DNA of 64,000 bases, taken from assembly GCA_963696015.1 (NCBI GenBank), contig CAVOJA010000006.1, forward strand, positions 523 to 64,522. Direction: 5' to 3'. Positions 1 to 64,000 of this stretch are shown in pieces. The notes below the pieces were generated by a model that was not told the DNA's origin, made no database searches, and saw only the letters and a program-made list of their open reading frames with translations. Origin of the DNA: an uncultured Holophagales bacterium (GTDB lineage: Bacteria > Acidobacteriota > Thermoanaerobaculia > UBA5066). The position numbers were made by a program, and so were the translations under genes. Position 1 is the first letter of the stretch. Each line of letters opens with the position of its first letter.

Positions 1-1
1 C

Positions 2-1387
2 CTCGTCGTTCCGCACGCCGGGTGGGCCTGGTCGGGGGTCGTCGCCGCGACCGCCTACCGTCTCCTCGCGCGCGGAGAGTTCGCGCGGGTCGTCGTCGTG
101 GCGCCGTCGCACCACGGCTCCTTCGACGGCTACGCCCTCGACGACGCGCCGGCGTACCGGACGCCGCTCGGGGAGGTCCCGCTCGCCCGGGAGGCCGTCG
201 AGACGCTGAAAGCGCCAGGGCTCGCGCGCGTCGTCCAGGGGGTGACCGGTCCGGAGCACGCCATCGAGATCGAGCTGCCGTTCCTGCAGGCGGTCCTCGG
301 GCGTTTCTCCCTCGTCCCGGTCCTCGTCGGGCGGGTCGACGCCGCCGCCCAGGAGGCCTTCGCCCTGCGCCTGGCGATGCTCGACGACGGGAAGACCCTC
401 TTCGTCTTCTCGTCCGACTTCACGCACTACGGCCCGCGGTTCGAGTACTCGCCCTTCGGGCCGACGTCGGCGGCGCGGGCGAAGATCCGCGCGCTCGACG
501 CGGCGGCGATCGACCTCCTCTGCCGGGTCGACACCGACGGTTTCCGCGACTTCGTGAGGGAGAAGGACGCGACCATCTGTGGACGGGCCGGGCTCGGTAC
601 GATGCTGGAGCTCCTCGCGAGGATCGCGCCGAAGGCCAGGGGAACGCTCCTGGCGCACTGGGCGTCGGGCGAGATTCCCGGTTCGCGCGACGACAGCTCG
701 GTCGACTACGCGGCCCTCGCCTACACGAGAGAGGGGGGCGCGGGAGGCCCGGCGCTGACCGCCCCTCCCGCGATGACGCCGGTCGACGCTACCGCCCCGC
801 CGCTTCCGGAGGCTCTCGGACGGACGCTCGTGCGCGCGGCGCGGGGCGCGCTCGAAGCGGACCTCGCGCGCGACACCACGCGCCTCGACGCGGCCCTGGG
901 CGACCTCGACGACTCCCCCGAGGCTTCGCGCCTGCAGGCCGTCTTCGTGACGCTCAAGAAGACGGACCCGCTGGAGATCGCGCGGCTCGGCGAGCTGCGC
1001 GGCTGCGTCGGGCAGGTCGTGCCGACCTACCCTCTCGTGCTCGCGGTCGTGAAGTCGGCCCTGGACGCCGCGCTCGACGATCCGCGCTTCCCCGAGGTGG
1101 AGGCGTCGGAGCTGCCGAGGCTCTCCGTCGAGGTGACGGTCCTCTCCCCGATCGTCCCGACGGCCACGTGGAAGGACATCCGGATCGGGACGCACGGAAT
1201 CGTCCTGGAGAAGGGGGGGCGGCGCGCCCTCTTCCTCCCGCAGGTCGCCGTCGAGCAGAAGTGGACGCTCGAGGAGACGCTCGACCACCTCGCGTCGAAG
1301 GCGGGGCTCGGGCGCGGGGAGTGGCGGACCGGCGCGAGATTCTCCGTCTTCACGGGGCAGGTCTTCCACGAGGAGCGGCAGCATTGA
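2..1387 (+). CDS. AmmeMemoRadiSam system fusion protein: Memo-like protein B (N-half) fused to AMMECR1-domain protein A (C-half). The 5-prime end lies upstream of the window.
   Basis: The frame is open from base 2 (LVVPHAGWAWSGVVAATAYRLL...), so the gene starts before the window. The N-half has Memo-type motifs (VVVAPSHHG, EHAIEIELPFLQ, SSDFTHYGPRF). The C-half has AMMECR1 motifs (VFVTLKK, LRGCVGQV, DPRFPEV, LSVEVTVLSP, LFLPQVAVEQ). Stop is TGA at 1385-1387. Confidence 0.8.
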   Translation, partial: LVVPHAGWAWSGVVAATAYRLLARGEFARVVVVAPSHHGSFDGYALDDAPAYRTPLGEVPLAREAVETLKAPGLARVVQGVTGPEHAIEIELPFLQAVLGRFSLVPVLVGRVDAAAQEAFALRLAMLDDGKTLFVFSSDFTHYGPRFEYSPFGPTSAARAKIRALDAAAIDLLCRVDTDGFRDFVREKDATICGRAGLGTMLELLARIAPKARGTLLAHWASGEIPGSRDDSSVDYAALAYTREGGAGGPALTAPPAMTPVDATAPPLPEALGRTLVRAARGALEADLARDTTRLDAALGDLDDSPEASRLQAVFVTLKKTDPLEIARLGELRGCVGQVVPTYPLVLAVVKSALDAALDDPRFPEVEASELPRLSVEVTVLSPIVPTATWKDIRIGTHGIVLEKGGRRALFLPQVAVEQKWTLEETLDHLASKAGLGRGEWRTGARFSVFTGQVFHEERQH

Positions 1388-1423
1388 CGATGGCGGCCAC
1401 GCCCCCGGTGAGGACCTGACGAA

Positions 1424-2578
1424 GTGAAGACGCGTCGCGAGCTCCTCGTCTCGGCCCTCGGCGCGGCGTGCGCGGCGGCGGAGGGGCTCGCCCGTGCAGG
1501 TATACCGTGGCCCCAGGACCCGGCGCCGTCTGCCGGGCTCTCGACGCACCCGGGCGAGTCCGGAGGCGCGGCGCATCCCGCCCGGTGGTGGACGAGCCTC
1601 ACCCAGTCGCGGGTCGCGTGCGGCCTCTGTTTTCGCGGCTGCCGGATCTCCGAGGGGGCGCGCGGGCACTGCGGAGTCCGCGAGAACCGGGGCGGTTCGC
1701 TGAAGACGCTCGTCCACTCGCGCCCGTCGGCGCTCGCGCTCGACCCGATCGAGAAGAAGCCGTTCTTCCACGTCCTCCCGGGCGCGTCGGCCCTTTCTCT
1801 CGGGACGGCCGGCTGCAACTTCCACTGCCGCTGGTGCCAGAACTGGGAGATCTCCCAGGCGCGGCCGGAGGAGTTGCCGGCCTCGACCCTGACGCCGGAC
1901 GAGGTCGCCACCCTCGCGGTGCGGAAGGGCGCCCCCGTCGTCGCCTGCACCTACAACGAGCCGACCGTCTTCGCCGAATACGCCCTCGACGTCGCGGTCG
2001 CTTCGCGGAAGAAGGGGGTGCGGACGGTCGTCGTCTCGAACGGCGCGATCCGCGAAGAGCCGCTCCGCGACCTCTGCGCGGTCCTGGCGGCCTACAAGGT
2101 CGACCTGAAGTGCTTCTCGGAGCGGACTTACCGCGAGCAGTGCAGCGGAGACCTGCGGGCCGTCCGGGATACGCTCCGGCGCCTCGCGAAGATGAAGGTC
2201 TGGACGGAGATCGTCGTCCTCCTCATCCCGGGCCTGAACGACTCCGAGGCCGAGCTCCGGGGGCTCGTCCGCTTCGTCCGGGACGAGGTCGGTCCCGAAA
2301 CGCCCGTTCACTTCACGCGCTTCCACCCGACGTACCGCCTGACGAACCTCCCGCCGACGCCGGTCGCCACTCTCGAGAGGGCGCGGGACGTCGCGCTCGC
2401 CGAGGGACTCGCGTTCGCCTACGTCGGCAACGTCCCGGGGCACCCGGGCGAATCGACGTACTGCCCGGGATGCAAGGCGCGGCTCATTCGGCGCGTCGGG
2501 ATGGCGACGGTCGAGAACCGCCTGGCGAAGGGCGCGTGCCCCGACTGCGGCCGCGCGATCCCTGGCGTCTGGAGCTGA
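1424..2578 (+). CDS. AmmeMemoRadiSam system radical SAM enzyme with a Tat-like N-terminal extension
   Basis: GTG start with GGTGAGGA about 9 nt upstream. Contains the radical-SAM CxxxCxxC motif (CNFHCRWCQNW), an N-terminal Cys cluster (CGLCFRGCRISEGARGHCGVR) and a C-terminal CPGC...CPDC pair. It directly follows the B/A fusion gene. The N-terminus is MKTRRELLVSALGAACAAAEGLARA. Confidence 0.85.
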   Translation: MKTRRELLVSALGAACAAAEGLARAGIPWPQDPAPSAGLSTHPGESGGAAHPARWWTSLTQSRVACGLCFRGCRISEGARGHCGVRENRGGSLKTLVHSRPSALALDPIEKKPFFHVLPGASALSLGTAGCNFHCRWCQNWEISQARPEELPASTLTPDEVATLAVRKGAPVVACTYNEPTVFAEYALDVAVASRKKGVRTVVVSNGAIREEPLRDLCAVLAAYKVDLKCFSERTYREQCSGDLRAVRDTLRRLAKMKVWTEIVVLLIPGLNDSEAELRGLVRFVRDEVGPETPVHFTRFHPTYRLTNLPPTPVATLERARDVALAEGLAFAYVGNVPGHPGESTYCPGCKARLIRRVGMATVENRLAKGACPDCGRAIPGVWS

Positions 2579-2582
2579 GCGG

Positions 2583-4823
2583 TCAGCGGGCCCGCGCGGC
2601 GGCGGCCGCGGCGAGGAAGACGAGGGCGGCGGCGAGGAGGCCGGTGCTCCTCATGCCGAGCGCCGGGACCAGGACGACTCCGGCCAGGAGCGCGGCGAAC
2701 GCGGCGCCGAGGTGGTCGGCGGCCTCGAAGTGCGCGGCCGAGGTACCGGCGCTCTCGCCCGAATCGAGGAGGACGCGCGCGGCAACGGGAAAGAGCGAGC
2801 CGGTGGCGATCCCCGCCAGGAGGAGAAGGCCGGCGTGGGCTCCGAGCGAGACGGCGGGCGGGAACGCCGAGAGGCTCGCGAGCGCGGGGAGGAGAAAGGC
2901 CATTGCGGCGAAGGCGGTCGCCGTGGCGAGGAGGACGACGAGGAGGGCCGCGCGCGGCGAGGGCGTCCGGGAGGAAGCGATGCGATGCGACCCGGCCGCC
3001 CCGGCGGCGAGGCCGAGCATGAACGCGGCCGTCAGGGCGCCGAGCGCGCCGTAGAGAGCCCCCTCCCGCGTCTGGTACGAGAGGAGAAGGAGGAACGAGA
3101 GGGCCATGCCGCTGGCCCCGGTTGCGGTGGCGGCGTGGAGGGCGGCGCGGCGCAGGGGCGCGGGTGCAACGAGGGCGCGCACGGCGAACGCGGCGGAGGG
3201 AAGGAGAACGAGCGCCACCAGGAGGGGCGCCGGGAGCCGCCCGAGGGCGCCGAACGCGCGTCCTGCGAGGCTCGCCGTCTCCCGCTGTCGGCGCGCCAGG
3301 GCGTAGAGGAGCGAGACGGGACGGTCGTCGCGGCTCGGCGGGACGCGTTGGGACGCTTCGGCGAGCGCAGCCTCGACGCGCGCGACGTTGCCCGGCTCGA
3401 GGAAGAGCGGAAAGAGCTCAGGGACGAACGCGTCCGAGGCGATCCGTCGGTCGCGGAAACGCGCCGCGACGACGGCCGGATCGAGCGTGACGGCGGATCC
3501 ATCGAAGCCCGCGACGACGAGCGTGTCGGGGCCGGGCGTCGCGCGGACGACGGGGAACGCGGCGCGAAGGGCGCCGAAGACCGAGCCGCCGAGGGCCGCG
3601 GTCGCGCCGGTCATCGCCGCCGAGGCGGTCCGGAGCGAGACGACGAGGGCGCCCCGGGGCGCGAGGCGCGCCGAGACGGTGCGGAAGCTCTCCTCGGTGA
3701 GGAGCCGCGCGCGGCCGAGCGTGACGGGGTCGGGGCCCAGCAGGAGGACCAGGTCCCAGGTCTCCCGCGTGCGGGAAAGGAACCGGCGCGGGTCGTCCGC
3801 GACGACGTGGACGCGCGGGTCGAGGAGCGCGCGCAGGTCCTCGCGCGGCAGACGGTCGCGGACGAAGGAGAAGGCGAGCGGGTCCGTCACGACGAGGTCG
3901 ACGCGCTCGGGAGAGTGTCGGAGGAGGAAGCGGAGCAGCCCGCGTTCGACCGCTCCGAGCGCGAGGACGCGGCGCGGAGACTCCGCGAGCGAGGCGGCGA
4001 GGTGGGCGAGCGTCTCGCTCGCGTACGGGTCGGGGAAGGTCGCGGAGAAGGCGCCGTTTTCCCAGAGCTGCAGCGGGTCGCCGCCGAGGGCGAGGTGCGC
4101 GTGGGGCGTGTCGCGGACCGCGACGAGCGGCGCCACCGGGGAGAGGGCTGCGAAACGGAGCCGCTCCGTCGCGTGGTCGAGCGGGCGGGAGGCAGCGGAC
4201 GCGAGCGCGAGCAGGGCCGCGGCGACGAGGGCGGGCCGCCGTCCCGGATGGCCCGAGGCGAGGAGGAGGAGGGCGGCCACGAGCCCCGCGAGGAAGGCGG
4301 TGGCGAGGGGCGGGAGGAGCTTTCCGACGAGGAGGCTCGCGCACGCGCCGGCGGCGAGCGAGCCGACCGACTCCACGACGTAGAGCCGCGTGAGCGCCTC
4401 GCCGGGCGGCAGGAGGGTCGCCGCGTGCGCACCGAGCGCAGCGAAGGAAGCGCCGACGAGGGCTCCGGAAGGGAGCAGCGAGACCGAAGCGAGGAGGAGG
4501 ACGAGGCCGAGTCCCGGGAGCTCACCGGCGGGCGGGGCCGCAGCCACGCGGAGGAGCCGGAGCGCGACGATGCCGGCGCCGCCGGCCCCGGCGAGGAGGG
4601 AGAGGAGGGTGAATGGGGAAAGGGCCGGACCGGGAACGCCGCGCCGGCGAGCGACCGCGCCGAGCGCGATGCCGAGCAGCCACGCGGCGAGCCCCGCGCC
4701 GATCGACGCCTCGTCCCCCGCGGCGCAGACGAGGAGCTCGCGCAGGAGGAGGACCTGGGCCGAGGTGGCCGCGAATCCGGCGGCGGCGAACGCCGGGAGG
4801 AGGCTCGGGGGGGGCGTGCGCAC
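2583..4823 (-). CDS. Polytopic membrane protein with a central spermidine-synthase-like domain (fused MFS/spermidine synthase architecture) and divergent active-site motifs
   Basis: 746-aa ORF with multiple hydrophobic helices at both ends. The central soluble segment keeps spermidine-synthase-like spacing (RRVLALGAVERG, VDLVVTDPLAF, VVADDPRRFL, WDLVLLLGPDPVTLGRARLLTEESF). The Gly-rich GGGDGG-type motif is degenerate. Confidence 0.6.
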   Translation of the reverse strand: MRTPPPSLLPAFAAAGFAATSAQVLLLRELLVCAAGDEASIGAGLAAWLLGIALGAVARRRGVPGPALSPFTLLSLLAGAGGAGIVALRLLRVAAAPPAGELPGLGLVLLLASVSLLPSGALVGASFAALGAHAATLLPPGEALTRLYVVESVGSLAAGACASLLVGKLLPPLATAFLAGLVAALLLLASGHPGRRPALVAAALLALASAASRPLDHATERLRFAALSPVAPLVAVRDTPHAHLALGGDPLQLWENGAFSATFPDPYASETLAHLAASLAESPRRVLALGAVERGLLRFLLRHSPERVDLVVTDPLAFSFVRDRLPREDLRALLDPRVHVVADDPRRFLSRTRETWDLVLLLGPDPVTLGRARLLTEESFRTVSARLAPRGALVVSLRTASAAMTGATAALGGSVFGALRAAFPVVRATPGPDTLVVAGFDGSAVTLDPAVVAARFRDRRIASDAFVPELFPLFLEPGNVARVEAALAEASQRVPPSRDDRPVSLLYALARRQRETASLAGRAFGALGRLPAPLLVALVLLPSAAFAVRALVAPAPLRRAALHAATATGASGMALSFLLLLSYQTREGALYGALGALTAAFMLGLAAGAAGSHRIASSRTPSPRAALLVVLLATATAFAAMAFLLPALASLSAFPPAVSLGAHAGLLLLAGIATGSLFPVAARVLLDSGESAGTSAAHFEAADHLGAAFAALLAGVVLVPALGMRSTGLLAAALVFLAAAAAARAR

Positions 4824-4921
4824 GGAGAGGGCCTCGGGCCGAGATTAGGCCCGAACGGTTTCGCCGGCTCCGTTGGCTCGTGCCGCCCCGGCCCCCGGGG
4901 GCGGGCACTAAGCTCCACGCG

Positions 4922-6499
4922 ATGCGCGCCGCCGCCGTTCTCGTACCCGGATCGATCCTCCTCACCGTCGGCCTGGCCCTGGCAGAGCCGGCGATACCAA
5001 CAGCTCCGCCCGGGCTGAAGCTGGTGCCGGAGGCCGAGCGCCCCTACCGGCGGCTCGTCATCGGCCTCGACCCGCTTCTCGCGAGCCCCTTCATGCTCCC
5101 GGAGGGCTCGCACTTCGAGGGCCTCGGAAACAAGCATCTCGCGCAGATCCGGCGGCAGCTCTACTGGCTGAACTTCGAGCTCATGCCCGGCCGGATCGTG
5201 AACGCGATCCCGAAGCGGACGCGGCTCTTCGTGGCCGTCCCCGACCCGCGCCTGCACGTCCGCGAGCTCGGGGACGAGCGCGACGAGCTCCGCGAGTACC
5301 TCGAGGTTCGCGCCCGCTGGACTCCGGCCGAGATCGCGGAGCGGGTCCGCTTCTTCGTCGTCGGCCGGGCGATCCCGTTCCCGCAGGACATCGCCGAACC
5401 CCTCGGTACCGACGAGGCGGGGCGTCTCGTCCTCGGGATCGGGGCCGAGGCGGACCTCTTCTACCGCGAGAGCCTGCAGCAGATGGTCCGGGCGTTCCCG
5501 CGCGAGTTCGCGATGCACTCCCTGCCGGGCGTGAACTCCGAGGGAGGAGACGTGGAGCTCGTGCGCCTTCCCGGTGGCCGGCTCGGTCTCCTCGCCGGGC
5601 ACCACAGGGTCCTCAGGTGGCTCGAGTACAAGTACGGCGAGGGCGTCATCGGGCGAACCGTCCCGACCGCGCGCATCGAGGAAGCCCGAAGCGCCTTCAG
5701 GAAGGCGTTCTTCGGTCTCGACGTCCTCTTCGTGAACGAGGAGGGGCTTCGGTCGCCGTCCCTCGTCGCGGACGAACTCTTCCACTCGGACATGATCGTG
5801 AACGTGGCCCGGGGCTCGAAGGGGATCGTGGCGTTCATTCCCTCGTACGAGGGCGGCCCCGTGGACGCCATCACCCGCGAGCCGCTCGCGCCCGAGGTGC
5901 AGAAGCGTGCGCAGGTCATCTACGACCGGGTGGCGAAGCAGCTCGCGGCGTGGGGCTTCCGCGTGGCGCGGCTGCCGTTCGCGGACCACCCGGTCCGCAA
6001 CCCCGTGAACGTCGGGAAGTACTCGGAACCCTCCGGAGAGCAGGTCGTCCTGCTCGGGAAGTACCCCTACCACTTCGCGCTCCCGGACGGGCCCAACCCG
6101 CAGAGGGAACTCCAGAAGCGGTTCGACGCGCTGTCCGACGAGCTCGAGGCGTGGCGGGGCCGGCCTTCGGACCGCGCGTTCGAGCGCGTGCTGAAGAGCG
6201 TCCGGGAGGTCTGGACGGAGATGGACCGGGCGGCGGCGAGCCCGAACCCCACGTTCGAGAGGCAGGCGAAGGTCTACGAGGCCGAGGGGATCCACGTCGT
6301 GCCTGTCCCGATCTACCCCACGGGCGAGGGAGGCCTCCACTGCCTCGGACTGGCGGGGCGGATGGAGGAGCCGTCGGAGGTCGGGGTGAGGGTCGCGGCG
6401 CTTTCCGGGCCCGGCGGGCGGTCGCCTCGGCGGTGCCGGCGCATTCACGCGCGGGGGCCGGCTCGCCGCTCCCAGGCCTCGAAGATCCTTTCGAGGTAG
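4922..6499 (+). CDS. Secreted protein with guanidino-group-modifying (amidinotransferase / agmatine or arginine deiminase) fold motifs
   Basis: The ATG at 4922 gives a signal-peptide-like start (MRAAAVLVPGSILLTVGLALAEP). Three family-type motifs appear in the expected order: EGGDVELV, LFHSDMIV (H-x-D) and a C-terminal GEGGLHCLG (catalytic Cys position). The longest ORF (from 4613) has an Arg-rich, implausible N-terminus. The 3-prime tail after HCL is low-complexity, so the stop position is uncertain. Confidence 0.45.
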   Translation: MRAAAVLVPGSILLTVGLALAEPAIPTAPPGLKLVPEAERPYRRLVIGLDPLLASPFMLPEGSHFEGLGNKHLAQIRRQLYWLNFELMPGRIVNAIPKRTRLFVAVPDPRLHVRELGDERDELREYLEVRARWTPAEIAERVRFFVVGRAIPFPQDIAEPLGTDEAGRLVLGIGAEADLFYRESLQQMVRAFPREFAMHSLPGVNSEGGDVELVRLPGGRLGLLAGHHRVLRWLEYKYGEGVIGRTVPTARIEEARSAFRKAFFGLDVLFVNEEGLRSPSLVADELFHSDMIVNVARGSKGIVAFIPSYEGGPVDAITREPLAPEVQKRAQVIYDRVAKQLAAWGFRVARLPFADHPVRNPVNVGKYSEPSGEQVVLLGKYPYHFALPDGPNPQRELQKRFDALSDELEAWRGRPSDRAFERVLKSVREVWTEMDRAAASPNPTFERQAKVYEAEGIHVVPVPIYPTGEGGLHCLGLAGRMEEPSEVGVRVAALSGPGGRSPRRCRRIHARGPARRSQASKILSR

Positions 6500-7743
6500 A
6501 CCGACTTCACCTGCTCCCTGGCGAGCGCGCGTTCCACGGGGGGCAGCCTGAGGATCGCCCCGAGGAGCGTTCCGAGGATTCGGTGGCTCGCGAGGGCCCG
6601 GTCGTCGAAGACGAGGTCCGCGAGGTTGCCCCGTTCCAGAGCCATCCTCACGACGCGCCGGGCCGTGTCGCGCGGGGGAATCACCCGCTCCTGCCGACGG
6701 ACGAGGCGGAGTGCGTCCCGCCGGCAGGCGGGGACGCAGACGCCGCAGCCGAGGCACGCCTCCTCGACGAGGCTCGCGGCCCGGCGCCCGGGGACCCGTG
6801 GGTCGCCCGCGGGCCGAAGTGCCATCGCCTCGACGGGGCAGGCCTTCGCGCAGGCGCCGCAGCCGTTGCACCTCTCGGCGTCGACCTCGGGAAGGAAGCC
6901 GGTCGTGTGGACGGGCCGGAACGCGCCGAAGCGCTTCTGTGCCAGGAGGGCCTCGCAGCAGCAGCCGCAGCAGTTGCAGACGAAAGCGACGCTCTCCCGG
7001 ACGTTCTCGCCGAACTGGACGAGGCCCCGCGAACGCGCCTCGGAAAGGAGGTCGAGGGCCTCGGGGGCGTCGACCCGGCGGGCGAAGCCGTGACGGGAGA
7101 GGGAATCGGCCGTCGTCCCGAACGTCAGGCAGATCTCGAGCGGGGCGCCGCAGGCCCGGCCGACGTGGGCCATCTTGTGCCGGCAGTAGCAGACGCCCAC
7201 GGCGGCGGCGCGAGCCGTCCGCGCCACCTCGCTCGCCCGCTCCCAGTCGAGGACGTGGAGCACGTCGTCGTCGGGGATAGCGTCCTCGTTCACGAAGGCG
7301 CGCCCGAGCTGGGTCTCGCCCCGGGCGAAGAGCTCGCGGACGAAGTCCTCCTCGACGTTGAGGTACTCGTAGAAGAGCCGGGCGAGGGCCTTCTGATCGA
7401 CGTCGTCGCGGACCCGCATCATCGAGAACTCGAAGAAGCCCGCCATCGGCGGCGGGAGGACCCAGCGGGTCTCGCCGTCACGCTCGGCATCGAGGAGGAG
7501 GGCCCGCGCCGCAAGCGCATCGAGCGTCTTTCGCGCTTCGTCGGGAGTCGTCTTCCAGGCCCTCGCCGCGGTCGCGAGGGTAAAGGGCTTCACCGGGAGG
7601 AGCGCGACGAGGCCGGCCTCACGCTCCGAGAAGAGGAGGGCGAGGATCCGGTACAGGAGGTCCGACGGGGGCGCGCCCTGTGGAAAGCGGTTCAGCCGCT
7701 CGACGAGGTCCCGGTACCCGGAGCGCGCCGTGGCGTGGGCCAC
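6445..7743 (-). CDS. 4Fe-4S dicluster domain-containing protein (function unknown)
   Basis: Two ferredoxin-type motifs (CNGCGACAKACP, CLGCGVCVPACR) plus an unusual CNCCGCCC cluster. I chose the GTG at 7743 (MAHATARSGYRDLVERLNRFPQGAP) with GGGAGA about 8 nt upstream. The longest ORF (to 8007) would run through a terminator hairpin and into rng. Confidence 0.7.
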   Translation of the reverse strand: MAHATARSGYRDLVERLNRFPQGAPPSDLLYRILALLFSEREAGLVALLPVKPFTLATAARAWKTTPDEARKTLDALAARALLLDAERDGETRWVLPPPMAGFFEFSMMRVRDDVDQKALARLFYEYLNVEEDFVRELFARGETQLGRAFVNEDAIPDDDVLHVLDWERASEVARTARAAAVGVCYCRHKMAHVGRACGAPLEICLTFGTTADSLSRHGFARRVDAPEALDLLSEARSRGLVQFGENVRESVAFVCNCCGCCCEALLAQKRFGAFRPVHTTGFLPEVDAERCNGCGACAKACPVEAMALRPAGDPRVPGRRAASLVEEACLGCGVCVPACRRDALRLVRRQERVIPPRDTARRVVRMALERGNLADLVFDDRALASHRILGTLLGAILRLPPVERALAREQVKSVYLERIFEAWERRAGPRA

Positions 7744-7757
7744 GAGGGTATTCTCCC

Positions 7758-7785
7758 AAAAAAAGAGCCGCCCATCGGGGCGGCT
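7758..7785 (-). terminator. Rho-independent terminator downstream of rng
   Basis: The minus strand reads AGCCGCCC-cgat-GGGCGGCT-c-TTTTTTT: a perfect 8-bp GC-rich stem, 4-nt loop and a 7-T run. T/A runs this long are rare in this window. Confidence 0.65.
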
Positions 7786-7930
7786 GGGAGGAGAGGCTGG
7801 AGTGTGCGCCACCCTCCTTAATGCAGGGGGCGTGCCAGTCTTTTCCGTGCCATTTCGACCACTTTCGGGCCCACTTCCCGCCCGAGACGCCGGAGGAGAG
7901 CGTGCCCCGGCGGCACCGGGGTGATCCGGG

Positions 7931-9481
7931 TCACGCTTCGACGACGACGTCGTATCCCTCGTGATGCAGATGCTCGTCCACCTGGACGTGGATCGGCATC
8001 CCGACATGTTCCTGGAGGTCCTCGATGAGGTGGCGCTCGTCGGAGGAGAGGGCCCTCGAGATCTCGGGGTGGACGCGCAGGACGAGGGCGTGCCCCTCGC
8101 CCGAAGCGGTCCGCTTGAGGATCTCGCGGCGGATCTCGAGGAGGATCGTCGGGACGCTCTTGATGCGGCCCGAGCCCGAGCAGTAGGGGCAGGGCATCGT
8201 GAGAGCCCTCTCGAGGCTCTGTCGTTGCCGCTTGCGGGTAATTTCGACGAGCCCGAACTCGGAGACGGGGAGCATTCGGTTCTTGGACCGGTCGTTCTTC
8301 AGCTCGGCCTCGAGGGCCGTGACGAGCTCCTGGCGGTGATCCTCCTCTTCCATGTCGATGAAGTCGACGACGAGGAGCCCGCCCAGGTCGCGCAGCCGGA
8401 TCTGCCGGACGATCTCGTGGACGGCTTCCATGTTCGTGCGCAGGGCGGTGTCCTCGAGCCGTTTCTTGCCGATGTACTTGCCCGTGTTGACGTCGATGGC
8501 CACGAGCGCCTCGGTCTGGTTGATGACGATGTAGCCGCCCGACTTGAGCCAGACCTTCGACTTGAGGGCGTTCTCGATCTCCTGCTCGACGCCGAGCTCC
8601 TCGAAGAGGGGGCTCGACTTCCTGTAGAGCTTCACCTTGACGACGAGGTTCGGCTGCACCTGGTCGAGGAACTCGACGATCCGCCGGTACTCCTCGTCGT
8701 CGTCGACCCAGAGGACGGAGAACTCCTGGGCGAAGATGTCGCGCGCGGCCCTCAGCGTCAGGTCGAGGTCCCGGTGCAGGAGGGCCGGGGCGCCCGAGCG
8801 CTCGGCCCGCTTCCTGATCTGCTCCCAGAGGCGGCCGAGGTAGCGCTTGTCGGCGGCGAACTCGTCGGCCGAGCGTCCCTCCCCGGCGGTCCTCACGATG
8901 AAGCCGCCGGGGCCCTTCCTGAGGGAGGTGAGGATGTCGCGCAGGCGGACGCGCTCCTCCTCGTTCTCGATGCGGCGCGAGACGCCGACGTGGTCGATCG
9001 TCGGCATGTAGACGAGCGAGCGTCCGGGGAACGTGACGTGGGTCGTGATCCGCACGCCCTTGTGGGCGATCTGGTCCTTCGTCACCTGGACGACGAGCTC
9101 CTGCCCCTCGCGCAGCAGCTCGTCGATGGAGGGGAGCGGCGCCCGGACGGGGGGCTCCGCGTCGACGGTCGCGGACGCCGCCACGGCGGGCACGTCGACC
9201 TCGGCCTCGGCTCCGTTCTCTTCCATCCCGCCGAAGCGGTCGAAGTCCTCGACCTCCTCGCCGACGTCAGCGACGTAGAGGAAGGCGTCCTTTTCGAGGC
9301 CGATGTCGACGAAGGCCGACTGCATCCCCGGCAGGACCCGCGTCACGCGCCCCTTGTAGATGTTGCCGACGACGCCCCGCTGCTTTCGGCGTTCGATCTG
9401 GACTTCGGCGACGCGGCCGTCCTCGAGGACGGCCACCCGGGTCTCGCGGTCGTTTGCGGAGATGAGGAGCTCTTTCTGCAT
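7931..9481 (-). CDS. rng: Ribonuclease G (RNase E/G family)
   Basis: 516 aa. Has an S1-domain start (MQKELLISANDRETRVAVLEDGRVAEVQIERRKQRGVVGNIYKGRVTRVLPGMQSAFVDIG), plus DFIDM and CPYCSGSGR motifs. The size fits RNase G, and it lies downstream of the mre/mrd genes as in many bacteria. Confidence 0.9.
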   Translation of the reverse strand: MQKELLISANDRETRVAVLEDGRVAEVQIERRKQRGVVGNIYKGRVTRVLPGMQSAFVDIGLEKDAFLYVADVGEEVEDFDRFGGMEENGAEAEVDVPAVAASATVDAEPPVRAPLPSIDELLREGQELVVQVTKDQIAHKGVRITTHVTFPGRSLVYMPTIDHVGVSRRIENEEERVRLRDILTSLRKGPGGFIVRTAGEGRSADEFAADKRYLGRLWEQIRKRAERSGAPALLHRDLDLTLRAARDIFAQEFSVLWVDDDEEYRRIVEFLDQVQPNLVVKVKLYRKSSPLFEELGVEQEIENALKSKVWLKSGGYIVINQTEALVAIDVNTGKYIGKKRLEDTALRTNMEAVHEIVRQIRLRDLGGLLVVDFIDMEEEDHRQELVTALEAELKNDRSKNRMLPVSEFGLVEITRKRQRQSLERALTMPCPYCSGSGRIKSVPTILLEIRREILKRTASGEGHALVLRVHPEISRALSSDERHLIEDLQEHVGMPIHVQVDEHLHHEGYDVVVEA

Positions 9482-9626
9482 GTCTGTGTCCAGTCTAGTC
9501 TTCCACCGTGCTGCGCTCGACCCGGGGGCACGGGGGCTTCGCTGATGATGATCTCGGGGAACCCGGACGCCGGGGGAGCCGGGGGTGGGGCCCCGGCGAG
9601 TCGAACCCCTCCGCGCGGGTTGTTCT

Positions 9627-10727
9627 TTAGACGTTGACGAACCGGCGCTGGGCCACGGAGAGGACGAGGCCGGTCATCGCCCAGGTTGCGATGATCGACG
9701 AGCCTCCGTAGGAGACGAACGGCAGGGTGATGCCCGTCGTCGGCAGAAGCCCGACGTTCATGGCGATGTTCGCCGCGGCCTGCGCCACGACGTTCAGGAT
9801 GACGAGGAGGACGAGCATCGAGCCGCCCCGGTCCCGCGCGTCGCGCGCGATGGCGACCCCCCGGGCGAGGAGGAGGCCGTAAAGGCCGACGACGGTGGCG
9901 ACGCCGGCGAACCCACGCTCTTCGGCGAGGGCGGCGAAGATGAAGTCGGAGTGTCGCACCGGGAGAAAGCCGAGCCGGCTCTGGGTCCCTTCCTTCCACC
10001 CCTTGCCGAGGATTCCGCCCGAACCGATGGCGATTCGCGCCTGGCGCACCTGGTAGCCGGCGCCGCGGGCGGCGAGGTCCGGGTCGAGGAAGGTCCGGAT
10101 CCGGTCCTTCTGGTAGTCCTTCAGGACGAACCACGACGCGCCGACCGCGAGCGCGCCTGCCAGCAGGAGGGCTCCCCAGACGCGGCCCGGAAGCCCTCCG
10201 AGGTAGAGCGCCGCGAGGAGGAAGGGGCCGTACGTGAGAGCCACGCCGAGGTCGGGCTGGAGGAGGACGAGGGCCATCGGGAGTGCGACGACGCCGACGA
10301 GAGCGATGACCGTCCGGGACGAGAGGAAGGAGCGGTCGTCGTTCTCGAGGATCCAGGCGAGGAGGAGGACGGTCGCGATGCGTGCGAGCTCGGACGGCTG
10401 GAGCTGGAAGCCGCCGAAGAGGCGGATCCACGATTTCGCGCCCGCGATCGTCGGTCCGAAGATCGGGAGCCAGACGAGCGGCAGGAGGGAAGCGGCGAAA
10501 AGGCCTGGCGATGCCCTCAGGAGGAGGCGGTAGTCGAAAACGGCGAAGAACGTCGCGACCACCAGGCCCACGACGAGGAAGAGGGCCTGCCGGCCGCCCA
10601 GGCCGCCGCGGGGGGTTCCGGAGGTCGTCGAGACGACCATGGCGATGCCGATGCCGGAGAGGACGAGCGCGGCGAGCAGAAGCGGGACGTCGAGGCGCCG
10701 CGGGAGCGCCTCGGAGAGGCGCGCCAC
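9627..10727 (-). CDS. rodA: Rod shape-determining protein RodA (SEDS family)
   Basis: 366-aa polytopic FtsW/RodA/SpoVE-type sequence (PSELARI, GSGGILGKGW, SDFIFAALAEE, TGITLPFVSYGGSS). It lies immediately downstream of PBP2. GTG start. Confidence 0.9.
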   Translation of the reverse strand: MARLSEALPRRLDVPLLLAALVLSGIGIAMVVSTTSGTPRGGLGGRQALFLVVGLVVATFFAVFDYRLLLRASPGLFAASLLPLVWLPIFGPTIAGAKSWIRLFGGFQLQPSELARIATVLLLAWILENDDRSFLSSRTVIALVGVVALPMALVLLQPDLGVALTYGPFLLAALYLGGLPGRVWGALLLAGALAVGASWFVLKDYQKDRIRTFLDPDLAARGAGYQVRQARIAIGSGGILGKGWKEGTQSRLGFLPVRHSDFIFAALAEERGFAGVATVVGLYGLLLARGVAIARDARDRGGSMLVLLVILNVVAQAAANIAMNVGLLPTTGITLPFVSYGGSSIIATWAMTGLVLSVAQRRFVNV

Positions 10728-10728
10728 C

Positions 10729-12642
10729 TCAGGTCCCCCGCCGCGGCGAGAGGGGGGGCGCGCTTCGCTCGGCGGTCGTGGAGCCCCCGGGAGGCGTCGC
10801 CTCGGGGAGGGGCGCGGCCGGTGGTGCCGGCAGCGGAACGCTCCCGGGGCGCAGGTACGCCTCGATGAGACGCGTCGCGAGCGGGGCGGCGGCCGAACCC
10901 CCGTGGAGACCGTTCTCGACGAAGACGACGACGACGATCTTCGCGTCGTCCTTCGGAGCGAACGCTGCGAACCAGGCGTGGTCGCGAAGCTTCTCCGGTA
11001 GGAGGTGCGCCTTCTTCGCCTCCTTCTGGCCGACGACCTGGACGGTGCCGGTCTTGCCGCAGATGTCGAGACCCTCGACGCGGTATCGGTAGGCGGTTCC
11101 GCCGGGGCTGTTCACGACGCGCCACAGCCCTTCGACGATCGTCTCCCTCACGCCGGCGGGGTACGGGATCCGCTCGGTGACGGGCGGGCGGTAGGCGACG
11201 CGGGCCCCGCTCCTCACCTGCTCTCCGATCCGGAAGAGGTGCGGCACCGGGAGCGCGCCGTCGGCGTTGGCGATGCCGGCGTAGGCGCGGGCCGCCTGGA
11301 GCGCCGAGACGAGGAGCGGTCCCTGGCCGATGGCGACGGAGATCGTCTCGCCCGGATACCAGGCGTGCTTTCGGACCGCCCTGCTCCATTCGGGCGAAGG
11401 GACCGTCCCCGTCTTTTCCGGACCGAGGTCGACGCCGGTCGTCCGGCTGAATCCGAAGGTGCGGGCCGTCCTGGCGAGGACGTCGATGCCGAGCCTCTTC
11501 CCCATCGTGTAGAAGTAGGCGTCGCAGGAGACCTGAAGCGCCGTGCGCAGGTCGACGGTCCCGTGAACGCCGTGGCAACGGAACCGGCGGCCGTAGAAGT
11601 TGACGGATCCGGGGCAGTGGACCGTCTCGGAGGCGTCGATCCCGTTCGTCAGAGCGGCATAGGCGACGAAGGCCTTCCAGATCGAGCCGGGCGAGTAGAC
11701 GTTCTGGATGGCCCTGTTCTGGAGCGGCCGGTCCTCGTTGCCGACGATCGCCTCCCACTCGGTACGGCTGACGCGGCGGGAGAAGACGTTCGGGTCGAAG
11801 GCCGGGGCCGAGACGAACGCGAGGACCTCCCCGGTCTTCGGGTCGAGGGCGACCGCGGTACCGACCTTGTCGCGAAAGTAGTCGTCGGCGAGCCGCTGGA
11901 GGTCCAGGTCGATGTTCAGGACGAGCGTGTTCCCGGGAAGAGGGTCGACGCGGTCGAGCTCGGCGACCTCGCGCCCGAACGAGTCGATGACGAAGGTCCT
12001 GAGCCCCGACGTCCCCGCGAGGAGGTCCTGGTAGGCGGCCTCGATGCCGTTCTGCCCGATCGCCTCCCCGGCGCGAACGCGGCCGGCCCGGGCGGCGAGC
12101 TGGTCGGGGCCGGCCTCGCCGAGGTGGCCGAGGAGATGCGCCGTGACCGAACCGTACGTGTAGACGCGGCGCTCGGTCGTCTGCACCACGAGCTCGGGGT
12201 GCTCGAGGGCATGGGCCTCGACGGAGCCGACCTCGGCGACGGTCAGGTCGTCGTCGAGAACGACCGGGATGAAGTCGTAGCTCGTCCGCGAGCGCTCGAC
12301 GCGTCGGCGAAGGTCGTCCAGGCCGCGTCCGAGGAGGCCCGACACGAAACGGAGGGAGCCGTCGACGTCCTGCGTCTCCCGCCGGTAGAGCAGGAGCGTG
12401 AAGGACGGTTCGTTCTCGGCGAGGAGCCTCCCGTGGCGATCGAGGATGAAGCCGCGCGAGGCGCTGATGGGGACGGAGCGCTGCCGGTTGTTCTCCGCCT
12501 GGCGGGCGTACTCGTCGCCGCGGAAGACCTGGTGGACCCAGTAGACGCCGAGCAGGAGCGCCAGGAAGGAGAACGCGCCTGCAGCGAGCCGGTCGATCCG
12601 GAGGAGTAGGGGTCGGCGGTCCTCGCGGGCGCTCGCGGGCAT
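10729..12642 (-). CDS. mrdA: Penicillin-binding protein 2 (elongasome transpeptidase)
   Basis: Start chosen at the ATG at 12642 (MPASAREDRRPLLLRIDRL, followed by a TM helix). Transpeptidase motifs are present: SPGSIWK (SxxK), SCD (SxN-like) and KTGT. The longest ORF start (12795) lies inside mreD. Confidence 0.9.
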   Translation of the reverse strand: MPASAREDRRPLLLRIDRLAAGAFSFLALLLGVYWVHQVFRGDEYARQAENNRQRSVPISASRGFILDRHGRLLAENEPSFTLLLYRRETQDVDGSLRFVSGLLGRGLDDLRRRVERSRTSYDFIPVVLDDDLTVAEVGSVEAHALEHPELVVQTTERRVYTYGSVTAHLLGHLGEAGPDQLAARAGRVRAGEAIGQNGIEAAYQDLLAGTSGLRTFVIDSFGREVAELDRVDPLPGNTLVLNIDLDLQRLADDYFRDKVGTAVALDPKTGEVLAFVSAPAFDPNVFSRRVSRTEWEAIVGNEDRPLQNRAIQNVYSPGSIWKAFVAYAALTNGIDASETVHCPGSVNFYGRRFRCHGVHGTVDLRTALQVSCDAYFYTMGKRLGIDVLARTARTFGFSRTTGVDLGPEKTGTVPSPEWSRAVRKHAWYPGETISVAIGQGPLLVSALQAARAYAGIANADGALPVPHLFRIGEQVRSGARVAYRPPVTERIPYPAGVRETIVEGLWRVVNSPGGTAYRYRVEGLDICGKTGTVQVVGQKEAKKAHLLPEKLRDHAWFAAFAPKDDAKIVVVVFVENGLHGGSAAAPLATRLIEAYLRPGSVPLPAPPAAPLPEATPPGGSTTAERSAPPLSPRRGT

Positions 12643-12655
12643 CTTGCGCCTCGGA

Positions 12656-13150
12656 CTATGCCAGCTTCCGTCGCCGCCGGGCCGCCCGGGCTTCCTTCCA
12701 CGGGTAGCGGAGGCCGGCCTGGAGGAGAGCGGCGAGGACGCCGGTTCCCGCAGCGCGGAGGGTGAGGGAGAGGAGATCGGGAAGGAGCGGCTCACCCCTG
12801 AGGACCCAGAGGAGTCCGGTCAGGACGAGGCTGTCGAGAGCGACGGCGGCCCAGGCGAGGATGCCGAACATGACCGGCTTCTCGACCAGAGCGCGCGCCC
12901 CGATCGCCGCCATCAGGTAGGCGAGGAGGACCTTGGAGAATGCGTTCAGGCCGAGGAGCCTCACCGGCGAGGTGAGGGCGTCCTGGGCAAGGCCGGCGAG
13001 GAGCCCCGTGAGCATCGACGGGATCGCGCGCCCCCGGCGGGACACGGACGCGACCGGGAGAAGGAAGAGGTCGGGGGGGTGGGGGAGCCGCAGCACCCCG
13101 AGGAGGAGCGTGGCGAGCGCCGCCAGGGCGACGCCCAGGATCGCGGTCAC
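12656..13150 (-). CDS. mreD: Rod shape-determining protein MreD
   Basis: 164-aa hydrophobic protein between mreC and mrdA. Its GTG start overlaps the mreC stop (GTGA). Confidence 0.7.
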   Translation of the reverse strand: MTAILGVALAALATLLLGVLRLPHPPDLFLLPVASVSRRGRAIPSMLTGLLAGLAQDALTSPVRLLGLNAFSKVLLAYLMAAIGARALVEKPVMFGILAWAAVALDSLVLTGLLWVLRGEPLLPDLLSLTLRAAGTGVLAALLQAGLRYPWKEARAARRRRKLA

Positions 13151-14018
13151 GATCCCGGTCGCGCCGGGAACGGAGGACCGGACGCGGGCGCGGGCACGTC
13201 GGGCCGGATGGGAGGGAAGACGAAGACGAGCGTTTCGCGCATCGGGTCGGCCGCGACCGCGACCGGAAGCTCCAGGAAGAGCGAGGAGCCCGGGCGTCTC
13301 ACGGCGGAGATCTTCCCGACGAGGAGGCCGCGCGGGTAGATCCCGTCCGTGCCCGCGGTGACGACCTCGTCTCCCACCGCGACGTCGGCGATGGCCGGTA
13401 CGTACTGGAGGGCTGCGCCCGAGGCGCCGTCGCCGCGCGCGACGGCGGCGCGGCCGGTTCGCGGGAGCAGGATTCCCGTCGCCGCGGTCCGGTCGGAGAG
13501 GAGCTGGACGCGGGCGCCCCGTTCCCCCGCCGCCACGACGCGGCCGAGCAGGCCGGCCTCGCCCACGACCGCCCCTCCCGGAACGATGCCGTCGGCGCGG
13601 CCGCGGTCCAGGAGCGCGGTCTGGAACGGCCCGGCGGTCTCCACGACGACGATCCGCGCGGGGCGGGTTCCCACGGGGGGGACGGGACGGCGCCGAGGAG
13701 CTTCACCATCCGGTCCTTCTCGAGCCCGGCCTCCCGCAGGGCATGGAGCCGCACCTCCATGCTCGTCACGCGTGCCCTCAGGGCTTCGTTCTCGGCCCGG
13801 AGGGCGGCCAGGGAGTAGAAACGCTCCCTCGCCGCGGCCGCGGTGGACCGGAGGCCGGTCGCCCCGCGCACCAGGACCGACGAGGCGTCGAGGAGCCATT
13901 CCTCGCCGAGCGTTCCGCCCCCCGCCCTCCTCACTTGCACCGAGAGGAGGACGATGCAGCTGCCGAGGAGCGCCGCGAGGACGAGCGCTGGCCGTGCGGG
14001 AGAGAGCGGAGCGGCCAC
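13147..14018 (-). pseudogene. mreC: Rod shape-determining protein MreC, interrupted by an apparent 1-nt deletion in a C7 run (minus strand; G7 at 13675-13681 on plus)
   Basis: The N-terminal part reads in the frame of ORF 13299..14018 (TM helix, coiled coil ...ENEALRARVTSMEVRLHALREAGLEKDRMVKLLGAVPSPP). The C-terminal part reads in the frame of ORF 13147..13899 (VGTRPARIVVVETAGPFQTALLDRGRADGIVPGGAVV...GLLVGKISAV). The switch occurs at the homopolymer. Confidence 0.85.
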
Positions 14019-14025
14019 GGGGGCC

Positions 14026-15051
14026 TCAGTCGACGGAGATCTTCCGGAGCAGGTCGACGTCGGCGAGCATCGCGCCGGTCCCGAGCGCGACCGAGTCGAG
14101 CGGCAGCTCGGCGATCGTGATCGGGAGGCCGGTCTCCTCGCGCAGGCGCCGGTCGAGGTTCTTCAGGAGCGAGCCGCCGCCCGTGAGGACGATTCCCTTG
14201 TCCATGATGTCGGCCGAGAGCTCCGGTGGCGTCTTCTCGAGGGCGACGCGGACGGCGTTGACGATGGTCCCGACCGTCTCCGCGAGCGCCTCGCGGACCT
14301 CGGCGTCGGTCAGCGTGAGGGTCTTCGGGATTCCCTCGACGAGGTCGCGCCCCTTGATCTCCATCGTGATCGGCTCGTCGAGGGGGAAGGCCGAGCCGAT
14401 CTCGATCTTGATCTGCTCCGCGGTCCGCTCGCCGATCAGGAGGTTGTACTTCCGCTTGATGTACTGGATGACCGCCTCGTCCATCTCGTTCGAGGCGACG
14501 CGGACCGACTTCGAGTAGACGATGCCCGCCAGCGAGATGACGGCGACGTCGGTCGTCCCGCCGCCGATGTCGACGATCATGTTCCCGGTCGGTTCCGTGA
14601 TCGGCAGGCCCGAGCCGATGGCGGCCGCCATCGCCTGCTCGATGATGAAGACCTCGCTGGCGCCCGCCTGGAGCGCCGAGTCCTTCACGGCCCGCTTCTC
14701 GACCTGGGTGATGTCCGACGGCACCGAGATGACGATCCTCGGCCTCACGAACGGCGAGCGGCCGTTCGCCTTCTTGATGAAGTAGTCGAGCATCTTCTCG
14801 GTGATCTCGAAGTCGGCGATGACGCCGTCCTTCATGGGGCGGATGGCGACGATGTTCCCGGGCGTCCGGCCGAGCATGTCCTTGGCCGCGCCTCCGACCG
14901 CCTCGACCCTGTTGGTGACGCGGTTGACGGCGACGATGGAGGGCTCGCGAACGACGATCCCGCGCCCCTCGGCGAAGACGAGGGTGTTGGCGGTGCCGAG
15001 GTCGACCGCCAGGTCCGAGGAGAACCACGAGAAGAGTGAGCGGAGACCCAA
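14026..15051 (-). CDS. mreB: Rod shape-determining protein MreB (actin homologue)
   Basis: 341 aa, with DLAVDLGTANTLV, DIGGGTTDVAV and GIVLTGGGSLL motifs. It heads the mreBCD-mrdA-rodA block. Confidence 0.95.
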   Translation of the reverse strand: MGLRSLFSWFSSDLAVDLGTANTLVFAEGRGIVVREPSIVAVNRVTNRVEAVGGAAKDMLGRTPGNIVAIRPMKDGVIADFEITEKMLDYFIKKANGRSPFVRPRIVISVPSDITQVEKRAVKDSALQAGASEVFIIEQAMAAAIGSGLPITEPTGNMIVDIGGGTTDVAVISLAGIVYSKSVRVASNEMDEAVIQYIKRKYNLLIGERTAEQIKIEIGSAFPLDEPITMEIKGRDLVEGIPKTLTLTDAEVREALAETVGTIVNAVRVALEKTPPELSADIMDKGIVLTGGGSLLKNLDRRLREETGLPITIAELPLDSVALGTGAMLADVDLLRKISVD

Positions 15052-15183
15052 GGGACGTTCCTTTTCAGATTATGGGCGCCCGGGGGCGCGGCTGCGGACT
15101 TTGTGCCTGAGATGAAACCGAGCGATGTCGTGGCCCCCGAATCGGGGGGTCCGGGGGGCGGCGAGCAGCGCCCCCCGAAGAGC

Positions 15184-16644
15184 CTAGTAGATCTCGATCA
15201 TGACCGTCTCGCGACGGAGGGTCTCGTTGCCGGCCCCGTCCACCGCGCGCACCGTGAGGACGTTGACCCCTTCGTTGACGAAAGAGATCACCTTCTTGAA
15301 GTTGCCGGCGGCGTCCACGTCGGCCGGCTCGCCGTTCACGGAGACGGCCGAGCCCGGCTCCGAGCGCCCCGAGAGGATGACGAGCGTCCCGTTCGCCTGC
15401 GGACGCGAGAGGATGAGCTCGGGCGGAGTGCTGTCGGGTCCGCCGGCGACCCGGCCGCCCTGGAGCACCTTGAACCGCCGCGTCGGAGACCACTCGGAGA
15501 TGACGTTCCCCTTGCCGACCGTCGCGACGCGCCAGTAGAAGGCGCCCTCCTTGGTGGCCGTCACGTCGGCTTCCGGGCGCTGGCGGTCGTCGACGGAGAG
15601 GATGGAGTCGGGGATGAAGAGGCGGCTCCGCGCGATCTGGAGGCGATAGCGGACCGCCTCCTTCACCGGGGACCATTTGAGCGTCACGGGCTGGATGCGG
15701 GTCAGGTCGAAGACGGCGGCGTCGTCCGGAGCGAGCGGACGGGGCGGGTCGGGAAGGACCGTCTTCGCTCCCAGGCCGCCGGCCCCGACGCGAGCGACGA
15801 CGCGCTCGCGCTCTTCGAGGGTGACGGAGCCCGACGCGGTGGACAGCGTGACCCGCCCGCGGTACGCGGAGACGCCGGTCGTCTTGGAGGGGTCGACGTC
15901 GACCCCGACGGTCGACCTCGAGCTGATGTCGGCAATGGCGGCGTCCGTCCGGACGATGGAACGCGATCCTTCGCCGGTGTCGATGTCGACGGTGCCGACG
16001 ATGAACTTGATCTCCGACTGCCTCCTCGGCTCCCCCTCGCCGGCCCCCGCGAGGGTCTTCCCGCGGTGAACCTCGAAGAGGGTTTCCGGCTTGATCCGGT
16101 AGAAGGTCCCGTCGACCGCCATGACCTCGGCGAGGCCGTTGGCGCTGGTCTTCAGGAAGTCCCCCTCGTAGAGCTTCATCCCGACGCGAGCCGATTCCCA
16201 CGTGGCGCGGCTCGCACGCTGGATCTCGACACGTCCGCCGAGCTCCATGATCGCGGCGTCGTGGCGCATCGTCCCGGCGCCCGAGGTGATCCTGAGAGCG
16301 AGCTGGCGCGCCTCGACTGCTTCCTTCAGCGCATCGGCGTAGAGGGCTCTCGCGTGGGACGCGCGGGCCTTCTCGAGCTTGTCGGCCGCGGCGGCGATTT
16401 CCTCTCTCGCGCGGATCGCGCCGGGAGCCGTCCTTCCCTTCGCGAGGAGCTCGTCCGCGGACGCGATCGCGCGGCTCGCACGCCCCGCCAGGTCATCGCC
16501 ACGGTTCAGCCACCAGTAGACCCCGGCCGAAACGAGAATCGCAGCCCCGACGAGGAGCAACACCCAACGCCAGAGGGTCTCTTTGGAGACGTAGTACCAG
16601 TCGAGCTCGACCTCGAACCGGCGCCCGTCCTTCTTTGCCGCCAT
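15184..16644 (-). CDS. Membrane-anchored FecR-domain protein with C-terminal Ig/FN3-like domains
   Basis: Single N-terminal TM helix (WRWVLLLVGAAILVSAGVYWW). FecR-like segment (RATWESARVGMKLYEGDFLKTSANGLAEVMAVDGTFYRIKPETL). The C-terminal half is beta-rich. Confidence 0.6.
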   Translation of the reverse strand: MAAKKDGRRFEVELDWYYVSKETLWRWVLLLVGAAILVSAGVYWWLNRGDDLAGRASRAIASADELLAKGRTAPGAIRAREEIAAAADKLEKARASHARALYADALKEAVEARQLALRITSGAGTMRHDAAIMELGGRVEIQRASRATWESARVGMKLYEGDFLKTSANGLAEVMAVDGTFYRIKPETLFEVHRGKTLAGAGEGEPRRQSEIKFIVGTVDIDTGEGSRSIVRTDAAIADISSRSTVGVDVDPSKTTGVSAYRGRVTLSTASGSVTLEERERVVARVGAGGLGAKTVLPDPPRPLAPDDAAVFDLTRIQPVTLKWSPVKEAVRYRLQIARSRLFIPDSILSVDDRQRPEADVTATKEGAFYWRVATVGKGNVISEWSPTRRFKVLQGGRVAGGPDSTPPELILSRPQANGTLVILSGRSEPGSAVSVNGEPADVDAAGNFKKVISFVNEGVNVLTVRAVDGAGNETLRRETVMIEIY

Positions 16645-16782
16645 AACCTTCGCGTCTTCAGCCGCTTACCGGCTAGGCGGCATTTATATCATGCCGGCGG
16701 TCGCGCCTTGTCGGGCCGGTCGGCCCGCGCTATCCTCCAACGCTTGCGGCGCCGGGAGCCCGGTTGCCGTCTCGGAGTGGGA

Positions 16783-18732
16783 ATGCTCAAGACGTTCAGG
16801 GAAAACTTCAAGCACCTCAAGTGGGTCCTGTGGGCGGTCATCGCCGTCTTCGTCATCTTCGTCTTCGCCGACTGGGGGATGGGAGCAGCGGGCGGCGGCG
16901 GCGTCGTCGATTTCGCGGCGAAGGTCGGCTCGTCGAAGATCACCGAGGTGGAGTTCCGGCGGGAGTACGTCCAGGCCGAGGAACGCTATCGGCAGATGTA
17001 CGGGCAGAGCTTCAGCCCCGAGCTCGCACGGGCCATGAACCTCCCCACGCAGGTGCTGAACACCCTCGTCGACCGGCGGCTCCTTCGAGCCGAGACGGAG
17101 CGCCTCGGCCTCTCCGTCTCCGACGCGGAGGTCACGGCCCGGATCCTCAGGATGAGGGACCAGCAGGGCAACCTCCTCTTCGTCAAGGACGGGACCTTCG
17201 TCGGCGAGGTGATCTACCGGCGGATGCTCGCCGGCGCCAACCTCAGCCCCGAGGGGTTCGAGGCCGACACGCGCGAGCAGGCCCTCATGGAGAAGCTGAA
17301 CCGCTTCGTCACGGAATCGTCGTTCGTCGGCGAGGACGAGCTGAAAGCCGACTTCGAAGGCCGGACGGTGAAGGCGAAGATCGCCTACGCCCTCGTGCCG
17401 GCCCCCGCCCTCTCGCCGGAGTCGATCCCGGACGCCGAGGCGGAGGCGCTCTTCAAGCAGAGCCCCGCGGACTACCAGCTCCCCGAGCGGCGCAAGGCGA
17501 AGTACCTCCTCGTCGAGACCGCGCAGCTCCGGGCGGAGGTCGCGAGGAAGGTGACGGACGCCGACGTCGCGGCGGAGTACTCGAAGAACCTCGCTACCTA
17601 CAAGAAGGGCGAGGAGGTGACCGTCCGGCACATCCTCTACAAGGCGGACGGGACGCCCGAGGCCGACGCGGCCGCCCGGGCGAAGGCCGACTCCGCGGTG
17701 AAGCGGCTGAAGGGGGGCGCCGATTTCGCGGCCCTCGCGAAGGCCGAATCGGAGGACCCGGGCTCGAAGGCCTCCGGCGGCGAGCTGGGAGCCGTTTCGC
17801 GCGGGCGAATGGTCCAGGAGTTCGAGGACGCGGCCTTCGGCGCGACGCAGGGCGACATCGTCGGCCCGGTGAAGTCGCCGTTCGGGTTCCACGTGATCCA
17901 GGTGACCGGGCGGAGCGCCGAGCGCGTCCAGCCCCTCTTCGAGGTTTCCTCGTCCATCCGCGGGCGCCTCGAGGAGACGCGGGCGGGGGACGAGGCCCGG
18001 CGCCTCGCGCGCGAGCTGGCCGACCGGGTCGGGAAGCTCGGGAAGAAGCCCTCGGACGACGACCTGAGGAAGCTGACGCGGCCGGGCGTCACGTTCAACG
18101 AGACGGAGTTCCTGGCCCGCGCCGACGCGCCGGCCGGGATCGGACAGAACCCGTCCTTCATGCAGCTTCTCTTCGAGCTTCCGCTCGGCGAGGTCTCCGA
18201 TCCGGTCGCGACGGCGCGCGGTGAGGCGATCCTGAAGCCGATCGAAGTGAAGGCGGCCGGGCCGGCGGCGTTCGCCGACGTGAAGGCGCGCGTGAAGGCC
18301 GACCTCGTCAGGAAGAAGCAGCAGGAGATCGCCCTGGCCGCCGCTCGCGCGGCGATGACGCCGGGCGCGACGCTCGAGGCCATCGCGCAGACGACCGGGG
18401 TGAAGGTCGAGACCCCCGAAGCCTTCCCGAAGGTCGGTCCGGTGCCGGGCCTCGGGACCTCGAAGGCCCTCCTGGACGCCGCGTTCTCGTCGGCCGCCGG
18501 CGAGACGAAGGGGCCCGTCTGGGTTGCCGATCGCGGGGCCGCGGTCCTCCGGGTCCTGGAGGTCACGCCGTTCGACGCCGACGCCTTCGCGAAGCAGAAG
18601 GGCGAGGCCCTCGAACGGCTGCGTCAGCAGAAGTCCGGGCGGCTTTTCCAGTCGCTCGTCCAGCGGTTGCGCGCCGAGGCGCGCATCGAGGTCAACAAGG
18701 AGCTCCTGGCCCGTTTCTCCGGGCAGGCATGA
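16783..18732 (+). CDS. ppiD: PpiD-like periplasmic chaperone / peptidyl-prolyl isomerase (SurA-N plus parvulin domains)
   Basis: The ATG at 16783 gives MLKTFRENFKHLKWVLWAVIAVFVIFVFADWG (N-terminal anchor). The parvulin region includes VRHILYK...FGFHVIQV. The long upstream extension of the ORF (from 15103) is antisense to the FecR-domain gene. Confidence 0.75.
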   Translation: MLKTFRENFKHLKWVLWAVIAVFVIFVFADWGMGAAGGGGVVDFAAKVGSSKITEVEFRREYVQAEERYRQMYGQSFSPELARAMNLPTQVLNTLVDRRLLRAETERLGLSVSDAEVTARILRMRDQQGNLLFVKDGTFVGEVIYRRMLAGANLSPEGFEADTREQALMEKLNRFVTESSFVGEDELKADFEGRTVKAKIAYALVPAPALSPESIPDAEAEALFKQSPADYQLPERRKAKYLLVETAQLRAEVARKVTDADVAAEYSKNLATYKKGEEVTVRHILYKADGTPEADAAARAKADSAVKRLKGGADFAALAKAESEDPGSKASGGELGAVSRGRMVQEFEDAAFGATQGDIVGPVKSPFGFHVIQVTGRSAERVQPLFEVSSSIRGRLEETRAGDEARRLARELADRVGKLGKKPSDDDLRKLTRPGVTFNETEFLARADAPAGIGQNPSFMQLLFELPLGEVSDPVATARGEAILKPIEVKAAGPAAFADVKARVKADLVRKKQQEIALAAARAAMTPGATLEAIAQTTGVKVETPEAFPKVGPVPGLGTSKALLDAAFSSAAGETKGPVWVADRGAAVLRVLEVTPFDADAFAKQKGEALERLRQQKSGRLFQSLVQRLRAEARIEVNKELLARFSGQA

Positions 18733-18739
18733 CCGGAGC

Positions 18740-19345
18740 GTGATCGGGCGCCTCTCGGGAATCGTCCTGGAGAAGCGGCCCGACCGGGCCGTCGTCGACG
18801 CCTCGGGCGTCGGCTACGAGCTCCACGTTCCTCTCGGGACGTTCGCTGCGCTCCCCGCCATCGGGGAGCGCGCGAGGCTCCACGTCCACATGCACGTCCG
18901 CGAGGACGCCATCCTCCTCTTCGGTTTCGCCACGTCCGAGGAGAAGGCCCTGTTCGAGCGGCTCATCACGGTCTCGGGGATCGGCCCGAAGCTCGCCCTC
19001 GTGGTCCTCTCGGGCCTCCCGCTCCCCGAGCTCGTCGGCGCGATCGCCGCGCAGAACGTCGCGCGCCTGTCGACGATTCCCGGCGTCGGCAAGAAACTGG
19101 CGGAGCGGCTCGGGGTGGAGCTGAAGGACAAGGTCTCGGGCCTCCTCTCCTCGTCCACCTCCTCGACGGCCTTCGGGGTCCCGACGGCCCTTGGCGGCTT
19201 CCTCGACGACGCCGTCGGGGCGCTCGTCAACCTGGGCTACCGCAAGCCACAGGCCGAGGCGGCCGTGAAGGCGGCGAGCGACGGAACCGTCCCGGCGGAC
19301 CTCCCGGCGCTCCTCTCGGCGGCGCTGCGCCTGCTGTCGCGGTGA
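18740..19345 (+). CDS. ruvA: Holliday junction branch migration complex subunit RuvA
   Basis: GTG start giving (M)[31 protein letters not shown]. Contains HhH motifs ([27 protein letters not shown]). Followed by ruvB. Confidence 0.9.
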
Positions 19346-19361
19346 GGCGGAGGACGGGACG

Positions 19362-20390
19362 ATGGACGAACGTCTCCTCGCGGGCGAGCCGGAGCCGGAA
19401 GAGCGGGAGCCTGAAAAGACGCTCCGGCCGAGAGCCCTCGGCGATTTCATCGGCCAGACGAAGCTGAAGGAGACGCTCGGCGTCTTCCTGACGGCCGCAC
19501 GTCGCCGGCGCGAGCCGCTCGACCACGTCCTTCTCTTCGGTCCCCCCGGCCTCGGGAAGACGACGCTCGCCCACATCATCGCGCGAGAGATGGGGGCCCA
19601 GGTCCGGGTGACGGCGGGACCCGTCCTCGAAAAGGCGGGGGACCTCGCCGCGATCCTGACGAACCTCGGGCCGGGAGACGTCCTCTTCATCGACGAGATC
19701 CACCGCATTCCGGCCGCCGTCGAGGAGATCCTCTACCCCGCCCTCGAGGACGGGAAGCTCGACCTCGTCATCGGGACCGGACCCGCCGCGCGGACCGTGG
19801 AGCTGCGCCTGCAACCATTCACGCTCGTCGGCGCGACGACACGCGCGGGGCTTCTCTCGACGCCGCTCACCGCCCGATTCGGCATCACGCACCGCCTCGA
19901 CTACTACGACACGGCCGCGCTGAAGACGATCGTCCTGCGCTCGGCGGAGATCCTCGGCTGTCCGATCGACGAGGAGGGAGCCGGGGAGATCGCGCGGAGG
20001 AGCCGCGGGACACCCCGCATCGCGAACCGTCTCCTGCGGCGCGTGCGCGACTTCGTGGAGGTGGCGGGGGAGAGCCGGATCTCGGCCGCGGGGGCGCGCA
20101 GCTCCCTCGACCGGCTCGAGGTCGACCACTTCGGCCTCGACGAGCTGGACCGACGAATCCTCGGGACGATCGTCGACCGCTTCGGTGGCGGTCCGGTAGG
20201 CCTCTCGGCCCTCGCCCACTCGCTCGGCGAGGACAAGGGCACTCTCGAGGACCTCTACGAACCGTTCCTCCTCCAGTCGGGCTTCCTGACGCGGACCCCG
20301 AAAGGGCGCGTCGCGACGGCACTCGCCTACCGGCACCTCGGCCTCCCTCCCAGGACGGCCGCGGGGCCCCTCTTCGACGGCCCGGCGTGA
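19362..20390 (+). CDS. ruvB: Holliday junction DNA helicase RuvB
   Basis: 342 aa, with Walker A ([11 protein letters not shown]), DEIHR and [16 protein letters not shown] motifs. Confidence 0.95.
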
Positions 20391-21298
20391 GGCGCGGCCT
20401 CCTCGTCCACAACCCGGCGGCGGGAGGACGCGACCGGACCGCGCAGATGGCGGCGCTCGCCGAGCGGGCGCGCGGGCGCGGGGTCATCCTCTCGCTCCTG
20501 GCGACCGAGCGGCCGGGTCACGCCGCCGAGCTCGTCTCCGGGCACCTCGCGGAACGACCGGACCTCGTCGCCGTCGCCGGCGGGGACGGGACCATCGCCG
20601 AGGCGGCAAGCGCGCTCGTCGGGTGCGACGTCCCGCTCGCGATCCTCCCCGCGGGGACGACGAACGTCGTCGCCCGGGAGCTCGGCCTCGGAAAGACCCC
20701 CGAGGAGGCGGCGGAGCTCCTGTCTTCCACGGCGACCCGGACGCTGACGACCTGGCCCTCGGCGGGGCGGACGTCGCTCATCTGCACCGGTGTCGGCTTC
20801 GACGCCCGCGTGGTGACGAACGTGAACCCGACGCTCAAGCGTCTTTTCGGACGGGTCGGGTTCTCGCTGACGGCGACGTACGAGTGGGTCCGCTACGAGT
20901 TCCCGCCGATCGAGGTGACGGGACTCGACGCCGACGGCGCTCCCTTCACCCGCCGCGCGACGTTCGTCGTCGCGGCGAACACGAGGAAATACGCCGGCGA
21001 CGCGATCCTCTCGCCGTTCGCCGATCCCGGGGACGACCTCCTCGACCTCGTTCTCTTCACATCCAAGAGACGCATCGACCTTCTCCGGTTCTACCGTCTG
21101 CTCCCCGGCGGCCAGGCGCGGCAGCTGGGCGTGCGGGGCGTCGAACGATTCCCGGTGAGGAGCTTCACGGCCCGATCCCTCGCGGGGTACGAGCTGGAGG
21201 TGCAGGTCGACGGCGACGGCGCCGGGATGACACCCGTCACCGTTGGTCCGGCCGGCGGCAAGGTCCGCTTTCTCGTCCCCCACGGCCCGGACGACTGA
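20387..21298 (+). CDS. Diacylglycerol kinase family lipid kinase (YegS/BmrU-like)
   Basis: GTG start overlapping the ruvB stop (GTGA). Contains the GGDGTI motif and [13 protein letters not shown]. Confidence 0.8.
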
Positions 21299-21400
21299 CC
21301 GACGAACCGTCGCGGGGCGCTACAGGGCACCCAGCCGGGTTCAAATGTGATTCCTGTCACAAGGTTGGCCCCGATCAGGCCGCGAGACCAGAATCCGGGC

Positions 21401-24049
21401 ATGAGCCTCTACAGGGTCCTGCGCTGGTCTTCGGTCCTCGTCTGTGCGGCGCTTCTGCCTGCGGGTTCCGCCTCCGCCGGCGTCGAGCCGGTCCTCGTCG
21501 CATCCGGCCTTTTGAACCCGCTACGCGTCACGGCACCCGCGGGAGACTTCCAGAGGCTCTTCGTCGTCGAGCAGGGAGGGCGGATACGAATCGTGAAGGA
21601 CGGTCTCCTCCTCGGCGGGAGCTTTCTCGACCTCTCGGGGCGGATCAGCTCGGGAGGCGAACGGGGGCTCCTCGGTCTCGCGTTTCACCCCCTGTACCGC
21701 AGGAACGGTCGCTTCTTCGTGAACTACACCGACCCCCAGGGGAACACCGTCGTCTCGGAGTTCGCGGTTTCGTCGAATCCCGATTTCGCCACTCCAGGGA
21801 GCGAGAGGGTTCTGTTGCGCCAGACGCAGCCCTTCTCGAACCATAACGGCGGTCACCTCGCGTTCTCCCCGACCGACGGGACCCTGTATCTCGGACTCGG
21901 TGATGGCGGAAGCGGTGGCGACCCGCAGAACCTCGCGCAGAACGACGAAACCTGGCTCGGGAAGATCCTCCGGATCGACGTGGACGACAGGGATCCGGGA
22001 AAGGAGTACGCCGTCCCGGCCGACAACCCGTTCGCGGGGCGGACGAACCCGCGGCCGGAGATCTGGGCGAAGGGGCTCCGCAACCCGTGGCGATTCTCGT
22101 TCGACCGGGCGATCGGCGACCTCTGGATCGGCGACGTCGGACAGGGGGCGTGGGAGGAGATCGACTGGCAGAGCGCCTCGTCTTCGGGAGGCGAGAACTA
22201 CGGATGGCGGCGGATGGAGGGGTTCCACTGCTACGACCCGGCCTCCGGGTGCCAGACGCCGTTCCTGACGCTCCCGATGCTGGAGTACGCGCACACGGCG
22301 AATCCTTCCCGCTGCTCCGTGACGGGGGGCGTCGTCCCGCGCGGAGCGTCGGTCCCCGAGATCGCCGGGCGATATCTCTTCGCCGACTATTGCTCGGGAG
22401 AGGTCTTCAGCGTTCGCCGGCTGGGAGGCGCGGTGACGGACGCCCGAAATCACAGGGCGGAGTGGGTGCCGGCGGGGGGGCGGACGATCGGCAGCGTGTC
22501 CGACCTCGGGGAGGACGCGCGGGGGGACGTTTACGTGACCGACTCGGCCGGGGGAGAGGTCTTTCGGCTGACGACGACGACCCCCTCGGCGACGCGTCTC
22601 GTCCCGATCGTCCTCGACGCGACCGGCAGGGAGGCGTCCCGCTTCACGACCGAGCTCGTGGTCGCGAACCGCGGCGCGAGCACCGCGACGATCCGCGCGA
22701 TCTACACGCCGGCTGCTCTCTTCGGCGGCGGCGGGGGAGGGACGATTTCGGAGCTGATCGGGGCCGGCCAGCAGAAGAGCTGGACGGACGCCCTCGCGTG
22801 GCTCCGGTTCAAGGGACTCCCGATTCCCGACGCCTCACAGGGCTCGCAGGGCGGGACGCTCCGGGTCGAGCTGACGGGCCTCGTCTCCGCCGTGGACGGC
22901 GTCGTCCTCGCGCGGACGACCACCCCGCCCGGGCCGGGGCGCGCGGGGCTCGCCTATCCGGCGCCCCGGGCGCAGGATCTCGTTGCCGAGACGGCCTTCG
23001 TCTACGGCCTCCGGGAGACAGCGGCCGACCGGACGAACCTCGCTCTCCTCTCGGGCGCGACGGCCGGGACGACGACCCTGAAGATCACGCTCGTCTCGGG
23101 CGAACGGAGATTTATCCTTCCCGAGACGGTCCGTCTCGAGCCGGGCGAGTGGGTCCAGCTCGACTCGGTCCTCGCCCGCGCCCGCTTCGAGAGCGGATGG
23201 GCGGTCGTCGAGCGGCTGTCGGGGCCAGGCCCCTTCTGGGCCTACGCCGTCTTCAACGACAACGGCACGAGCGACGGCTCGTATGTCGCGCCGGTACGAC
23301 CGGTGCGTTCCGTCACGGCCCAGGTCGTTCCCGTCGTCGTCGAGACCTCCGCGTTCGAGAGCGAGCTCGTCCTGGCGAACCCCGGGGTCTCCACCGTCAC
23401 GGCGCGCCTCCTCTGGGTCGAGTCGCTCGCCACAGCCTCGCCGCGCCGGTTCGTGGCGGTCGAAGCGCTCGGTCCGGGGGAGCAGAAGATCCTCCCCGGT
23501 TTCGTCGACCGGCTGCGGACGAAGGGCCTTCCGGTCGGGGCCCGCGGCGGCTCCTACGCGGGAGCGCTCTTCGTGACGTTCGAGGACGCCTCTGGACGCG
23601 CGACCCAGGGGTACGCCGGCGCGAGGACGGCCTCGCCGGCGACCGGCGGCGGCGCCTACGGGCTCTTCACCCCGGGCGCGAGCGTGGACGACTGCGCCTT
23701 CCGCGAGGCGTGGCTCTTCGGCCTGCGCCAGGACGACGCCGTGAGGACGAACCTCGCGCTGGTGAACGCGGACATGGACGGGGGCTCGGTCACGCTCCGT
23801 TACGAGGTCTTCGAGGGGGCTGCCGGGAGGAAGGTCGGGACCTCGCGCGACGTCGTCCTCGAACCGGGGGAGTGGGTCCAGATCGACCGGGTCCTGCGCG
23901 AGTACGCGCTTCAGGAGGGCTACGCGAGGGTCTTCCGCGTCTCGGGGAACGAGCGCTTCCTCGCGTACGCCGTCGTCAACGACGGCCCGGCGGCGGGCGG
24001 GACGGGAACGGACGACGGCAGCTTCGTCCCAATGGAGGCGGCGGAATAG
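21401..24049 (+). CDS. Secreted PQQ-dependent sugar (glucose/sorbosone) dehydrogenase-like beta-propeller fused to an unassigned tandem C-terminal cassette
   Basis: Signal peptide (MSLYRVLRWSSVLVCAALLPAGSASA). Propeller motifs: ERGLLGLAFHP, FSNHNGGHLAFSPTDGTLYLGLGDGG, GKILRID, GLRNPWRFSFD, GENYGWRRMEG. From about 22595 onward there are two domains of roughly 240 aa each, also found in the proteins at 34693..37596 and 60412..63294. Confidence 0.75.
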   Translation: MSLYRVLRWSSVLVCAALLPAGSASAGVEPVLVASGLLNPLRVTAPAGDFQRLFVVEQGGRIRIVKDGLLLGGSFLDLSGRISSGGERGLLGLAFHPLYRRNGRFFVNYTDPQGNTVVSEFAVSSNPDFATPGSERVLLRQTQPFSNHNGGHLAFSPTDGTLYLGLGDGGSGGDPQNLAQNDETWLGKILRIDVDDRDPGKEYAVPADNPFAGRTNPRPEIWAKGLRNPWRFSFDRAIGDLWIGDVGQGAWEEIDWQSASSSGGENYGWRRMEGFHCYDPASGCQTPFLTLPMLEYAHTANPSRCSVTGGVVPRGASVPEIAGRYLFADYCSGEVFSVRRLGGAVTDARNHRAEWVPAGGRTIGSVSDLGEDARGDVYVTDSAGGEVFRLTTTTPSATRLVPIVLDATGREASRFTTELVVANRGASTATIRAIYTPAALFGGGGGGTISELIGAGQQKSWTDALAWLRFKGLPIPDASQGSQGGTLRVELTGLVSAVDGVVLARTTTPPGPGRAGLAYPAPRAQDLVAETAFVYGLRETAADRTNLALLSGATAGTTTLKITLVSGERRFILPETVRLEPGEWVQLDSVLARARFESGWAVVERLSGPGPFWAYAVFNDNGTSDGSYVAPVRPVRSVTAQVVPVVVETSAFESELVLANPGVSTVTARLLWVESLATASPRRFVAVEALGPGEQKILPGFVDRLRTKGLPVGARGGSYAGALFVTFEDASGRATQGYAGARTASPATGGGAYGLFTPGASVDDCAFREAWLFGLRQDDAVRTNLALVNADMDGGSVTLRYEVFEGAAGRKVGTSRDVVLEPGEWVQIDRVLREYALQEGYARVFRVSGNERFLAYAVVNDGPAAGGTGTDDGSFVPMEAAE

Positions 24050-24057
24050 GGGGGGCG

Positions 24058-24444
24058 TCAGCCGTCGCCGAGGGAGAACGAGACTTCCACGTCCTGCGAG
24101 GCGAGGAAGAAACAGGAGCGGGAAACGTCGACGAAGTCCTCCTGAAGCCTCAGGAGCCGGGCGGCGAGCTCTTTCGGCCCCGGCTGAACGATGGCCGCGA
24201 AGAACTCCGGGGCGCTCCCGGAGAAGTGGATCTCGGCAAGCCCGTCGAAGGGGGCCGCCGAGCCGGGACGGAGCTGCCATTCGGCGTTCGCGTCGACCAC
24301 GAGGGCGGCGCTGACCTCGACCCGGACCGCGCCGAGCTCCGCGCCGAGGGAGACGATCGCCTCGCCGTACTCCTGCCACTTGCGGCGGAACTCCACGACG
24401 GTCAGCTCGGGGCGGCGGCGGACGCACTGAACCCACTTGAGCAT
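24058..24444 (-). CDS. EthD-domain-like small protein
   Basis: 128 aa. The start (MLKWVQCVRRRPELTVVEFRRKWQEYGEAI) resembles EthD family N-termini. There is no competing gene on the locus. Confidence 0.5.
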   Translation of the reverse strand: MLKWVQCVRRRPELTVVEFRRKWQEYGEAIVSLGAELGAVRVEVSAALVVDANAEWQLRPGSAAPFDGLAEIHFSGSAPEFFAAIVQPGPKELAARLLRLQEDFVDVSRSCFFLASQDVEVSFSLGDG

Positions 24445-24542
24445 GATCAGCCTCCTCGGGCGGACGTGTCTGCACGGAGATCATAGCGACTCCTGCGGTG
24501 ACGGGCCGACCTCGCGAAGCGCCGTGAGCAAGGCCCTCGCGC

Positions 24543-26312
24543 TCAGCTCCTCAGGTTGCGCATGACGAGGGCGAAGCAGGACGCCGCGAGGGCGAGGAGC
24601 CCGAGACCGGCGGCCGTGGCGCCGAGGACGACCTTGCCGATCCCGAAGAGGGCAGCGTAGACGAGGACGGCCGCAAGGCCCCAGTTCGCGAAGGAGAGCG
24701 CCCCGCCGGGGATCCCCTCGCGGCCGAGGCCCATCGCAGCGGAGACCCGGGCCCAGCCCGGGCCGCCGGGGCGGACCCGCTCGTAGAACGAGCGGAGCTT
24801 CTCGTCCGGCTCGGGCTTCGTCAGGAACGTGACGGCGAGCCAGACGATCGTCGAGACGACGACGGTGACGAGCATCGTCCTGGCCTGGATCTCGAAGTCG
24901 GCTCCCGGCCCTGAGGCCACGGCACCCGGGCGCTTGAACCACCGCATCGCGGCGAGCGAGACGACCATCGAAGCGCCCATCGCCGAGATCTCGCTCCAGG
25001 CGTTGATCCGCCACCAGTACCACCGGAGGATGAGGACGAGGCCCGTCCCGCTCCCGAGGGCGAGGAGGAACAGCCACGCATCCGCGATCGTCCCGAGGTT
25101 GAGCGTGACGACGATCGACGCGAGGAAGAGCAGGACGGTCGTGAGGCGCGCGGCGAGGACGTAGTGCTTCTCGGTCGCGTCCTTCTTCAGGAAGCGGCGG
25201 TAGACGTCGTTGACGAGGTAGCTCGCTCCCCAGTTCAGGTGCGTACCGATCGTCGACATGTAGGCCGCGGCGAAGCCGGCGAGGAGGAAACCCCGCCAGC
25301 CCGACGGGAGGAGGTCGACCATCGCCTGGACGTAGGCCGCCTCGACGTCCTTCTTCCCGGCGATCTCGACACCGCCGGGGTAGAGGAGGACCGTGCAGAG
25401 GCCGGTGACGATCCAGGGCCAGGGGCGGAGCGCGTAGTGGCCGACGTTGAAGAAGAGCGTCGCGAGGATCCCGTCCCGCTCGCTCTTCGCCGAGAAGATC
25501 CGCTGCGCCACATACCCGCCGCCGCCCGGCTCCGCCCCCGGGTACCACGCGGCCCACCACTGGACGGCGAGGAAGGTGAAGAGCGCGATTGCCGGCATCC
25601 AGGGCGAGCCGGCGGGCGGGACGACGGAGAGCGCCGCGTCGAGCGAGCCGAAGTGCGCCGTGAGCCCGACCTTCAGGGCGCCCATCCCGCCGACGGCGTC
25701 GACCGCGTAGACCGCCAGGACGATGACCGCCGTCATCATGATGCCGAGCTGGACGAGGTCGGTCCACAGGACGGCCCTCATCCCTGCGGCGGCCGAATAG
25801 GCGACGGTGACGACGAAGCAGATTCCGACCGCCCAGATCGGGGAGATCCCGAGCGCGATGCCGAGGATCTTCACCATCGCGAGCGTGACCCATCCCATGA
25901 CGATCAGGTTGATCGGGAGGGCGAGGTAGATCGCGCGGAAGCCGCGCAGGAAGCTCGCCGGCCGGCCCGAGTAGCGGATCTCGGCGAGCTCGACGTCGGT
26001 CATGACCTTCGCCCGCCGCCAGAGCCGCGCGTAGAGGAACACCGTGAGGGTCCCGCTCAGGACCATGTTCCACCAGAGCCAGTTCCCGGCGACGCCATGG
26101 CTGGCGACGAGACCCGTCACGACGAGCGGCGTATCGGCGGCGAACGTCGTGGCGATCATCGCGGAGCCGGCGAGCCACCACGGGACGGAGCGGCCGGCGA
26201 CGAAGTACTCCTCGAGCGATTCGCCACCCTTCTTCGTGAACCTGAGGCCGATTCCGATCGACAGCGCGAAGTAGGCGAGGACGATTCCCCAGTCGAGAAG
26301 CGTCAGGCTCAT
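24543..26312 (-). CDS. Sodium:solute symporter (SSS) family transporter
   Basis: The ATG at 26312 gives MSLTLLDWGIVLAYFALSIGIGLRFTKKGGESLEEYFVAGRSVPWWLAGSAMIATTFAADTPL, a typical SSS start. About 13 hydrophobic segments follow. Confidence 0.85.
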   Translation of the reverse strand: MSLTLLDWGIVLAYFALSIGIGLRFTKKGGESLEEYFVAGRSVPWWLAGSAMIATTFAADTPLVVTGLVASHGVAGNWLWWNMVLSGTLTVFLYARLWRRAKVMTDVELAEIRYSGRPASFLRGFRAIYLALPINLIVMGWVTLAMVKILGIALGISPIWAVGICFVVTVAYSAAAGMRAVLWTDLVQLGIMMTAVIVLAVYAVDAVGGMGALKVGLTAHFGSLDAALSVVPPAGSPWMPAIALFTFLAVQWWAAWYPGAEPGGGGYVAQRIFSAKSERDGILATLFFNVGHYALRPWPWIVTGLCTVLLYPGGVEIAGKKDVEAAYVQAMVDLLPSGWRGFLLAGFAAAYMSTIGTHLNWGASYLVNDVYRRFLKKDATEKHYVLAARLTTVLLFLASIVVTLNLGTIADAWLFLLALGSGTGLVLILRWYWWRINAWSEISAMGASMVVSLAAMRWFKRPGAVASGPGADFEIQARTMLVTVVVSTIVWLAVTFLTKPEPDEKLRSFYERVRPGGPGWARVSAAMGLGREGIPGGALSFANWGLAAVLVYAALFGIGKVVLGATAAGLGLLALAASCFALVMRNLRS

Positions 26313-26406
26313 GGCGATCGGGGATGTTAGCGGGAACGGGGGGGTTTCCACTTGCCTCCCCGGAGCGGCGGAAGGATCATGCCGACGTGGAGGACCCTGC
26401 GTGTCG

Positions 26407-26880
26407 ATGCGGGAGCTGGCGGTCGAGACCCGGCTCTCGACGATCCTGGCGCGTGGGAAAGTAGAGGCGGGCTTCCGGGCCCTCAGCCCGGAAGACGCCG
26501 TGGACCGCCTCCTTCGGCCGGTCCTCCTTGCTGAGGGGTTTTCACCGGACGCCGCCGATGCGGCTCTCGACGGAATCCGCAACCGGGAGGGGGCCGGTTC
26601 GACCTCGTTCGGAGCGGTGGCCCTGCCCCACGCGCGGGTCGGCGGTCTCGGCAGGATCGTCGGCGCGCTCGGTGCCAACGCCTCGGGCGTCTTCGATTCG
26701 GGTCCGGCCGGGATCCGGATCGTGCTCGCCTTCGCCTCGCCGGCGTCGGCGACCGTCGAGCACCTCCAGTTCCTCGCCCAGGTCGCGCGCCTCCTGCGCC
26801 AGGAAGAGACCGTCGCGGACCTCCTCGACGCGAGGGACCCGGCGGAGCTGCTGGATGCGATCCGCCGGCGAGAGCGCTAG
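26407..26880 (+). CDS. PTS EIIA type-2 (EIIA-Ntr-like) domain protein
   Basis: Contains GSTSFGAVALPHARV, the phosphorylatable-His context of EIIA-2 domains. About 157 aa from the ATG at 26407. No other PTS components are in the window. Confidence 0.7.
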   Translation: MRELAVETRLSTILARGKVEAGFRALSPEDAVDRLLRPVLLAEGFSPDAADAALDGIRNREGAGSTSFGAVALPHARVGGLGRIVGALGANASGVFDSGPAGIRIVLAFASPASATVEHLQFLAQVARLLRQEETVADLLDARDPAELLDAIRRRER

Positions 26881-26898
26881 GGCCCGCGCCGCGGGCCG

Positions 26899-27675
26899 TC
26901 ACGTGGGTCGCCGGTAGCTCGCGGGCCTGCGGTCCGAAAGGACGGGGAACTTCCGGCGCACCTCGGCCACCGTCTCGGAGGAGATCTCGGCGACGAGCAC
27001 CGATTCCTGCTCCGCGGCCGAGACGATCGTCTCTCCCCACGGGCTGACGAGGGCCGAGTCTCCGAGGTAGCGCAGCCCGTCTCCCTCGCCGACGCGGTTC
27101 ACACCGGCGACGTACGCGAGGTTCTCGACGGCCCGGGCGCGCAGCAGGAGGCTCCAGTGGTGACGCCGCCGCTCGGGCCAGTTCGCGATCACGGCGTAGA
27201 GATCGGTCTCCTCTGCCGCGAAGCGAAAAGGCTCGGGGAAGCGGAGGTCGTAGCAGACGAGGGGCGTCACACGGAGTCCTTCGACGTCCCAGGTGACGAC
27301 GTCGGTCCCGTTCCCCATGACCTCGTCCTCTCCCGCGAAAGAGAAGGGGTGGATCTTCGTAAAACGCCTCGCGCGTCCATCGGGGGATACGAGAAGGGCC
27401 CGGTTCTGCGGGAGCGGCACGTCCGTCTCGGCGACGCCCGCGAGCAGGTGAAGGCCGAGGGCCGCGGCCCGCTCCCGCAGGAACGTCTCCGTCGGTCCGC
27501 CCTCCGGCTGGGCGATGCGGCGCCCGTCCATGGAGAAGCCCGTCGCGAACATCTCCGGCAGGATCGCGAGGCGGGCGCCGAGGGCCGCGGCCTGATCGAG
27601 CAGGCGGGAGGCCCGGGCGTGATTGGCGGGTACGTCTTCCCAGGCGATGTCGAGCTGGAGGAGAGCGACCTTCAT
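26899..27675 (-). CDS. Carbon-nitrogen hydrolase family protein (YafV/omega-amidase-like)
   Basis: Start MKVALLQLDIAWEDVPANHARA, followed by LPEMFATGF (catalytic Glu) and VCYDLRFPE (catalytic Cys context). An alternative upstream start exists at 27714. Confidence 0.8.
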   Translation of the reverse strand: MKVALLQLDIAWEDVPANHARASRLLDQAAALGARLAILPEMFATGFSMDGRRIAQPEGGPTETFLRERAAALGLHLLAGVAETDVPLPQNRALLVSPDGRARRFTKIHPFSFAGEDEVMGNGTDVVTWDVEGLRVTPLVCYDLRFPEPFRFAAEETDLYAVIANWPERRRHHWSLLLRARAVENLAYVAGVNRVGEGDGLRYLGDSALVSPWGETIVSAAEQESVLVAEISSETVAEVRRKFPVLSDRRPASYRRPT

Positions 27676-27814
27676 CGGCCCATTCTCGCGCGTCCGGCCC
27701 GCAGCGCGGGCCATCGGCAGGCCGGCTCCCGCGCCCTATCTCGCGCGCCGTATCTCGCGTTGACGAGCCCTCCCGGCCGCGGCTACCCTGCCGCCTCGTG
27801 CAGAGGGGGTGCCC

Positions 27815-29455
27815 ATGACGGCACACAAGGAACAGTGGGCGTCGCGCGCGGGGCTCGTCCTGGCGATGGCGGGCAACGCCGTGGGGCTCGGGAACTTCCT
27901 GCGCTTCCCGGCGCAGGCGGCGCAGAACGGCGGCGGGGCCTTCCTCATCCCGTACCTCGTCGCGTTCGTCCTGATGGGTATTCCGCTCCTCTGGGTGGAG
28001 TGGGCGATGGGGCGCTACGGGGGCCAGTTCGGCCACCACTCGGCCCCCGGGATCCTCGACCGGATGGGAAAGAGCCGCGTCCTGAAGTACATCGGCGTCT
28101 TCGGGCTCTTCACGAACCTGACGCTCGCGGCCTACTACTGCTACATCGAGAGCTGGACGCTCGCCTACGTCTGGCACTCCTTGAAGGGGACGTTCAAGAC
28201 GACGCCGCCGACGGAGTTCTTCCCCGCATACCTCGGGCAGCACGCCGGGTCGATCACCTCGCTGCCGCCCGAGGCGACGTTTTTCTTCGTGGTGACGCTC
28301 GCGCTGAACGGCTGGATCCTCTCCCGGGGCCTCGCGAAGGGGATCGAGATCGCGGCGAAGATCGGGATGCCGCTCCTCATCCTCTTCGGGATCATTCTCG
28401 TCGTCCGGGGGCTCTCGCTCGGGACGGGCGACCCGGGCGTCGTCGAGAGCCCGCTCAAGGGGCTCAACTTCGTCTGGAACCCGGATCTCTCCGGCCTCGG
28501 GGACTTCAACGTCTGGCTCGCCGCAGCGGGGCAGATCTTCTTCACGCTCTCCGTCGGCATGGGCTCGATCCACTGCTACGCCTCCTACGTGAAGAGGAAC
28601 CACGACGTCGCGCTGAACGCGGCGAGCGCGGGTTGGATGAACGAGTTCGTCGAGGTGATCCTCGGCGGGTCGCTGCTGATCCCGATCGCGACGGCCTACC
28701 TCGGTCTCGCGGCGGTCCAGAGCGCGACGAGCGGGGGGAGCGGATTCGCGCTCGGTTTCCTCACCCTGCCGACCCTCTTCAACAACTGGGGCTGGTTCGC
28801 GCCGGTGGCCGGGGCGATGTGGTTCGGGCTCCTCTTCTTCGCCGGGATCACCTCGTCCCTCGCGATGGGGCAGCCGATCATGTCCTTCCTCGCCGACGAG
28901 TTCGGGACCGCGCGCTCGAAGGGCGCGCTCCTCTTCGCCGGGTGCACGTTCGTCCTCGGAATGTGGTGCGTCTGGCTCTACCCGGGCGGCTCGTTCGACG
29001 AGTTCGACTTCTGGACCGGGACCTTCTCCCTCGTCGTCTTCGCCCTCCTCGAGGTGATCGTCTTCGCCTGGATCTTCGGGATGAAGAAGGGGTGGGAGGA
29101 GATCACGCGGGGGGCCGACATGAAGGTCCCGGTGATCTACCGGTACATCATTCCCTACGTGACGCCGCTCTTCCTCGCGGTCGTCTTCTTCGGTGCGCTC
29201 GTCCAGCCCGAGGGCGGGGAGTGGAAGGCGGCGGTGAGCGGCCTCTTCGACGGGCAGGGATGGCCCCTCTCGCCCGGAAGCGTCCTCGGCAAGCTGACGC
29301 ACGTCGGAGACGCCGGGGGCTGGCACGGCCCGAGCGGAGAGGTGACGTCGAGGATGGTGAAGGACCTGAGCCGGATCCTCCTCACCCTCGTCTTCGGGGC
29401 CTGCGCGCTCCTCGTCTTCGTGGCGTTCCGGAGGAAGGAAAGGAGGGCCTCGTGA
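27815..29455 (+). CDS. Neurotransmitter:sodium symporter (NSS/SNF) family transporter
   Basis: Contains EQWASRAGLVLAMAGNAVGLGNFLRFP, the hallmark NSS TM1 motif. About 12 TM segments. ATG at 27815, with an alternative GTG at 27809. Confidence 0.9.
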   Translation: MTAHKEQWASRAGLVLAMAGNAVGLGNFLRFPAQAAQNGGGAFLIPYLVAFVLMGIPLLWVEWAMGRYGGQFGHHSAPGILDRMGKSRVLKYIGVFGLFTNLTLAAYYCYIESWTLAYVWHSLKGTFKTTPPTEFFPAYLGQHAGSITSLPPEATFFFVVTLALNGWILSRGLAKGIEIAAKIGMPLLILFGIILVVRGLSLGTGDPGVVESPLKGLNFVWNPDLSGLGDFNVWLAAAGQIFFTLSVGMGSIHCYASYVKRNHDVALNAASAGWMNEFVEVILGGSLLIPIATAYLGLAAVQSATSGGSGFALGFLTLPTLFNNWGWFAPVAGAMWFGLLFFAGITSSLAMGQPIMSFLADEFGTARSKGALLFAGCTFVLGMWCVWLYPGGSFDEFDFWTGTFSLVVFALLEVIVFAWIFGMKKGWEEITRGADMKVPVIYRYIIPYVTPLFLAVVFFGALVQPEGGEWKAAVSGLFDGQGWPLSPGSVLGKLTHVGDAGGWHGPSGEVTSRMVKDLSRILLTLVFGACALLVFVAFRRKERRAS

Positions 29456-29595
29456 CGGCAGCGGCCTGGACGATGCTCGGGGTGACCTGGTCGGTCATCC
29501 TCTTCTTCACCCTCCGCTTCTTCGTGAAGGTCCTCCGGAACCCGACGCCGCCGGAGGCGGACGACGGGCCGGACATTCCCTTCAAGGACGCGTAG
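29452..29595 (+). CDS. Small membrane subunit of the NSS transporter (MetS-like)
   Basis: 47-codon ORF with a GTG start overlapping the NSS stop (GTGA) and AGGAAAGGAGGG just upstream. It has a single TM helix (WTMLGVTWSVILFFTLRFFV). Its position and size match the small partner genes of NSS importers. Confidence 0.55.
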   Translation: MTAAAWTMLGVTWSVILFFTLRFFVKVLRNPTPPEADDGPDIPFKDA

Positions 29596-29657
29596 GAGTA
29601 GACCCCCGAGGGGGGACGTTCGCCTCCCTCCTCCTTCCTTCCGCTCCTCTGCGGGCT

Positions 29658-30269
29658 TCAGCTGTGCTTCGCGGCCTTCTCGAGAGCGGCCTTGTGTGCC
29701 TTCTCGAAGTCCGCGGAGAACTTCTCGAGGAGGTCCTTCTCGTCGGCGGAGACCTTGCTCCCGAAGCCGAGGAAGCCGCCGGAAGCAGAGGCGACGGCCA
29801 GCGAGGCGGTCATCTGGTCGCTCCTGAGCGACGCGCGTTTCTCGTCCGGGAAGAGCTCCAGGAGCCGCTGGATGATCTCCATCGTCCGCTCGAAAAACTG
29901 CTGGGACGGCGGCGTCTCGAGCCACGAGAGGAGCTTCGCGTGGACGGGGGTCCCCTCGACCACGTTCCGGGCGGCCGCGATCCGCAGAATCTCCTCCCTC
30001 TCGGCCTTCGAGATCTCGCCGTCGACCCACGCGACCTGGAGGATCGGGACGAGGTGGAGGATCTGAACGGTCTCGCGGTCGTAGCCGGCCTCCTCGAAGG
30101 CCTTCAGGATCTCCTCGTCCTGCACGCCGTGGTGCTCGCCCAGTAGGCGCCGCTCGGCTGCTTTCGCCGCCCGGGAGCGGACCTTCTCGAGCAGCTCGGC
30201 CTCGGCCCTCAGGAAATACTCCTCCTCCTTGCTGCGGGCGCGTCCGGTCACGGCACGGGTTTCGGCCAT
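29658..30269 (-). CDS. Hypothetical protein, possibly TerB-like
   Basis: 203-aa helical protein. The segment ILHLVPILQVAWVDGEISKAEREEILRIAA resembles TerB/DjlA-N type repeats. GAGGAGG lies upstream of the ATG. The assignment is weak. Confidence 0.4.
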   Translation of the reverse strand: MAETRAVTGRARSKEEEYFLRAEAELLEKVRSRAAKAAERRLLGEHHGVQDEEILKAFEEAGYDRETVQILHLVPILQVAWVDGEISKAEREEILRIAAARNVVEGTPVHAKLLSWLETPPSQQFFERTMEIIQRLLELFPDEKRASLRSDQMTASLAVASASGGFLGFGSKVSADEKDLLEKFSADFEKAHKAALEKAAKHS

Positions 30270-30358
30270 CGGGTCATCCTCCTCGGGCGGTTTCGAGCGC
30301 GAAGCCGCCGCGACGTTTTACCAGAACGAGGCCGGCCGGTGTCACCTCCCGCCGCGCC

Positions 30359-32815
30359 TCATTCGTAGATCAGGAACCGGGCCCTTCGCCGCTCGAACTC
30401 CATCTGTCCGGCGGCCCAGCCCGAAACCACCTGTGCCGCCGAGTCGCCCCGCTCGAGCCGGGCGGCGGCGGCGTCGCTCGCGAGGAGTTCGCTGAAGCGG
30501 TCCCGCTTCCAGTCGGTGCCGTGGAGGTCCCGAAGAGCAGTTGCGATCTCGAGGCCGAGGGTGACCCCACGAAGGGCGTCGCGGTCGGTGACGGTCGTCC
30601 GGAGGCCCCGGCAGCGCTCTCCGGCGTACTTCGACGACTTCGGCGTGAATTCCACCGGCGCGAACCGAACGCCCGGGACGTTCCTCGTGTTGAGCGTCCG
30701 CGCGAGGCGCTCCGCGTCGATCCAGGGTGCCCCGAGGAGCTCGAAGGGGGCGTCGGTGCCGCGTCCGACGGAGACGTTCGTCGTCTCGAGGAGCGCAACC
30801 CCGGGGTAGAGCGCCGCCTGCGTGACCGAGCGGAGGTTTGGCGACGGGTCGACCCACGGGAGGCCCGTCTCGTCGTACCAGAGGGACCGCTTCCAGCCTC
30901 CGAGGGCGACGACGGTGAGCGTGGCGTCGATCCTCCGCTCTTCGTTCAGCATCCGGGCGAGCTCGCCGATGGTCATGCCGGTCCGGATCGGGATCGTGTG
31001 GACGGCCATGAAGGAGAGCCGGTCCGGGTCCGCGGGCGGCCCTTCGACGACCTCGCCGCCGATGGGGTTCGGGCGGTCGAGCACGACGACGCCGACCTTC
31101 GCCTTCGCGCACTCCTCCATCACGTACGCCATCGAGGTGAGGTAGGTGTAGAAGCGGGCGCCGGCGTCCTGAAGGTCGACGACGACGGCGTCGAGCCCCG
31201 CGAGGTCCTTCGGCGAGGGGCGCCTCTTCTCCCCGTAGAGGGAGACGACGGAAAGCCCCGTGGCCGGGTCGACGGTGTCGGCGACCTTCTCGTCGAGGGC
31301 CGCGGCGAGTCCGTGCTCCGGCGAGAAGAGCCGGACGAGCTTCACGCCGGCGGCCTTCGCCCTTTCAGAGAGGAGGACCGACGCGGTGCTCCTGCCGTCG
31401 CGCGTCACGCCGGTGGAGTTCGTCAGGAGAGCGACGCGCTTGCCCTTCAGCGCGGCGAAGCCCGAGGACTCGAGGACGTCGACGCCTGCGCGGACGTCGA
31501 ACGGAAGGGCGGGCGCGGGCCCCTTCTCGCGGGACACCGGGACGGCAGGGCGGGCTGCCAGGTGGGAGACGCGCTCGGAGGCGAGGCGGAGGGCTTCGGG
31601 AGAGGCGTCGGTGACGGCGGCGGCCACGACGCTCGCGAGCCGCGACCGGAGAGGGATCGCGTTGCCCGCTCCGTCGGGGTGGTTGCGGGCCGACAGGACG
31701 ACGACGAACGTGTCGGTCGCCGGATCGAGCCACATCGACGTCCCGGTCCAGCCGGTGTGTCCGAAGGAACCGAGGGGGAACAGGTCGCCCCGGCACGTCG
31801 AGTAGTGCGTCTCCACGTCCCAGCCGAGCGCGCGCAGGTCGCCGTCGCCGAAGTCCCGGACGCGCGTCATCGCGGCGACGCCGGCCGGCGAGAGCCAGCC
31901 GGCGCCGTCGCCCAGGAGCGCGCGGGCGAAACGGGCGAGATCGTCGGCGGTGCCGAAGAGGCCGGCGTGCCCCGCGACGCCGCCGAGGGCGCGGGCACGG
32001 GGATCGTGGACCTCCCCGCGGAGGAAGACGCCGTCCTGCTTCTCGGTCGGCGCGATCCTCGCGACGGGAAGACGACCCCCTCTTCCGATGGGACGAAACT
32101 CCGAATCCGTCATTCCGAGCGGGTCGAAGACTGCCCGTCGCGCGTAGACGTCGAGCGTCTCCCCGGTCACCGATCGGACGAGCTCGCCGAGGACCTCGTA
32201 GCCCGCGTCGGAGTAGAGGAACAGCCTTCCCGGGGGGTTCAGGAGCCGGCGCTGGTGCTTCTTCGCGAAGATCTCGGCCGGCGTTCCCAGGTAGAGGTCC
32301 ATTGGGTCGTCGGCGACGAGGCCGCCGCGGTGCGTGAGGAGCTGCTCGACGGTCACCTTTTCCCGCTCGCCGCCCCCGGTGCCGAAGGCGGGGAGGTACA
32401 CCACGACCGGGTCGCCGAGGCGAACGCGGCCCTGCTCGACGAGCGTCATCACCGCGCTGGCGGTCGCGACGGGCTTCGTGAGCGACGCGAGGTCGACCGC
32501 GGTGTCGACGGTCATCGGCTCGACTTCGGGCGCGAGCGCGCGATGGCCGTAGGCCTTCCGGAAGGCGACCTTGCCGTGCCGGCCCACGAGGACGACGGCA
32601 CCGGGAATCTCCTTCTTCGCGATGGACCGGTCGATGACCTCGTCGATACGCGAGAGACGTGCCGGAGAGAGGCCGACGGACTCGGGAGCGACGGTCTCGA
32701 GCGGCGGCGGGGCGGCGAGCGTCGCGACGCTCGCGAGAAGGGCCGGGAGCAGGACCAGGGACCCAAGCCGGGTGGCCCCGGATCGCGCGTCCGGGATGCG
32801 GGCGGGGGTCCTCAC
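30359..32815 (-). CDS. Exported fusion protein: beta-lactamase-fold serine hydrolase (AmiE/AmpH-like) plus DUF1343 / NamZ-like exo-beta-N-acetylmuramidase domain
   Basis: Signal peptide. The N-half has SLTK (SxxK), HRGGL and HTGWTG motifs of class-C beta-lactamase-fold enzymes. The C-half has DUF1343 features (GKRVALLTNSTGVTRDG, LFSPEHG, VVDLQDAGARFYTY, LDRPNPIGG). Confidence 0.75.
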   Translation of the reverse strand: MRTPARIPDARSGATRLGSLVLLPALLASVATLAAPPPLETVAPESVGLSPARLSRIDEVIDRSIAKKEIPGAVVLVGRHGKVAFRKAYGHRALAPEVEPMTVDTAVDLASLTKPVATASAVMTLVEQGRVRLGDPVVVYLPAFGTGGGEREKVTVEQLLTHRGGLVADDPMDLYLGTPAEIFAKKHQRRLLNPPGRLFLYSDAGYEVLGELVRSVTGETLDVYARRAVFDPLGMTDSEFRPIGRGGRLPVARIAPTEKQDGVFLRGEVHDPRARALGGVAGHAGLFGTADDLARFARALLGDGAGWLSPAGVAAMTRVRDFGDGDLRALGWDVETHYSTCRGDLFPLGSFGHTGWTGTSMWLDPATDTFVVVLSARNHPDGAGNAIPLRSRLASVVAAAVTDASPEALRLASERVSHLAARPAVPVSREKGPAPALPFDVRAGVDVLESSGFAALKGKRVALLTNSTGVTRDGRSTASVLLSERAKAAGVKLVRLFSPEHGLAAALDEKVADTVDPATGLSVVSLYGEKRRPSPKDLAGLDAVVVDLQDAGARFYTYLTSMAYVMEECAKAKVGVVVLDRPNPIGGEVVEGPPADPDRLSFMAVHTIPIRTGMTIGELARMLNEERRIDATLTVVALGGWKRSLWYDETGLPWVDPSPNLRSVTQAALYPGVALLETTNVSVGRGTDAPFELLGAPWIDAERLARTLNTRNVPGVRFAPVEFTPKSSKYAGERCRGLRTTVTDRDALRGVTLGLEIATALRDLHGTDWKRDRFSELLASDAAAARLERGDSAAQVVSGWAAGQMEFERRRARFLIYE

Positions 32816-34656
32816 TTCACCGCCTCCTTCCGCAGCCCTGTCCCTCGCGGGGCGACGCCGGGAATCGTCACCGGGAGCTTCCCTTCGATGGCCTCCTCTC
32901 CGTAGAGCGCGCGGACGGCAGCCGACTGGACGAGGGCCTGGGGGCCGTACCCGCAGAGGTAGGTCGTGAGCGCCGGCACGTCGCGCAGGAGGTAGGGGCT
33001 CCCGAACGAGACGGCGACGACCGGCCTGCCGGAGGCGAGGAGGGCGGCGATCGCCGCCTTCCCCTCCGCCGGAATCTCGAGCGTCCCTCGCCCGGAGCGC
33101 GGCCTCACGAAGAGGCCGACCAGGATGGCGTCTGCTGCTGCAGCCTTGTCGGCGAGGGCGGCCCCTTCTCCCGCGCAGGAGGTCGGGTCGAGGCGGACGT
33201 AATCGACCACCGCGGCCCTCCTCTTCAGCTCGGACTGGAGCGTCGTGTCGATCGCCACGGAGGCCCGGTCGTCGTGGATGGCGAGCGCGAGGAGCTTCGT
33301 GCCGGAGCGGAAGGGAAGGACCCCTTCGGCTTCGCGGACGAGCGTCAGGCCGCGCCGGGCGACCTCCTCCTCCGTCGCCTTCTGGGCGCGGGTGCCCGCC
33401 CGGGTGGAGATCTCCTGGAGAGGAATGCTCCGCTCGCGGAAGAGCCCGAGCCGTTCCTTCTCGGCGAGCACTCGCGCGACCGCCTGGTCGAGGCGGGCCT
33501 CGGGGAGGCGGCCGCTCGTCACCGCGGCGACGATCGCCGCGATGGCGACTTTCGCGTCGGGGGGCATCAGGACGACGTCGCCGCCGGCTTCGAGGACGCG
33601 CACGGCGGCCTCGCCGGTCTCGAAGTGCGCCACGACGCCTCCCATCGTCATCGCGTCGGTGAAGACGAGGCCGTCGAAGCGCATCTCCTCGCGCAGGAGC
33701 TTCGTCGTGATCCCGGGAGAGAGTGTCGCCGGAAGGGTCCTCTCCGTTTCGACTTCGGTGACGTCCTCGGTGAAGTCGTGCGTTCTCGGCGGGCTCTGGA
33801 GGATGGGGACCGGCGTCGCGTCGAGGGCAGGCACGGACAGGTGCGCGGTCATGACGCTCCGGGCTCCGGCGTCGAGGCCGGCCCGGAACGGGACGAGCTC
33901 GACCGCGTCGAGGCGTGCACGGTCGAAGGCGAGAACGGGGAGGGAGCGGTGCGAGTCGGTGGCGGTGTCGCCGTGCCCGGGGAAGTGCTTCAGCGTCGCG
34001 AGGACGCCGCCGTCCTGTAGTCCTTTCACGGTCGCCGCGACGAAGCGGCCGACGGCGACCGGCTCCTCGCCGAAGCTCCGCACGTTGATGACGGGGTTGT
34101 CGGGGTTGTTGTTCACGTCGGCGACCGGGGCGAAGACGACGTGGATCCCGATGGCGCGTGCCGCCTCGGCCGTCCCGCGGGCGCGACGCGTGGCGAGGTC
34201 GAGGTCTCCCGCCGCCGCGACGGCCATCGCCGATGGTCCGAAGACGAGGTCGGGGAGACGCATACCGGGTCCTGCCTCGAGGTCGGCGGCCACGAGGAGC
34301 GGCACCTTCGCCTTCGCCGCGAGGCGGTGGTTCAGGTCGGCCGTCTCGAGCGGGGTCGAGGCGAACCAGATGACGCCGCCGATTCCCTCTTCGGAGACGA
34401 GCCGCGCGAGGTCGAAGTATTCCGGGTCGTCCTCCGCGCGGTAGACGCCGCGGGAGCCGACCATGACGACCTGCCCCGCCTTCTCGCGAAGGGAAAGGGA
34501 GGCGACGGAGGGGGCGCGGACGGGGAGTGCGGAGGTCGCCGGGGCGGTCGCGGGCCCGGACGTGGTACAGGCGCCGACGAGGACGGAGAAGGTGAGGAAG
34601 AGAGGGCCGCCGGAGGTTCGGCGGCCCGTTGCGTGGGTTTCCTGTACGTGCGGCAC
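32812..34656 (-). CDS. nagZ: Glycoside hydrolase family 3 beta-N-acetylhexosaminidase (two-domain, YbbD/NagZ-like), predicted lipoprotein
   Basis: Contains KHFPGHGDTATDSH, the GH3 NagZ signature. The N-terminus has a lipobox-like LVGAC. Its stop overlaps the start of the downstream fusion gene by 4 nt. Confidence 0.85.
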   Translation of the reverse strand: MPHVQETHATGRRTSGGPLFLTFSVLVGACTTSGPATAPATSALPVRAPSVASLSLREKAGQVVMVGSRGVYRAEDDPEYFDLARLVSEEGIGGVIWFASTPLETADLNHRLAAKAKVPLLVAADLEAGPGMRLPDLVFGPSAMAVAAAGDLDLATRRARGTAEAARAIGIHVVFAPVADVNNNPDNPVINVRSFGEEPVAVGRFVAATVKGLQDGGVLATLKHFPGHGDTATDSHRSLPVLAFDRARLDAVELVPFRAGLDAGARSVMTAHLSVPALDATPVPILQSPPRTHDFTEDVTEVETERTLPATLSPGITTKLLREEMRFDGLVFTDAMTMGGVVAHFETGEAAVRVLEAGGDVVLMPPDAKVAIAAIVAAVTSGRLPEARLDQAVARVLAEKERLGLFRERSIPLQEISTRAGTRAQKATEEEVARRGLTLVREAEGVLPFRSGTKLLALAIHDDRASVAIDTTLQSELKRRAAVVDYVRLDPTSCAGEGAALADKAAAADAILVGLFVRPRSGRGTLEIPAEGKAAIAALLASGRPVVAVSFGSPYLLRDVPALTTYLCGYGPQALVQSAAVRALYGEEAIEGKLPVTIPGVAPRGTGLRKEAVK

Positions 34657-34692
34657 GGCGGCCGAATCATAGGCGCGGCGGCCGCCGCCCGC

Positions 34693-37596
34693 TCACTGAC
34701 TGACGACCATCGGAACGTAGCTCCCGTCATTCGTCCCGCTGTCCCTGTCTTTTCCGTCGACGACGGTCGCGTAAGCGAAGAAGGCGTCGAAGCCCGAGAC
34801 GACCGTCATGTGGACGGACCCGTTCGTCGTGCTGCCGAGGACCCCGTCCAGCTGTTTCCACTGCCCTGGTGCGAGCGGCCCGACCGTCGTTTCGGAGACC
34901 CTCTGGCCCGTCGTGCCGCTGTAGACCTCGACGCGGACGGCGATCGCCTCGTTGAAAAGGCCGGCGTTGACGATGGCGAGATTCGATCTCGCGGCGGAGT
35001 TCTGCTGGAGGCCGAAGACCCACGCGTCGACGGCCGACTCCGCCCCCGCGAGGCTCGTGTAGAAGAGGCCGTACTGCCCGCCGATCGGTGCGGGCGCGCC
35101 GGTCCGCGCCCCGGACAGGCCGACCAGGAGGGACGTGTCGCTCGCGTAGGCGACCGAGAGCGCGCCGGCGTAGCCGCCGCCGCGCGGGCCGATCGTCGCG
35201 CCGGCGGCGCGGAGCTCCTGGAGGATGTCGGGGAAGATGGCCTGCTCGAAGGGGTTCAGCTCGACGTAGAAGAGGCCGGTCGAATCGCCGCTTCCGGCGA
35301 GCGATTCGACGTACTCGAGGAAGGCGTAGCCCGGCTCCTCCGAGAGGTTCGAGACGACGAGCTCGCTCCGGAACGTGGAAGTCTCGACGAGGACGGGGAC
35401 GGTCCCGAAGGCGTCGACGGTCTCGGTCGGAACCGCCGGCACGTACGAGCCATCCTGAGTGAGGTTGTCGTTGAAGACGGCGTACGCCGTGTATGGTTCG
35501 GTCCCGGACGTCTGCTCGATGAGGATCCAGCCGTCGACGTAGCCCGCGAGCTCGAGGATCCGGTCGATCTGCGTCCACTGCCCCGGCCCGAGCTCGATGT
35601 CCGATTCGATGTACTTGTACTCCGTCCCGTCGCCCTTGACGATGTTGACCTGGAGCCTGATCGTCCCGGCCGTCCCGGCGTTCGCGAGGGCGAGATTGCT
35701 CCGGTCGGCGGCGTCCTGGCGGAGTCCGACGATGACCGACTCGCCGTTCAGGAGCTGCGACGGCGTCAGAGCGGGGTACGAGAGGCCCGCGCGGCCGTTC
35801 CCGGAGGGCGTCGTCGTCCTCGCCCCGGCGAAGCCCGCGTCCTCGGAGGAAAGGCCCTCGAACCTCACGCGGAGCGTTCCGCCCTGGTTCGACCCGCCGC
35901 CCGGGATCGCGAGGCCCTTGCCCCGGAGGTAGGCGATGGCGTCGGGGAGGATGAGCTGCCGACCCGGCGCGAGCGTCTCGGTGACCGTCCCGCTCCCGGC
36001 CCCGCCCCCCAGGATGAGCGAGCCGGTGTAGGTCATCCGGACCGTGGCCGTCGAGGTCCCGCGGTTCGTCAGCGCGAGCTCGGAGCTGAAGCGGGCCCCT
36101 CCCTGGCCGGCGACGGCGAGGACGATCGGGACGAAGAGCGTCTGGGTCGCGGTCCCGCCGCCGGTCGGCTTGCCCGCGACGGTGACGGTCCGCTGCGTCT
36201 GGTTCGACGAGCCGCCGGCCGAGACGGCGAGGGTGACTGTGTAGCTGCCGGGGTTCGCGTACGTGTGCGACGGGCTCTTCGCCGTGGAGGTGTTCGACCC
36301 GCCGGAGGAGGGGTCGCCGAAGTTCCAGGAGTAGGTCGTCGGGCTCCCCCGCGAGGCGTCGACGAAGCCGACGGGCTGGCCGGCGAGCGGGCTGACCGGC
36401 GTCCACGAGAAGTCGGCGGTCACGGGCGTGCCTCCTCCCCCGCCCGAGAGGACGCGGAGGACCGCCCGCGGGTCGTGACCCACGATGAACCTGTCGTTCG
36501 AGGGCTTCCCCGCCTGCCAGGGCTGGTCCTCGGCGCCGTTCACGGTGACGATGGCGCCGACGTAGTACTCCCCGGCGGCCGTCCCGGCCGGGACGGAAAG
36601 TGGCGCGGTGTAGGCCCCTTCACCGTCGACGGGGACCGAGCCGACGGTGCCGTCGACGAGGACGACGTCTCCGGGTTGCGGGTACTGCCGTCCGCTGCTC
36701 TTCGGCCAGGCGTAGAAGGTGACGACGACGTTCGAGGCGGCCTGGTTGCCGACGTTCTGGAGCGTCCACTGGTCGGCGGTGAACGCCTCGCCCGGCGCGA
36801 CGGAGCTCTTCGAGATCGTCGCGTACTCCTGGGCGTACTTGTCGTTACCGTAGACGAGCGGGTAGATCGCGACGTCGAGGAGCGAGCCCGACCGCGAGGG
36901 GTATTCGGTTCTCACCGTCTTCGAGTCGATCCGCGTCACCCAGCGGGCCGCGTCGTCATTGGCATAGTTCATCACGGAGAAGCTGTTCGCACCCTGGTAC
37001 TCGAGCTGGAAGATGTGGTGCAGGCCGAGGGTGTGCCCTACCTCGTGGAGGACCGTCGCCTGGACCATCGCGAGTCCGCCGCGCTGGTCGTTCCCCGGAC
37101 TGAACCAGTCGGGGGTCCACCCTTCCCCGAAGCCCGCGTTGATGACGACGTCGGTCTCGGTGAAGGGGCCGCACCCCGTCGCAACGAACTCGCGGCACTC
37201 GTTGAAGTTCCCGAAGTTGTCGTCCGGGAACATGACGGCCCGACCGAAGAGGCCCGGTTCCATCTCGAAGCCGTAAAGCGCGTCGGACTCGGCCGGGGAG
37301 ATGAACGTGTTCACCTCGTTGATGCCGTTCCGCGAGCCGAGGGTGCTGCTCGAGTCGATCCTCACGTTGAAGAGGTTCACGTACCGGTTCCACTCGACGA
37401 GCATGTCGGCGGTGGCCTGCTTCTCGGCGGCGGAGGCGTTGCGTCCCCGGACCCAGTAGTCGCGGACGATCCCCGTCTGGTAGCCGCACCAGCACCCTTC
37501 GTCGTCGACCCAGCGGGCGTTGGCGCTCGCCTGGGCGAAGACGGGAGCGGGGGCGAGAAGCAGGAGGGCGGCGAGGGCGCGAAGCGTCGTCTTCAC
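34693..37596 (-). CDS. Secreted metzincin zinc metalloprotease with a PKD domain and the unassigned tandem C-terminal cassette
   Basis: Signal peptide (MKTTLRALAALLLLAPAPVFAQA). HExxHxxGxxH motif (VLHEVGHTLGLHH) with a downstream SVMNY (Met-turn). PKD-like segment (FSWTPVSPLAGQPVGFVDAS...WNFGD...HTYANPGSYTVTLAVS). Two cassette domains occupy about 34696-36140. Confidence 0.75.
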   Translation of the reverse strand: MKTTLRALAALLLLAPAPVFAQASANARWVDDEGCWCGYQTGIVRDYWVRGRNASAAEKQATADMLVEWNRYVNLFNVRIDSSSTLGSRNGINEVNTFISPAESDALYGFEMEPGLFGRAVMFPDDNFGNFNECREFVATGCGPFTETDVVINAGFGEGWTPDWFSPGNDQRGGLAMVQATVLHEVGHTLGLHHIFQLEYQGANSFSVMNYANDDAARWVTRIDSKTVRTEYPSRSGSLLDVAIYPLVYGNDKYAQEYATISKSSVAPGEAFTADQWTLQNVGNQAASNVVVTFYAWPKSSGRQYPQPGDVVLVDGTVGSVPVDGEGAYTAPLSVPAGTAAGEYYVGAIVTVNGAEDQPWQAGKPSNDRFIVGHDPRAVLRVLSGGGGGTPVTADFSWTPVSPLAGQPVGFVDASRGSPTTYSWNFGDPSSGGSNTSTAKSPSHTYANPGSYTVTLAVSAGGSSNQTQRTVTVAGKPTGGGTATQTLFVPIVLAVAGQGGARFSSELALTNRGTSTATVRMTYTGSLILGGGAGSGTVTETLAPGRQLILPDAIAYLRGKGLAIPGGGSNQGGTLRVRFEGLSSEDAGFAGARTTTPSGNGRAGLSYPALTPSQLLNGESVIVGLRQDAADRSNLALANAGTAGTIRLQVNIVKGDGTEYKYIESDIELGPGQWTQIDRILELAGYVDGWILIEQTSGTEPYTAYAVFNDNLTQDGSYVPAVPTETVDAFGTVPVLVETSTFRSELVVSNLSEEPGYAFLEYVESLAGSGDSTGLFYVELNPFEQAIFPDILQELRAAGATIGPRGGGYAGALSVAYASDTSLLVGLSGARTGAPAPIGGQYGLFYTSLAGAESAVDAWVFGLQQNSAARSNLAIVNAGLFNEAIAVRVEVYSGTTGQRVSETTVGPLAPGQWKQLDGVLGSTTNGSVHMTVVSGFDAFFAYATVVDGKDRDSGTNDGSYVPMVVSQ

Positions 37597-37600
37597 GATC

Positions 37601-38356
37601 TCACCTCTCCGCCGGCTTCAGGAGGCTCGCGACGTGTTCCTTCAGCGAGGTCACCGTCACCGTCGCCCCGTCGATGCGGACCGGCGTCGCGTTCCGCGGC
37701 TTCGTCACCCGCACGGGAACCTTCGTGACGACGTTCCCGGCGGCGTCGCGGTAGACCGGCTCGGGTATCTTCTTCGGGCTGGCGGCCGGCGGCCGCATCG
37801 CCATCTCCCGATCGGAGACGAGGCGGACGATGCCGGGGAGGGCGGCGGGCTCCGAGGGGCGTCCTCGGCGGAGTCGGCCCGAGGTATCCCGTTCGAGCCT
37901 GCGTCCCTCGACGTCGATCAGGAGCGTCTCGCCGCTCGCCTCCTCGATCACCTCCCGGAACATCCCCTGCTCGGTCCCGACGACCGGGGAAGCAAAGCGG
38001 TGATCGTTGCCGTAGGCCGAAACGACGTAGGTCCCGCCCGCTTCGAAGCTCGGGACGTGGGAGAGCTGGATCGACCTGCCGTCGAGCGTCCCGCCCGCGA
38101 CGCGGACGACCCGCCGGGTCACGCCCTCCCCTTTCCACGTCTCGCGCACGTCGAACGTGTACTCGGTCCAGATCATCTTCTTCCCTTCCCCCCAGACGGC
38201 TCGGGTCGAGACGACCTTTCCGACGAAGACCGCCTCGCCCTGGGTGAACACCTCGTCGAGGGGCACCTCGCGCGAGAGCGCGGCCGCGGGCGGCGCGGAA
38301 ATGAAAGCGAGGACGAGAGAGCTCGTCCAAGGAGAGAAACAGAGGCGTCGCATCAT
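37601..38356 (-). CDS. Secreted hypothetical protein co-transcribed with the metzincin
   Basis: ATG at 38356 with AAAGGAGGGA upstream. Signal peptide (MMRRLCFSPWTSSLVLAFISAPPAAA). It ends 4 nt before the metzincin start. I recognise no family. Confidence 0.6.
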   Translation of the reverse strand: MMRRLCFSPWTSSLVLAFISAPPAAALSREVPLDEVFTQGEAVFVGKVVSTRAVWGEGKKMIWTEYTFDVRETWKGEGVTRRVVRVAGGTLDGRSIQLSHVPSFEAGGTYVVSAYGNDHRFASPVVGTEQGMFREVIEEASGETLLIDVEGRRLERDTSGRLRRGRPSEPAALPGIVRLVSDREMAMRPPAASPKKIPEPVYRDAAGNVVTKVPVRVTKPRNATPVRIDGATVTVTSLKEHVASLLKPAER

Positions 38357-38545
38357 GACGTCCCTCCTTTCCGGGGGTTCATTTGTGTTCTGAGCCAGAC
38401 AGTCTAGGACCGCGGGCGCCCCCCGTCGGTGTCTCCGCTCATGTTGCGGGTCGCGGCCCGTCGCGCCGGAGGCGGGGAAGGGCGGAGGCATGGAACGACG
38501 GGGGGCGCCGCCAACCCACGGAGGACGAAAGGTACGAACGGCCGG

Positions 38546-39850
38546 TTAGCCGCCCGCCACCGTTCCCGGCTCGCCCCGGTGCAGCTCTTCGAACGTCCCG
38601 CGCTTGCGAATGACGCGAACTTCGTCGCCGTCGACGAGGACCTCGGCCGGAAGCGGTCGGGCGTTGTACTCGCTCGCCATCGCGAAGCCGTAGGCGCCGG
38701 CGTCGAGGAAGACGACGAGGTCGCCCGCCTCGGGCATCGGGAGGAGCCTCCCCTCGGCGAGGATGTCCCCCGTCTCGCAGACGTCGCCGGCGACGTCGAG
38801 GGTCATGGGCGTGGCCGTCTTCCCCACGACGCGGACGCGGTGCTGGGCGCCGTAGAGGGCCGGCCGCATGAGGGTGTTGAAGCCGGCGTCGACGTTGACG
38901 AACGTCTTCACCGGGGTGGTCTTGACGGAGTTGACGCGGGCGACCAGGAGACCCGCCTGCGCGACGAGGAACCGTCCCGGCTCGATCCAGAGCTCCGGCT
39001 CGTCGCCGAGGAGAGCGATCTCCTCTTCCCAGATCGGCTTCAGCGCCTTTGCGAGCTCCTCGGGGCTCATCACGGTCCGGCCGTCCTCGAAGGGGATTCC
39101 GAGGCCGCCGCCGAGGTCGACGAAGGAGAGGCGGATGCCGAGGTCCTCCTTCAGGTCGCGGACGAAGGCGAGCATCTTCCGGGCGGCCTCCTCGTACGCG
39201 TCGGTCGCGGTGATCTGCGAGCCGATGTGGCAGTGGATACCGGCGATCGCGAGCCCCGGGAGAGCTTTTGCCGTCTCGTACCCCTTCCGCGCGATTCCTC
39301 CGTCGAGGTGGACGCCGAACTTCGATTCGGCGCAGCCGGTGTTGATCTGGTGAAGGGTGTCGGGATCGACTCCGGGGTTGATCCGGAAGGAGATGCGGGC
39401 GGTGGTCCCGAGGCGCGTCGCCGCGGCGGAGACCTGCGCGAGCTCGTCGAGGTTGTCGACGTTCAGGATGACGTCGTGCCCGAGGGAGAAGTCGATCTCG
39501 GACGGGCTCTTGGAGGACGACGAGAAGAGGACGTCGCTCCCTCTCGCTCCGGCGAGGAGGGCGGCGCGAATCTCTCCCTCGGAGACGACCTCGGGGGCGA
39601 GTCCCTCGGAGAGGACGAGCCGCACGATCTCGACGTTCGTATTCGCCTTCAGGGCGTATCGGACTCTCAGCTTCGGAAAGCGCGGGGCGAAGGCGGCCCT
39701 CATGGCGCGGGCCTGTTCACGGATCGTCTCCGCGTCGTAGACGTAAAGGGGCGTGCCGTGCGCGGCGGCGAGCCGCGTGAAGGCGGCGACGGCAGCCGGG
39801 TGAGCGGCCTCGCCGGCGCGGGCGTGGAGGAGACCCTCGCGGAGAGTCAC
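38546..39850 (-). CDS. lysA: Diaminopimelate decarboxylase
   Basis: Contains GTPLYVYD, YALKANTN (PLP Lys), HCHIGSQ, GGGLGIP, EPGRF and CETGD motifs. GTG start at 39850 with GGAGG upstream. The long upstream ORF extension is implausible. Confidence 0.9.
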   Translation of the reverse strand: MTLREGLLHARAGEAAHPAAVAAFTRLAAAHGTPLYVYDAETIREQARAMRAAFAPRFPKLRVRYALKANTNVEIVRLVLSEGLAPEVVSEGEIRAALLAGARGSDVLFSSSSKSPSEIDFSLGHDVILNVDNLDELAQVSAAATRLGTTARISFRINPGVDPDTLHQINTGCAESKFGVHLDGGIARKGYETAKALPGLAIAGIHCHIGSQITATDAYEEAARKMLAFVRDLKEDLGIRLSFVDLGGGLGIPFEDGRTVMSPEELAKALKPIWEEEIALLGDEPELWIEPGRFLVAQAGLLVARVNSVKTTPVKTFVNVDAGFNTLMRPALYGAQHRVRVVGKTATPMTLDVAGDVCETGDILAEGRLLPMPEAGDLVVFLDAGAYGFAMASEYNARPLPAEVLVDGDEVRVIRKRGTFEELHRGEPGTVAGG

Positions 39851-40001
39851 GGGGTCCTCCGCGCTGGAAGAGTCGGGGACGGAAGGAGGCGGAGGAGGGC
39901 CGGGGCAGCGGTGTGGAGCGAAGGATGACTGCTCATGGGACGTCGTCCGATTCTGCGGCCGCGGAGGGTCGCGGTCCAGACGCGGCGCATAGAATCGCCG
40001 G

Positions 40002-41060
40002 GTGAAGACCCGCCGCAGCCTCCTCGCCGATGCCGCCTTCGCCTCGGCCTTCCTGGCTCTCCCGCGCTCCGCCCGCGCCGCGGCGTCCCCCGCGGGGCCC
40101 GTCCGCCCGAAGGCGCTCGCCCCCGGGGCGCGGGTGGCGCTCGTCTCCCCCGCGAGCCCCGAGGAAGAGCCCGAGGGGATCGTCATCGCCGAGGAGATCG
40201 TCGCCTCGCTCGGCCTCGTCCCGAAGAGAATGCCGGCGGCGGCCCGACAGACGATGTACCTCGCCGGGACCGACGAGGAGCGGGCGGCCGATCTGAACGC
40301 GGCGTTCCGCGACTCGTCGGTCGACGCGGTCTGGTGCGTCCGGGGGGGGTACGGATCCGGAAGGCTTCTGCCGCTTCTCGACTGGGAGGCGATCCGGAAG
40401 AACCCGAAGCCCCTCCTCGGCTTCAGCGACATCACGGCGCTCCTGAACGGCCTCTACGCGAAGACGGGCCTCGTGACGTTCCACGCGCCGAACTGCTCGT
40501 CGAACCTCTCCGAGTACTCCCTCGCCGAGCTCAAGAGGGTCGTCTTCTCGACGGAGCCCGCGGGCGTCATCGCTGCGGCGCCCCCGGTCGAGCTGCGGGA
40601 GGGCTTCGTCGACCGCGACGACCGGCTGCGCCGGATCGTTCCCGGCACGGGGCGCGGCCGGCTCGTGGGCGGGAACATCAGCGTTTTCTCGATGCTCGTC
40701 GGGACGCCGTGGGAGCCGCCCCTGGCGGGGTCGATTCTCTTCCTCGAGGAGGTCGGCGAGGATCCGTACCGGATCGACCGCTGGCTGACGCACTTCGTCC
40801 TGACGGGGCGTCTCGAAAAGTGCACCGGGATCGTCTTCGGGAAGTTCAAGGACTGCGGCCCACGGGACGAGGGGAGCTTCCAGGGATCCTGGACGTGGCA
40901 GTCGGTCGTCGCCGACCGCCTCGGCAAGCTCGGTGTTCCGATTCTCGCCGGCCTGCGGTTCGGGCACGTGACCGACAAGTCGACCCTTCCCGTCGGCGTC
41001 CTGGCGGAGCTGGACGTGGCGAAGGGGACGCTCACCCTCCTCGAGCCCGCGGTCTCCTGA
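40002..41060 (+). CDS. LD-carboxypeptidase (peptidase S66, LdcA-like) with a Tat-type signal
   Basis: Start MKTRRSLLADAAFASAFLALPRSARA. S66 features are present: GFSDITAL (nucleophile Ser), FLEEVGE and GHV. Confidence 0.85.
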   Translation: MKTRRSLLADAAFASAFLALPRSARAAASPAGPVRPKALAPGARVALVSPASPEEEPEGIVIAEEIVASLGLVPKRMPAAARQTMYLAGTDEERAADLNAAFRDSSVDAVWCVRGGYGSGRLLPLLDWEAIRKNPKPLLGFSDITALLNGLYAKTGLVTFHAPNCSSNLSEYSLAELKRVVFSTEPAGVIAAAPPVELREGFVDRDDRLRRIVPGTGRGRLVGGNISVFSMLVGTPWEPPLAGSILFLEEVGEDPYRIDRWLTHFVLTGRLEKCTGIVFGKFKDCGPRDEGSFQGSWTWQSVVADRLGKLGVPILAGLRFGHVTDKSTLPVGVLAELDVAKGTLTLLEPAVS

Positions 41061-41062
41061 CG

Positions 41063-42817
41063 ATGACGGGGCCGGCACGCCTCGCGCGACGAGCCGTCCT
41101 CGTCCTCCTTGCGGCATCCGCCGTGCGGACTCTGGCGGCGGGTGCGGACCTCGTCGCGCCGGTGCTGCGGGCGGACGCGATGCCTGGACCGGACCCCGCG
41201 GGCCTGCCGATGGTCCTGTCGAGCGGCTGGAGGGCGGCCGACGGCGATCCGCCCGACGGGGTCGCCGGGATCGACCGCCTCGACTTCCGCCCGGCCGACG
41301 CGCTCGAGGACCAGGCGCCGCGCGAGGGAGTCCGCTGGTACCGGGTCCTCGTGGACCTTTCGCCGTTCGTCGGTCAGCCCCTCGCCTTCGCCGTGCCCGG
41401 GATCCGGGACGTGGACGAGGTCTGGTTCGACGGGGTGAGGATCGGCGGTCTCGGAGGGTTTCCGCCCACGTCGGATACGGCTCACTTCGTTTCGCGCCTC
41501 TACCCGCTTCCGACGGACCGGGTCGACTCCGCGGGGCCCCGCGAGCTGGTTCTCAGGGTCTGGCACGGGAAGAGGGACGGGAGCGTCTTCCGGGGGCTGC
41601 CGGTCATCGCGAGGCTGGACCGCCTCGAGAGCGAGCGGTCGCTGCACGACCAGAGCCTCGTTCTCTTCCTCGGCGCGTCGTTCGTCGTGTCGGTTCTCCT
41701 GGTCCTCTTCGCGTTCCACGCGAGGAGCCCCGCCGACTACCTCCTCTTCGCCGGCTTCGCCACGGCGCTCGGCCTGTACCTGATGCTCGGCCATTCGGTC
41801 TGGAGCGACTCGCCGGTTCCTCTTTCGGCCGTCTTCCGGGGCGGCATCGTCGTCCTCGTGGCGACGGCGATCTGCTACTGCGCGGCGATGCTCCGGTTCC
41901 TCGGGGCCGGGCTCCCGCCCGGCTACCGCCTGCTCCTTCCCGCCTTCGCCGTCCTCGGTGTCGTGGCTCCCGTCGTCCCGGGGATCGAGAGCTTCGTCGT
42001 CCCGCTGCAGGTTTTCAGGTGGTGCTTCGCGGCTCTCCTCCTCGACCTGCTCGTCCGGTTCGGTACCGCCGCGTGGCGCGGCCGCCGGAGCGCGAGGACC
42101 GATCTCGCGGGCCACGTGTCGTTCCTCCTGGCGGTCGTCCCCATCGCGGGCCTCGTCCCGGGAACGGGACCCGCGGATCTCGACCCTGCGTGGCGCGTCG
42201 TCCTCCTGGGCCTCCTCTTCCTCTGCCTCGCGTCCACCGTCCTCTGGCGGATGTCGGAAGAGGTGAGGCGCTACCGGCTCGCGGGACTGACCGACCCGGG
42301 GACGCGTCTCTGGAACCGCGATGCGCTGTACGGCGAGATCGCGGAGCGGGGGGACGTGTTCCGGAGGGGCAAGGGGCGGGGCTTCGGGCTCCTCCTCGCC
42401 GACGTCGACCGTTTCAAGGAGTGGAACGACGCGAGGGGCCACCTGGCCGGAGACCGCCTCCTCCTGGGTGCTGCGCGCGCCCTCCTCGATGCGTCTCGCC
42501 CGCAGGACTTCGTCGCGCGCTACGGCGGCGACGAGTACGCAGTGGTCGTCGGAGACGTGGACGGGGAGACGCTCCCGGCGCTCGCCTCGCGGTTGAGAGA
42601 TGCTCTGGGCGCGGCGCTTTCCGAGGAGACGGACGGCGTTCTCTCGAGCGCGTCGATCGGGACGGAGCTCTTCGACGGAGCCCGCCACCGGACGCCGGAG
42701 GACCTCCTGCGCGACGCCGACCGGAAGCTGTACGAGGCGAAGGAAGGACTCCGCGCGGGGCACCCGGTGCGGACGGCCCGGCAGACCCCGTCGGGGAAGT
42801 GGTCCGTCCGCCTCTAG
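41063..42817 (+). CDS. Diguanylate cyclase with a periplasmic sensor domain and a 7-TM module (7TMR-DISM-like architecture)
   Basis: Signal/anchor, then a periplasmic region of about 190 aa and about seven hydrophobic helices. The GGDEF domain has an RYGGDEY active-site variant, with RPQD (an RxxD I-site) five residues upstream. Confidence 0.85.
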   Translation: MTGPARLARRAVLVLLAASAVRTLAAGADLVAPVLRADAMPGPDPAGLPMVLSSGWRAADGDPPDGVAGIDRLDFRPADALEDQAPREGVRWYRVLVDLSPFVGQPLAFAVPGIRDVDEVWFDGVRIGGLGGFPPTSDTAHFVSRLYPLPTDRVDSAGPRELVLRVWHGKRDGSVFRGLPVIARLDRLESERSLHDQSLVLFLGASFVVSVLLVLFAFHARSPADYLLFAGFATALGLYLMLGHSVWSDSPVPLSAVFRGGIVVLVATAICYCAAMLRFLGAGLPPGYRLLLPAFAVLGVVAPVVPGIESFVVPLQVFRWCFAALLLDLLVRFGTAAWRGRRSARTDLAGHVSFLLAVVPIAGLVPGTGPADLDPAWRVVLLGLLFLCLASTVLWRMSEEVRRYRLAGLTDPGTRLWNRDALYGEIAERGDVFRRGKGRGFGLLLADVDRFKEWNDARGHLAGDRLLLGAARALLDASRPQDFVARYGGDEYAVVVGDVDGETLPALASRLRDALGAALSEETDGVLSSASIGTELFDGARHRTPEDLLRDADRKLYEAKEGLRAGHPVRTARQTPSGKWSVRL

Positions 42818-42840
42818 CGGATTCCGTACACTCCCGGCCC

Positions 42841-44277
42841 GTGACCGCACGCCGCCGGAGCCTTCCAGGATTCGCCGCCCTCTTCCTCGCCGCCCCGCTC
42901 GCCGCTCCCGTCCTTGCCGGGAGCGCCGTCGACCCCCTCCCGACCGAGACGCGCGTGGCCGTCGCCGCGCTCGCCGCGAAGGGCTCCTCTCCGACCCGCG
43001 CGACCGAGTGGGTCCGGCGGCTCACGGACGAGGTGGGGCCGCGCCTCGCCGGCTCGCCGGGTGACCGGGCGGCGGTCGCGTGGGGGCAGGCCCTCCTGCG
43101 CGAGCTCGGCTTCGCGAAGGTCCGCGCCGAGGAGGTCTCGGTGTCGGCCTGGGAACGGGGCGTCGAGACGGCGGTCGTCGTCTCGCCATATCCTCAAAAG
43201 CTCGTCGTCACGGCGCTGGGAGGGAGCGTCGGAACGCCGCCGGAGGGGATCACGGCGCCCGTCGTCGAGATGAAGACCCTCGAGGCGCTCGAGGAGGCGG
43301 TGGAGGCCGACCCCGACGCGGTGCGCGGAAAGATCGTCTTTTTCAGCCGCCGGATGGCGAGGTCCGGAGAGGGGCCGGGCTACGGTGCGAACGTCCCGAT
43401 GCGCTCCTCCGGCGCCGCGAAGGCCGGGCCCCACGGCGCGCTCGCCGTCCTCGTCCGGTCCATCGGGACGTCGACGAGCCGGTTCGCGCACACGGGCTCG
43501 ACGGACTACGCCGGCGGGGGGCCGCGAATTCCCGCGGCGGCCGTCTCGAACGCCGATGCCGACCTTCTCGAGCGTCTCCTCGCCCGGGGCCCCGTGAGGG
43601 TAACGGTCGTCCTCGGCTGTCGCCCGCATCCCCCGTCCACGTCGGCGAACGTCATCGGCGAAATCCCTGGGCGCGAGGAACCCGACGAGGTCGTCGTCGT
43701 CTCGGGTCACCTCGATTCCTGGGACCTCGGGACGGGCGCCATCGACGACGGCGCCGGGTGCGCCATCGCGATCGAGGCGGCGCGACTGATCGCAGAGAGC
43801 CCTCGCAGGCCACGGCGGACGATCCGCGTCGTCCTCTTCGCGAACGAGGAGAGCGGTCTGGCGGGCGGCAAGGGCTACGCTGCCCGACACGCCGGCGAGC
43901 TGCCGAAGCATGCCGGTGCCTTCGAGGCCGACAGCGGAACCGGCGCACCGACGGGCTTTTCCTGGAATGCGGCCGACACCGTCGAGCCGGCGCTCACCGC
44001 CGTGGCGAAGCTCCTCGAGCCGCTCGGCGCAGGGACGCTCCAGAAGGGTGGCAGCGGTGGGGCCGACCTCTCGCCGATGGCCCCGGCGGGGGTGCCGCTC
44101 TTCGGCCTGAGACAGGAGACGGGGCGCTATTTCGACTTTCACCACACGGCCGACGACACGTTCGACAAGATCGAACCGGCCTCGCTCGACGAGGCGGCGG
44201 CGGCGCTCGCCGCGATGGCCTACGCGGTGGCCGATCTCCCCGGAGTTCACGCCCTGCCCGGTCCCGAGTCGAGATGA
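42841..44277 (+). CDS. M28 family metallopeptidase (aminopeptidase-like), exported
   Basis: GTG start giving VTARRRSLPGFAALFLAAPLAAPVLAGS. M28 motifs are present: SGHLDSWDLGTGAIDDGAG, FANEESGLAGGKGY and HHTADD. Confidence 0.8.
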   Translation: MTARRRSLPGFAALFLAAPLAAPVLAGSAVDPLPTETRVAVAALAAKGSSPTRATEWVRRLTDEVGPRLAGSPGDRAAVAWGQALLRELGFAKVRAEEVSVSAWERGVETAVVVSPYPQKLVVTALGGSVGTPPEGITAPVVEMKTLEALEEAVEADPDAVRGKIVFFSRRMARSGEGPGYGANVPMRSSGAAKAGPHGALAVLVRSIGTSTSRFAHTGSTDYAGGGPRIPAAAVSNADADLLERLLARGPVRVTVVLGCRPHPPSTSANVIGEIPGREEPDEVVVVSGHLDSWDLGTGAIDDGAGCAIAIEAARLIAESPRRPRRTIRVVLFANEESGLAGGKGYAARHAGELPKHAGAFEADSGTGAPTGFSWNAADTVEPALTAVAKLLEPLGAGTLQKGGSGGADLSPMAPAGVPLFGLRQETGRYFDFHHTADDTFDKIEPASLDEAAAALAAMAYAVADLPGVHALPGPESR

Positions 44278-45905
44278 CGGGTCGGACCAGACAGCGGAGA
44301 CCAGCCGCCCGGGTGAGCGTAGGCCTGGTCACCTCGAGCGAGACGGCCAGCCCCCGATCCGGCCTCCACCGCTCGATGGCCCTGGTTCTCGCGGCGGCCG
44401 CCGCGCTCCTCGCGGCCGTCCTCTCACAGGGGCTGTTCTCGGGAATGCCGCGGATCGGCGACGAAGTCGCGTACGTCCTTCAGGGCCGCATCTTCTCCGC
44501 GGGCAGGCTCTTCCTCGCTCCTCCGGCGGTGGCCGAAGCGTTCGCGGTGGACAACGTCATCCTGACGGCGGATCGCTGGTGCGGAAAGTACCCGCCGGGC
44601 TTCCCGCTTCTGCTGGCCGCAGGCTGGCTGGCAGGAGCGCCGTGGCTCGTCAACCCTCTCCTGTTCGGGCTCGTCGTCTACGGCGTGTTTCGGCTGGGCT
44701 CGAAGCTGTACGACTCCGGAACGGCCCTGGCCGGGGCCTTCCTCTTCGCCTGTCTTCCGTTCGCGTTCCTCCAGGCGGCGAGCTTCATGTCGCACGTCGC
44801 CAGCCTCGCATTCGTGGTCTGGTGTCTTTCGCTCCTCGCGGACGGGCATTCGGAGACGTCGTATCCCCGGCTGCTGGCGGCGGGGCTGCTCGGGGGCATG
44901 GCCTTCCTCGTCCGGCCGATGTCGGCGGTCTTTCTCCTTCCGGTCCCCGGCCTGTTGATCCTGTGGATGTTCTATCCGCGGGAAGCCCGGCTGCGCGCCG
45001 CCGGCGCCGTCATCGGCGGCGGCCTCCTCCCCCTCGCCTTCCTGCTCTGGACCCAGTGGCGGACCTTCGGGAGTCCCTTCCTCTCCGGCTACGCCGTCTT
45101 CGATCGCTGGGAGAGCTTCCTCGGCAACCGCCACGGCACCCGGCGCCTCGGGGATATCTTCCGGGAGAACCTCCGTTGGTACGGGGAGTCTCTCCCCAGG
45201 GCCCTGTGGGCCATTCCCGGGCCCCCCTTTCTTTGGCTGGCCCTCGTTCTTCTGAGGCCCAGGAAGGAGGATCTCGTCGTCGCCGCGGCCGCGGGCGGGC
45301 TGGTCATGGGCTACCTCTGCTACTACTTCCATGACGTCCTCTACGGCGGTCCCCGGTTCGCATTGGAGTCGACGGCCTTCTTCGCGCTCCTTCTCGCGCG
45401 GTCGATGGCGAATGCCGCCGGTGGCCTTGCCACCCGCATCCGATGGCCCGTCGCCCGGTCCGCCGCGTTTAGACTGACCTTGGTGATGATGACGACGGCA
45501 CCCCTGTGCGCCGCGACCATGTGGAGGGAGACGCCGAAGATCCGGGCTCATGCCCTCTCGTACATGGGTATTCCAAACGAACCGATGGCCGGGGCCGACA
45601 AAGCCGGTGTCGGACCGGACGCGCTCATCCTCGTGGACTTCGAGGACCCTCGGCGGTCACTGGAGTACACGGCGGCGGACGCCCCTTCGTTCTCGGCCTA
45701 TCTGTTCCGAAATTCCCTCGACCCGTCCACGGGAAGAAGGGTCTTCGCTCGCGCGCTTCGGGGAAGAGAGCGGGAGCTCATGGCGGCCTACCCGAGGGCG
45801 GAGACGTGGCGGGTCGTCGTGAGCCTCTCGCTGCCTACGGTGGACGAAGCGCCGATGAGCGGGCCGAGCGTCCTGCACGGGATGCGATGGATGCGCCTGC
45901 CATGA
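44274..45905 (+). CDS. Polytopic membrane protein, GT39/ArnT/PMT-like glycosyltransferase fold (tentative)
   Basis: The ATG overlaps the upstream stop (ATGA). About 10-12 TM helices, with an early loop containing DE (IGDEVAYVLQG) as in GT-C enzymes. The C-terminal domain is soluble. Confidence 0.5.
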   Translation: MTGRTRQRRPAARVSVGLVTSSETASPRSGLHRSMALVLAAAAALLAAVLSQGLFSGMPRIGDEVAYVLQGRIFSAGRLFLAPPAVAEAFAVDNVILTADRWCGKYPPGFPLLLAAGWLAGAPWLVNPLLFGLVVYGVFRLGSKLYDSGTALAGAFLFACLPFAFLQAASFMSHVASLAFVVWCLSLLADGHSETSYPRLLAAGLLGGMAFLVRPMSAVFLLPVPGLLILWMFYPREARLRAAGAVIGGGLLPLAFLLWTQWRTFGSPFLSGYAVFDRWESFLGNRHGTRRLGDIFRENLRWYGESLPRALWAIPGPPFLWLALVLLRPRKEDLVVAAAAGGLVMGYLCYYFHDVLYGGPRFALESTAFFALLLARSMANAAGGLATRIRWPVARSAAFRLTLVMMTTAPLCAATMWRETPKIRAHALSYMGIPNEPMAGADKAGVGPDALILVDFEDPRRSLEYTAADAPSFSAYLFRNSLDPSTGRRVFARALRGRERELMAAYPRAETWRVVVSLSLPTVDEAPMSGPSVLHGMRWMRLP

Positions 45906-48193
45906 ATCTGCCGTCCCTTCCCTCCCTCCCGACGGCGGGCGGCGCGGCGCCGCACGCGCCGCCGCCTGTCGACGGTCCCGAAGTGGAGCTCACGATCAGG
46001 GGGATGCACTGCGCCTCCTGCGTGGGACGGATCGAGTCGGCTCTCGGCAGGGTGCCGGGCGTTTCCCTCGCCGTCGTCGACCTCCTCTCGGGGCGTGCGC
46101 GCGTTCGACTCTCGGACCCGTCGCTGTCCGTGGAGCGCCTCGTCGACGCGGTGGCGGGCGCGGGATACGAGGCACAGCCGGCGAGAAGCGCGGACCTCTT
46201 CGGGCTGGAGGAGCTCGTCGACGCCGAGCAGGCCGAACGCGCTGCGTCCCTGGCGGACCTCACCCGCCGGCTCGCCCTGGCGGTGGCGGTCGCGGTGCCG
46301 GTGGCGAGCCTCTCGATGGCGGACGTCGCGTTTCCAGGGCGCGACGCCCTCTTCCTCGTCCTGACGGCGGGCGTCCTCGCCTTCTCGGGACGGGACATCC
46401 TCGTGAGCGGGGCGCGCGCCGCCGGGCGTCTCGCCCCCGACATGAACACTCTCGTCGCGCTCGGCACGGCGTCGGCATTCCTCACGTCGGCCGCGGCCAC
46501 GCTCCTTCCGCACCTGTTCCAGGTTCCGGGCGGGCACGCGCCGGTCTACTACGAGGCGGCGATCGTCATCGTCGCGCTCGTCCTCCTCGGGCGGTTCCTC
46601 GAGGAACGGGCGAAGGGGAGGGCGGGGGAGGCGATCCGAGCGCTCGCCCGCCTCGGCGCGCGACGGGCCCGCCTCGTGCGGCCGGACGGCGACGTCGAGG
46701 TGCCTCTCGAGCGCGTGCGTACCGGTGATCTCCTGCGCGTCCTTCCGGGCGAGAAAGTGCCGACGGACGGCGTTCTCGTCGAGGGATCGACCGCGGTGGA
46801 CGAAGCACTCGTGACGGGCGAGTCGATCCCGGTCGAGAAGGTCCCGGGCGATCCGCTCCTCGGCGCGACGGTGAACGGGAACGGCGCCGTCGTCATGAAA
46901 GCGACGCGCGTGGGGAAGGAGACCGCCCTCGCCCAGGTCGTGAAGCTCGTGAGGCAGGCCCAGGCGACGAAGGCCCCGGTCCAGCGCCTCGTCGACCGCG
47001 TCGCCGCGGTCTTCGTCCCGGCCGTCGTCGTCCTCGCGCTCCTCTCCTTCGCGGGCTGGATGCTCTTCGGCCCGGAGCCGAAGCTCCTGCGTTCGCTGCT
47101 GGCCGCCACGTCGGTCCTCCTCGTCGCCTGCCCATGCGCCCTCGGCCTCGCCACCCCGACGGCTCTCGTCGTCGGGACGGGGCGCGGCGCGCAGCTCGGC
47201 CTCCTCCTGCGCGACGCGGGAGTGCTCGAGAGAGCGGCGCGGGTGACGACCGTCGTCTTCGACAAGACGGGAACGCTGACGGCGGGGCGCCCCGCGGTGA
47301 CCGCGCTCCGCCCCGCGGAGGGCGTGAGCGAGGAGACACTCCTCGTCACGCTCGCCGCGCTCGAGTCGGGATCTGAACACCCGCTCGCAAGGGCGGTCCT
47401 CGAGGCGGTCCGCGCACGCGGCCTCGGTTTCGAGCGCGCCCGCGACGTGGCGGCGGTGCCGGGCGGGGGCGTGACGGGGACCGTGAATGGCGGGCCGGCG
47501 CTCGCGGGCTCGGAGTCCTTTCTGGCCGCCCGCGGCGTGCCGGTGCCGCCGGAGCTCTCCGACGCGGGGGGCGACGGGACGCTCGTCCTGACGGCCGTTT
47601 CCGCGCGGCTTCTCGGAGCCGTCGTCTTCACCGACCCCGTCAAGCCGCACGCCCGCGAGGCGCTCGCGGAGCTTGCGGCACGGGGTCTCTCGCTCCACGT
47701 CCTGTCGGGCGACCGTCGGGGTGCGGTCGCCGCCGCGGCGCGAGCGGCGGGAATCCCGGAGGAGAACGTCGCTGCTCGTCTCTCGCCCTCCGAGAAGGCC
47801 GAGCGCGTGAAGGCGCTCCGCGCGCAGGGCGAGGTCGTGGCGATGGTGGGAGACGGGATCAACGATGCTCCCGCCCTCTCGGCCGCGGACCTCGGGATCG
47901 CGATCGGGACCGGGACGGACGTGGCGCGCGCAGCCTCGGACGTCACGCTCGTCGGCGGTGCGCTGTCGGGAGTCGGAACAGCGCTCGACCTGTCGAAGGC
48001 GACACTCCGGAACGTGAGACAGAACCTCTTCCTCGCGTTCGTCTACAACGTCGTCCTGATCCCGGTCGCCGCCGGCGCGCTCTATCCCGTCACGGGCTGG
48101 ACGATGAGCCCGATGCTCGCGAGCTTCGCGATGGCAGCCTCGTCCGTGAGCGTCGTCTCGAACGCCCTGCGGCTCCGGCGCTTCGGGAAGTAG
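45902..48193 (+). CDS. copA: Copper-translocating P1B-type ATPase
   Basis: The ATG overlaps the upstream stop (ATGA). One HMA domain (GMHCASCVGRIE). Also has TGES, a CPC motif (ACPCALGLATP), DKTGTLT and GDGINDAP. Confidence 0.92.
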   Translation: MNLPSLPSLPTAGGAAPHAPPPVDGPEVELTIRGMHCASCVGRIESALGRVPGVSLAVVDLLSGRARVRLSDPSLSVERLVDAVAGAGYEAQPARSADLFGLEELVDAEQAERAASLADLTRRLALAVAVAVPVASLSMADVAFPGRDALFLVLTAGVLAFSGRDILVSGARAAGRLAPDMNTLVALGTASAFLTSAAATLLPHLFQVPGGHAPVYYEAAIVIVALVLLGRFLEERAKGRAGEAIRALARLGARRARLVRPDGDVEVPLERVRTGDLLRVLPGEKVPTDGVLVEGSTAVDEALVTGESIPVEKVPGDPLLGATVNGNGAVVMKATRVGKETALAQVVKLVRQAQATKAPVQRLVDRVAAVFVPAVVVLALLSFAGWMLFGPEPKLLRSLLAATSVLLVACPCALGLATPTALVVGTGRGAQLGLLLRDAGVLERAARVTTVVFDKTGTLTAGRPAVTALRPAEGVSEETLLVTLAALESGSEHPLARAVLEAVRARGLGFERARDVAAVPGGGVTGTVNGGPALAGSESFLAARGVPVPPELSDAGGDGTLVLTAVSARLLGAVVFTDPVKPHAREALAELAARGLSLHVLSGDRRGAVAAAARAAGIPEENVAARLSPSEKAERVKALRAQGEVVAMVGDGINDAPALSAADLGIAIGTGTDVARAASDVTLVGGALSGVGTALDLSKATLRNVRQNLFLAFVYNVVLIPVAAGALYPVTGWTMSPMLASFAMAASSVSVVSNALRLRRFGK

Positions 48194-48199
48194 AGGCGC

Positions 48200-49000
48200 T
48201 CAGGACGGGAGGAGGAGCTCTCCACGGACGACGGTGACGGCCGATCCCGCGAGGCGGACCCGCTCGCCGTGGCAGGAGACGAGGACCGTCCCGCCGCGCG
48301 GAGAGGCCTGATAACCGACGAGATCGGCCTTCCCGAGCTTTCCCTGCCAGTACGGCCCGAGAGCGCAGTGGGCCGACCCGGTGACCGGGTCCTCGGGGAC
48401 GCCGCATTCGGGGGCGAAGAAGCGGGAGACGAAGTCGAAGGGCGACCCCGCGTCGGCCCGCGCCGTGACGATGACGCCGCGGTACGGAACCTGGTCGAGG
48501 AGGCCGTAGTCGGGCTTCAAGGCACGGACCTCGGCTTCCGTCGCGACCTCGTGGAAGAGGTCGAAGCGCGTCTTTCCGGAGTAGACGGGCGAGATCGAGA
48601 GCGCCCGGAGCGCGTCTGCGAGGGGCGCGAACTCCTCGGCGGGGGTCGCGGGGAAGTCCAGGACGATCGACGTGCCCTCGTGCTCGGCCGTCAGGAAGCC
48701 GCTCTTCGTGTGGAAGCGGGCCGTCGCGCCCGGCGCGACGAGTCCCTGCTCGAAGAGGACGTGGGCCGAGGCGAGCGTCGCGTGGCCGCAGAGGTCGACC
48801 TCGACTTCCGGGGTGAACCAGCGAAGCCTCCACGCGTCGCCCTCCGGGAGGAGGAAGGCAGTCTCGGCCTGGTGCATCTCCATCGCGACGTTCTGCATGA
48901 CGTCGTCGGGAAGAGGCGACGAAAGAAGGCAAACCCCGGCGGGATTCCCGGCGAACGGACGGGCGGTGAAGGCGTCGACGAGGTAGAACGGCAGCGCCAT
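48200..49000 (-). CDS. PhzF family isomerase-like protein
   Basis: Contains MALPFYLVDAFTARPFAGNPAGVC...ETAFL...RWFTPEVEVDLCGHATLA, which is typical of PhzF/YddE. An alternative start lies further upstream. Confidence 0.85.
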   Translation of the reverse strand: MALPFYLVDAFTARPFAGNPAGVCLLSSPLPDDVMQNVAMEMHQAETAFLLPEGDAWRLRWFTPEVEVDLCGHATLASAHVLFEQGLVAPGATARFHTKSGFLTAEHEGTSIVLDFPATPAEEFAPLADALRALSISPVYSGKTRFDLFHEVATEAEVRALKPDYGLLDQVPYRGVIVTARADAGSPFDFVSRFFAPECGVPEDPVTGSAHCALGPYWQGKLGKADLVGYQASPRGGTVLVSCHGERVRLAGSAVTVVRGELLLPS

Positions 49001-49096
49001 CCACGGAAGATACGCCCGGATGAATCCTCCGGCGCGGTCTCCAAGTCTCATACTCGGGAAAAAGAAATCGGACCGGAAGGGTCCTGGAGGCACGTC

Positions 49097-49312
49097 ATGA
49101 GCAAGGTCTTCCCCGTCAACGAGCACATCGCCGAGCGCAGCCTGCGCGTCGCCATCGGCCTCGCCCTGATCGGCCTCGCCGTGGCCGGGAAGGTCGGCCC
49201 ATGGGGGTACGTCGGCGTCGTCCCTGTCCTGACCGGGCTCGTCGGGAGCTGCCCGCTCTACACGCTCCTCGGGTTCTCGACGTGCCCGGTGAAGGCCGGG
49301 AAGCCGTCCTGA
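49097..49312 (+). CDS. DUF2892 (YgaP-like transmembrane domain) small protein
   Basis: 71 aa with ERSLRVAIGLALIGLAV...WGYVGVVPVLTGLVGSCPLYTLLG, which matches the DUF2892 pattern. Confidence 0.6.
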   Translation: MSKVFPVNEHIAERSLRVAIGLALIGLAVAGKVGPWGYVGVVPVLTGLVGSCPLYTLLGFSTCPVKAGKPS

Positions 49313-49358
49313 CCGACGAGCCGGCCCGCTGACAGGGGATGGGCTCGGGCCAGGTCGC

Positions 49359-49384
49359 GAAACCTCCGGCCGTGTCGATCGTCT
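49359..49384 (+). promoter_or_regulatory. Candidate ECF-type promoter (GAAACC-N16-CGTCT) upstream of the ECF sigma gene
   Basis: GAAACC lies at 49359-49364 and CGTCT at 49380-49384, with 16 nt between AAC and CGT. It is followed by a 7-bp inverted repeat (GTCTCAC/GTGAGAC, 49381-49399). This is a motif match only. Confidence 0.3.
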
Positions 49385-49410
49385 CACCCGTCGTGAGACC
49401 CTTGCGGGCG

Positions 49411-49986
49411 GTGACCATCGTTCCGGACGACGACGCCGGCCTGATGGGCCGAGTCAAGGCGGGAGACCCCGCCGGGGCCGAGGCCCTCTTCTCTCGTTAC
49501 GCCGGTCCGATGCTCGGCTTTACCGAGCGGATGCTCGGAAACCGGGCCGAGGCAGAGGAGGTCACGCAGGACGTCTTCCTGAAGATGATCTCCCGCTGCG
49601 AGCAGTACGACGGACGGGCGTCGGTCTCGACCTGGCTCTTCGCCATCGCCGCCAACGCCTGCCGCGACCGGCTGCGGAGCGCCTGGCGGACGACCTCGGT
49701 CCCGCTGGAAGCGGTGCCGGAGCCGAGGGGCGAGGGGTCGATCGAGGGGGGGCTTCTCGAAAGGGAGAAGCGCCGGGCCGTCCGGGCGGCGCTGGACCGC
49801 CTGACGCGGGAGCAGCGCGAGGCGCTCCTGCTGGCTCGCTACCGGGGAATGCCCTACGCCGAGGTGGCCCGGACGCTCGGCATCAGCGAGGGGGCCGTCA
49901 AGACGCGCGTCTTCCGAGCCGTTGAGACGCTGCGCGCCCTTTTCGCCGAGGAAGGAGCTACGAGATGGACTGCCGCGAGGCCCTAG
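49411..49986 (+). CDS. ECF-type RNA polymerase sigma-70 family factor
   Basis: Region 2 (EVTQDVFLKM, STWLFAIAANACRD) and region 4 (EQREALLLARYRGMPYAEVARTLGISEGAVKTRVFRA) are present. The start is uncertain: GTG at 49411 (chosen), ATG at 49444, or the longest ORF from 49339. Confidence 0.8.
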   Translation: MTIVPDDDAGLMGRVKAGDPAGAEALFSRYAGPMLGFTERMLGNRAEAEEVTQDVFLKMISRCEQYDGRASVSTWLFAIAANACRDRLRSAWRTTSVPLEAVPEPRGEGSIEGGLLEREKRRAVRAALDRLTREQREALLLARYRGMPYAEVARTLGISEGAVKTRVFRAVETLRALFAEEGATRWTAARP

Positions 49987-50936
49987 AGATCTCCGTGGCC
50001 CGGACGGCCGGCGAGCCTGCCGGTGCCCGGGATGCCGAGGCCGTTTCGCACATCGAGAGCTGCGAGAGCTGCCGCCGGGGCGCGGCGGCGCTCGACGAGG
50101 CGTGGGAGCGGATCGCGCTCCCGGACCCGGAAGTCCCTCCCGTCTTCCGGGAACGGACGATCGGCCGGATGGAAGAGGCGCTCGCCCGCCGCAACGCCGT
50201 CCCGTTCCGCTCCCGGTCGTGGTGGAGGCCCGCACTGCAGGCGGCGGCCCTGGTCGTCGCCGGGGCCGGAGGCTTTCTGCTCGCCCGGGCGAGCGCGCCG
50301 GCCGCGGTGCCGTTCGGCGGCCCCGGGGCCGTCACCCCGGCGTTCGCCGTCGTCCCGGAGCGGCAGGTCGACGTCTCCCGCGTCGGTCTCGACCTCTCGG
50401 AGAACCCGCGCCTCCGGAACGTCTCCTTCCGCCCGACCGAGGCGGACGGCCGCCTGACGATCTCCTTCGATGTGACGACCCGCTATACCGTGACGGGACG
50501 GCCCGAGGACCGCGCGGTCGCGTCTCTCCTCGCCTACGTCGTGAACGCGCAGTCGGCGACCGAGGGGGCGCGCGGCCGGGCCATCGACCTCGTCTCGAGC
50601 GAGCTGGGCGAGAAGGCGGCGGCTTCCCCCGAGATCGTCGAGGTTCTGGTGAGGACCCTGAAGGAGGACCGCAACCCGGGAGTGAGAAAGAAGGCCGCCG
50701 AGGCGCTCGTCCAGCTGCCGCCGTCGCTCGCCATCCGCGACGCCCTCGCGTTCGCCCTGACGTCCGACACGAACCCCGCCGTGAGGATGATCGCGGTCGA
50801 CGGACTCGCGCGGGCCGCCACGACGCTCCGCGATCCCATCAGCATCGAGACCCTCCGCCTCAAGGCGGCGGACCAGACGGAACCCGGGTTCGTCCGCGTG
50901 AAGGCGGCTTCGGCGCTCAGCTCGATTCCGCTTTGA
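49965..50936 (+). CDS. Anti-sigma factor (zf-HC2 type) with a TM helix and C-terminal HEAT-like repeats
   Basis: The start overlaps the sigma gene's 3-prime end. Has an H-x3-C-x2-C motif (SHIESCESCRRG), a TM helix (ALQAAALVVAGAGGFLLA) and HEAT-like repeats (DRNPGVRKKAAEAL, DTNPAVRMIAVDGL). Confidence 0.7.
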   Translation: MDCREALEISVARTAGEPAGARDAEAVSHIESCESCRRGAAALDEAWERIALPDPEVPPVFRERTIGRMEEALARRNAVPFRSRSWWRPALQAAALVVAGAGGFLLARASAPAAVPFGGPGAVTPAFAVVPERQVDVSRVGLDLSENPRLRNVSFRPTEADGRLTISFDVTTRYTVTGRPEDRAVASLLAYVVNAQSATEGARGRAIDLVSSELGEKAAASPEIVEVLVRTLKEDRNPGVRKKAAEALVQLPPSLAIRDALAFALTSDTNPAVRMIAVDGLARAATTLRDPISIETLRLKAADQTEPGFVRVKAASALSSIPL

Positions 50937-50971
50937 CCGTGACCTTTCCGGCGGTCGCCCGTCAGACCGGC

Positions 50972-52885
50972 ATGAACACGGAGACGACGATGACCCCTGC
51001 GACCCCCCGCCCCGTGTCCCGCGGCTGGACCGTCCTCTGGATCCTCCTGATCGGGACGTTCCTCGTCGTCTCGCTCGCCTGGTCGGCGCGGGCCGACCGC
51101 TACGCGGCGTCCGCGAGCCGAACCGACAAGTTCACGGCGGCCGCGCCGGCCAGGTCGCTCACGGTCGACGGCGTCAGCGGGGACGTCGAGGTGACGACCG
51201 GGCCGGCATTCACGGCCTCGGTCGACGTGACGGTGAAGGCGGAGAGCGACGCGAAGGCGAAGGAGGTCCTCGGCCAGACGAAGATCGCCTTCGAGAACCG
51301 CGCCGGGGAGCTCTCCCTCGCGACGCTCGAGCCCGGGGCGCGCTACACGCGAGACGGGGGGCGGTCGCGCCTGCACGGCTCGGGCGACGGCGGCCGGCGG
51401 TGGAGGGTCGAGGCCCGGTACCGCGTGACGCTCCCGCCCGGGGCCGGGCTCGTCGTCTCCGTCGTCAACGGCGGGGTCGTGACGACCGGGCTCGACGGCG
51501 TCCAGGAGCTGGCGACCGTGAACGGGAAGGTGGCCGCTTACGACGCGCGCCGGGACGTCGAGCTGAAGACGGTCAACGGCGGCGTGGAAGGGACGCTCGC
51601 GGCGCTCCCGCGCGGGGCGAAGGTCGTCGCCGAGACGGTGAACGGCGGCGTCCGCCTCGTCCTCCCGGTCGACACGGGCTTCGACCTGAGGGCCTCGGCG
51701 ATCAACGGCGGCATCCGGTCGACCTTCCCGCTCCCGATGAGCGTGACGGACTCGGGAGCGGACGACTCCCGCGCGGCCGAGGAGGCCGCCCGGGCCCAGG
51801 CGGACCGGGCGCGGGCCGAGGCCGAGAGGGCGCGCGCGAAGGCGGAGAAAGGCCGCGAGAGGGGAAAGGAGCAGAACGGGGAGTGGGACCGGGAGTGGGA
51901 GGAGTTCGGCCGTGAGATGGCGAGCTTCGGCCGCGAGATGGCCCGCTTCAGCCGCGAGATCTCGCGATCCGTGAACGGGAGCCTGAACCGTTCCTACGAG
52001 GGGACGGTCAAGGGGGGCGGGGCCTCGGTGAAGTGCTCGACGGTGAACGGCGGAATCGTCGTCCTGGCCGCCGGGACGACGGAAGGGGACGCGAAGTCGC
52101 TCGTTCCGAAACGCTCCCCGAGAGTCTCGGTCTCCGGCGTTCCGCCGGTCCCGCCCGTGCCGCCGGTCCCGCCGGTCCACGCCCATGGCTGGGGAGGGGA
52201 GGAGGACTCGATCGTCAAGGGGGACGTGGCCGGCGATTTCAGCGCCACGCTGCCGACGGGCGACGTGAGGCTCGGGAACGTCTCGGGGCGCGTCACGGTG
52301 CGGACGAGCTCCGGCGACGTGAGGGTCGCGTCGGCCGGAAATGGGGCCGACCTCTCCAGCTCGGGCGGCGACGTCAGGATCGATCGCGTCGAAGGGGGGC
52401 TCACCGCCTCGACCCTCGGAGGCGACATCGTCGCGGGCGACATCTCGGGTGAGACGAAGCTCCGGACGATGGGCGGCGACGTGCGGCTCCGCTCCGCGAA
52501 GGGGCCGGTGTCGGCGAAGACCGCCGGTGGCGACGTCCGGCTCCTGCGGGTCGCGGGTTCCGTTCTCGCGGAGACGGCCGGGGGAGAGGTCTACTGCGAG
52601 ATCGTCTCGAAGGACGCCGGTCCGGTGGAGCTCTCGACGGGTGGCGGCGACGTGACGCTCGTGCTGCCCGCCAACTTCAAGGGAGACGTCGAGGTGGTCG
52701 TCCGGGGCGTCGATGCCGACGGCGACTACGTCGTCTCGGAGTTCCCGGAGATCTCGGTCCTGGCGCATCGGAGCCCGGGAATCGGCGTCGTGAAGGCCGA
52801 GGGGAAGCTGAACGGCGGTGGTCCGAAGGTCTCGATCAGCGCCGCGTCCGGGACGATTCACCTTCGGAAAGGGCCTCCGGCCTGA
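50972..52885 (+). CDS. DUF4097-like (putative adhesin, beta-helical) membrane-anchored protein
   Basis: N-terminal TM helix. Repeated motifs of the types SGDVEV, NGGV, GGDVR and GGDV are typical of DUF4097. It has a central highly charged helix (RAQADRARAEAERARAKAEKGRERGKEQ; FGREMASFGREMARF) and a PPVPPVPPVPPV tract. It follows the sigma/anti-sigma pair. Confidence 0.65.
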   Translation: MNTETTMTPATPRPVSRGWTVLWILLIGTFLVVSLAWSARADRYAASASRTDKFTAAAPARSLTVDGVSGDVEVTTGPAFTASVDVTVKAESDAKAKEVLGQTKIAFENRAGELSLATLEPGARYTRDGGRSRLHGSGDGGRRWRVEARYRVTLPPGAGLVVSVVNGGVVTTGLDGVQELATVNGKVAAYDARRDVELKTVNGGVEGTLAALPRGAKVVAETVNGGVRLVLPVDTGFDLRASAINGGIRSTFPLPMSVTDSGADDSRAAEEAARAQADRARAEAERARAKAEKGRERGKEQNGEWDREWEEFGREMASFGREMARFSREISRSVNGSLNRSYEGTVKGGGASVKCSTVNGGIVVLAAGTTEGDAKSLVPKRSPRVSVSGVPPVPPVPPVPPVHAHGWGGEEDSIVKGDVAGDFSATLPTGDVRLGNVSGRVTVRTSSGDVRVASAGNGADLSSSGGDVRIDRVEGGLTASTLGGDIVAGDISGETKLRTMGGDVRLRSAKGPVSAKTAGGDVRLLRVAGSVLAETAGGEVYCEIVSKDAGPVELSTGGGDVTLVLPANFKGDVEVVVRGVDADGDYVVSEFPEISVLAHRSPGIGVVKAEGKLNGGGPKVSISAASGTIHLRKGPPA

Positions 52886-53049
52886 CGGCTCGCTTCGACC
52901 GTGCGGTCGTGATTCCGGGCACTCCCGGAAGCCCCGTGGCCCCCGCTACGGCAGGGGCTTCGTCGTTTGCTACCCTGCGGCGGGCGTCCCTTCCGGGCGC
53001 CGTGTCCGGGCGCGGGGTCCGACTCCGCGATTTCCGATCGGAGGTTTTC

Positions 53050-53574
53050 ATGAAGCGATCGATTCCCGCGGCGCTCCTCTTCGCGGTCGTTCTCCTCGCC
53101 GCTCCCGAAGCGAGCGCCGTGATCCCGGAGAAGGGCTCCATCGCGGTTTTCGCCGGAGTCGGGCCGATCCTCCCGTTCGAAGGGGACTACGACATCGGGT
53201 TCCAGCTCGAGGCCGGGGGCGAGTACTATCTCTCACCGGTCTTCGGCGTCAGGGCGACCGTCGCCTACACCGGTGCGGGCGTCGATGGCGGCTCGGACGT
53301 GAAGATCGGCGGGTTCGAGGCTTCGGCTGTCTACACCACCCGCCGCGGAGACTGGGCCCCCTTCGTTCTCGGCGGGTTCGGTATCCACACGGTCGATCCT
53401 CCGGGTGATGGGCCCTCCCAGAGGCTCGGGGCTCACTTTGGCGCGGGGACGGAGTACTACCTCGACCGGCGGACAGCAGTCACGGGGCAGGTCACCGGGC
53501 GGTTCATCGGGAGCGCCGGCGGGCGGACATCCAGCTACGCGAGCGTGACGTTCGGCGTCAAGTATCACTTTTGA
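53050..53574 (+). CDS. Small outer-membrane beta-barrel (OmpW/porin-family-like) protein
   Basis: Signal peptide (MKRSIPAALLFAVVLLAAPEASA), alternating beta-strand pattern and a C-terminal aromatic end (FGVKYHF). Confidence 0.7.
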   Translation: MKRSIPAALLFAVVLLAAPEASAVIPEKGSIAVFAGVGPILPFEGDYDIGFQLEAGGEYYLSPVFGVRATVAYTGAGVDGGSDVKIGGFEASAVYTTRRGDWAPFVLGGFGIHTVDPPGDGPSQRLGAHFGAGTEYYLDRRTAVTGQVTGRFIGSAGGRTSSYASVTFGVKYHF

Positions 53575-53690
53575 AATGACTTGCATCGACCAGGGGACGC
53601 TGCCGAAAGGCGCGCTGCACTCTCCGGCTCTACGGTGGCCTTCGCACCGGTCGGCAGACAGGAATTGACAGGGACGGGTTTTCGCCCACC

Positions 53691-54083
53691 TTGGGCGTGT
53701 TGAGCTCTCGTCGCGTTCCAGCCTCGACCGTCGTGGCCGTCACACGGACGGTCGCGGTGTCCTTGCTGGGTGTGAGGCTCTTTTTTGCCGGTTCGGCGAC
53801 CTCGTGCGCGGAAGCGGGTGCCTCCTGCTGCTGCGCCGGGTCTCCCGCCGACGCGCCTGAAGGCCGGGAAGGATGCGGCTGTGGCTGCTCCGTCTCCCCG
53901 GCCGCTCCTGTCCCGGTCGCCGTCCTCGGGTCGGCCGACGGCTTCGCCCCCCCGGCGCTCTTCGCCGAAGGGGCCGAAACCCGAGTGGTCGACGGCCGGG
54001 GAGTGCTCCCGGCCGTCCCGCGGGCAGCGCCGAGGGCCCGATCGGCGCCGACGCAGGCACTCCTCGAGACGTTCCGGAACTGA
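53691..54083 (+). CDS. Hypothetical small Cys-rich membrane protein upstream of the efflux operon (uncertain)
   Basis: TTG-start ORF of 130 aa. GC3 in this frame is about 75-85% by hand count, which is compatible with coding. It has one hydrophobic helix followed by SCAEAGASCCCAGSP...GCGCGCS. Caveat: a hairpin plus T6 lies inside it (53720-53786). Confidence 0.3.
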   Translation: MGVLSSRRVPASTVVAVTRTVAVSLLGVRLFFAGSATSCAEAGASCCCAGSPADAPEGREGCGCGCSVSPAAPVPVAVLGSADGFAPPALFAEGAETRVVDGRGVLPAVPRAAPRARSAPTQALLETFRN

Positions 54084-54152
54084 GACCTCGGAGGATCGTG
54101 CTCTCGCCCGTCCCGCGTGGGACGGCCTGACGACCGTCTTTCCGAGGTGGCC

Positions 54153-55497
54153 ATGTCTCTGTGCCGCGCGTCCTTTCGTATCTCCATTCCTGGTGTCCTC
54201 GCCGCGAGCGTCTTCGCGTTACCGGCCGTCGCCGTACCCCCGGCGACCGACTTGCCGGACACCCCGGCGAGCGTCGAGGTTCTCGTCGCCGAGGCGCTGG
54301 ACAAGAGCCCCGCCCTCGCCGCCGCCCGGGCCGAGGTTGCCGCCGCGCGCGAGCGCATCGCTCCCGCCGGCACGCTCCCCGACCCGATGCTCTCGCTCGG
54401 GTACGAGAACGACGGAACCTCCTTCTCCCTCGGCGAGGAGCCGATGACCCGCCTCTCGTTCATGGCCGAGCAGGAGATCCCGTGGCCCGGGAAGCTCCAC
54501 GCCGCAACGAAGGTGGCCGCGGCGGACGTGGAGGTCGTCGAGGCGCGCCTCGCGCGCGTCCGCCTCTCCGTCGAAGCCGCCGTCCGCAGGGCGGCCGCGC
54601 GCCTCCTCGAGGCGCGCGAGCTCGAGGCCGTGACGCGCGACCAGGGGAAGACCTGGGAGAGGATCGAGGCCGTCGCGCGGAACCGGTACGCCGCCGGCCT
54701 GGGGACGCAGCAGGACGTCCTGCGCGCGCAGGCCGAGCGGACGCGCCTCCTCCAGCAGGCGCGCCGCGACGAGGCCGCCGGGCGGATCGCCCTCGCCGAC
54801 TCCGACGCCTTCTCCTCCGCGGCCCCGACGAGCCGGTCTCCCTCGCGGGGAGCCTCGCCGGCGCCCCTCCCGTCGCGCCCGAGGCGGGCGCGGAACGCGC
54901 GCGCGCCGAGGAGGAGAGCCCCGAGCTCGCCCTCGTGAGGAGGGTCGCGGCGCGCGAGGCCCTTGCGATCGACCTCGCGAAGCGGGACCGCGCCCCGGAC
55001 CTCGTCGCGTCGGCCGGCTACATGAATCGCGGCTCCCTTCCCCTGATGTGGAGCGTCGGGCTCGGGGTCTCCGTCCCGCTCTTCTCCTCGCGCAGGCAGG
55101 AGCCGCGGGTCCGCGAAGTGAGGCCCGCCTCGCCGCTGCGAAGGCGGCGGAGGGCGACGTGGACTCCCTTCTCCTCGCGAGGACCGAAGAGAGGCTCGCC
55201 CTCCTCGACCAGCTCGCCGAGGAGGCGCGCCTCGACCGGGAGTCGCTCCTCGTCCAGGACCGGCTCGCCGTCGAGGCCGCGCTTGCGAGCGACGGCACGG
55301 GCACGGTCCCGTTCGCCACCGTCCTCGAGGCGATCGGCACCGAGTTCTCCGACCGGCGCGCGTCCCTCGCGCGCCTCGCCGTCTTTCGGACGGCCCAGGC
55401 GGACCTCCTCGAGCTGAGCCTCGAGGGTGCCGCCGCGATGACCCCTTTCGCCGCCCCCTCCGCCCCGGCCGCGATGAGCGCCGGCGGCGGGATGTGA
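54153..55497 (+). pseudogene. TolC-family outer membrane factor (CusC/CzcC-like) with two single-base frameshifts
   Basis: An OMF-like sequence continues across three frames. Frame 1 reads MSLCRASF...EAAGRIALA. Frame 2 reads LRRLLLRGPDEPVSL...WSVGLGVSVPLFSSRRQEPRVRE. Frame 3 reads EARLAAAKAAEGDVDSLLLART...LELSLEG. The switches fall at about 54798-54802 and 55117-55120, and each is restored by adding one base. Confidence 0.8.
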
Positions 55498-55508
55498 GGA
55501 GAGACCCC

Positions 55509-56984
55509 ATGAACCGCACGAAGACGAAACCGACCCGCGCCGCGCTCCTCGCGGTCCTGCTCCTCACGCTCGCCGTTCCGGCGGTCCTCCTTGTCGGCTG
55601 CGGCGGCGGCGAGCCCCCGGCCTCCGCCGGGACGAAGACGTACGTCGGCCCCATGCACCCGGAGATCGTGAAGGACCACGAAGGGGACTGCCCGATCTGC
55701 GGGATGCGGCTCGTCCTGAAGGAGTCCGGCCCGGCGACGACCCCCGCCGCCCACGAGGTCTGGACCTGCCCGATGCACCCGGAGATCGTGAAGGACCGGA
55801 AGGGGAGCTGCCCGATCTGCGGGATGGACCTCGTGAAGAAGGAGGAGGGCGCGCCGGGAGGCGGCACGGCCGAGGCGGGCGTTCCCGGCTTCGCGACCGT
55901 GACGATCGACGCCCGCAAACGCCAGCTCCTCCCGCTGAAGACGGCGAAGGGGGGGCGGGGAACGTTCGGGACCGGGATCCGGACGGTCGGCCGGGTCACC
56001 TCCGACGAGCGGCGGGTCCGCCACGTCCACACCCGGTTCGAGGCTCACGTCGAGCACGTCGCCGCCGACTTCACGGGCAAGTACGTGAGGAAGGGCGAGG
56101 TCCTCGCCCACGTCTACAGCCCCGAGCTCTTCGCGACCCAGCAGGAGCTCTTCCTCGCGCTCCGGGCCGTCCGCGCCCTCGGGCCGTCGGCCGACGCCAC
56201 GGCGCGCGAGGGCGCCGAGCGCCTCCTCGACGCGACCCGGCAGCGCCTCCGTCTCTGGGACGTGGCGCAGAAGGACATCGTGGCCCTCGAGGCGCGGTGT
56301 GAGCCGCTCCGGAGCTTCACGATCTACGCGCCCACCTCCGGCGACGTGACGGCGCGGACGGCCTTCCACGGCATGAAGGTCATGCCGGCCGACACGCTCT
56401 TCGACATCGTCGACCTCTCGTCCGTCTGGGTCCTCGCCGACGTCTACGAGTCGGAGCTCCCGCGCTTGAAGGTGGGGCAGACGGGGCGAATGACGCTCGC
56501 CTACCGGCCGGGGCAGAGCTGGACGGGGAAGGTGACCTACGTCTCCCCCTCGCTCGACGAGAAGACGCGGACGGCGAAGGTCCGCCTCGAGTTCGCGAAC
56601 CCCCGGGAGGAGCTGAAGCCCGAGATGTTCGCGGACGTCGTCCTCGAGAGCGCGCCGCGGACGGCGCTGAAGGTGCCGGACGACGCCGTGCTCGACAGCG
56701 GGACGCGGAAGGTCGTCTTCGTCGCGAAGGGGGAAGGGGTCCTCGAGCCGCGGGAGGTGGAGGTCGGCGAGCAGGGGGGCGGGTCGTGGGAGATCCTCTC
56801 GAGCCTCGGGGAACGGGAGGAGATCGCTCTCGGGGCGAGCTTCCTCGTCGACTCCGAATCACGGCTCGCATCGGCTCTCGCGGGAATGCGGGACGGCGCG
56901 ACGCCGGCGACGGGTCACGAAGGCCACGCGGCGCCTGCGCCCGCGCCGTCGCCGTCCGTGCCGGACACCGGGCACGCGCACTGA
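55509..56984 (+). CDS. cusB: Efflux RND periplasmic adaptor (CusB-like) with two N-terminal heavy-metal-binding domains, predicted lipoprotein
   Basis: Lipobox (LLVGC). Two copies of the MHPEIVKD..G.CPICGM.LV motif. The membrane-fusion-protein core follows (SGDVTARTAFHGMKVMP, FANPREELKPEMFADV). Confidence 0.85.
   Translation: MNRTKTKPTRAALLAVLLLTLAVPAVLLVGCGGGEPPASAGTKTYVGPMHPEIVKDHEGDCPICGMRLVLKESGPATTPAAHEVWTCPMHPEIVKDRKGSCPICGMDLVKKEEGAPGGGTAEAGVPGFATVTIDARKRQLLPLKTAKGGRGTFGTGIRTVGRVTSDERRVRHVHTRFEAHVEHVAADFTGKYVRKGEVLAHVYSPELFATQQELFLALRAVRALGPSADATAREGAERLLDATRQRLRLWDVAQKDIVALEARCEPLRSFTIYAPTSGDVTARTAFHGMKVMPADTLFDIVDLSSVWVLADVYESELPRLKVGQTGRMTLAYRPGQSWTGKVTYVSPSLDEKTRTAKVRLEFANPREELKPEMFADVVLESAPRTALKVPDDAVLDSGTRKVVFVAKGEGVLEPREVEVGEQGGGSWEILSSLGEREEIALGASFLVDSESRLASALAGMRDGATPATGHEGHAAPAPAPSPSVPDTGHAH
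55653..55826 (+). repeat. Two 54-nt direct repeats (55653-55706 and 55773-55826, period 120 nt) encoding the duplicated metal-binding motif in cusB
   Basis: The copies differ at 6 of 54 positions by hand alignment. All differences lie in three adjacent codons (cac gaa ggg gac versus cgg aag ggg agc). Confidence 0.8.
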
Positions 56985-56994
56985 GGAGACGGCA

Positions 56995-59900
56995 GTGATC
57001 AGGCGAATCATCCACTTCTCGGCGGAGAACAAGTTCCTCGTCCTCGCCCTCTGGGCCGTCGCGGTCCTCCTCGCCTTCCGCGCGCTCCGGAACGTCCCGC
57101 TCGACGCGATCCCCGACCTCTCCGACACCCAGGTCATCGTCCTCTCGAGGTGGGACCGGAGCCCCGACATCCTCGAGGACCAGGTGACCTACCCGATCGT
57201 CAGCGCCCTCCTCGGGGCGCCGAAGGTGAAGACGATCCGGGGCTTCTCAGACTTCGGCTACTCGTTCGTCTACGTCATCTTCGAGGACGGGACGGACCTC
57301 TACTGGGCCCGCTCGCGGGTCCTCGAGTACCTTTCGAAGATTCAGGGGAGCCTTCCGCAGGGCGTGAAGACGGAGATCGGCCCCGACGCGACGGGCGTCG
57401 GGTGGGTCTACCAGTACGCCCTCGTCGACGAGACGGGGCAGACCTCCCTCGACGCGCTCCGCTCCGACCAGGACTGGTTCCTCCGCTACCAGCTCCAGTC
57501 GGTGCCGGGCGTCGCGGAGGTCGCGACCGTCGGCGGGATGGCGCGGCAGTACCAGGTCACCGTCGACCCGAACCGCCTCGCGGCCTACGGCATCTCCCTC
57601 GAGGCCGTTTCGGACGCGCTCCGGAGGAGCAACGACGAGGTCGGGGGGCGGCTCATCGAGATCTCCGGCCGCGAGCACATGGTGCGCGGCCGCGGGTACC
57701 TCCGGGGATCGGCGGACATCGAGAAGGTCGTCGTGAAGACCGACGAGCGCGGGACGCCGGTGACGATCAAGGACGTCGGCAGCGTCGCCCTCGGGCCGAC
57801 CTGCGCCGCGGGCTCGCCGAGCTGGACGGGAAGGGGGAGACCGTCGGCGGGATCGTCGTCATGCGTTCCGGCGAGAACGCCCTCCACGTCATCGAGCGGG
57901 TCAAGGCGCGGATCGACGAGATCCGGCCGTCGCTTCCGACCGGCGTGAAGCTCGTGACGACGTACGACCGCTCGACGCTCATCGAGTCGGCGATCGACAA
58001 CCTGAAGGGGAAGCTCGTCGAGGAGATCGTCATCGTCTCCATCGTCATCCTGATCTTCCTGTGGCACGTGCCGAGCGCGCTCGTCCCGATCCTGACGATT
58101 CCGGTCTCGGTCCTCCTCGCCTTCATCCCGCTCCACCTGATGGGGATCACGGTCGCCATCATGTCGCTCGGCGGTATCGCCATCTCCATCGGTGTCCTGG
58201 TCGACGGCGCGATCGTCGAGGTGGAGAACGCCTACAAGAAGCTGCAGATCTGGAACGACACGGGACGGAAGGGGGACTTCCACGCCATCCGCCTCGAGGC
58301 GCTGATGGAGGTTGGCCCGTCGGTCTTCTTCTCGCTCCTCGTCATCGCCGTCTCGTTCCTCCCGATCTTCACGCTCGTCGACCAGGAGGGGCGCCTCTTC
58401 ACGCCGCTCGCCTGGTCGAAGAACTTCGCGATGGCCCTCGCGGCCGTCCTCGCGATCACGCTCGACCCGGCGATGCGGATGCTCTTCGCCCGGATGGACC
58501 CCTTCCGGTTCGGCTTCGCGCACGGCGGGGAGAGCGCCCTGGTGCGGCTCGTCCGGCTCCCGGCGCGCCTCGCCGAGAAGGCCGTCAACGCGGTCGCCGT
58601 CGGGACCTACCACGCCGAGGAGAAGCACCCCGTCTCGAAGGTCCTCTTCCGGCTCTACGACCCGGTCTGCCGCGGCGTCCTGCGCCACCCGAAAAAGGTC
58701 GTCGCGGTCTCGCTCCTCGTCCTCGTCTCGACCGTGCCGGTCTACCTCTCCCTCGGTTCGGAGTTCATGCCTCCGCTCCACGAGGGGACGATCCTCTACA
58801 TGCCGACGACGCTCCCCGGCATCTCCGTCACCGAGGCCGCGAAGCTCCTCCAGACGCAGGACCGCGTCCTCTCGACGTTCCCCGAGGTGGAGCGCGTCTT
58901 CGGAAAGGCGGGGCGCGCCGAGACGTCGACCGACCCGGCACCCCTCTCGATGATGGAGACGACGGTCATCCTGAAGTCGGAGCACGAGTGGCGGCCGAAG
59001 GAGCGCTGGTTCTCCCCGTGGGCACCGGAGTGGCTGTCGGCGGTCCTCCGGCACGTCTGGCGCGACCGGATTACGTACGAGGAGCTCATCGGCGAGATGG
59101 ATCGCGCGCTGAAGATCCCGGGGACGACGAATGCCTGGACGATGCCGTTCAAGGGGCGGATCGACATGCTCTCGACGGGGATACGGACGCCGATCGGCGT
59201 GAAGGTCTTCGGCTCGGACCTCGCCGAGATCGAGCGGATCGGCGCCGAGGTCGAGGCGGCGGTGAGGACGCTCCCGGCGACGCGCTCGGCCTTCGCCGAG
59301 AGGGTCGCGGGAGGCACCTTCGTCGACTTCGAGCTGAATCGCGACGCGCTCGCCCGCTACGGCCTCACCGCCGCCGACGCGAACATGGTCATCATGACGG
59401 CGATCGGCGGCGAGACCGTGACGACGACCGTCGAGGGGCGGGCGCGCTACAGCGTCAACGTCCGCTACCCGCGCGCGCTGCGCGAGGACCTCTCGAGCCT
59501 CTCGCGCGTCCTCGTCCCGACGATGTCGGGGGCTCAGGTGCCGCTCGGGCAGCTGGCCGACATCCGCCTCGTCACCGGGCCGTCGATGATCCGCAACGAG
59601 AACGGGCTCCTGTCGGGCTACGTCTACGTCGACTTCGACACGTCGAAGGAGGACGTCGGGTGATTCGTCGAGAAGGCGAAGACCGCCGTCGCGGAGCGGG
59701 TGACCATCCCCACCGGGTACTCCCTCGTCTGGAGCGGCCAGTGGGAGAACATGGTGCGGGTGCGGGAACGGCTCGAGGTCGTCATCCCCGTCACCCTCGT
59801 CCTGATCTTCCTCCTCATGTACGCGAACACGAAGTCGGTGGCGAAGACGCTCATCATTGTCCTGGCCGTCCCGTTCTCGGTCGTCGGCGCCGTCTGGTAC

Positions 59901-60326
59901 CTCTGGCTCCTCGACTACAACATGTCGATCGCGGTCTGGGTCGGGATGATCGCCCTCATGGGCCTCGACGCCGAGACGGGGATCTTCATGCTCCTGTTCC
60001 TCGACCTCGCCCACGACGAGGCGAAGAAGAAGGGGCTCCTCCGAAACCTCCCCGACCTCGTCGAGGCGATCGTCCACGGCACCGTGAAGCGGATCCGGCC
60101 GAAGGCGATGACGGTCCTCTCGGCGTTCTTCGGCCTCCTGCCGATCATGTGGTCGACGGGCGTCGGGGCCGACATGATGAAGCGGATCGCCGCGCCGATG
60201 GTCGGAGGTCTCGTCACGTCGTTCGCCCTCGAGCTCCTCGTCGACCCGGCCGTCTACCTGCTCTGGAAGAAACGGGAGCTGCCGGGGCCGGAAGCGCCCG
60301 GAGAGGAGGCCGCCGCGATCGCGTGA
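56995..60326 (+). pseudogene. cusA: CusA-type heavy-metal efflux RND permease, disrupted by one single-base frameshift and one in-frame TGA
   Basis: Strong CusA-like sequence throughout (PLDAIPDLSDTQVIV, VYVIFEDGTDLYWARSRVLEYL, GPDATGVGWVYQYALVD, IMSLGGIAISIGVLVDGAIV, RIRPKAMTV). The frame changes at about 57796-57800 (VALGP / DLRRGLAELDGKGE). An in-frame TGA lies at 59661-59663 (SKEDVG*FVEKAKTAV). Confidence 0.9.
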
Positions 60327-60411
60327 GAAACTCGGTACTGAAGACACTCCGGATGCAGGTCACCGGTCGGGCCCACCCTCGTCTGGTCCCGCCCGGGGCC
60401 CGGGAGGTTCC

Positions 60412-63294
60412 GTGCGCTTTGCCGTCCCGCTGCTCCTCGCTGCGTCTTTCGCAGCGCCCGCCGCCGCGCGTGTCGTCTCGTACGCTCCCGTCACGAACAG
60501 GTACGCGACGCCCATCCACCAGCCCAGGGCGAGCGCCCGATTCGTCCTGGCCGAATCGGACGTCCAGTCCACCTGGTACTACTCCTCGACGCCCCGCGGG
60601 CGCCTCGTGGTTCACGACGCGACCGGCCGGGACGAGCCGCGGGTCGTCCTGCCGACGACCGGGCCGGAGGTGCTCTTCTCGGTCGCCGCCGCGAGGCCGG
60701 GTCCCGGCGGGAGCCTCCGGATCCTGGCGCTCGTCGACCGAAGCCCCCAGGGAGTCGAGGACTACTCGAAGAAGCAGCTCCTCTTCAGCCGCGACGGGGG
60801 CGATACCTGGGCCGAGGTCCTCCTCCCCTCAGGGGTCCTCCCCGTGGTGTCGGTGGCGACGAGCCCGATGGCCGATTTCGGAGGCCCGAACGCTCGGGGC
60901 CGGCAACCCTCGCTGAGGCTCGGCTCAGACGCGACTCCGTTCTTCCTCTGCCTCAGGACGTCGGCGCTCGGCGACGACCGGGCCGTCGTCGCCGTCGACG
61001 ACGACGGAGCGGCGCGGGTCCTGACCGGGGCGTCGATGGTCACGTGGCCGGACGGGCACGGTTCGCAGATCGGGTACGTCCCGTTCTTCGTCGGAACGAG
61101 CCACGACGGTGCCTCGGTCCTGATGGTCGGAGGCCTCCCGGCTCCAGGAGCGCCAGGCCAGCAGCCGGCGGGTCTCTGGCGCGTCGACGCCGCGGGCGGC
61201 GTGGAACGGCTCGTCGAGCTCGCGGGCGCGCTCCCGTCGATCGAGGCGTGGCTCACGCCCGGCGGTCTCGCCTATCTCGACGTCGACCCGTGGGCGGGGC
61301 CCGCACCGACGGCGCCGTTCCACGAAGGGCAGGGGCTGTACCTCGTCGAGGGCGGGACCGTGAGGCGGGTCGCCGGGCCCGACGGAGCCCCCCCCGGTTC
61401 GGGCCAGACCGGGACGGAGCTGATCGCGATCCCGACGTCCGACTTCGAGGGCTCCTGGGTCTCTCGCCGCGGTCTCGGTCGGCCGACGACTCTGGCCCGG
61501 CACACCCCTGGCAGCGGGCTCGTCGAGATGTGGAGCGACCCGACGGCCCCCGAGGTCGAAGCGCTTCACGCGGGCTCCTCCGGCCAGAGGCTCCTCGTCC
61601 AGGTCCACCGGCCGCGTCCGCAGATGGACCAGCGCCTCATCCTCGACCCGGCCCTGGCCGTCTGGGAGGTAGGGGGGCCCGCTCCGGCCCGCTACGACGA
61701 GCTCTTCCTGAACGAGCAGCCGACGAAGGGGTTCGTCCACCTCGACGTCGAGACGGTGGCGTCCGGGCAGCCGTTCGTCTTCGATGCCGGACCCCTGGAG
61801 GGGTGGTGCTGTGCTGGGGGCGGGCCGTCCGGCGACGGAGGGAGCGGCGGAGCCGACGTGTTCCAGGAGTGGGGCGTCGTCAAGGGGTCTCTCCGCCAGC
61901 GCCTCGTCATCCCGGCCGTCGCCCGGACCGGGGGCGCGGGCGGCGCGTTCTGGACGACGGACATGGTCCTCGGGAACCCGGGCCCGGAACCGCTGGCGCT
62001 GGACCTCCGTTTCGTACCCGCCGAGGAGGGGGAGGCGGAGGATGCGACGCTGACCCTCGGCCCGAACGAGATCCGGGTCGTCGCAGACGTGCTCGGCTCG
62101 CTCTTCGGGAGGGAGGCCGGCTCGGGGGCTCTTTTCCTCACTCCCGAGGGGACCCGCGTCGTCTCCGCGACGACCCGCACCTACACGGCCTCCGAGGAGG
62201 GGTCCTACGGGATGTCCCTCGGTGCGGTCGACCTCTTCGCCGCGTCGAGCGCCCGGTTCCCGCTCGCGTTCTCGGGGGCCTTACCCGGCTGGGGATACAG
62301 GACGAACGCGGGGGCGGTCGACGTCGCCGGACGGGGCGCGACCGTCGGCCTGAGGTTCGCGTCGGAGTCGGGATGGGCGGGCCGGCCCGACCTCTTGGTC
62401 GAAGCCAGGCCCGGCGGAACGGCGCAGCTGAACCGGCTGGGAACGTGGCTGGGGGTCGAGCCGTGGCGGGCGGGCGCCCTGAAGTACGCGCCCACGCGGG
62501 GCGAATCCGTTCCGTTCGTCATTTCGATCGACGAGGTGACGAATGACCCGACCGCCTGGCGACCCGACCTTCCCGCGCCGGTGGCGAGGGCGATCCCGGC
62601 GCTCGTTCACGCCGACGGAAGGAACGGGGCCCGGTTCCGGAGCGACCTCTTCCTCTACAACGACTCGGACGTGCCCGCGAGCGTCACGCTGGCGGCGAAG
62701 CGCTGGGATTCGACGGCTCCCGAGAAGCTCGTGACCCTCACGCTCTTTCCCCGCGAGGCGAAGACCGTTCGCGACGCGCTCGCCGCCGTGTTCCAGCTGG
62801 AAGGTGTCGCCCGGCTCCGGTTCATGGCGGGAGAGGGCGGGGCCGGGCTCGGCGTCCGGGTCACGTCGCGGGCCTATACGGTGAGGCCGGACGGCGGCAC
62901 GTACGGCGTCCCGCTCCCTCCTCTGAACGCGTTCCAGATGGCCGGGGCCGGCGAGGCGCTCGTGCTCTTCGGCGTCCTCGGCGGACCGTCCTTCCGGACG
63001 AACCTGGCGCTCGTCGACATGACGGCCATCGCCCGCGGAACGACGGTTCGGGCGAGGGTCGAAGTGATCGGAGACGGCGGCGCCGTCCTCGACGCGTTCG
63101 ACGTGAACGTCCCCGTCGCCGGCGGCATACAGATCGACGACGTCTTTCGCGCCCGGGGCCTCGGCGACGGCCCTCCCGCCGCCCTGCTCCGGATCCTGCC
63201 GGAAGGCGGGCTCGTCGGGGCCTACGCCACGTCGATCGACCAGGGCACGAACGACGCAATCCTGGTTTCCGCGGCGCTCGCCGCGCGGGATTGA
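60412..63294 (+). CDS. Secreted protein with an N-terminal BNR/Asp-box-containing (propeller-like) region and a divergent copy of the tandem C-terminal cassette
   Basis: GTG start and signal peptide (RFAVPLLLAASFAAPAAA). One clear Asp-box (SRDGGDTW). From about 61900 there are two domains of roughly 230 aa each, with the same landmark motifs as the cassette in the other two proteins (FWTTDMVLGNPG, YRTNAG / FRTNLALVD, IDEVTNDP / IDQGTNDA). Confidence 0.65.
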   Translation: MRFAVPLLLAASFAAPAAARVVSYAPVTNRYATPIHQPRASARFVLAESDVQSTWYYSSTPRGRLVVHDATGRDEPRVVLPTTGPEVLFSVAAARPGPGGSLRILALVDRSPQGVEDYSKKQLLFSRDGGDTWAEVLLPSGVLPVVSVATSPMADFGGPNARGRQPSLRLGSDATPFFLCLRTSALGDDRAVVAVDDDGAARVLTGASMVTWPDGHGSQIGYVPFFVGTSHDGASVLMVGGLPAPGAPGQQPAGLWRVDAAGGVERLVELAGALPSIEAWLTPGGLAYLDVDPWAGPAPTAPFHEGQGLYLVEGGTVRRVAGPDGAPPGSGQTGTELIAIPTSDFEGSWVSRRGLGRPTTLARHTPGSGLVEMWSDPTAPEVEALHAGSSGQRLLVQVHRPRPQMDQRLILDPALAVWEVGGPAPARYDELFLNEQPTKGFVHLDVETVASGQPFVFDAGPLEGWCCAGGGPSGDGGSGGADVFQEWGVVKGSLRQRLVIPAVARTGGAGGAFWTTDMVLGNPGPEPLALDLRFVPAEEGEAEDATLTLGPNEIRVVADVLGSLFGREAGSGALFLTPEGTRVVSATTRTYTASEEGSYGMSLGAVDLFAASSARFPLAFSGALPGWGYRTNAGAVDVAGRGATVGLRFASESGWAGRPDLLVEARPGGTAQLNRLGTWLGVEPWRAGALKYAPTRGESVPFVISIDEVTNDPTAWRPDLPAPVARAIPALVHADGRNGARFRSDLFLYNDSDVPASVTLAAKRWDSTAPEKLVTLTLFPREAKTVRDALAAVFQLEGVARLRFMAGEGGAGLGVRVTSRAYTVRPDGGTYGVPLPPLNAFQMAGAGEALVLFGVLGGPSFRTNLALVDMTAIARGTTVRARVEVIGDGGAVLDAFDVNVPVAGGIQIDDVFRARGLGDGPPAALLRILPEGGLVGAYATSIDQGTNDAILVSAALAARD

Positions 63295-63324
63295 ACCGCG
63301 GCCGGCGTCCCGGCAGGGCTCTCC

Positions 63325-64000
63325 CTATCTGCCGTAGGTCGTTTCTCTGTCGAGAATCGTCAGGGTTCGCGCGTAGAGGTGCTCGACCTCGTCGCGGCTG
63401 TTGCCGATGGCGGTGACGCCGATCTTCCCGTACTGCGAGAGCGCCCCGATGAGGTGAAAGAGAACCCCGGACTCGGTGTTGTGCGAGTAGTGGAGGCCGT
63501 TGATCGTCAGGATCTCGATCAGGTCCTCCGGGAGAAGGCCGCGGTACGCCTCCGACTTGAGGTTGTCGGTGGCGCGGTAGTACTTCGGGATGCCGCGTGG
63601 GGAGAAGAAGAGCCCTGTTCCGGCGTCGATCTGGCCCCCCGTGATGAACTGGAGGGCGAGGTAGGGGTGGGTCGTCCCTCCCATCCGGAGGTTGATCTCG
63701 AGGGCGTGGGTGACCCACTCGTCCGAGCCTTCCGCGCGGGTCGCGAGGAAATCGACGGCGAGGCGGCTCATCACTCCCTTCCGGGCCAGGACGGCGCCGA
63801 TCTTCATCGCCTCGTCCTGGATCTTCAGCCGATACTCGGTCGCGGCGGGGAAGAGGCAGCCGAGGAAGACCTGTCCGCTCGTCCCGCCGAGGACCTGGTC
63901 GTGGGTCGAGATCGGAATCACGGCCCCGTGCGGGTCGACGCGAAGCTGGACGCTCGGCGAGGTCTTGTGGTCGCCGTCGAGGAACTCCTCGACGATCCCC
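63325..64000 (-). CDS. ATP-grasp-fold protein, PGM1-like peptide ligase C-terminal region. The 5-prime part lies beyond the window end.
   Basis: The frame is open to base 64000 (GIVEEFLDGDHKTSPSVQLRVDPHGAVIPISTHDQ...). The segment ALEINLRMGGTTHPYLALQFITGG resembles the PGM1-related peptide ligase family as I remember it. Confidence 0.55.
   Translation of the reverse strand, partial: GIVEEFLDGDHKTSPSVQLRVDPHGAVIPISTHDQVLGGTSGQVFLGCLFPAATEYRLKIQDEAMKIGAVLARKGVMSRLAVDFLATRAEGSDEWVTHALEINLRMGGTTHPYLALQFITGGQIDAGTGLFFSPRGIPKYYRATDNLKSEAYRGLLPEDLIEILTINGLHYSHNTESGVLFHLIGALSQYGKIGVTAIGNSRDEVEHLYARTLTILDRETTYGR

Follow-up and report, generated by a model that had tools for sequence, protein, structure and literature searches.

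Genes and domain layout

The 64-kb window, by which we mean the whole stretch of DNA analysed (64,000 nucleotides), holds three genes for secreted proteins, here called A, B and C, that end in a common cassette of two consecutive units. The gene of protein A lies on the forward strand at 21401..24049; its full open reading frame is 21347..24049, and translation from the ATG at 21401 gives a clean Sec signal peptide (21401..21478; N-terminus MSLYRVLRWSSVLVCAALLPAGSASA, by direct reading of the sequence), followed by a GSDH/PQQ-type dehydrogenase head (approximately 21539..22543, aa 65-399; PF07995, E 6.5e-34), a Thr/Pro linker and the cassette. The latter covers approximately aa 412-900, or 22580..24046, in agreement with the 22595..24049 proposed in an earlier note on this DNA, and is divided into unit 1 (aa 412-655, 22580..23311; sandwich a 22580..22936, sandwich b 22937..23311) and unit 2 (aa 656-900, 23312..24046; sandwich a' 23312..23650, sandwich b' 23651..24046), after which comes the stop codon.

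Protein B is encoded on the reverse strand at 34693..37596 and consists of a signal peptide (approximately 37534..37596), the metzincin motif HEVGHTLGLHH (37015..37047), which fits HExxHxxGxxH, a PKD domain (36178..36384; E 5e-14) and the cassette, with unit 1 at 35422..36153 (aa 482-725; a 35797..36153, b 35422..35796) and unit 2 at 34696..35421 (aa 726-967; a' 35080..35421, b' 34696..35079). A GH3 gene adjoins it. Protein C, again on the forward strand (60412..63294), has a signal peptide (approximately 60412..60468), a head of about 470 residues, a Gly-rich linker and a divergent cassette, whose unit 1 is at 61876..62586 (aa 489-725; a 61876..62199, b 62200..62586) and unit 2 at 62587..63291 (aa 726-960; a' 62587..62895, b' 62896..63291). 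No further copies of the cassette were found among the other open reading frames of the window.

The earlier note had described three open reading frames with unrelated heads, and this holds: the frames are present as described, and pairwise comparison of the heads of A, B and C detected no similarity. The reading of A as a PQQ-type sugar dehydrogenase and that of B as a metzincin with a PKD domain agree with the matches above. The description of C as a BNR/Asp-box protein is less secure, as the Pfam and NCBIfam searches returned no matches anywhere in the protein and the label comes down to one copy of an Asp-box-like motif, SRDGGDTW (60787..60810).

Homology of the cassettes

The similarity among the three proteins is far beyond chance, and the possibility, raised in the earlier note, that formal alignment would find it insignificant can be set aside. 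Over 494 aa, the cassettes of A and B share 44% of their residues (E 1e-110), with 48% identity for unit 1 (E 4e-70) and 41% for unit 2, and C is recognized at E 2.9e-24 by unit HMMs built from non-window homologues only. The suggestion that first domains resemble first domains best is true of A and B: with the HMMs of first (d1) and second (d2) units, A1 scored 302 against 166 bits and A2 201 against 313, while the corresponding scores were 339 and 205 for B1 and 153 and 269 for B2. It does not extend to C, the two units of which (31% identity, E 1e-13) are closer to each other than to any unit of A or B; both score slightly higher on the d1 than on the d2 HMM, the domain E-values against the independent d1 HMM being 2e-11 for unit 1 and 4e-12 for unit 2. 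Similarly, the VESLA motif, thought to mark second domains, occurs in A2 and B2 alone and is absent from C2. Unit 2 of C forms a subfamily of its own with 41 database matches and, judged by sequence comparison, the C cassette is a distant relative of those in A and B, a separate subfamily in which both units are unit-1-like.

Searches against known families

The earlier note could not assign the cassette to any named family, and neither could we: Pfam and NCBIfam were queried with the full proteins, with 27 units taken singly and with 50 cassettes, and no match to the cassette exceeded the threshold in Pfam-A, NCBIfam 20.0 or the PDB sequences. Below threshold, DUF5719 (PF18986) was hit by two of the 27 units (E 0.015) and one of the 50 cassettes (E 0.006), PLipase_C_C had a stray match in one of the 27 units, and CARDB (PF07705) matched one of the six window units, unit 2 of B (aa 865-933; 18.0 bits against a cutoff of 22.7), and one of the 27 units in the wider set (E 0.052). 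The Pfam ASRT model (DUF1362, PF07100) was not matched at E≤5-10 by the 27 units and 50 cassettes, and neither the Pfam CBM_* families nor SLH or other binding families were among the matches for the proteins, units and cassettes. Searching the PDB sequences with four profiles (cassette, unit, sandwich a and sandwich b) gave nothing meaningful; a resemblance of 'GLxxxxxARxNLxL' to the repeated motif of a phage short tail fibre (E 0.036) was judged a coincidence at the level of the motif. Literature searches on the module, DUF5719 and secretion in Thermoanaerobaculia found nothing.

Predicted fold and conserved residues

AlphaFold2 models the whole A cassette (489 residues) as a compact all-beta structure with pLDDT 95 and pTM 0.93, and unit 1 of A alone with pLDDT 93.8 and pTM 0.90. 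The two domains of about 235-240 aa named in the earlier note thus reappear as two units, with the refinement that each unit of about 240 aa consists of two beta-sandwiches. These are weakly homologous to each other: four independent profile comparisons aligned sandwiches a and b in a single register, the best with probability 69% and E 4e-5. As the pTM of 0.93 extends across all 489 residues, the four sandwiches are predicted to form one rigid body, and in the model the whole cassette is a rigid tetrad a-b-a'-b'.

Comparing the model with known structures, the check that the earlier note had proposed, produced a single domain-sized match in the PDB. In the Foldseek search with the whole cassette, this was TM1070 (1NC7; prob 1.00, TM 0.70 normalised to 1NC7, rmsd 3.4 Å), one single match that was absent from the top 50 when the query was unit 1 alone. 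TM1070 is an ASRT orthologue and the ASRAH superfamily is one of predicted sugar-binding sandwiches (de Souza, Iyer and Aravind 2009; PMC2739507). The other whole-cassette matches in the PDB and BFVD were generic multi-sandwich arrays with TM-scores of 0.1-0.2, from complement C3/C4/C5, alpha-2-macroglobulin, transglutaminase, PorU, pilins and phage tail proteins, with macroglobulin arrays of C3/A2M and a TG2 barrel pair as the top multi-domain ones; these matches were rejected, as were the TG2 barrels, VPS26/arrestin and Fc pairs matched by one unit (E≥5e-4, TM<0.2). An outer-membrane beta-barrel or autotransporter was ruled out, there being no OMP fold matches and the strands being short sandwich strands.

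Six residues, all of them polar, are invariant across 27 unit copies including those of C: N30, R112, R151, N153, Q193 and D232. N30 stands at the end of strand E21-30 of sandwich a and has its equivalent in sandwich b in 'NLALxNxG', while a Trp motif, 'AW..GL', is confined to sandwich b of unit 2. Cys, His, Ser and Lys are missing among the invariant positions, an argument against a catalytic role and against isopeptide chemistry; an intramolecular isopeptide or ester-bond domain, considered on account of a match to the BcpA pilin, was ruled out on the lack of a conserved Lys or His. Instead of forming a ligand site, the invariant residues could be buried in a structural network or mediate contacts between the sandwiches. 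The cassettes are mildly acidic, with a median pI of about 5, and thus give no hint of anionic-polymer binding.

Distribution and architecture of the family

The profile search suggested in the earlier note met no Pfam or NCBIfam family above threshold and uncovered a large family: with the single-unit profile, 7,346 representatives (50% clustering) were found at E≤1e-3 and 2,004 at E≤1e-30. In species-representative genomes, at least 570 genomic stretches carry the cassette; the 79 stretches listed all come from MAGs, and all but four have Acidobacteriota-type labels. Cassette genes number up to three within a single 13-kb locus and at least 5-6 per MAG, and the viral contigs scanned contained no relatives. 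Going by these matches, the cassette is a large, uncurated family of Acidobacteriota, seen in Thermoanaerobaculia, Holophagales and Terriglobia-type MAGs. Its neighbourhoods (the 79 loci, the window and the locus of one standalone gene) contain only housekeeping genes and no cassette-specific partner, and a glycosyltransferase or EPS locus is a conserved neighbour in none of them.

The earlier note had seen the two domains as a single inherited pair, and indeed exactly two units were counted in 239 out of 253 homologues and representatives, the exceptions being mostly fragments or split matches. Such a strictly fixed copy number, together with the rigid four-sandwich body predicted by the model and the existence of standalone genes made up of a signal peptide and a cassette, one of them coding for 515 aa, would fit a self-assembling scaffold or stalk in which cassettes form an S-layer-like lattice or sheath that shows the heads, the standalone proteins providing the bulk subunit; TM1070 is a tetramer, and ASRAH domains have been proposed to form homo- or hetero-tetramers (PMC2739507). 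We consider this very improbable, however, as the polar residues invariant in each of the four sandwich types point to a ligand site more than to lattice contacts. The variant in which the cassette is a passive spacer would in addition require an extra anchor, yet most cassettes run to the stop codon.

Among 133 representatives, the cassette is at the extreme C-terminus in 107, right behind the signal peptide in 11 and internal in 15. The C-terminal placement claimed in the earlier note is thus right for approximately 80% of the representatives, and incomplete for the remaining 20% or so and for the standalone forms. The 80% of copies that end 1-5 residues from the C-terminus, and the combination of many paralogues per genome, unrelated heads and lineage restriction, a classic signature of sorting signals, raise the question of a cargo tag: an outer-membrane export or attachment machine might recognise the folded cassette in the manner of a T9SS CTD, with later removal or covalent linkage possible. 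The 'choice-of-anchor' heads point the same way, as elsewhere they bear PEP-CTERM, LPXTG or T9SS tags. Nevertheless, we regard a cargo tag as quite improbable. At about 480 aa, the cassette is 5-6 times the size of known tags. No sorting model is matched, neither Por_Secre_tail (TIGR04183/PF18962), even at E≤5 with 27 units and 50 cassettes, nor PEP-CTERM in the NCBIfam search of the window proteins. In the translations, the C-termini of A (...DGSFVPMEAAE*), B (...DGSYVPMVVSQ*) and C (...SAALAARD*) have no hydrophobic or transmembrane helix and no basic tail, and the neighbouring genes include no conserved machinery. T9SS is not known in Acidobacteriota; matches to GldK/GldJ of NCBIfam are heads of the FGE-sulfatase type and not T9SS machinery. 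The N-terminal, internal and standalone copies make a C-terminal secretion or sorting signal less likely, and we favour an autonomous module for binding or retention over a secretion tag.

The heads themselves belong to 59 Pfam families among 49 proteins, in line with the view of a module common to diverse exoenzymes. They include the 'choice-of-anchor' Z and Q families, internalin-like LRR, FG-GAP, Kelch and cadherin-like domains and, among enzymes, S8, M10 and M28 peptidases, GH5 and ExeM/NucH nuclease. Some are glycoside hydrolases (GH5/GH39 and the F510_1955 family) and, with the beta-sandwich fold, the likeness to TM1070/ASRAH as a predicted sugar binder and the GH3 gene beside B, they speak for a substrate-targeting CBM, whose tetrad would bind environmental plant, fungal or bacterial polysaccharide and concentrate the enzyme on its substrate. 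We find this rather unlikely, as the heads are mostly not carbohydrate-active (peptidases, dehydrogenase, nuclease, LRR, Kelch, FG-GAP and cadherin repeats), and a single conserved ligand site would need to suit all of them. Moreover, CBMs usually cross phyla alongside CAZymes, whereas the cassette is restricted by lineage and has many paralogues per genome.

Proposed function and significance

Taking it as established that the cassettes are homologous, belong to one fold class, come as fixed pairs of units, fuse promiscuously, vary freely in position and are restricted by lineage, we tentatively propose that the cassette is most likely an autonomous glycan-binding module that keeps secreted proteins attached to a sugar polymer of the surface. 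The cassette of about 480 residues would be an autonomous, non-catalytic, extracellular module, spread by domain shuffling onto many Sec-secreted enzymes and adhesin-like proteins. The tetrad would bind a carbohydrate polymer through clefts, putatively lined by the outward-facing invariants of strand 2, the R-x-N in 'DRSNLALxN' and the S/T-E in 'TSELxLxN', and joined by the invariant Gln and Asp; binding would then retain the protein fused to the cassette at the surface of the producing cell itself or in its exopolysaccharide matrix. In a more doubtful extension of the glycan-binding proposal, Thermoanaerobaculia and Holophagae-type Acidobacteriota would have a surface-display system specific to their lineage, with the cassette as its universal tag: the lectin-like tetrad might tether, in each cell, many different exoenzymes and adhesins, either to an envelope or capsule glycan dedicated to the system or to a lattice of standalone cassettes.

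Acidobacteriota rank with the most abundant bacteria of soils, sediments and wastewater, and the lineages seen here are almost wholly uncultured. One module tags a large and diverse share of their secreted proteome, from proteases, glycosidases and nucleases to oxidoreductases and adhesin-like repeats, and the identity of its ligand would tell whether these exoenzymes stay associated with the cell or are released, a distinction central to the turnover of extracellular polymers and to 'public goods' models of microbial communities. With thousands of members and no Pfam or NCBIfam entry, the family merits a curated model, with which annotators could flag the secreted and surface proteome of Acidobacteriota MAGs; if binding is confirmed, the cassette would also be a new display scaffold.

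Comparison with known systems

The CARDB/E-set Ig-like domains, macroglobulin domains and transglutaminase C-terminal barrels resemble the cassette as generic Ig-like sandwiches, and CARDB shares with it the strand-turn motif 'LxLxNxG'; however, the TM-scores are only 0.1-0.2, none reaches a curated threshold, and the a-b-a'-b' packing has no solved counterpart. The T9SS CTD, like the cassette, is an Ig-like beta-sandwich that ends many unrelated secreted proteins of one phylum, in which each genome encodes numerous cargo proteins and their genes are dispersed. It is, however, a single domain of 70-100 aa as against four sandwiches in about 480 aa, and strictly C-terminal, whereas 26 of the 133 cassette representatives are N-terminal or internal.

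ASRAH domains occur as dyads or tetrads: amidases of Chloroflexi, which are secreted enzymes, carry tetrads, for example, and a surface lipoprotein of actinobacteria carries dyads. In these domains, strand 2 lines the ligand cleft and ends in a conserved Asn (PMC2739507). The cassette is likewise composed of beta-sandwiches of about 110-120 aa, as two units of two, and a conserved Asn (N30) closes strand 2, which has other conserved residues as well; the N-x-G turn behind strand 2 is common in CARDB-like Ig folds too and is not diagnostic. On the other hand, the cassette has no sequence-level match to the Pfam ASRT model, does not conserve the SHEshChhN signature or the strand-1 Trp, has additional strands and a helix insert in its sandwiches, and differs in host phylum and partner repertoire.

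SLH (PF00395) and CWB2 (PF04122, Clostridioides difficile) modules occur in threes, as tandem modules of fixed number placed N- or C-terminally on unrelated heads; they fold autonomously, bind a lineage-specific cell-surface polysaccharide and are present in many paralogous surface proteins. The role that we propose for the cassette may be likened to that of these triplets of Gram-positive bacteria, and the likeness is one of functional analogy only, in fixed copy number, use of either terminus and unrelated heads: the folds are different (SLH helical, CWB2 alpha/beta toprim-like), SLH and CWB2 belong to Gram-positive hosts, their sequences bear no similarity to the cassette, and binding by the cassette is putative. 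If the surface-display proposal is true, the system would be a functional equivalent of SLH, CWB2 and T9SS-CTD anchoring, built on an unrelated fold and working from either end of the protein.

A shared C-terminal module in three secreted proteins

The three long open reading frames (ORFs) described in the earlier note are all present in the window, and the C-terminal module that it attributed to their products is real by BLASTP and HMM searches, with corrections for one of the three. For protein A (ORF 21347..24049, + strand), the most plausible start codon is the ATG at 21401, since translation from there yields a signal peptide, MSLYRVLRWSSVLVCAALLPAGSASA; the head of A is a glucose/sorbosone dehydrogenase (Pfam PF07995, E 6.5e-34, residues 65–399). 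Protein B (34693..37596, − strand) combines a signal peptide, the metzincin zinc motif HEVGHTLGLHH (HMM matches to metzincins in Pfam and NCBIfam are weak) and a PKD domain (E 5e-14). In protein C (60412..63294, + strand), a signal peptide precedes a ~470-aa head that matches no family in Pfam or NCBIfam, and the label "BNR" given to it earlier finds its sole support in one Asp-box-like motif, SRDGGDTW. Compared pairwise with BLASTP, the three heads are unrelated. The neighbouring genes in the window are ordinary chromosomal ones, encoding RuvB, sodium symporters, a nitrilase-type hydrolase, GH3, arginine decarboxylase and CusBA. The window's G+C content of 71% results in many long spurious antisense ORFs; real reading frames were singled out by GC3 > 0.85, and ORFs of 500–1195 aa that overlap real genes out of frame or in antisense, among others 22087..24486 (+), 22835..24484 (−), 34141..37728 (+) and 58061..60916 (+), were rejected as artefacts of this G+C content, their products being rich in Arg, Gly and Pro.

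The module, here called the cassette, consists of two units of ~240–245 aa each. Residues 412–900 of A and 482–967 of B are 44% identical over 494 aa (BLASTP E 1e-110), and the units are 48% (A1/B1), 41% (A2/B2), 38% (A1/A2) and 33% (B1/B2) identical. Unit-1 and unit-2 HMMs (d1 and d2), built from non-window homologues only, gave 302 and 166 bits for A1, 201 and 313 for A2, 339 and 205 for B1, and 153 and 269 for B2, respectively; these scores confirm the positional orthology of the units in A and B. The cassette of protein C is only ~25% identical to those of A and B; judged by the independent HMMs (whole-protein E 2.9e-24; d1 E 2e-11 for C1 and 4e-12 for C2), it is clearly homologous to them. 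C1 and C2 are both weakly unit-1-like; their mutual similarity (31%, E 1e-13) exceeds that of either to the units of A and B, and protein C belongs to a subfamily of its own with ~40 database proteins, all of Thermoanaerobaculia type. Overall, the earlier interpretation is partly supported: the idea of a single inherited cassette is right for the A/B type but not for C, whose cassette is either an early-diverged version or an independent duplication. No further copies were found among the ORFs of the window.

Architecture, distribution and genomic context

The cassette is, on sequence grounds, a genuine, large and uncurated domain family. It has no match at curated thresholds in Pfam-A or NCBIfam 20.0, and none of at least 495 relatives recovered with a word-indexed search carries a Pfam assignment over the region. 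A single-unit profile HMM, searched exhaustively, gave 7,346 matches at E ≤ 1e-3 and 2,004 at E ≤ 1e-30, counted as representatives of 50%-identity clusters, and at least 570 matching stretches were found in one-genome-per-species contigs. All 79 loci listed come from metagenome-assembled genomes (MAGs), none from cultured organisms, and they are labelled Holophagales, Thermoanaerobaculia, Acidobacteriota and Terriglobia, plus four low-GC loci labelled Acidimicrobiia. The latter (L057, L059, L066 and L072; contigs CAWBTP01, CAWEPG01 and CAWBAT01) belong to three MAGs of 49–57% G+C, and the cassette proteins that they encode are bona fide, their heads being of SBBP, laminin-G-like, M10 metzincin and FG-GAP type. 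Either these MAGs are taxonomically mislabelled or the module extends outside Acidobacteriota. One partial match on a 1.8-kb contig labelled Thermoplasmata archaeon is probably mis-binned, and the viral contigs scanned contained no relatives. Several single loci hold two to three cassette genes, and individual MAGs at least five to six.

Exactly two units were found in 118 of the first 120 homologues, and two per protein is also the rule in 133 additional representatives (239 of 253 pooled, the exceptions being mostly fragments or split matches). Among the 133, the cassette lies a few residues from the C-terminus in 107, right behind the signal peptide in 11 and internally in 15; a standalone form, signal peptide plus cassette, is encoded by complete, monocistronic genes that lie among housekeeping genes. 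In homologues of the P0060, P0066 and P0064 type, with an N-terminal cassette, the C-terminal part is often Gly_rich_2 (PF21722) or BACON; others share a ~275-aa C-terminal region outside named families, common to a subfamily of 782–788-aa proteins. In 49 proteins, the partners represent 59 Pfam and 42 NCBIfam families, from repeats and folds (BNR/sortilin propellers, LRR, PKD, CARDB, SBBP, cadherin-like, TIG, FG-GAP, Kelch and BACON) to enzymes (FGE-sulfatase, S8, M10 and M28 peptidases, GH5, GSDH and ExeM/NucH nuclease) and the NCBIfam "choice-of-anchor" Z and Q families.

No consistent neighbour of cassette genes was found across loci. Directly upstream of B, on the same strand and separated by 4 nt, 37601..38491 (−) encodes a secreted protein of ~250 aa without a Pfam match. 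In seven other MAG loci, metzincin-PKD-cassette genes are likewise immediately preceded by a same-strand homologue (41–81% identity); in an eighth locus, L044, a partial match lies just downstream. By this conserved adjacency, the protein is a partner of these genes that goes with the metzincin-PKD head and not with the cassette; it is probably cotranscribed with B and could be the protease's inhibitor, chaperone or accessory protein. Just downstream of A, a 140-aa ORF (24061..24480, −), also without a Pfam match, has homologues in the same position beside A-orthologous genes in ~7 loci, which looks more like synteny between closely related genomes than a functional association. Directly upstream of C, 55122..60326 (+) encodes a membrane-fusion protein that is CusB-like and contains two heavy-metal-binding domains; the ORF behind it (59664..60323) resembles, by eye, the C-terminus of an RND pump of the CusA/AcrB type. 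This pair has no relation to the cassette.

Predicted fold and possible function

An AlphaFold2 model of the 489-residue cassette, based on a 50-sequence alignment, is all-beta (mean pLDDT 95, pTM 0.93), and a single unit alone is predicted nearly as well (pLDDT 93.8, pTM 0.90). The high pTM means that the parts are modelled as one rigid body and not as a loosely strung row of domains. The ~18 strands of each unit form two blocks, both with a short inserted helix, and Foldseek matched one unit to pairs of sandwich domains, namely transglutaminase 2's two C-terminal barrels, VPS26/arrestin and Fc; each unit is therefore two beta-sandwiches, a and b. Profile–profile comparison of a with b gave one register in all four combinations (best match: Prob 69%, E 4e-5, 63 columns), aligning F-[ST]-S-E-L-x-L-x-N-x-G ... 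tL-x-pG-x-Q with D-R-S-N-L-A-L-x-N-x-G ... tL-x-PG-x-W-x-Q. This is suggestive, not proof, of a tetrad a-b-a'-b' of anciently related sandwiches. The module's most conserved stretch is a motif in sandwich b of every unit, for example GLRETAADRTNLAL at window 23000..23060. Invariant in 27 unit copies, including those of C, are N30, G92, R112, G120, G123, R151, N153, G174, Q193 and D232 (numbering of A unit 1), and strand periodicity suggests that R151, N153 and A155 point away from the sandwich core. No Cys, His, Ser or Lys is conserved across these copies; the cassettes are cysteine-free and mildly acidic.

While homology, fold class, architecture and distribution are established, any function of the cassette is one that we infer. 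Our tentative reading, somewhat short of an even chance, is retention through glycan binding: the cassette would bind a lineage-specific surface or matrix polymer and thereby retain the attached protein, much as SLH and CWB2 triplets do in Gram-positive bacteria. We favour it because it fits the profile of folding, position, pairing, polar residues and lineage: the module is self-folding, is usable at either protein end or alone, recurs as the same pair, has invariant polar residues in all four sandwiches, and joins many unrelated extracellular partners in a single lineage. It contains no conserved catalytic residues. Should the cassette turn out to mark proteins for a surface-display system specific to Acidobacteriota, its interest would be considerably higher. 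A classical carbohydrate-binding module targeting substrates fits less well, the attached heads being mostly not carbohydrate-active, and we consider it unlikely. So does a C-terminal secretion or sorting tag, a more doubtful reading again, as the cassette is large, free in position, without a transmembrane or PEP-type terminus, and matches no tag model. A lattice or stalk is the least probable of the four, and the remaining probability we assign to no named function.

Comparison with known folds

Sequence profiles of cassette, unit and sandwich found nothing meaningful among PDB chains. The sandwich b profile did weakly hit a repeat, GLxNxxxARxNLGL, in the short tail fibre of a phage (PDB 9zd7, gp92; E 0.036, four repeated sub-hits), probably a short-motif coincidence. 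With the whole cassette, Foldseek returned generic Ig-like domain arrays (TM 0.1–0.2) and a sole domain-sized match, 1NC7 (TM1070; probability 1.00, TM 0.70 normalised to the 116-residue target, rmsd 3.4 Å), which is absent from the best 50 matches for unit 1 alone. TM1070, a tetramer from Thermotoga, is orthologous to the sensory rhodopsin transducer of Anabaena, and De Souza, Iyer and Aravind defined the ASRAH superfamily around it (PMC2739507). Its fold is an eight-stranded sandwich of two four-strand repeats, with strand 2 closed by a nearly invariant Asn and a ligand cleft lined by strand-2 residues and the dimer interface; ASRAH domains "always occur either as dyads or as tetrads", the secreted ones being found in amidase fusions of Chloroflexi or within an actinobacterial surface lipoprotein, and sugar binding is those authors' prediction (PMC2739507). 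The cassette resembles ASRAH in its putative tetrad, the Asn ending strand 2, the conserved strand-2 polar residues and the fusion to secreted enzymes, but it lacks a Pfam ASRT match and differs in signature residues, and the link is weakened by the N-x-G turn being common also to CARDB-like folds. For both structure and mechanism, we regard ASRAH as the nearest analogue, a lead for membership rather than an assignment, and the cassette as a beta-sandwich accessory module of secreted proteins that possibly represents a new ASRAH-like tetrad branch.
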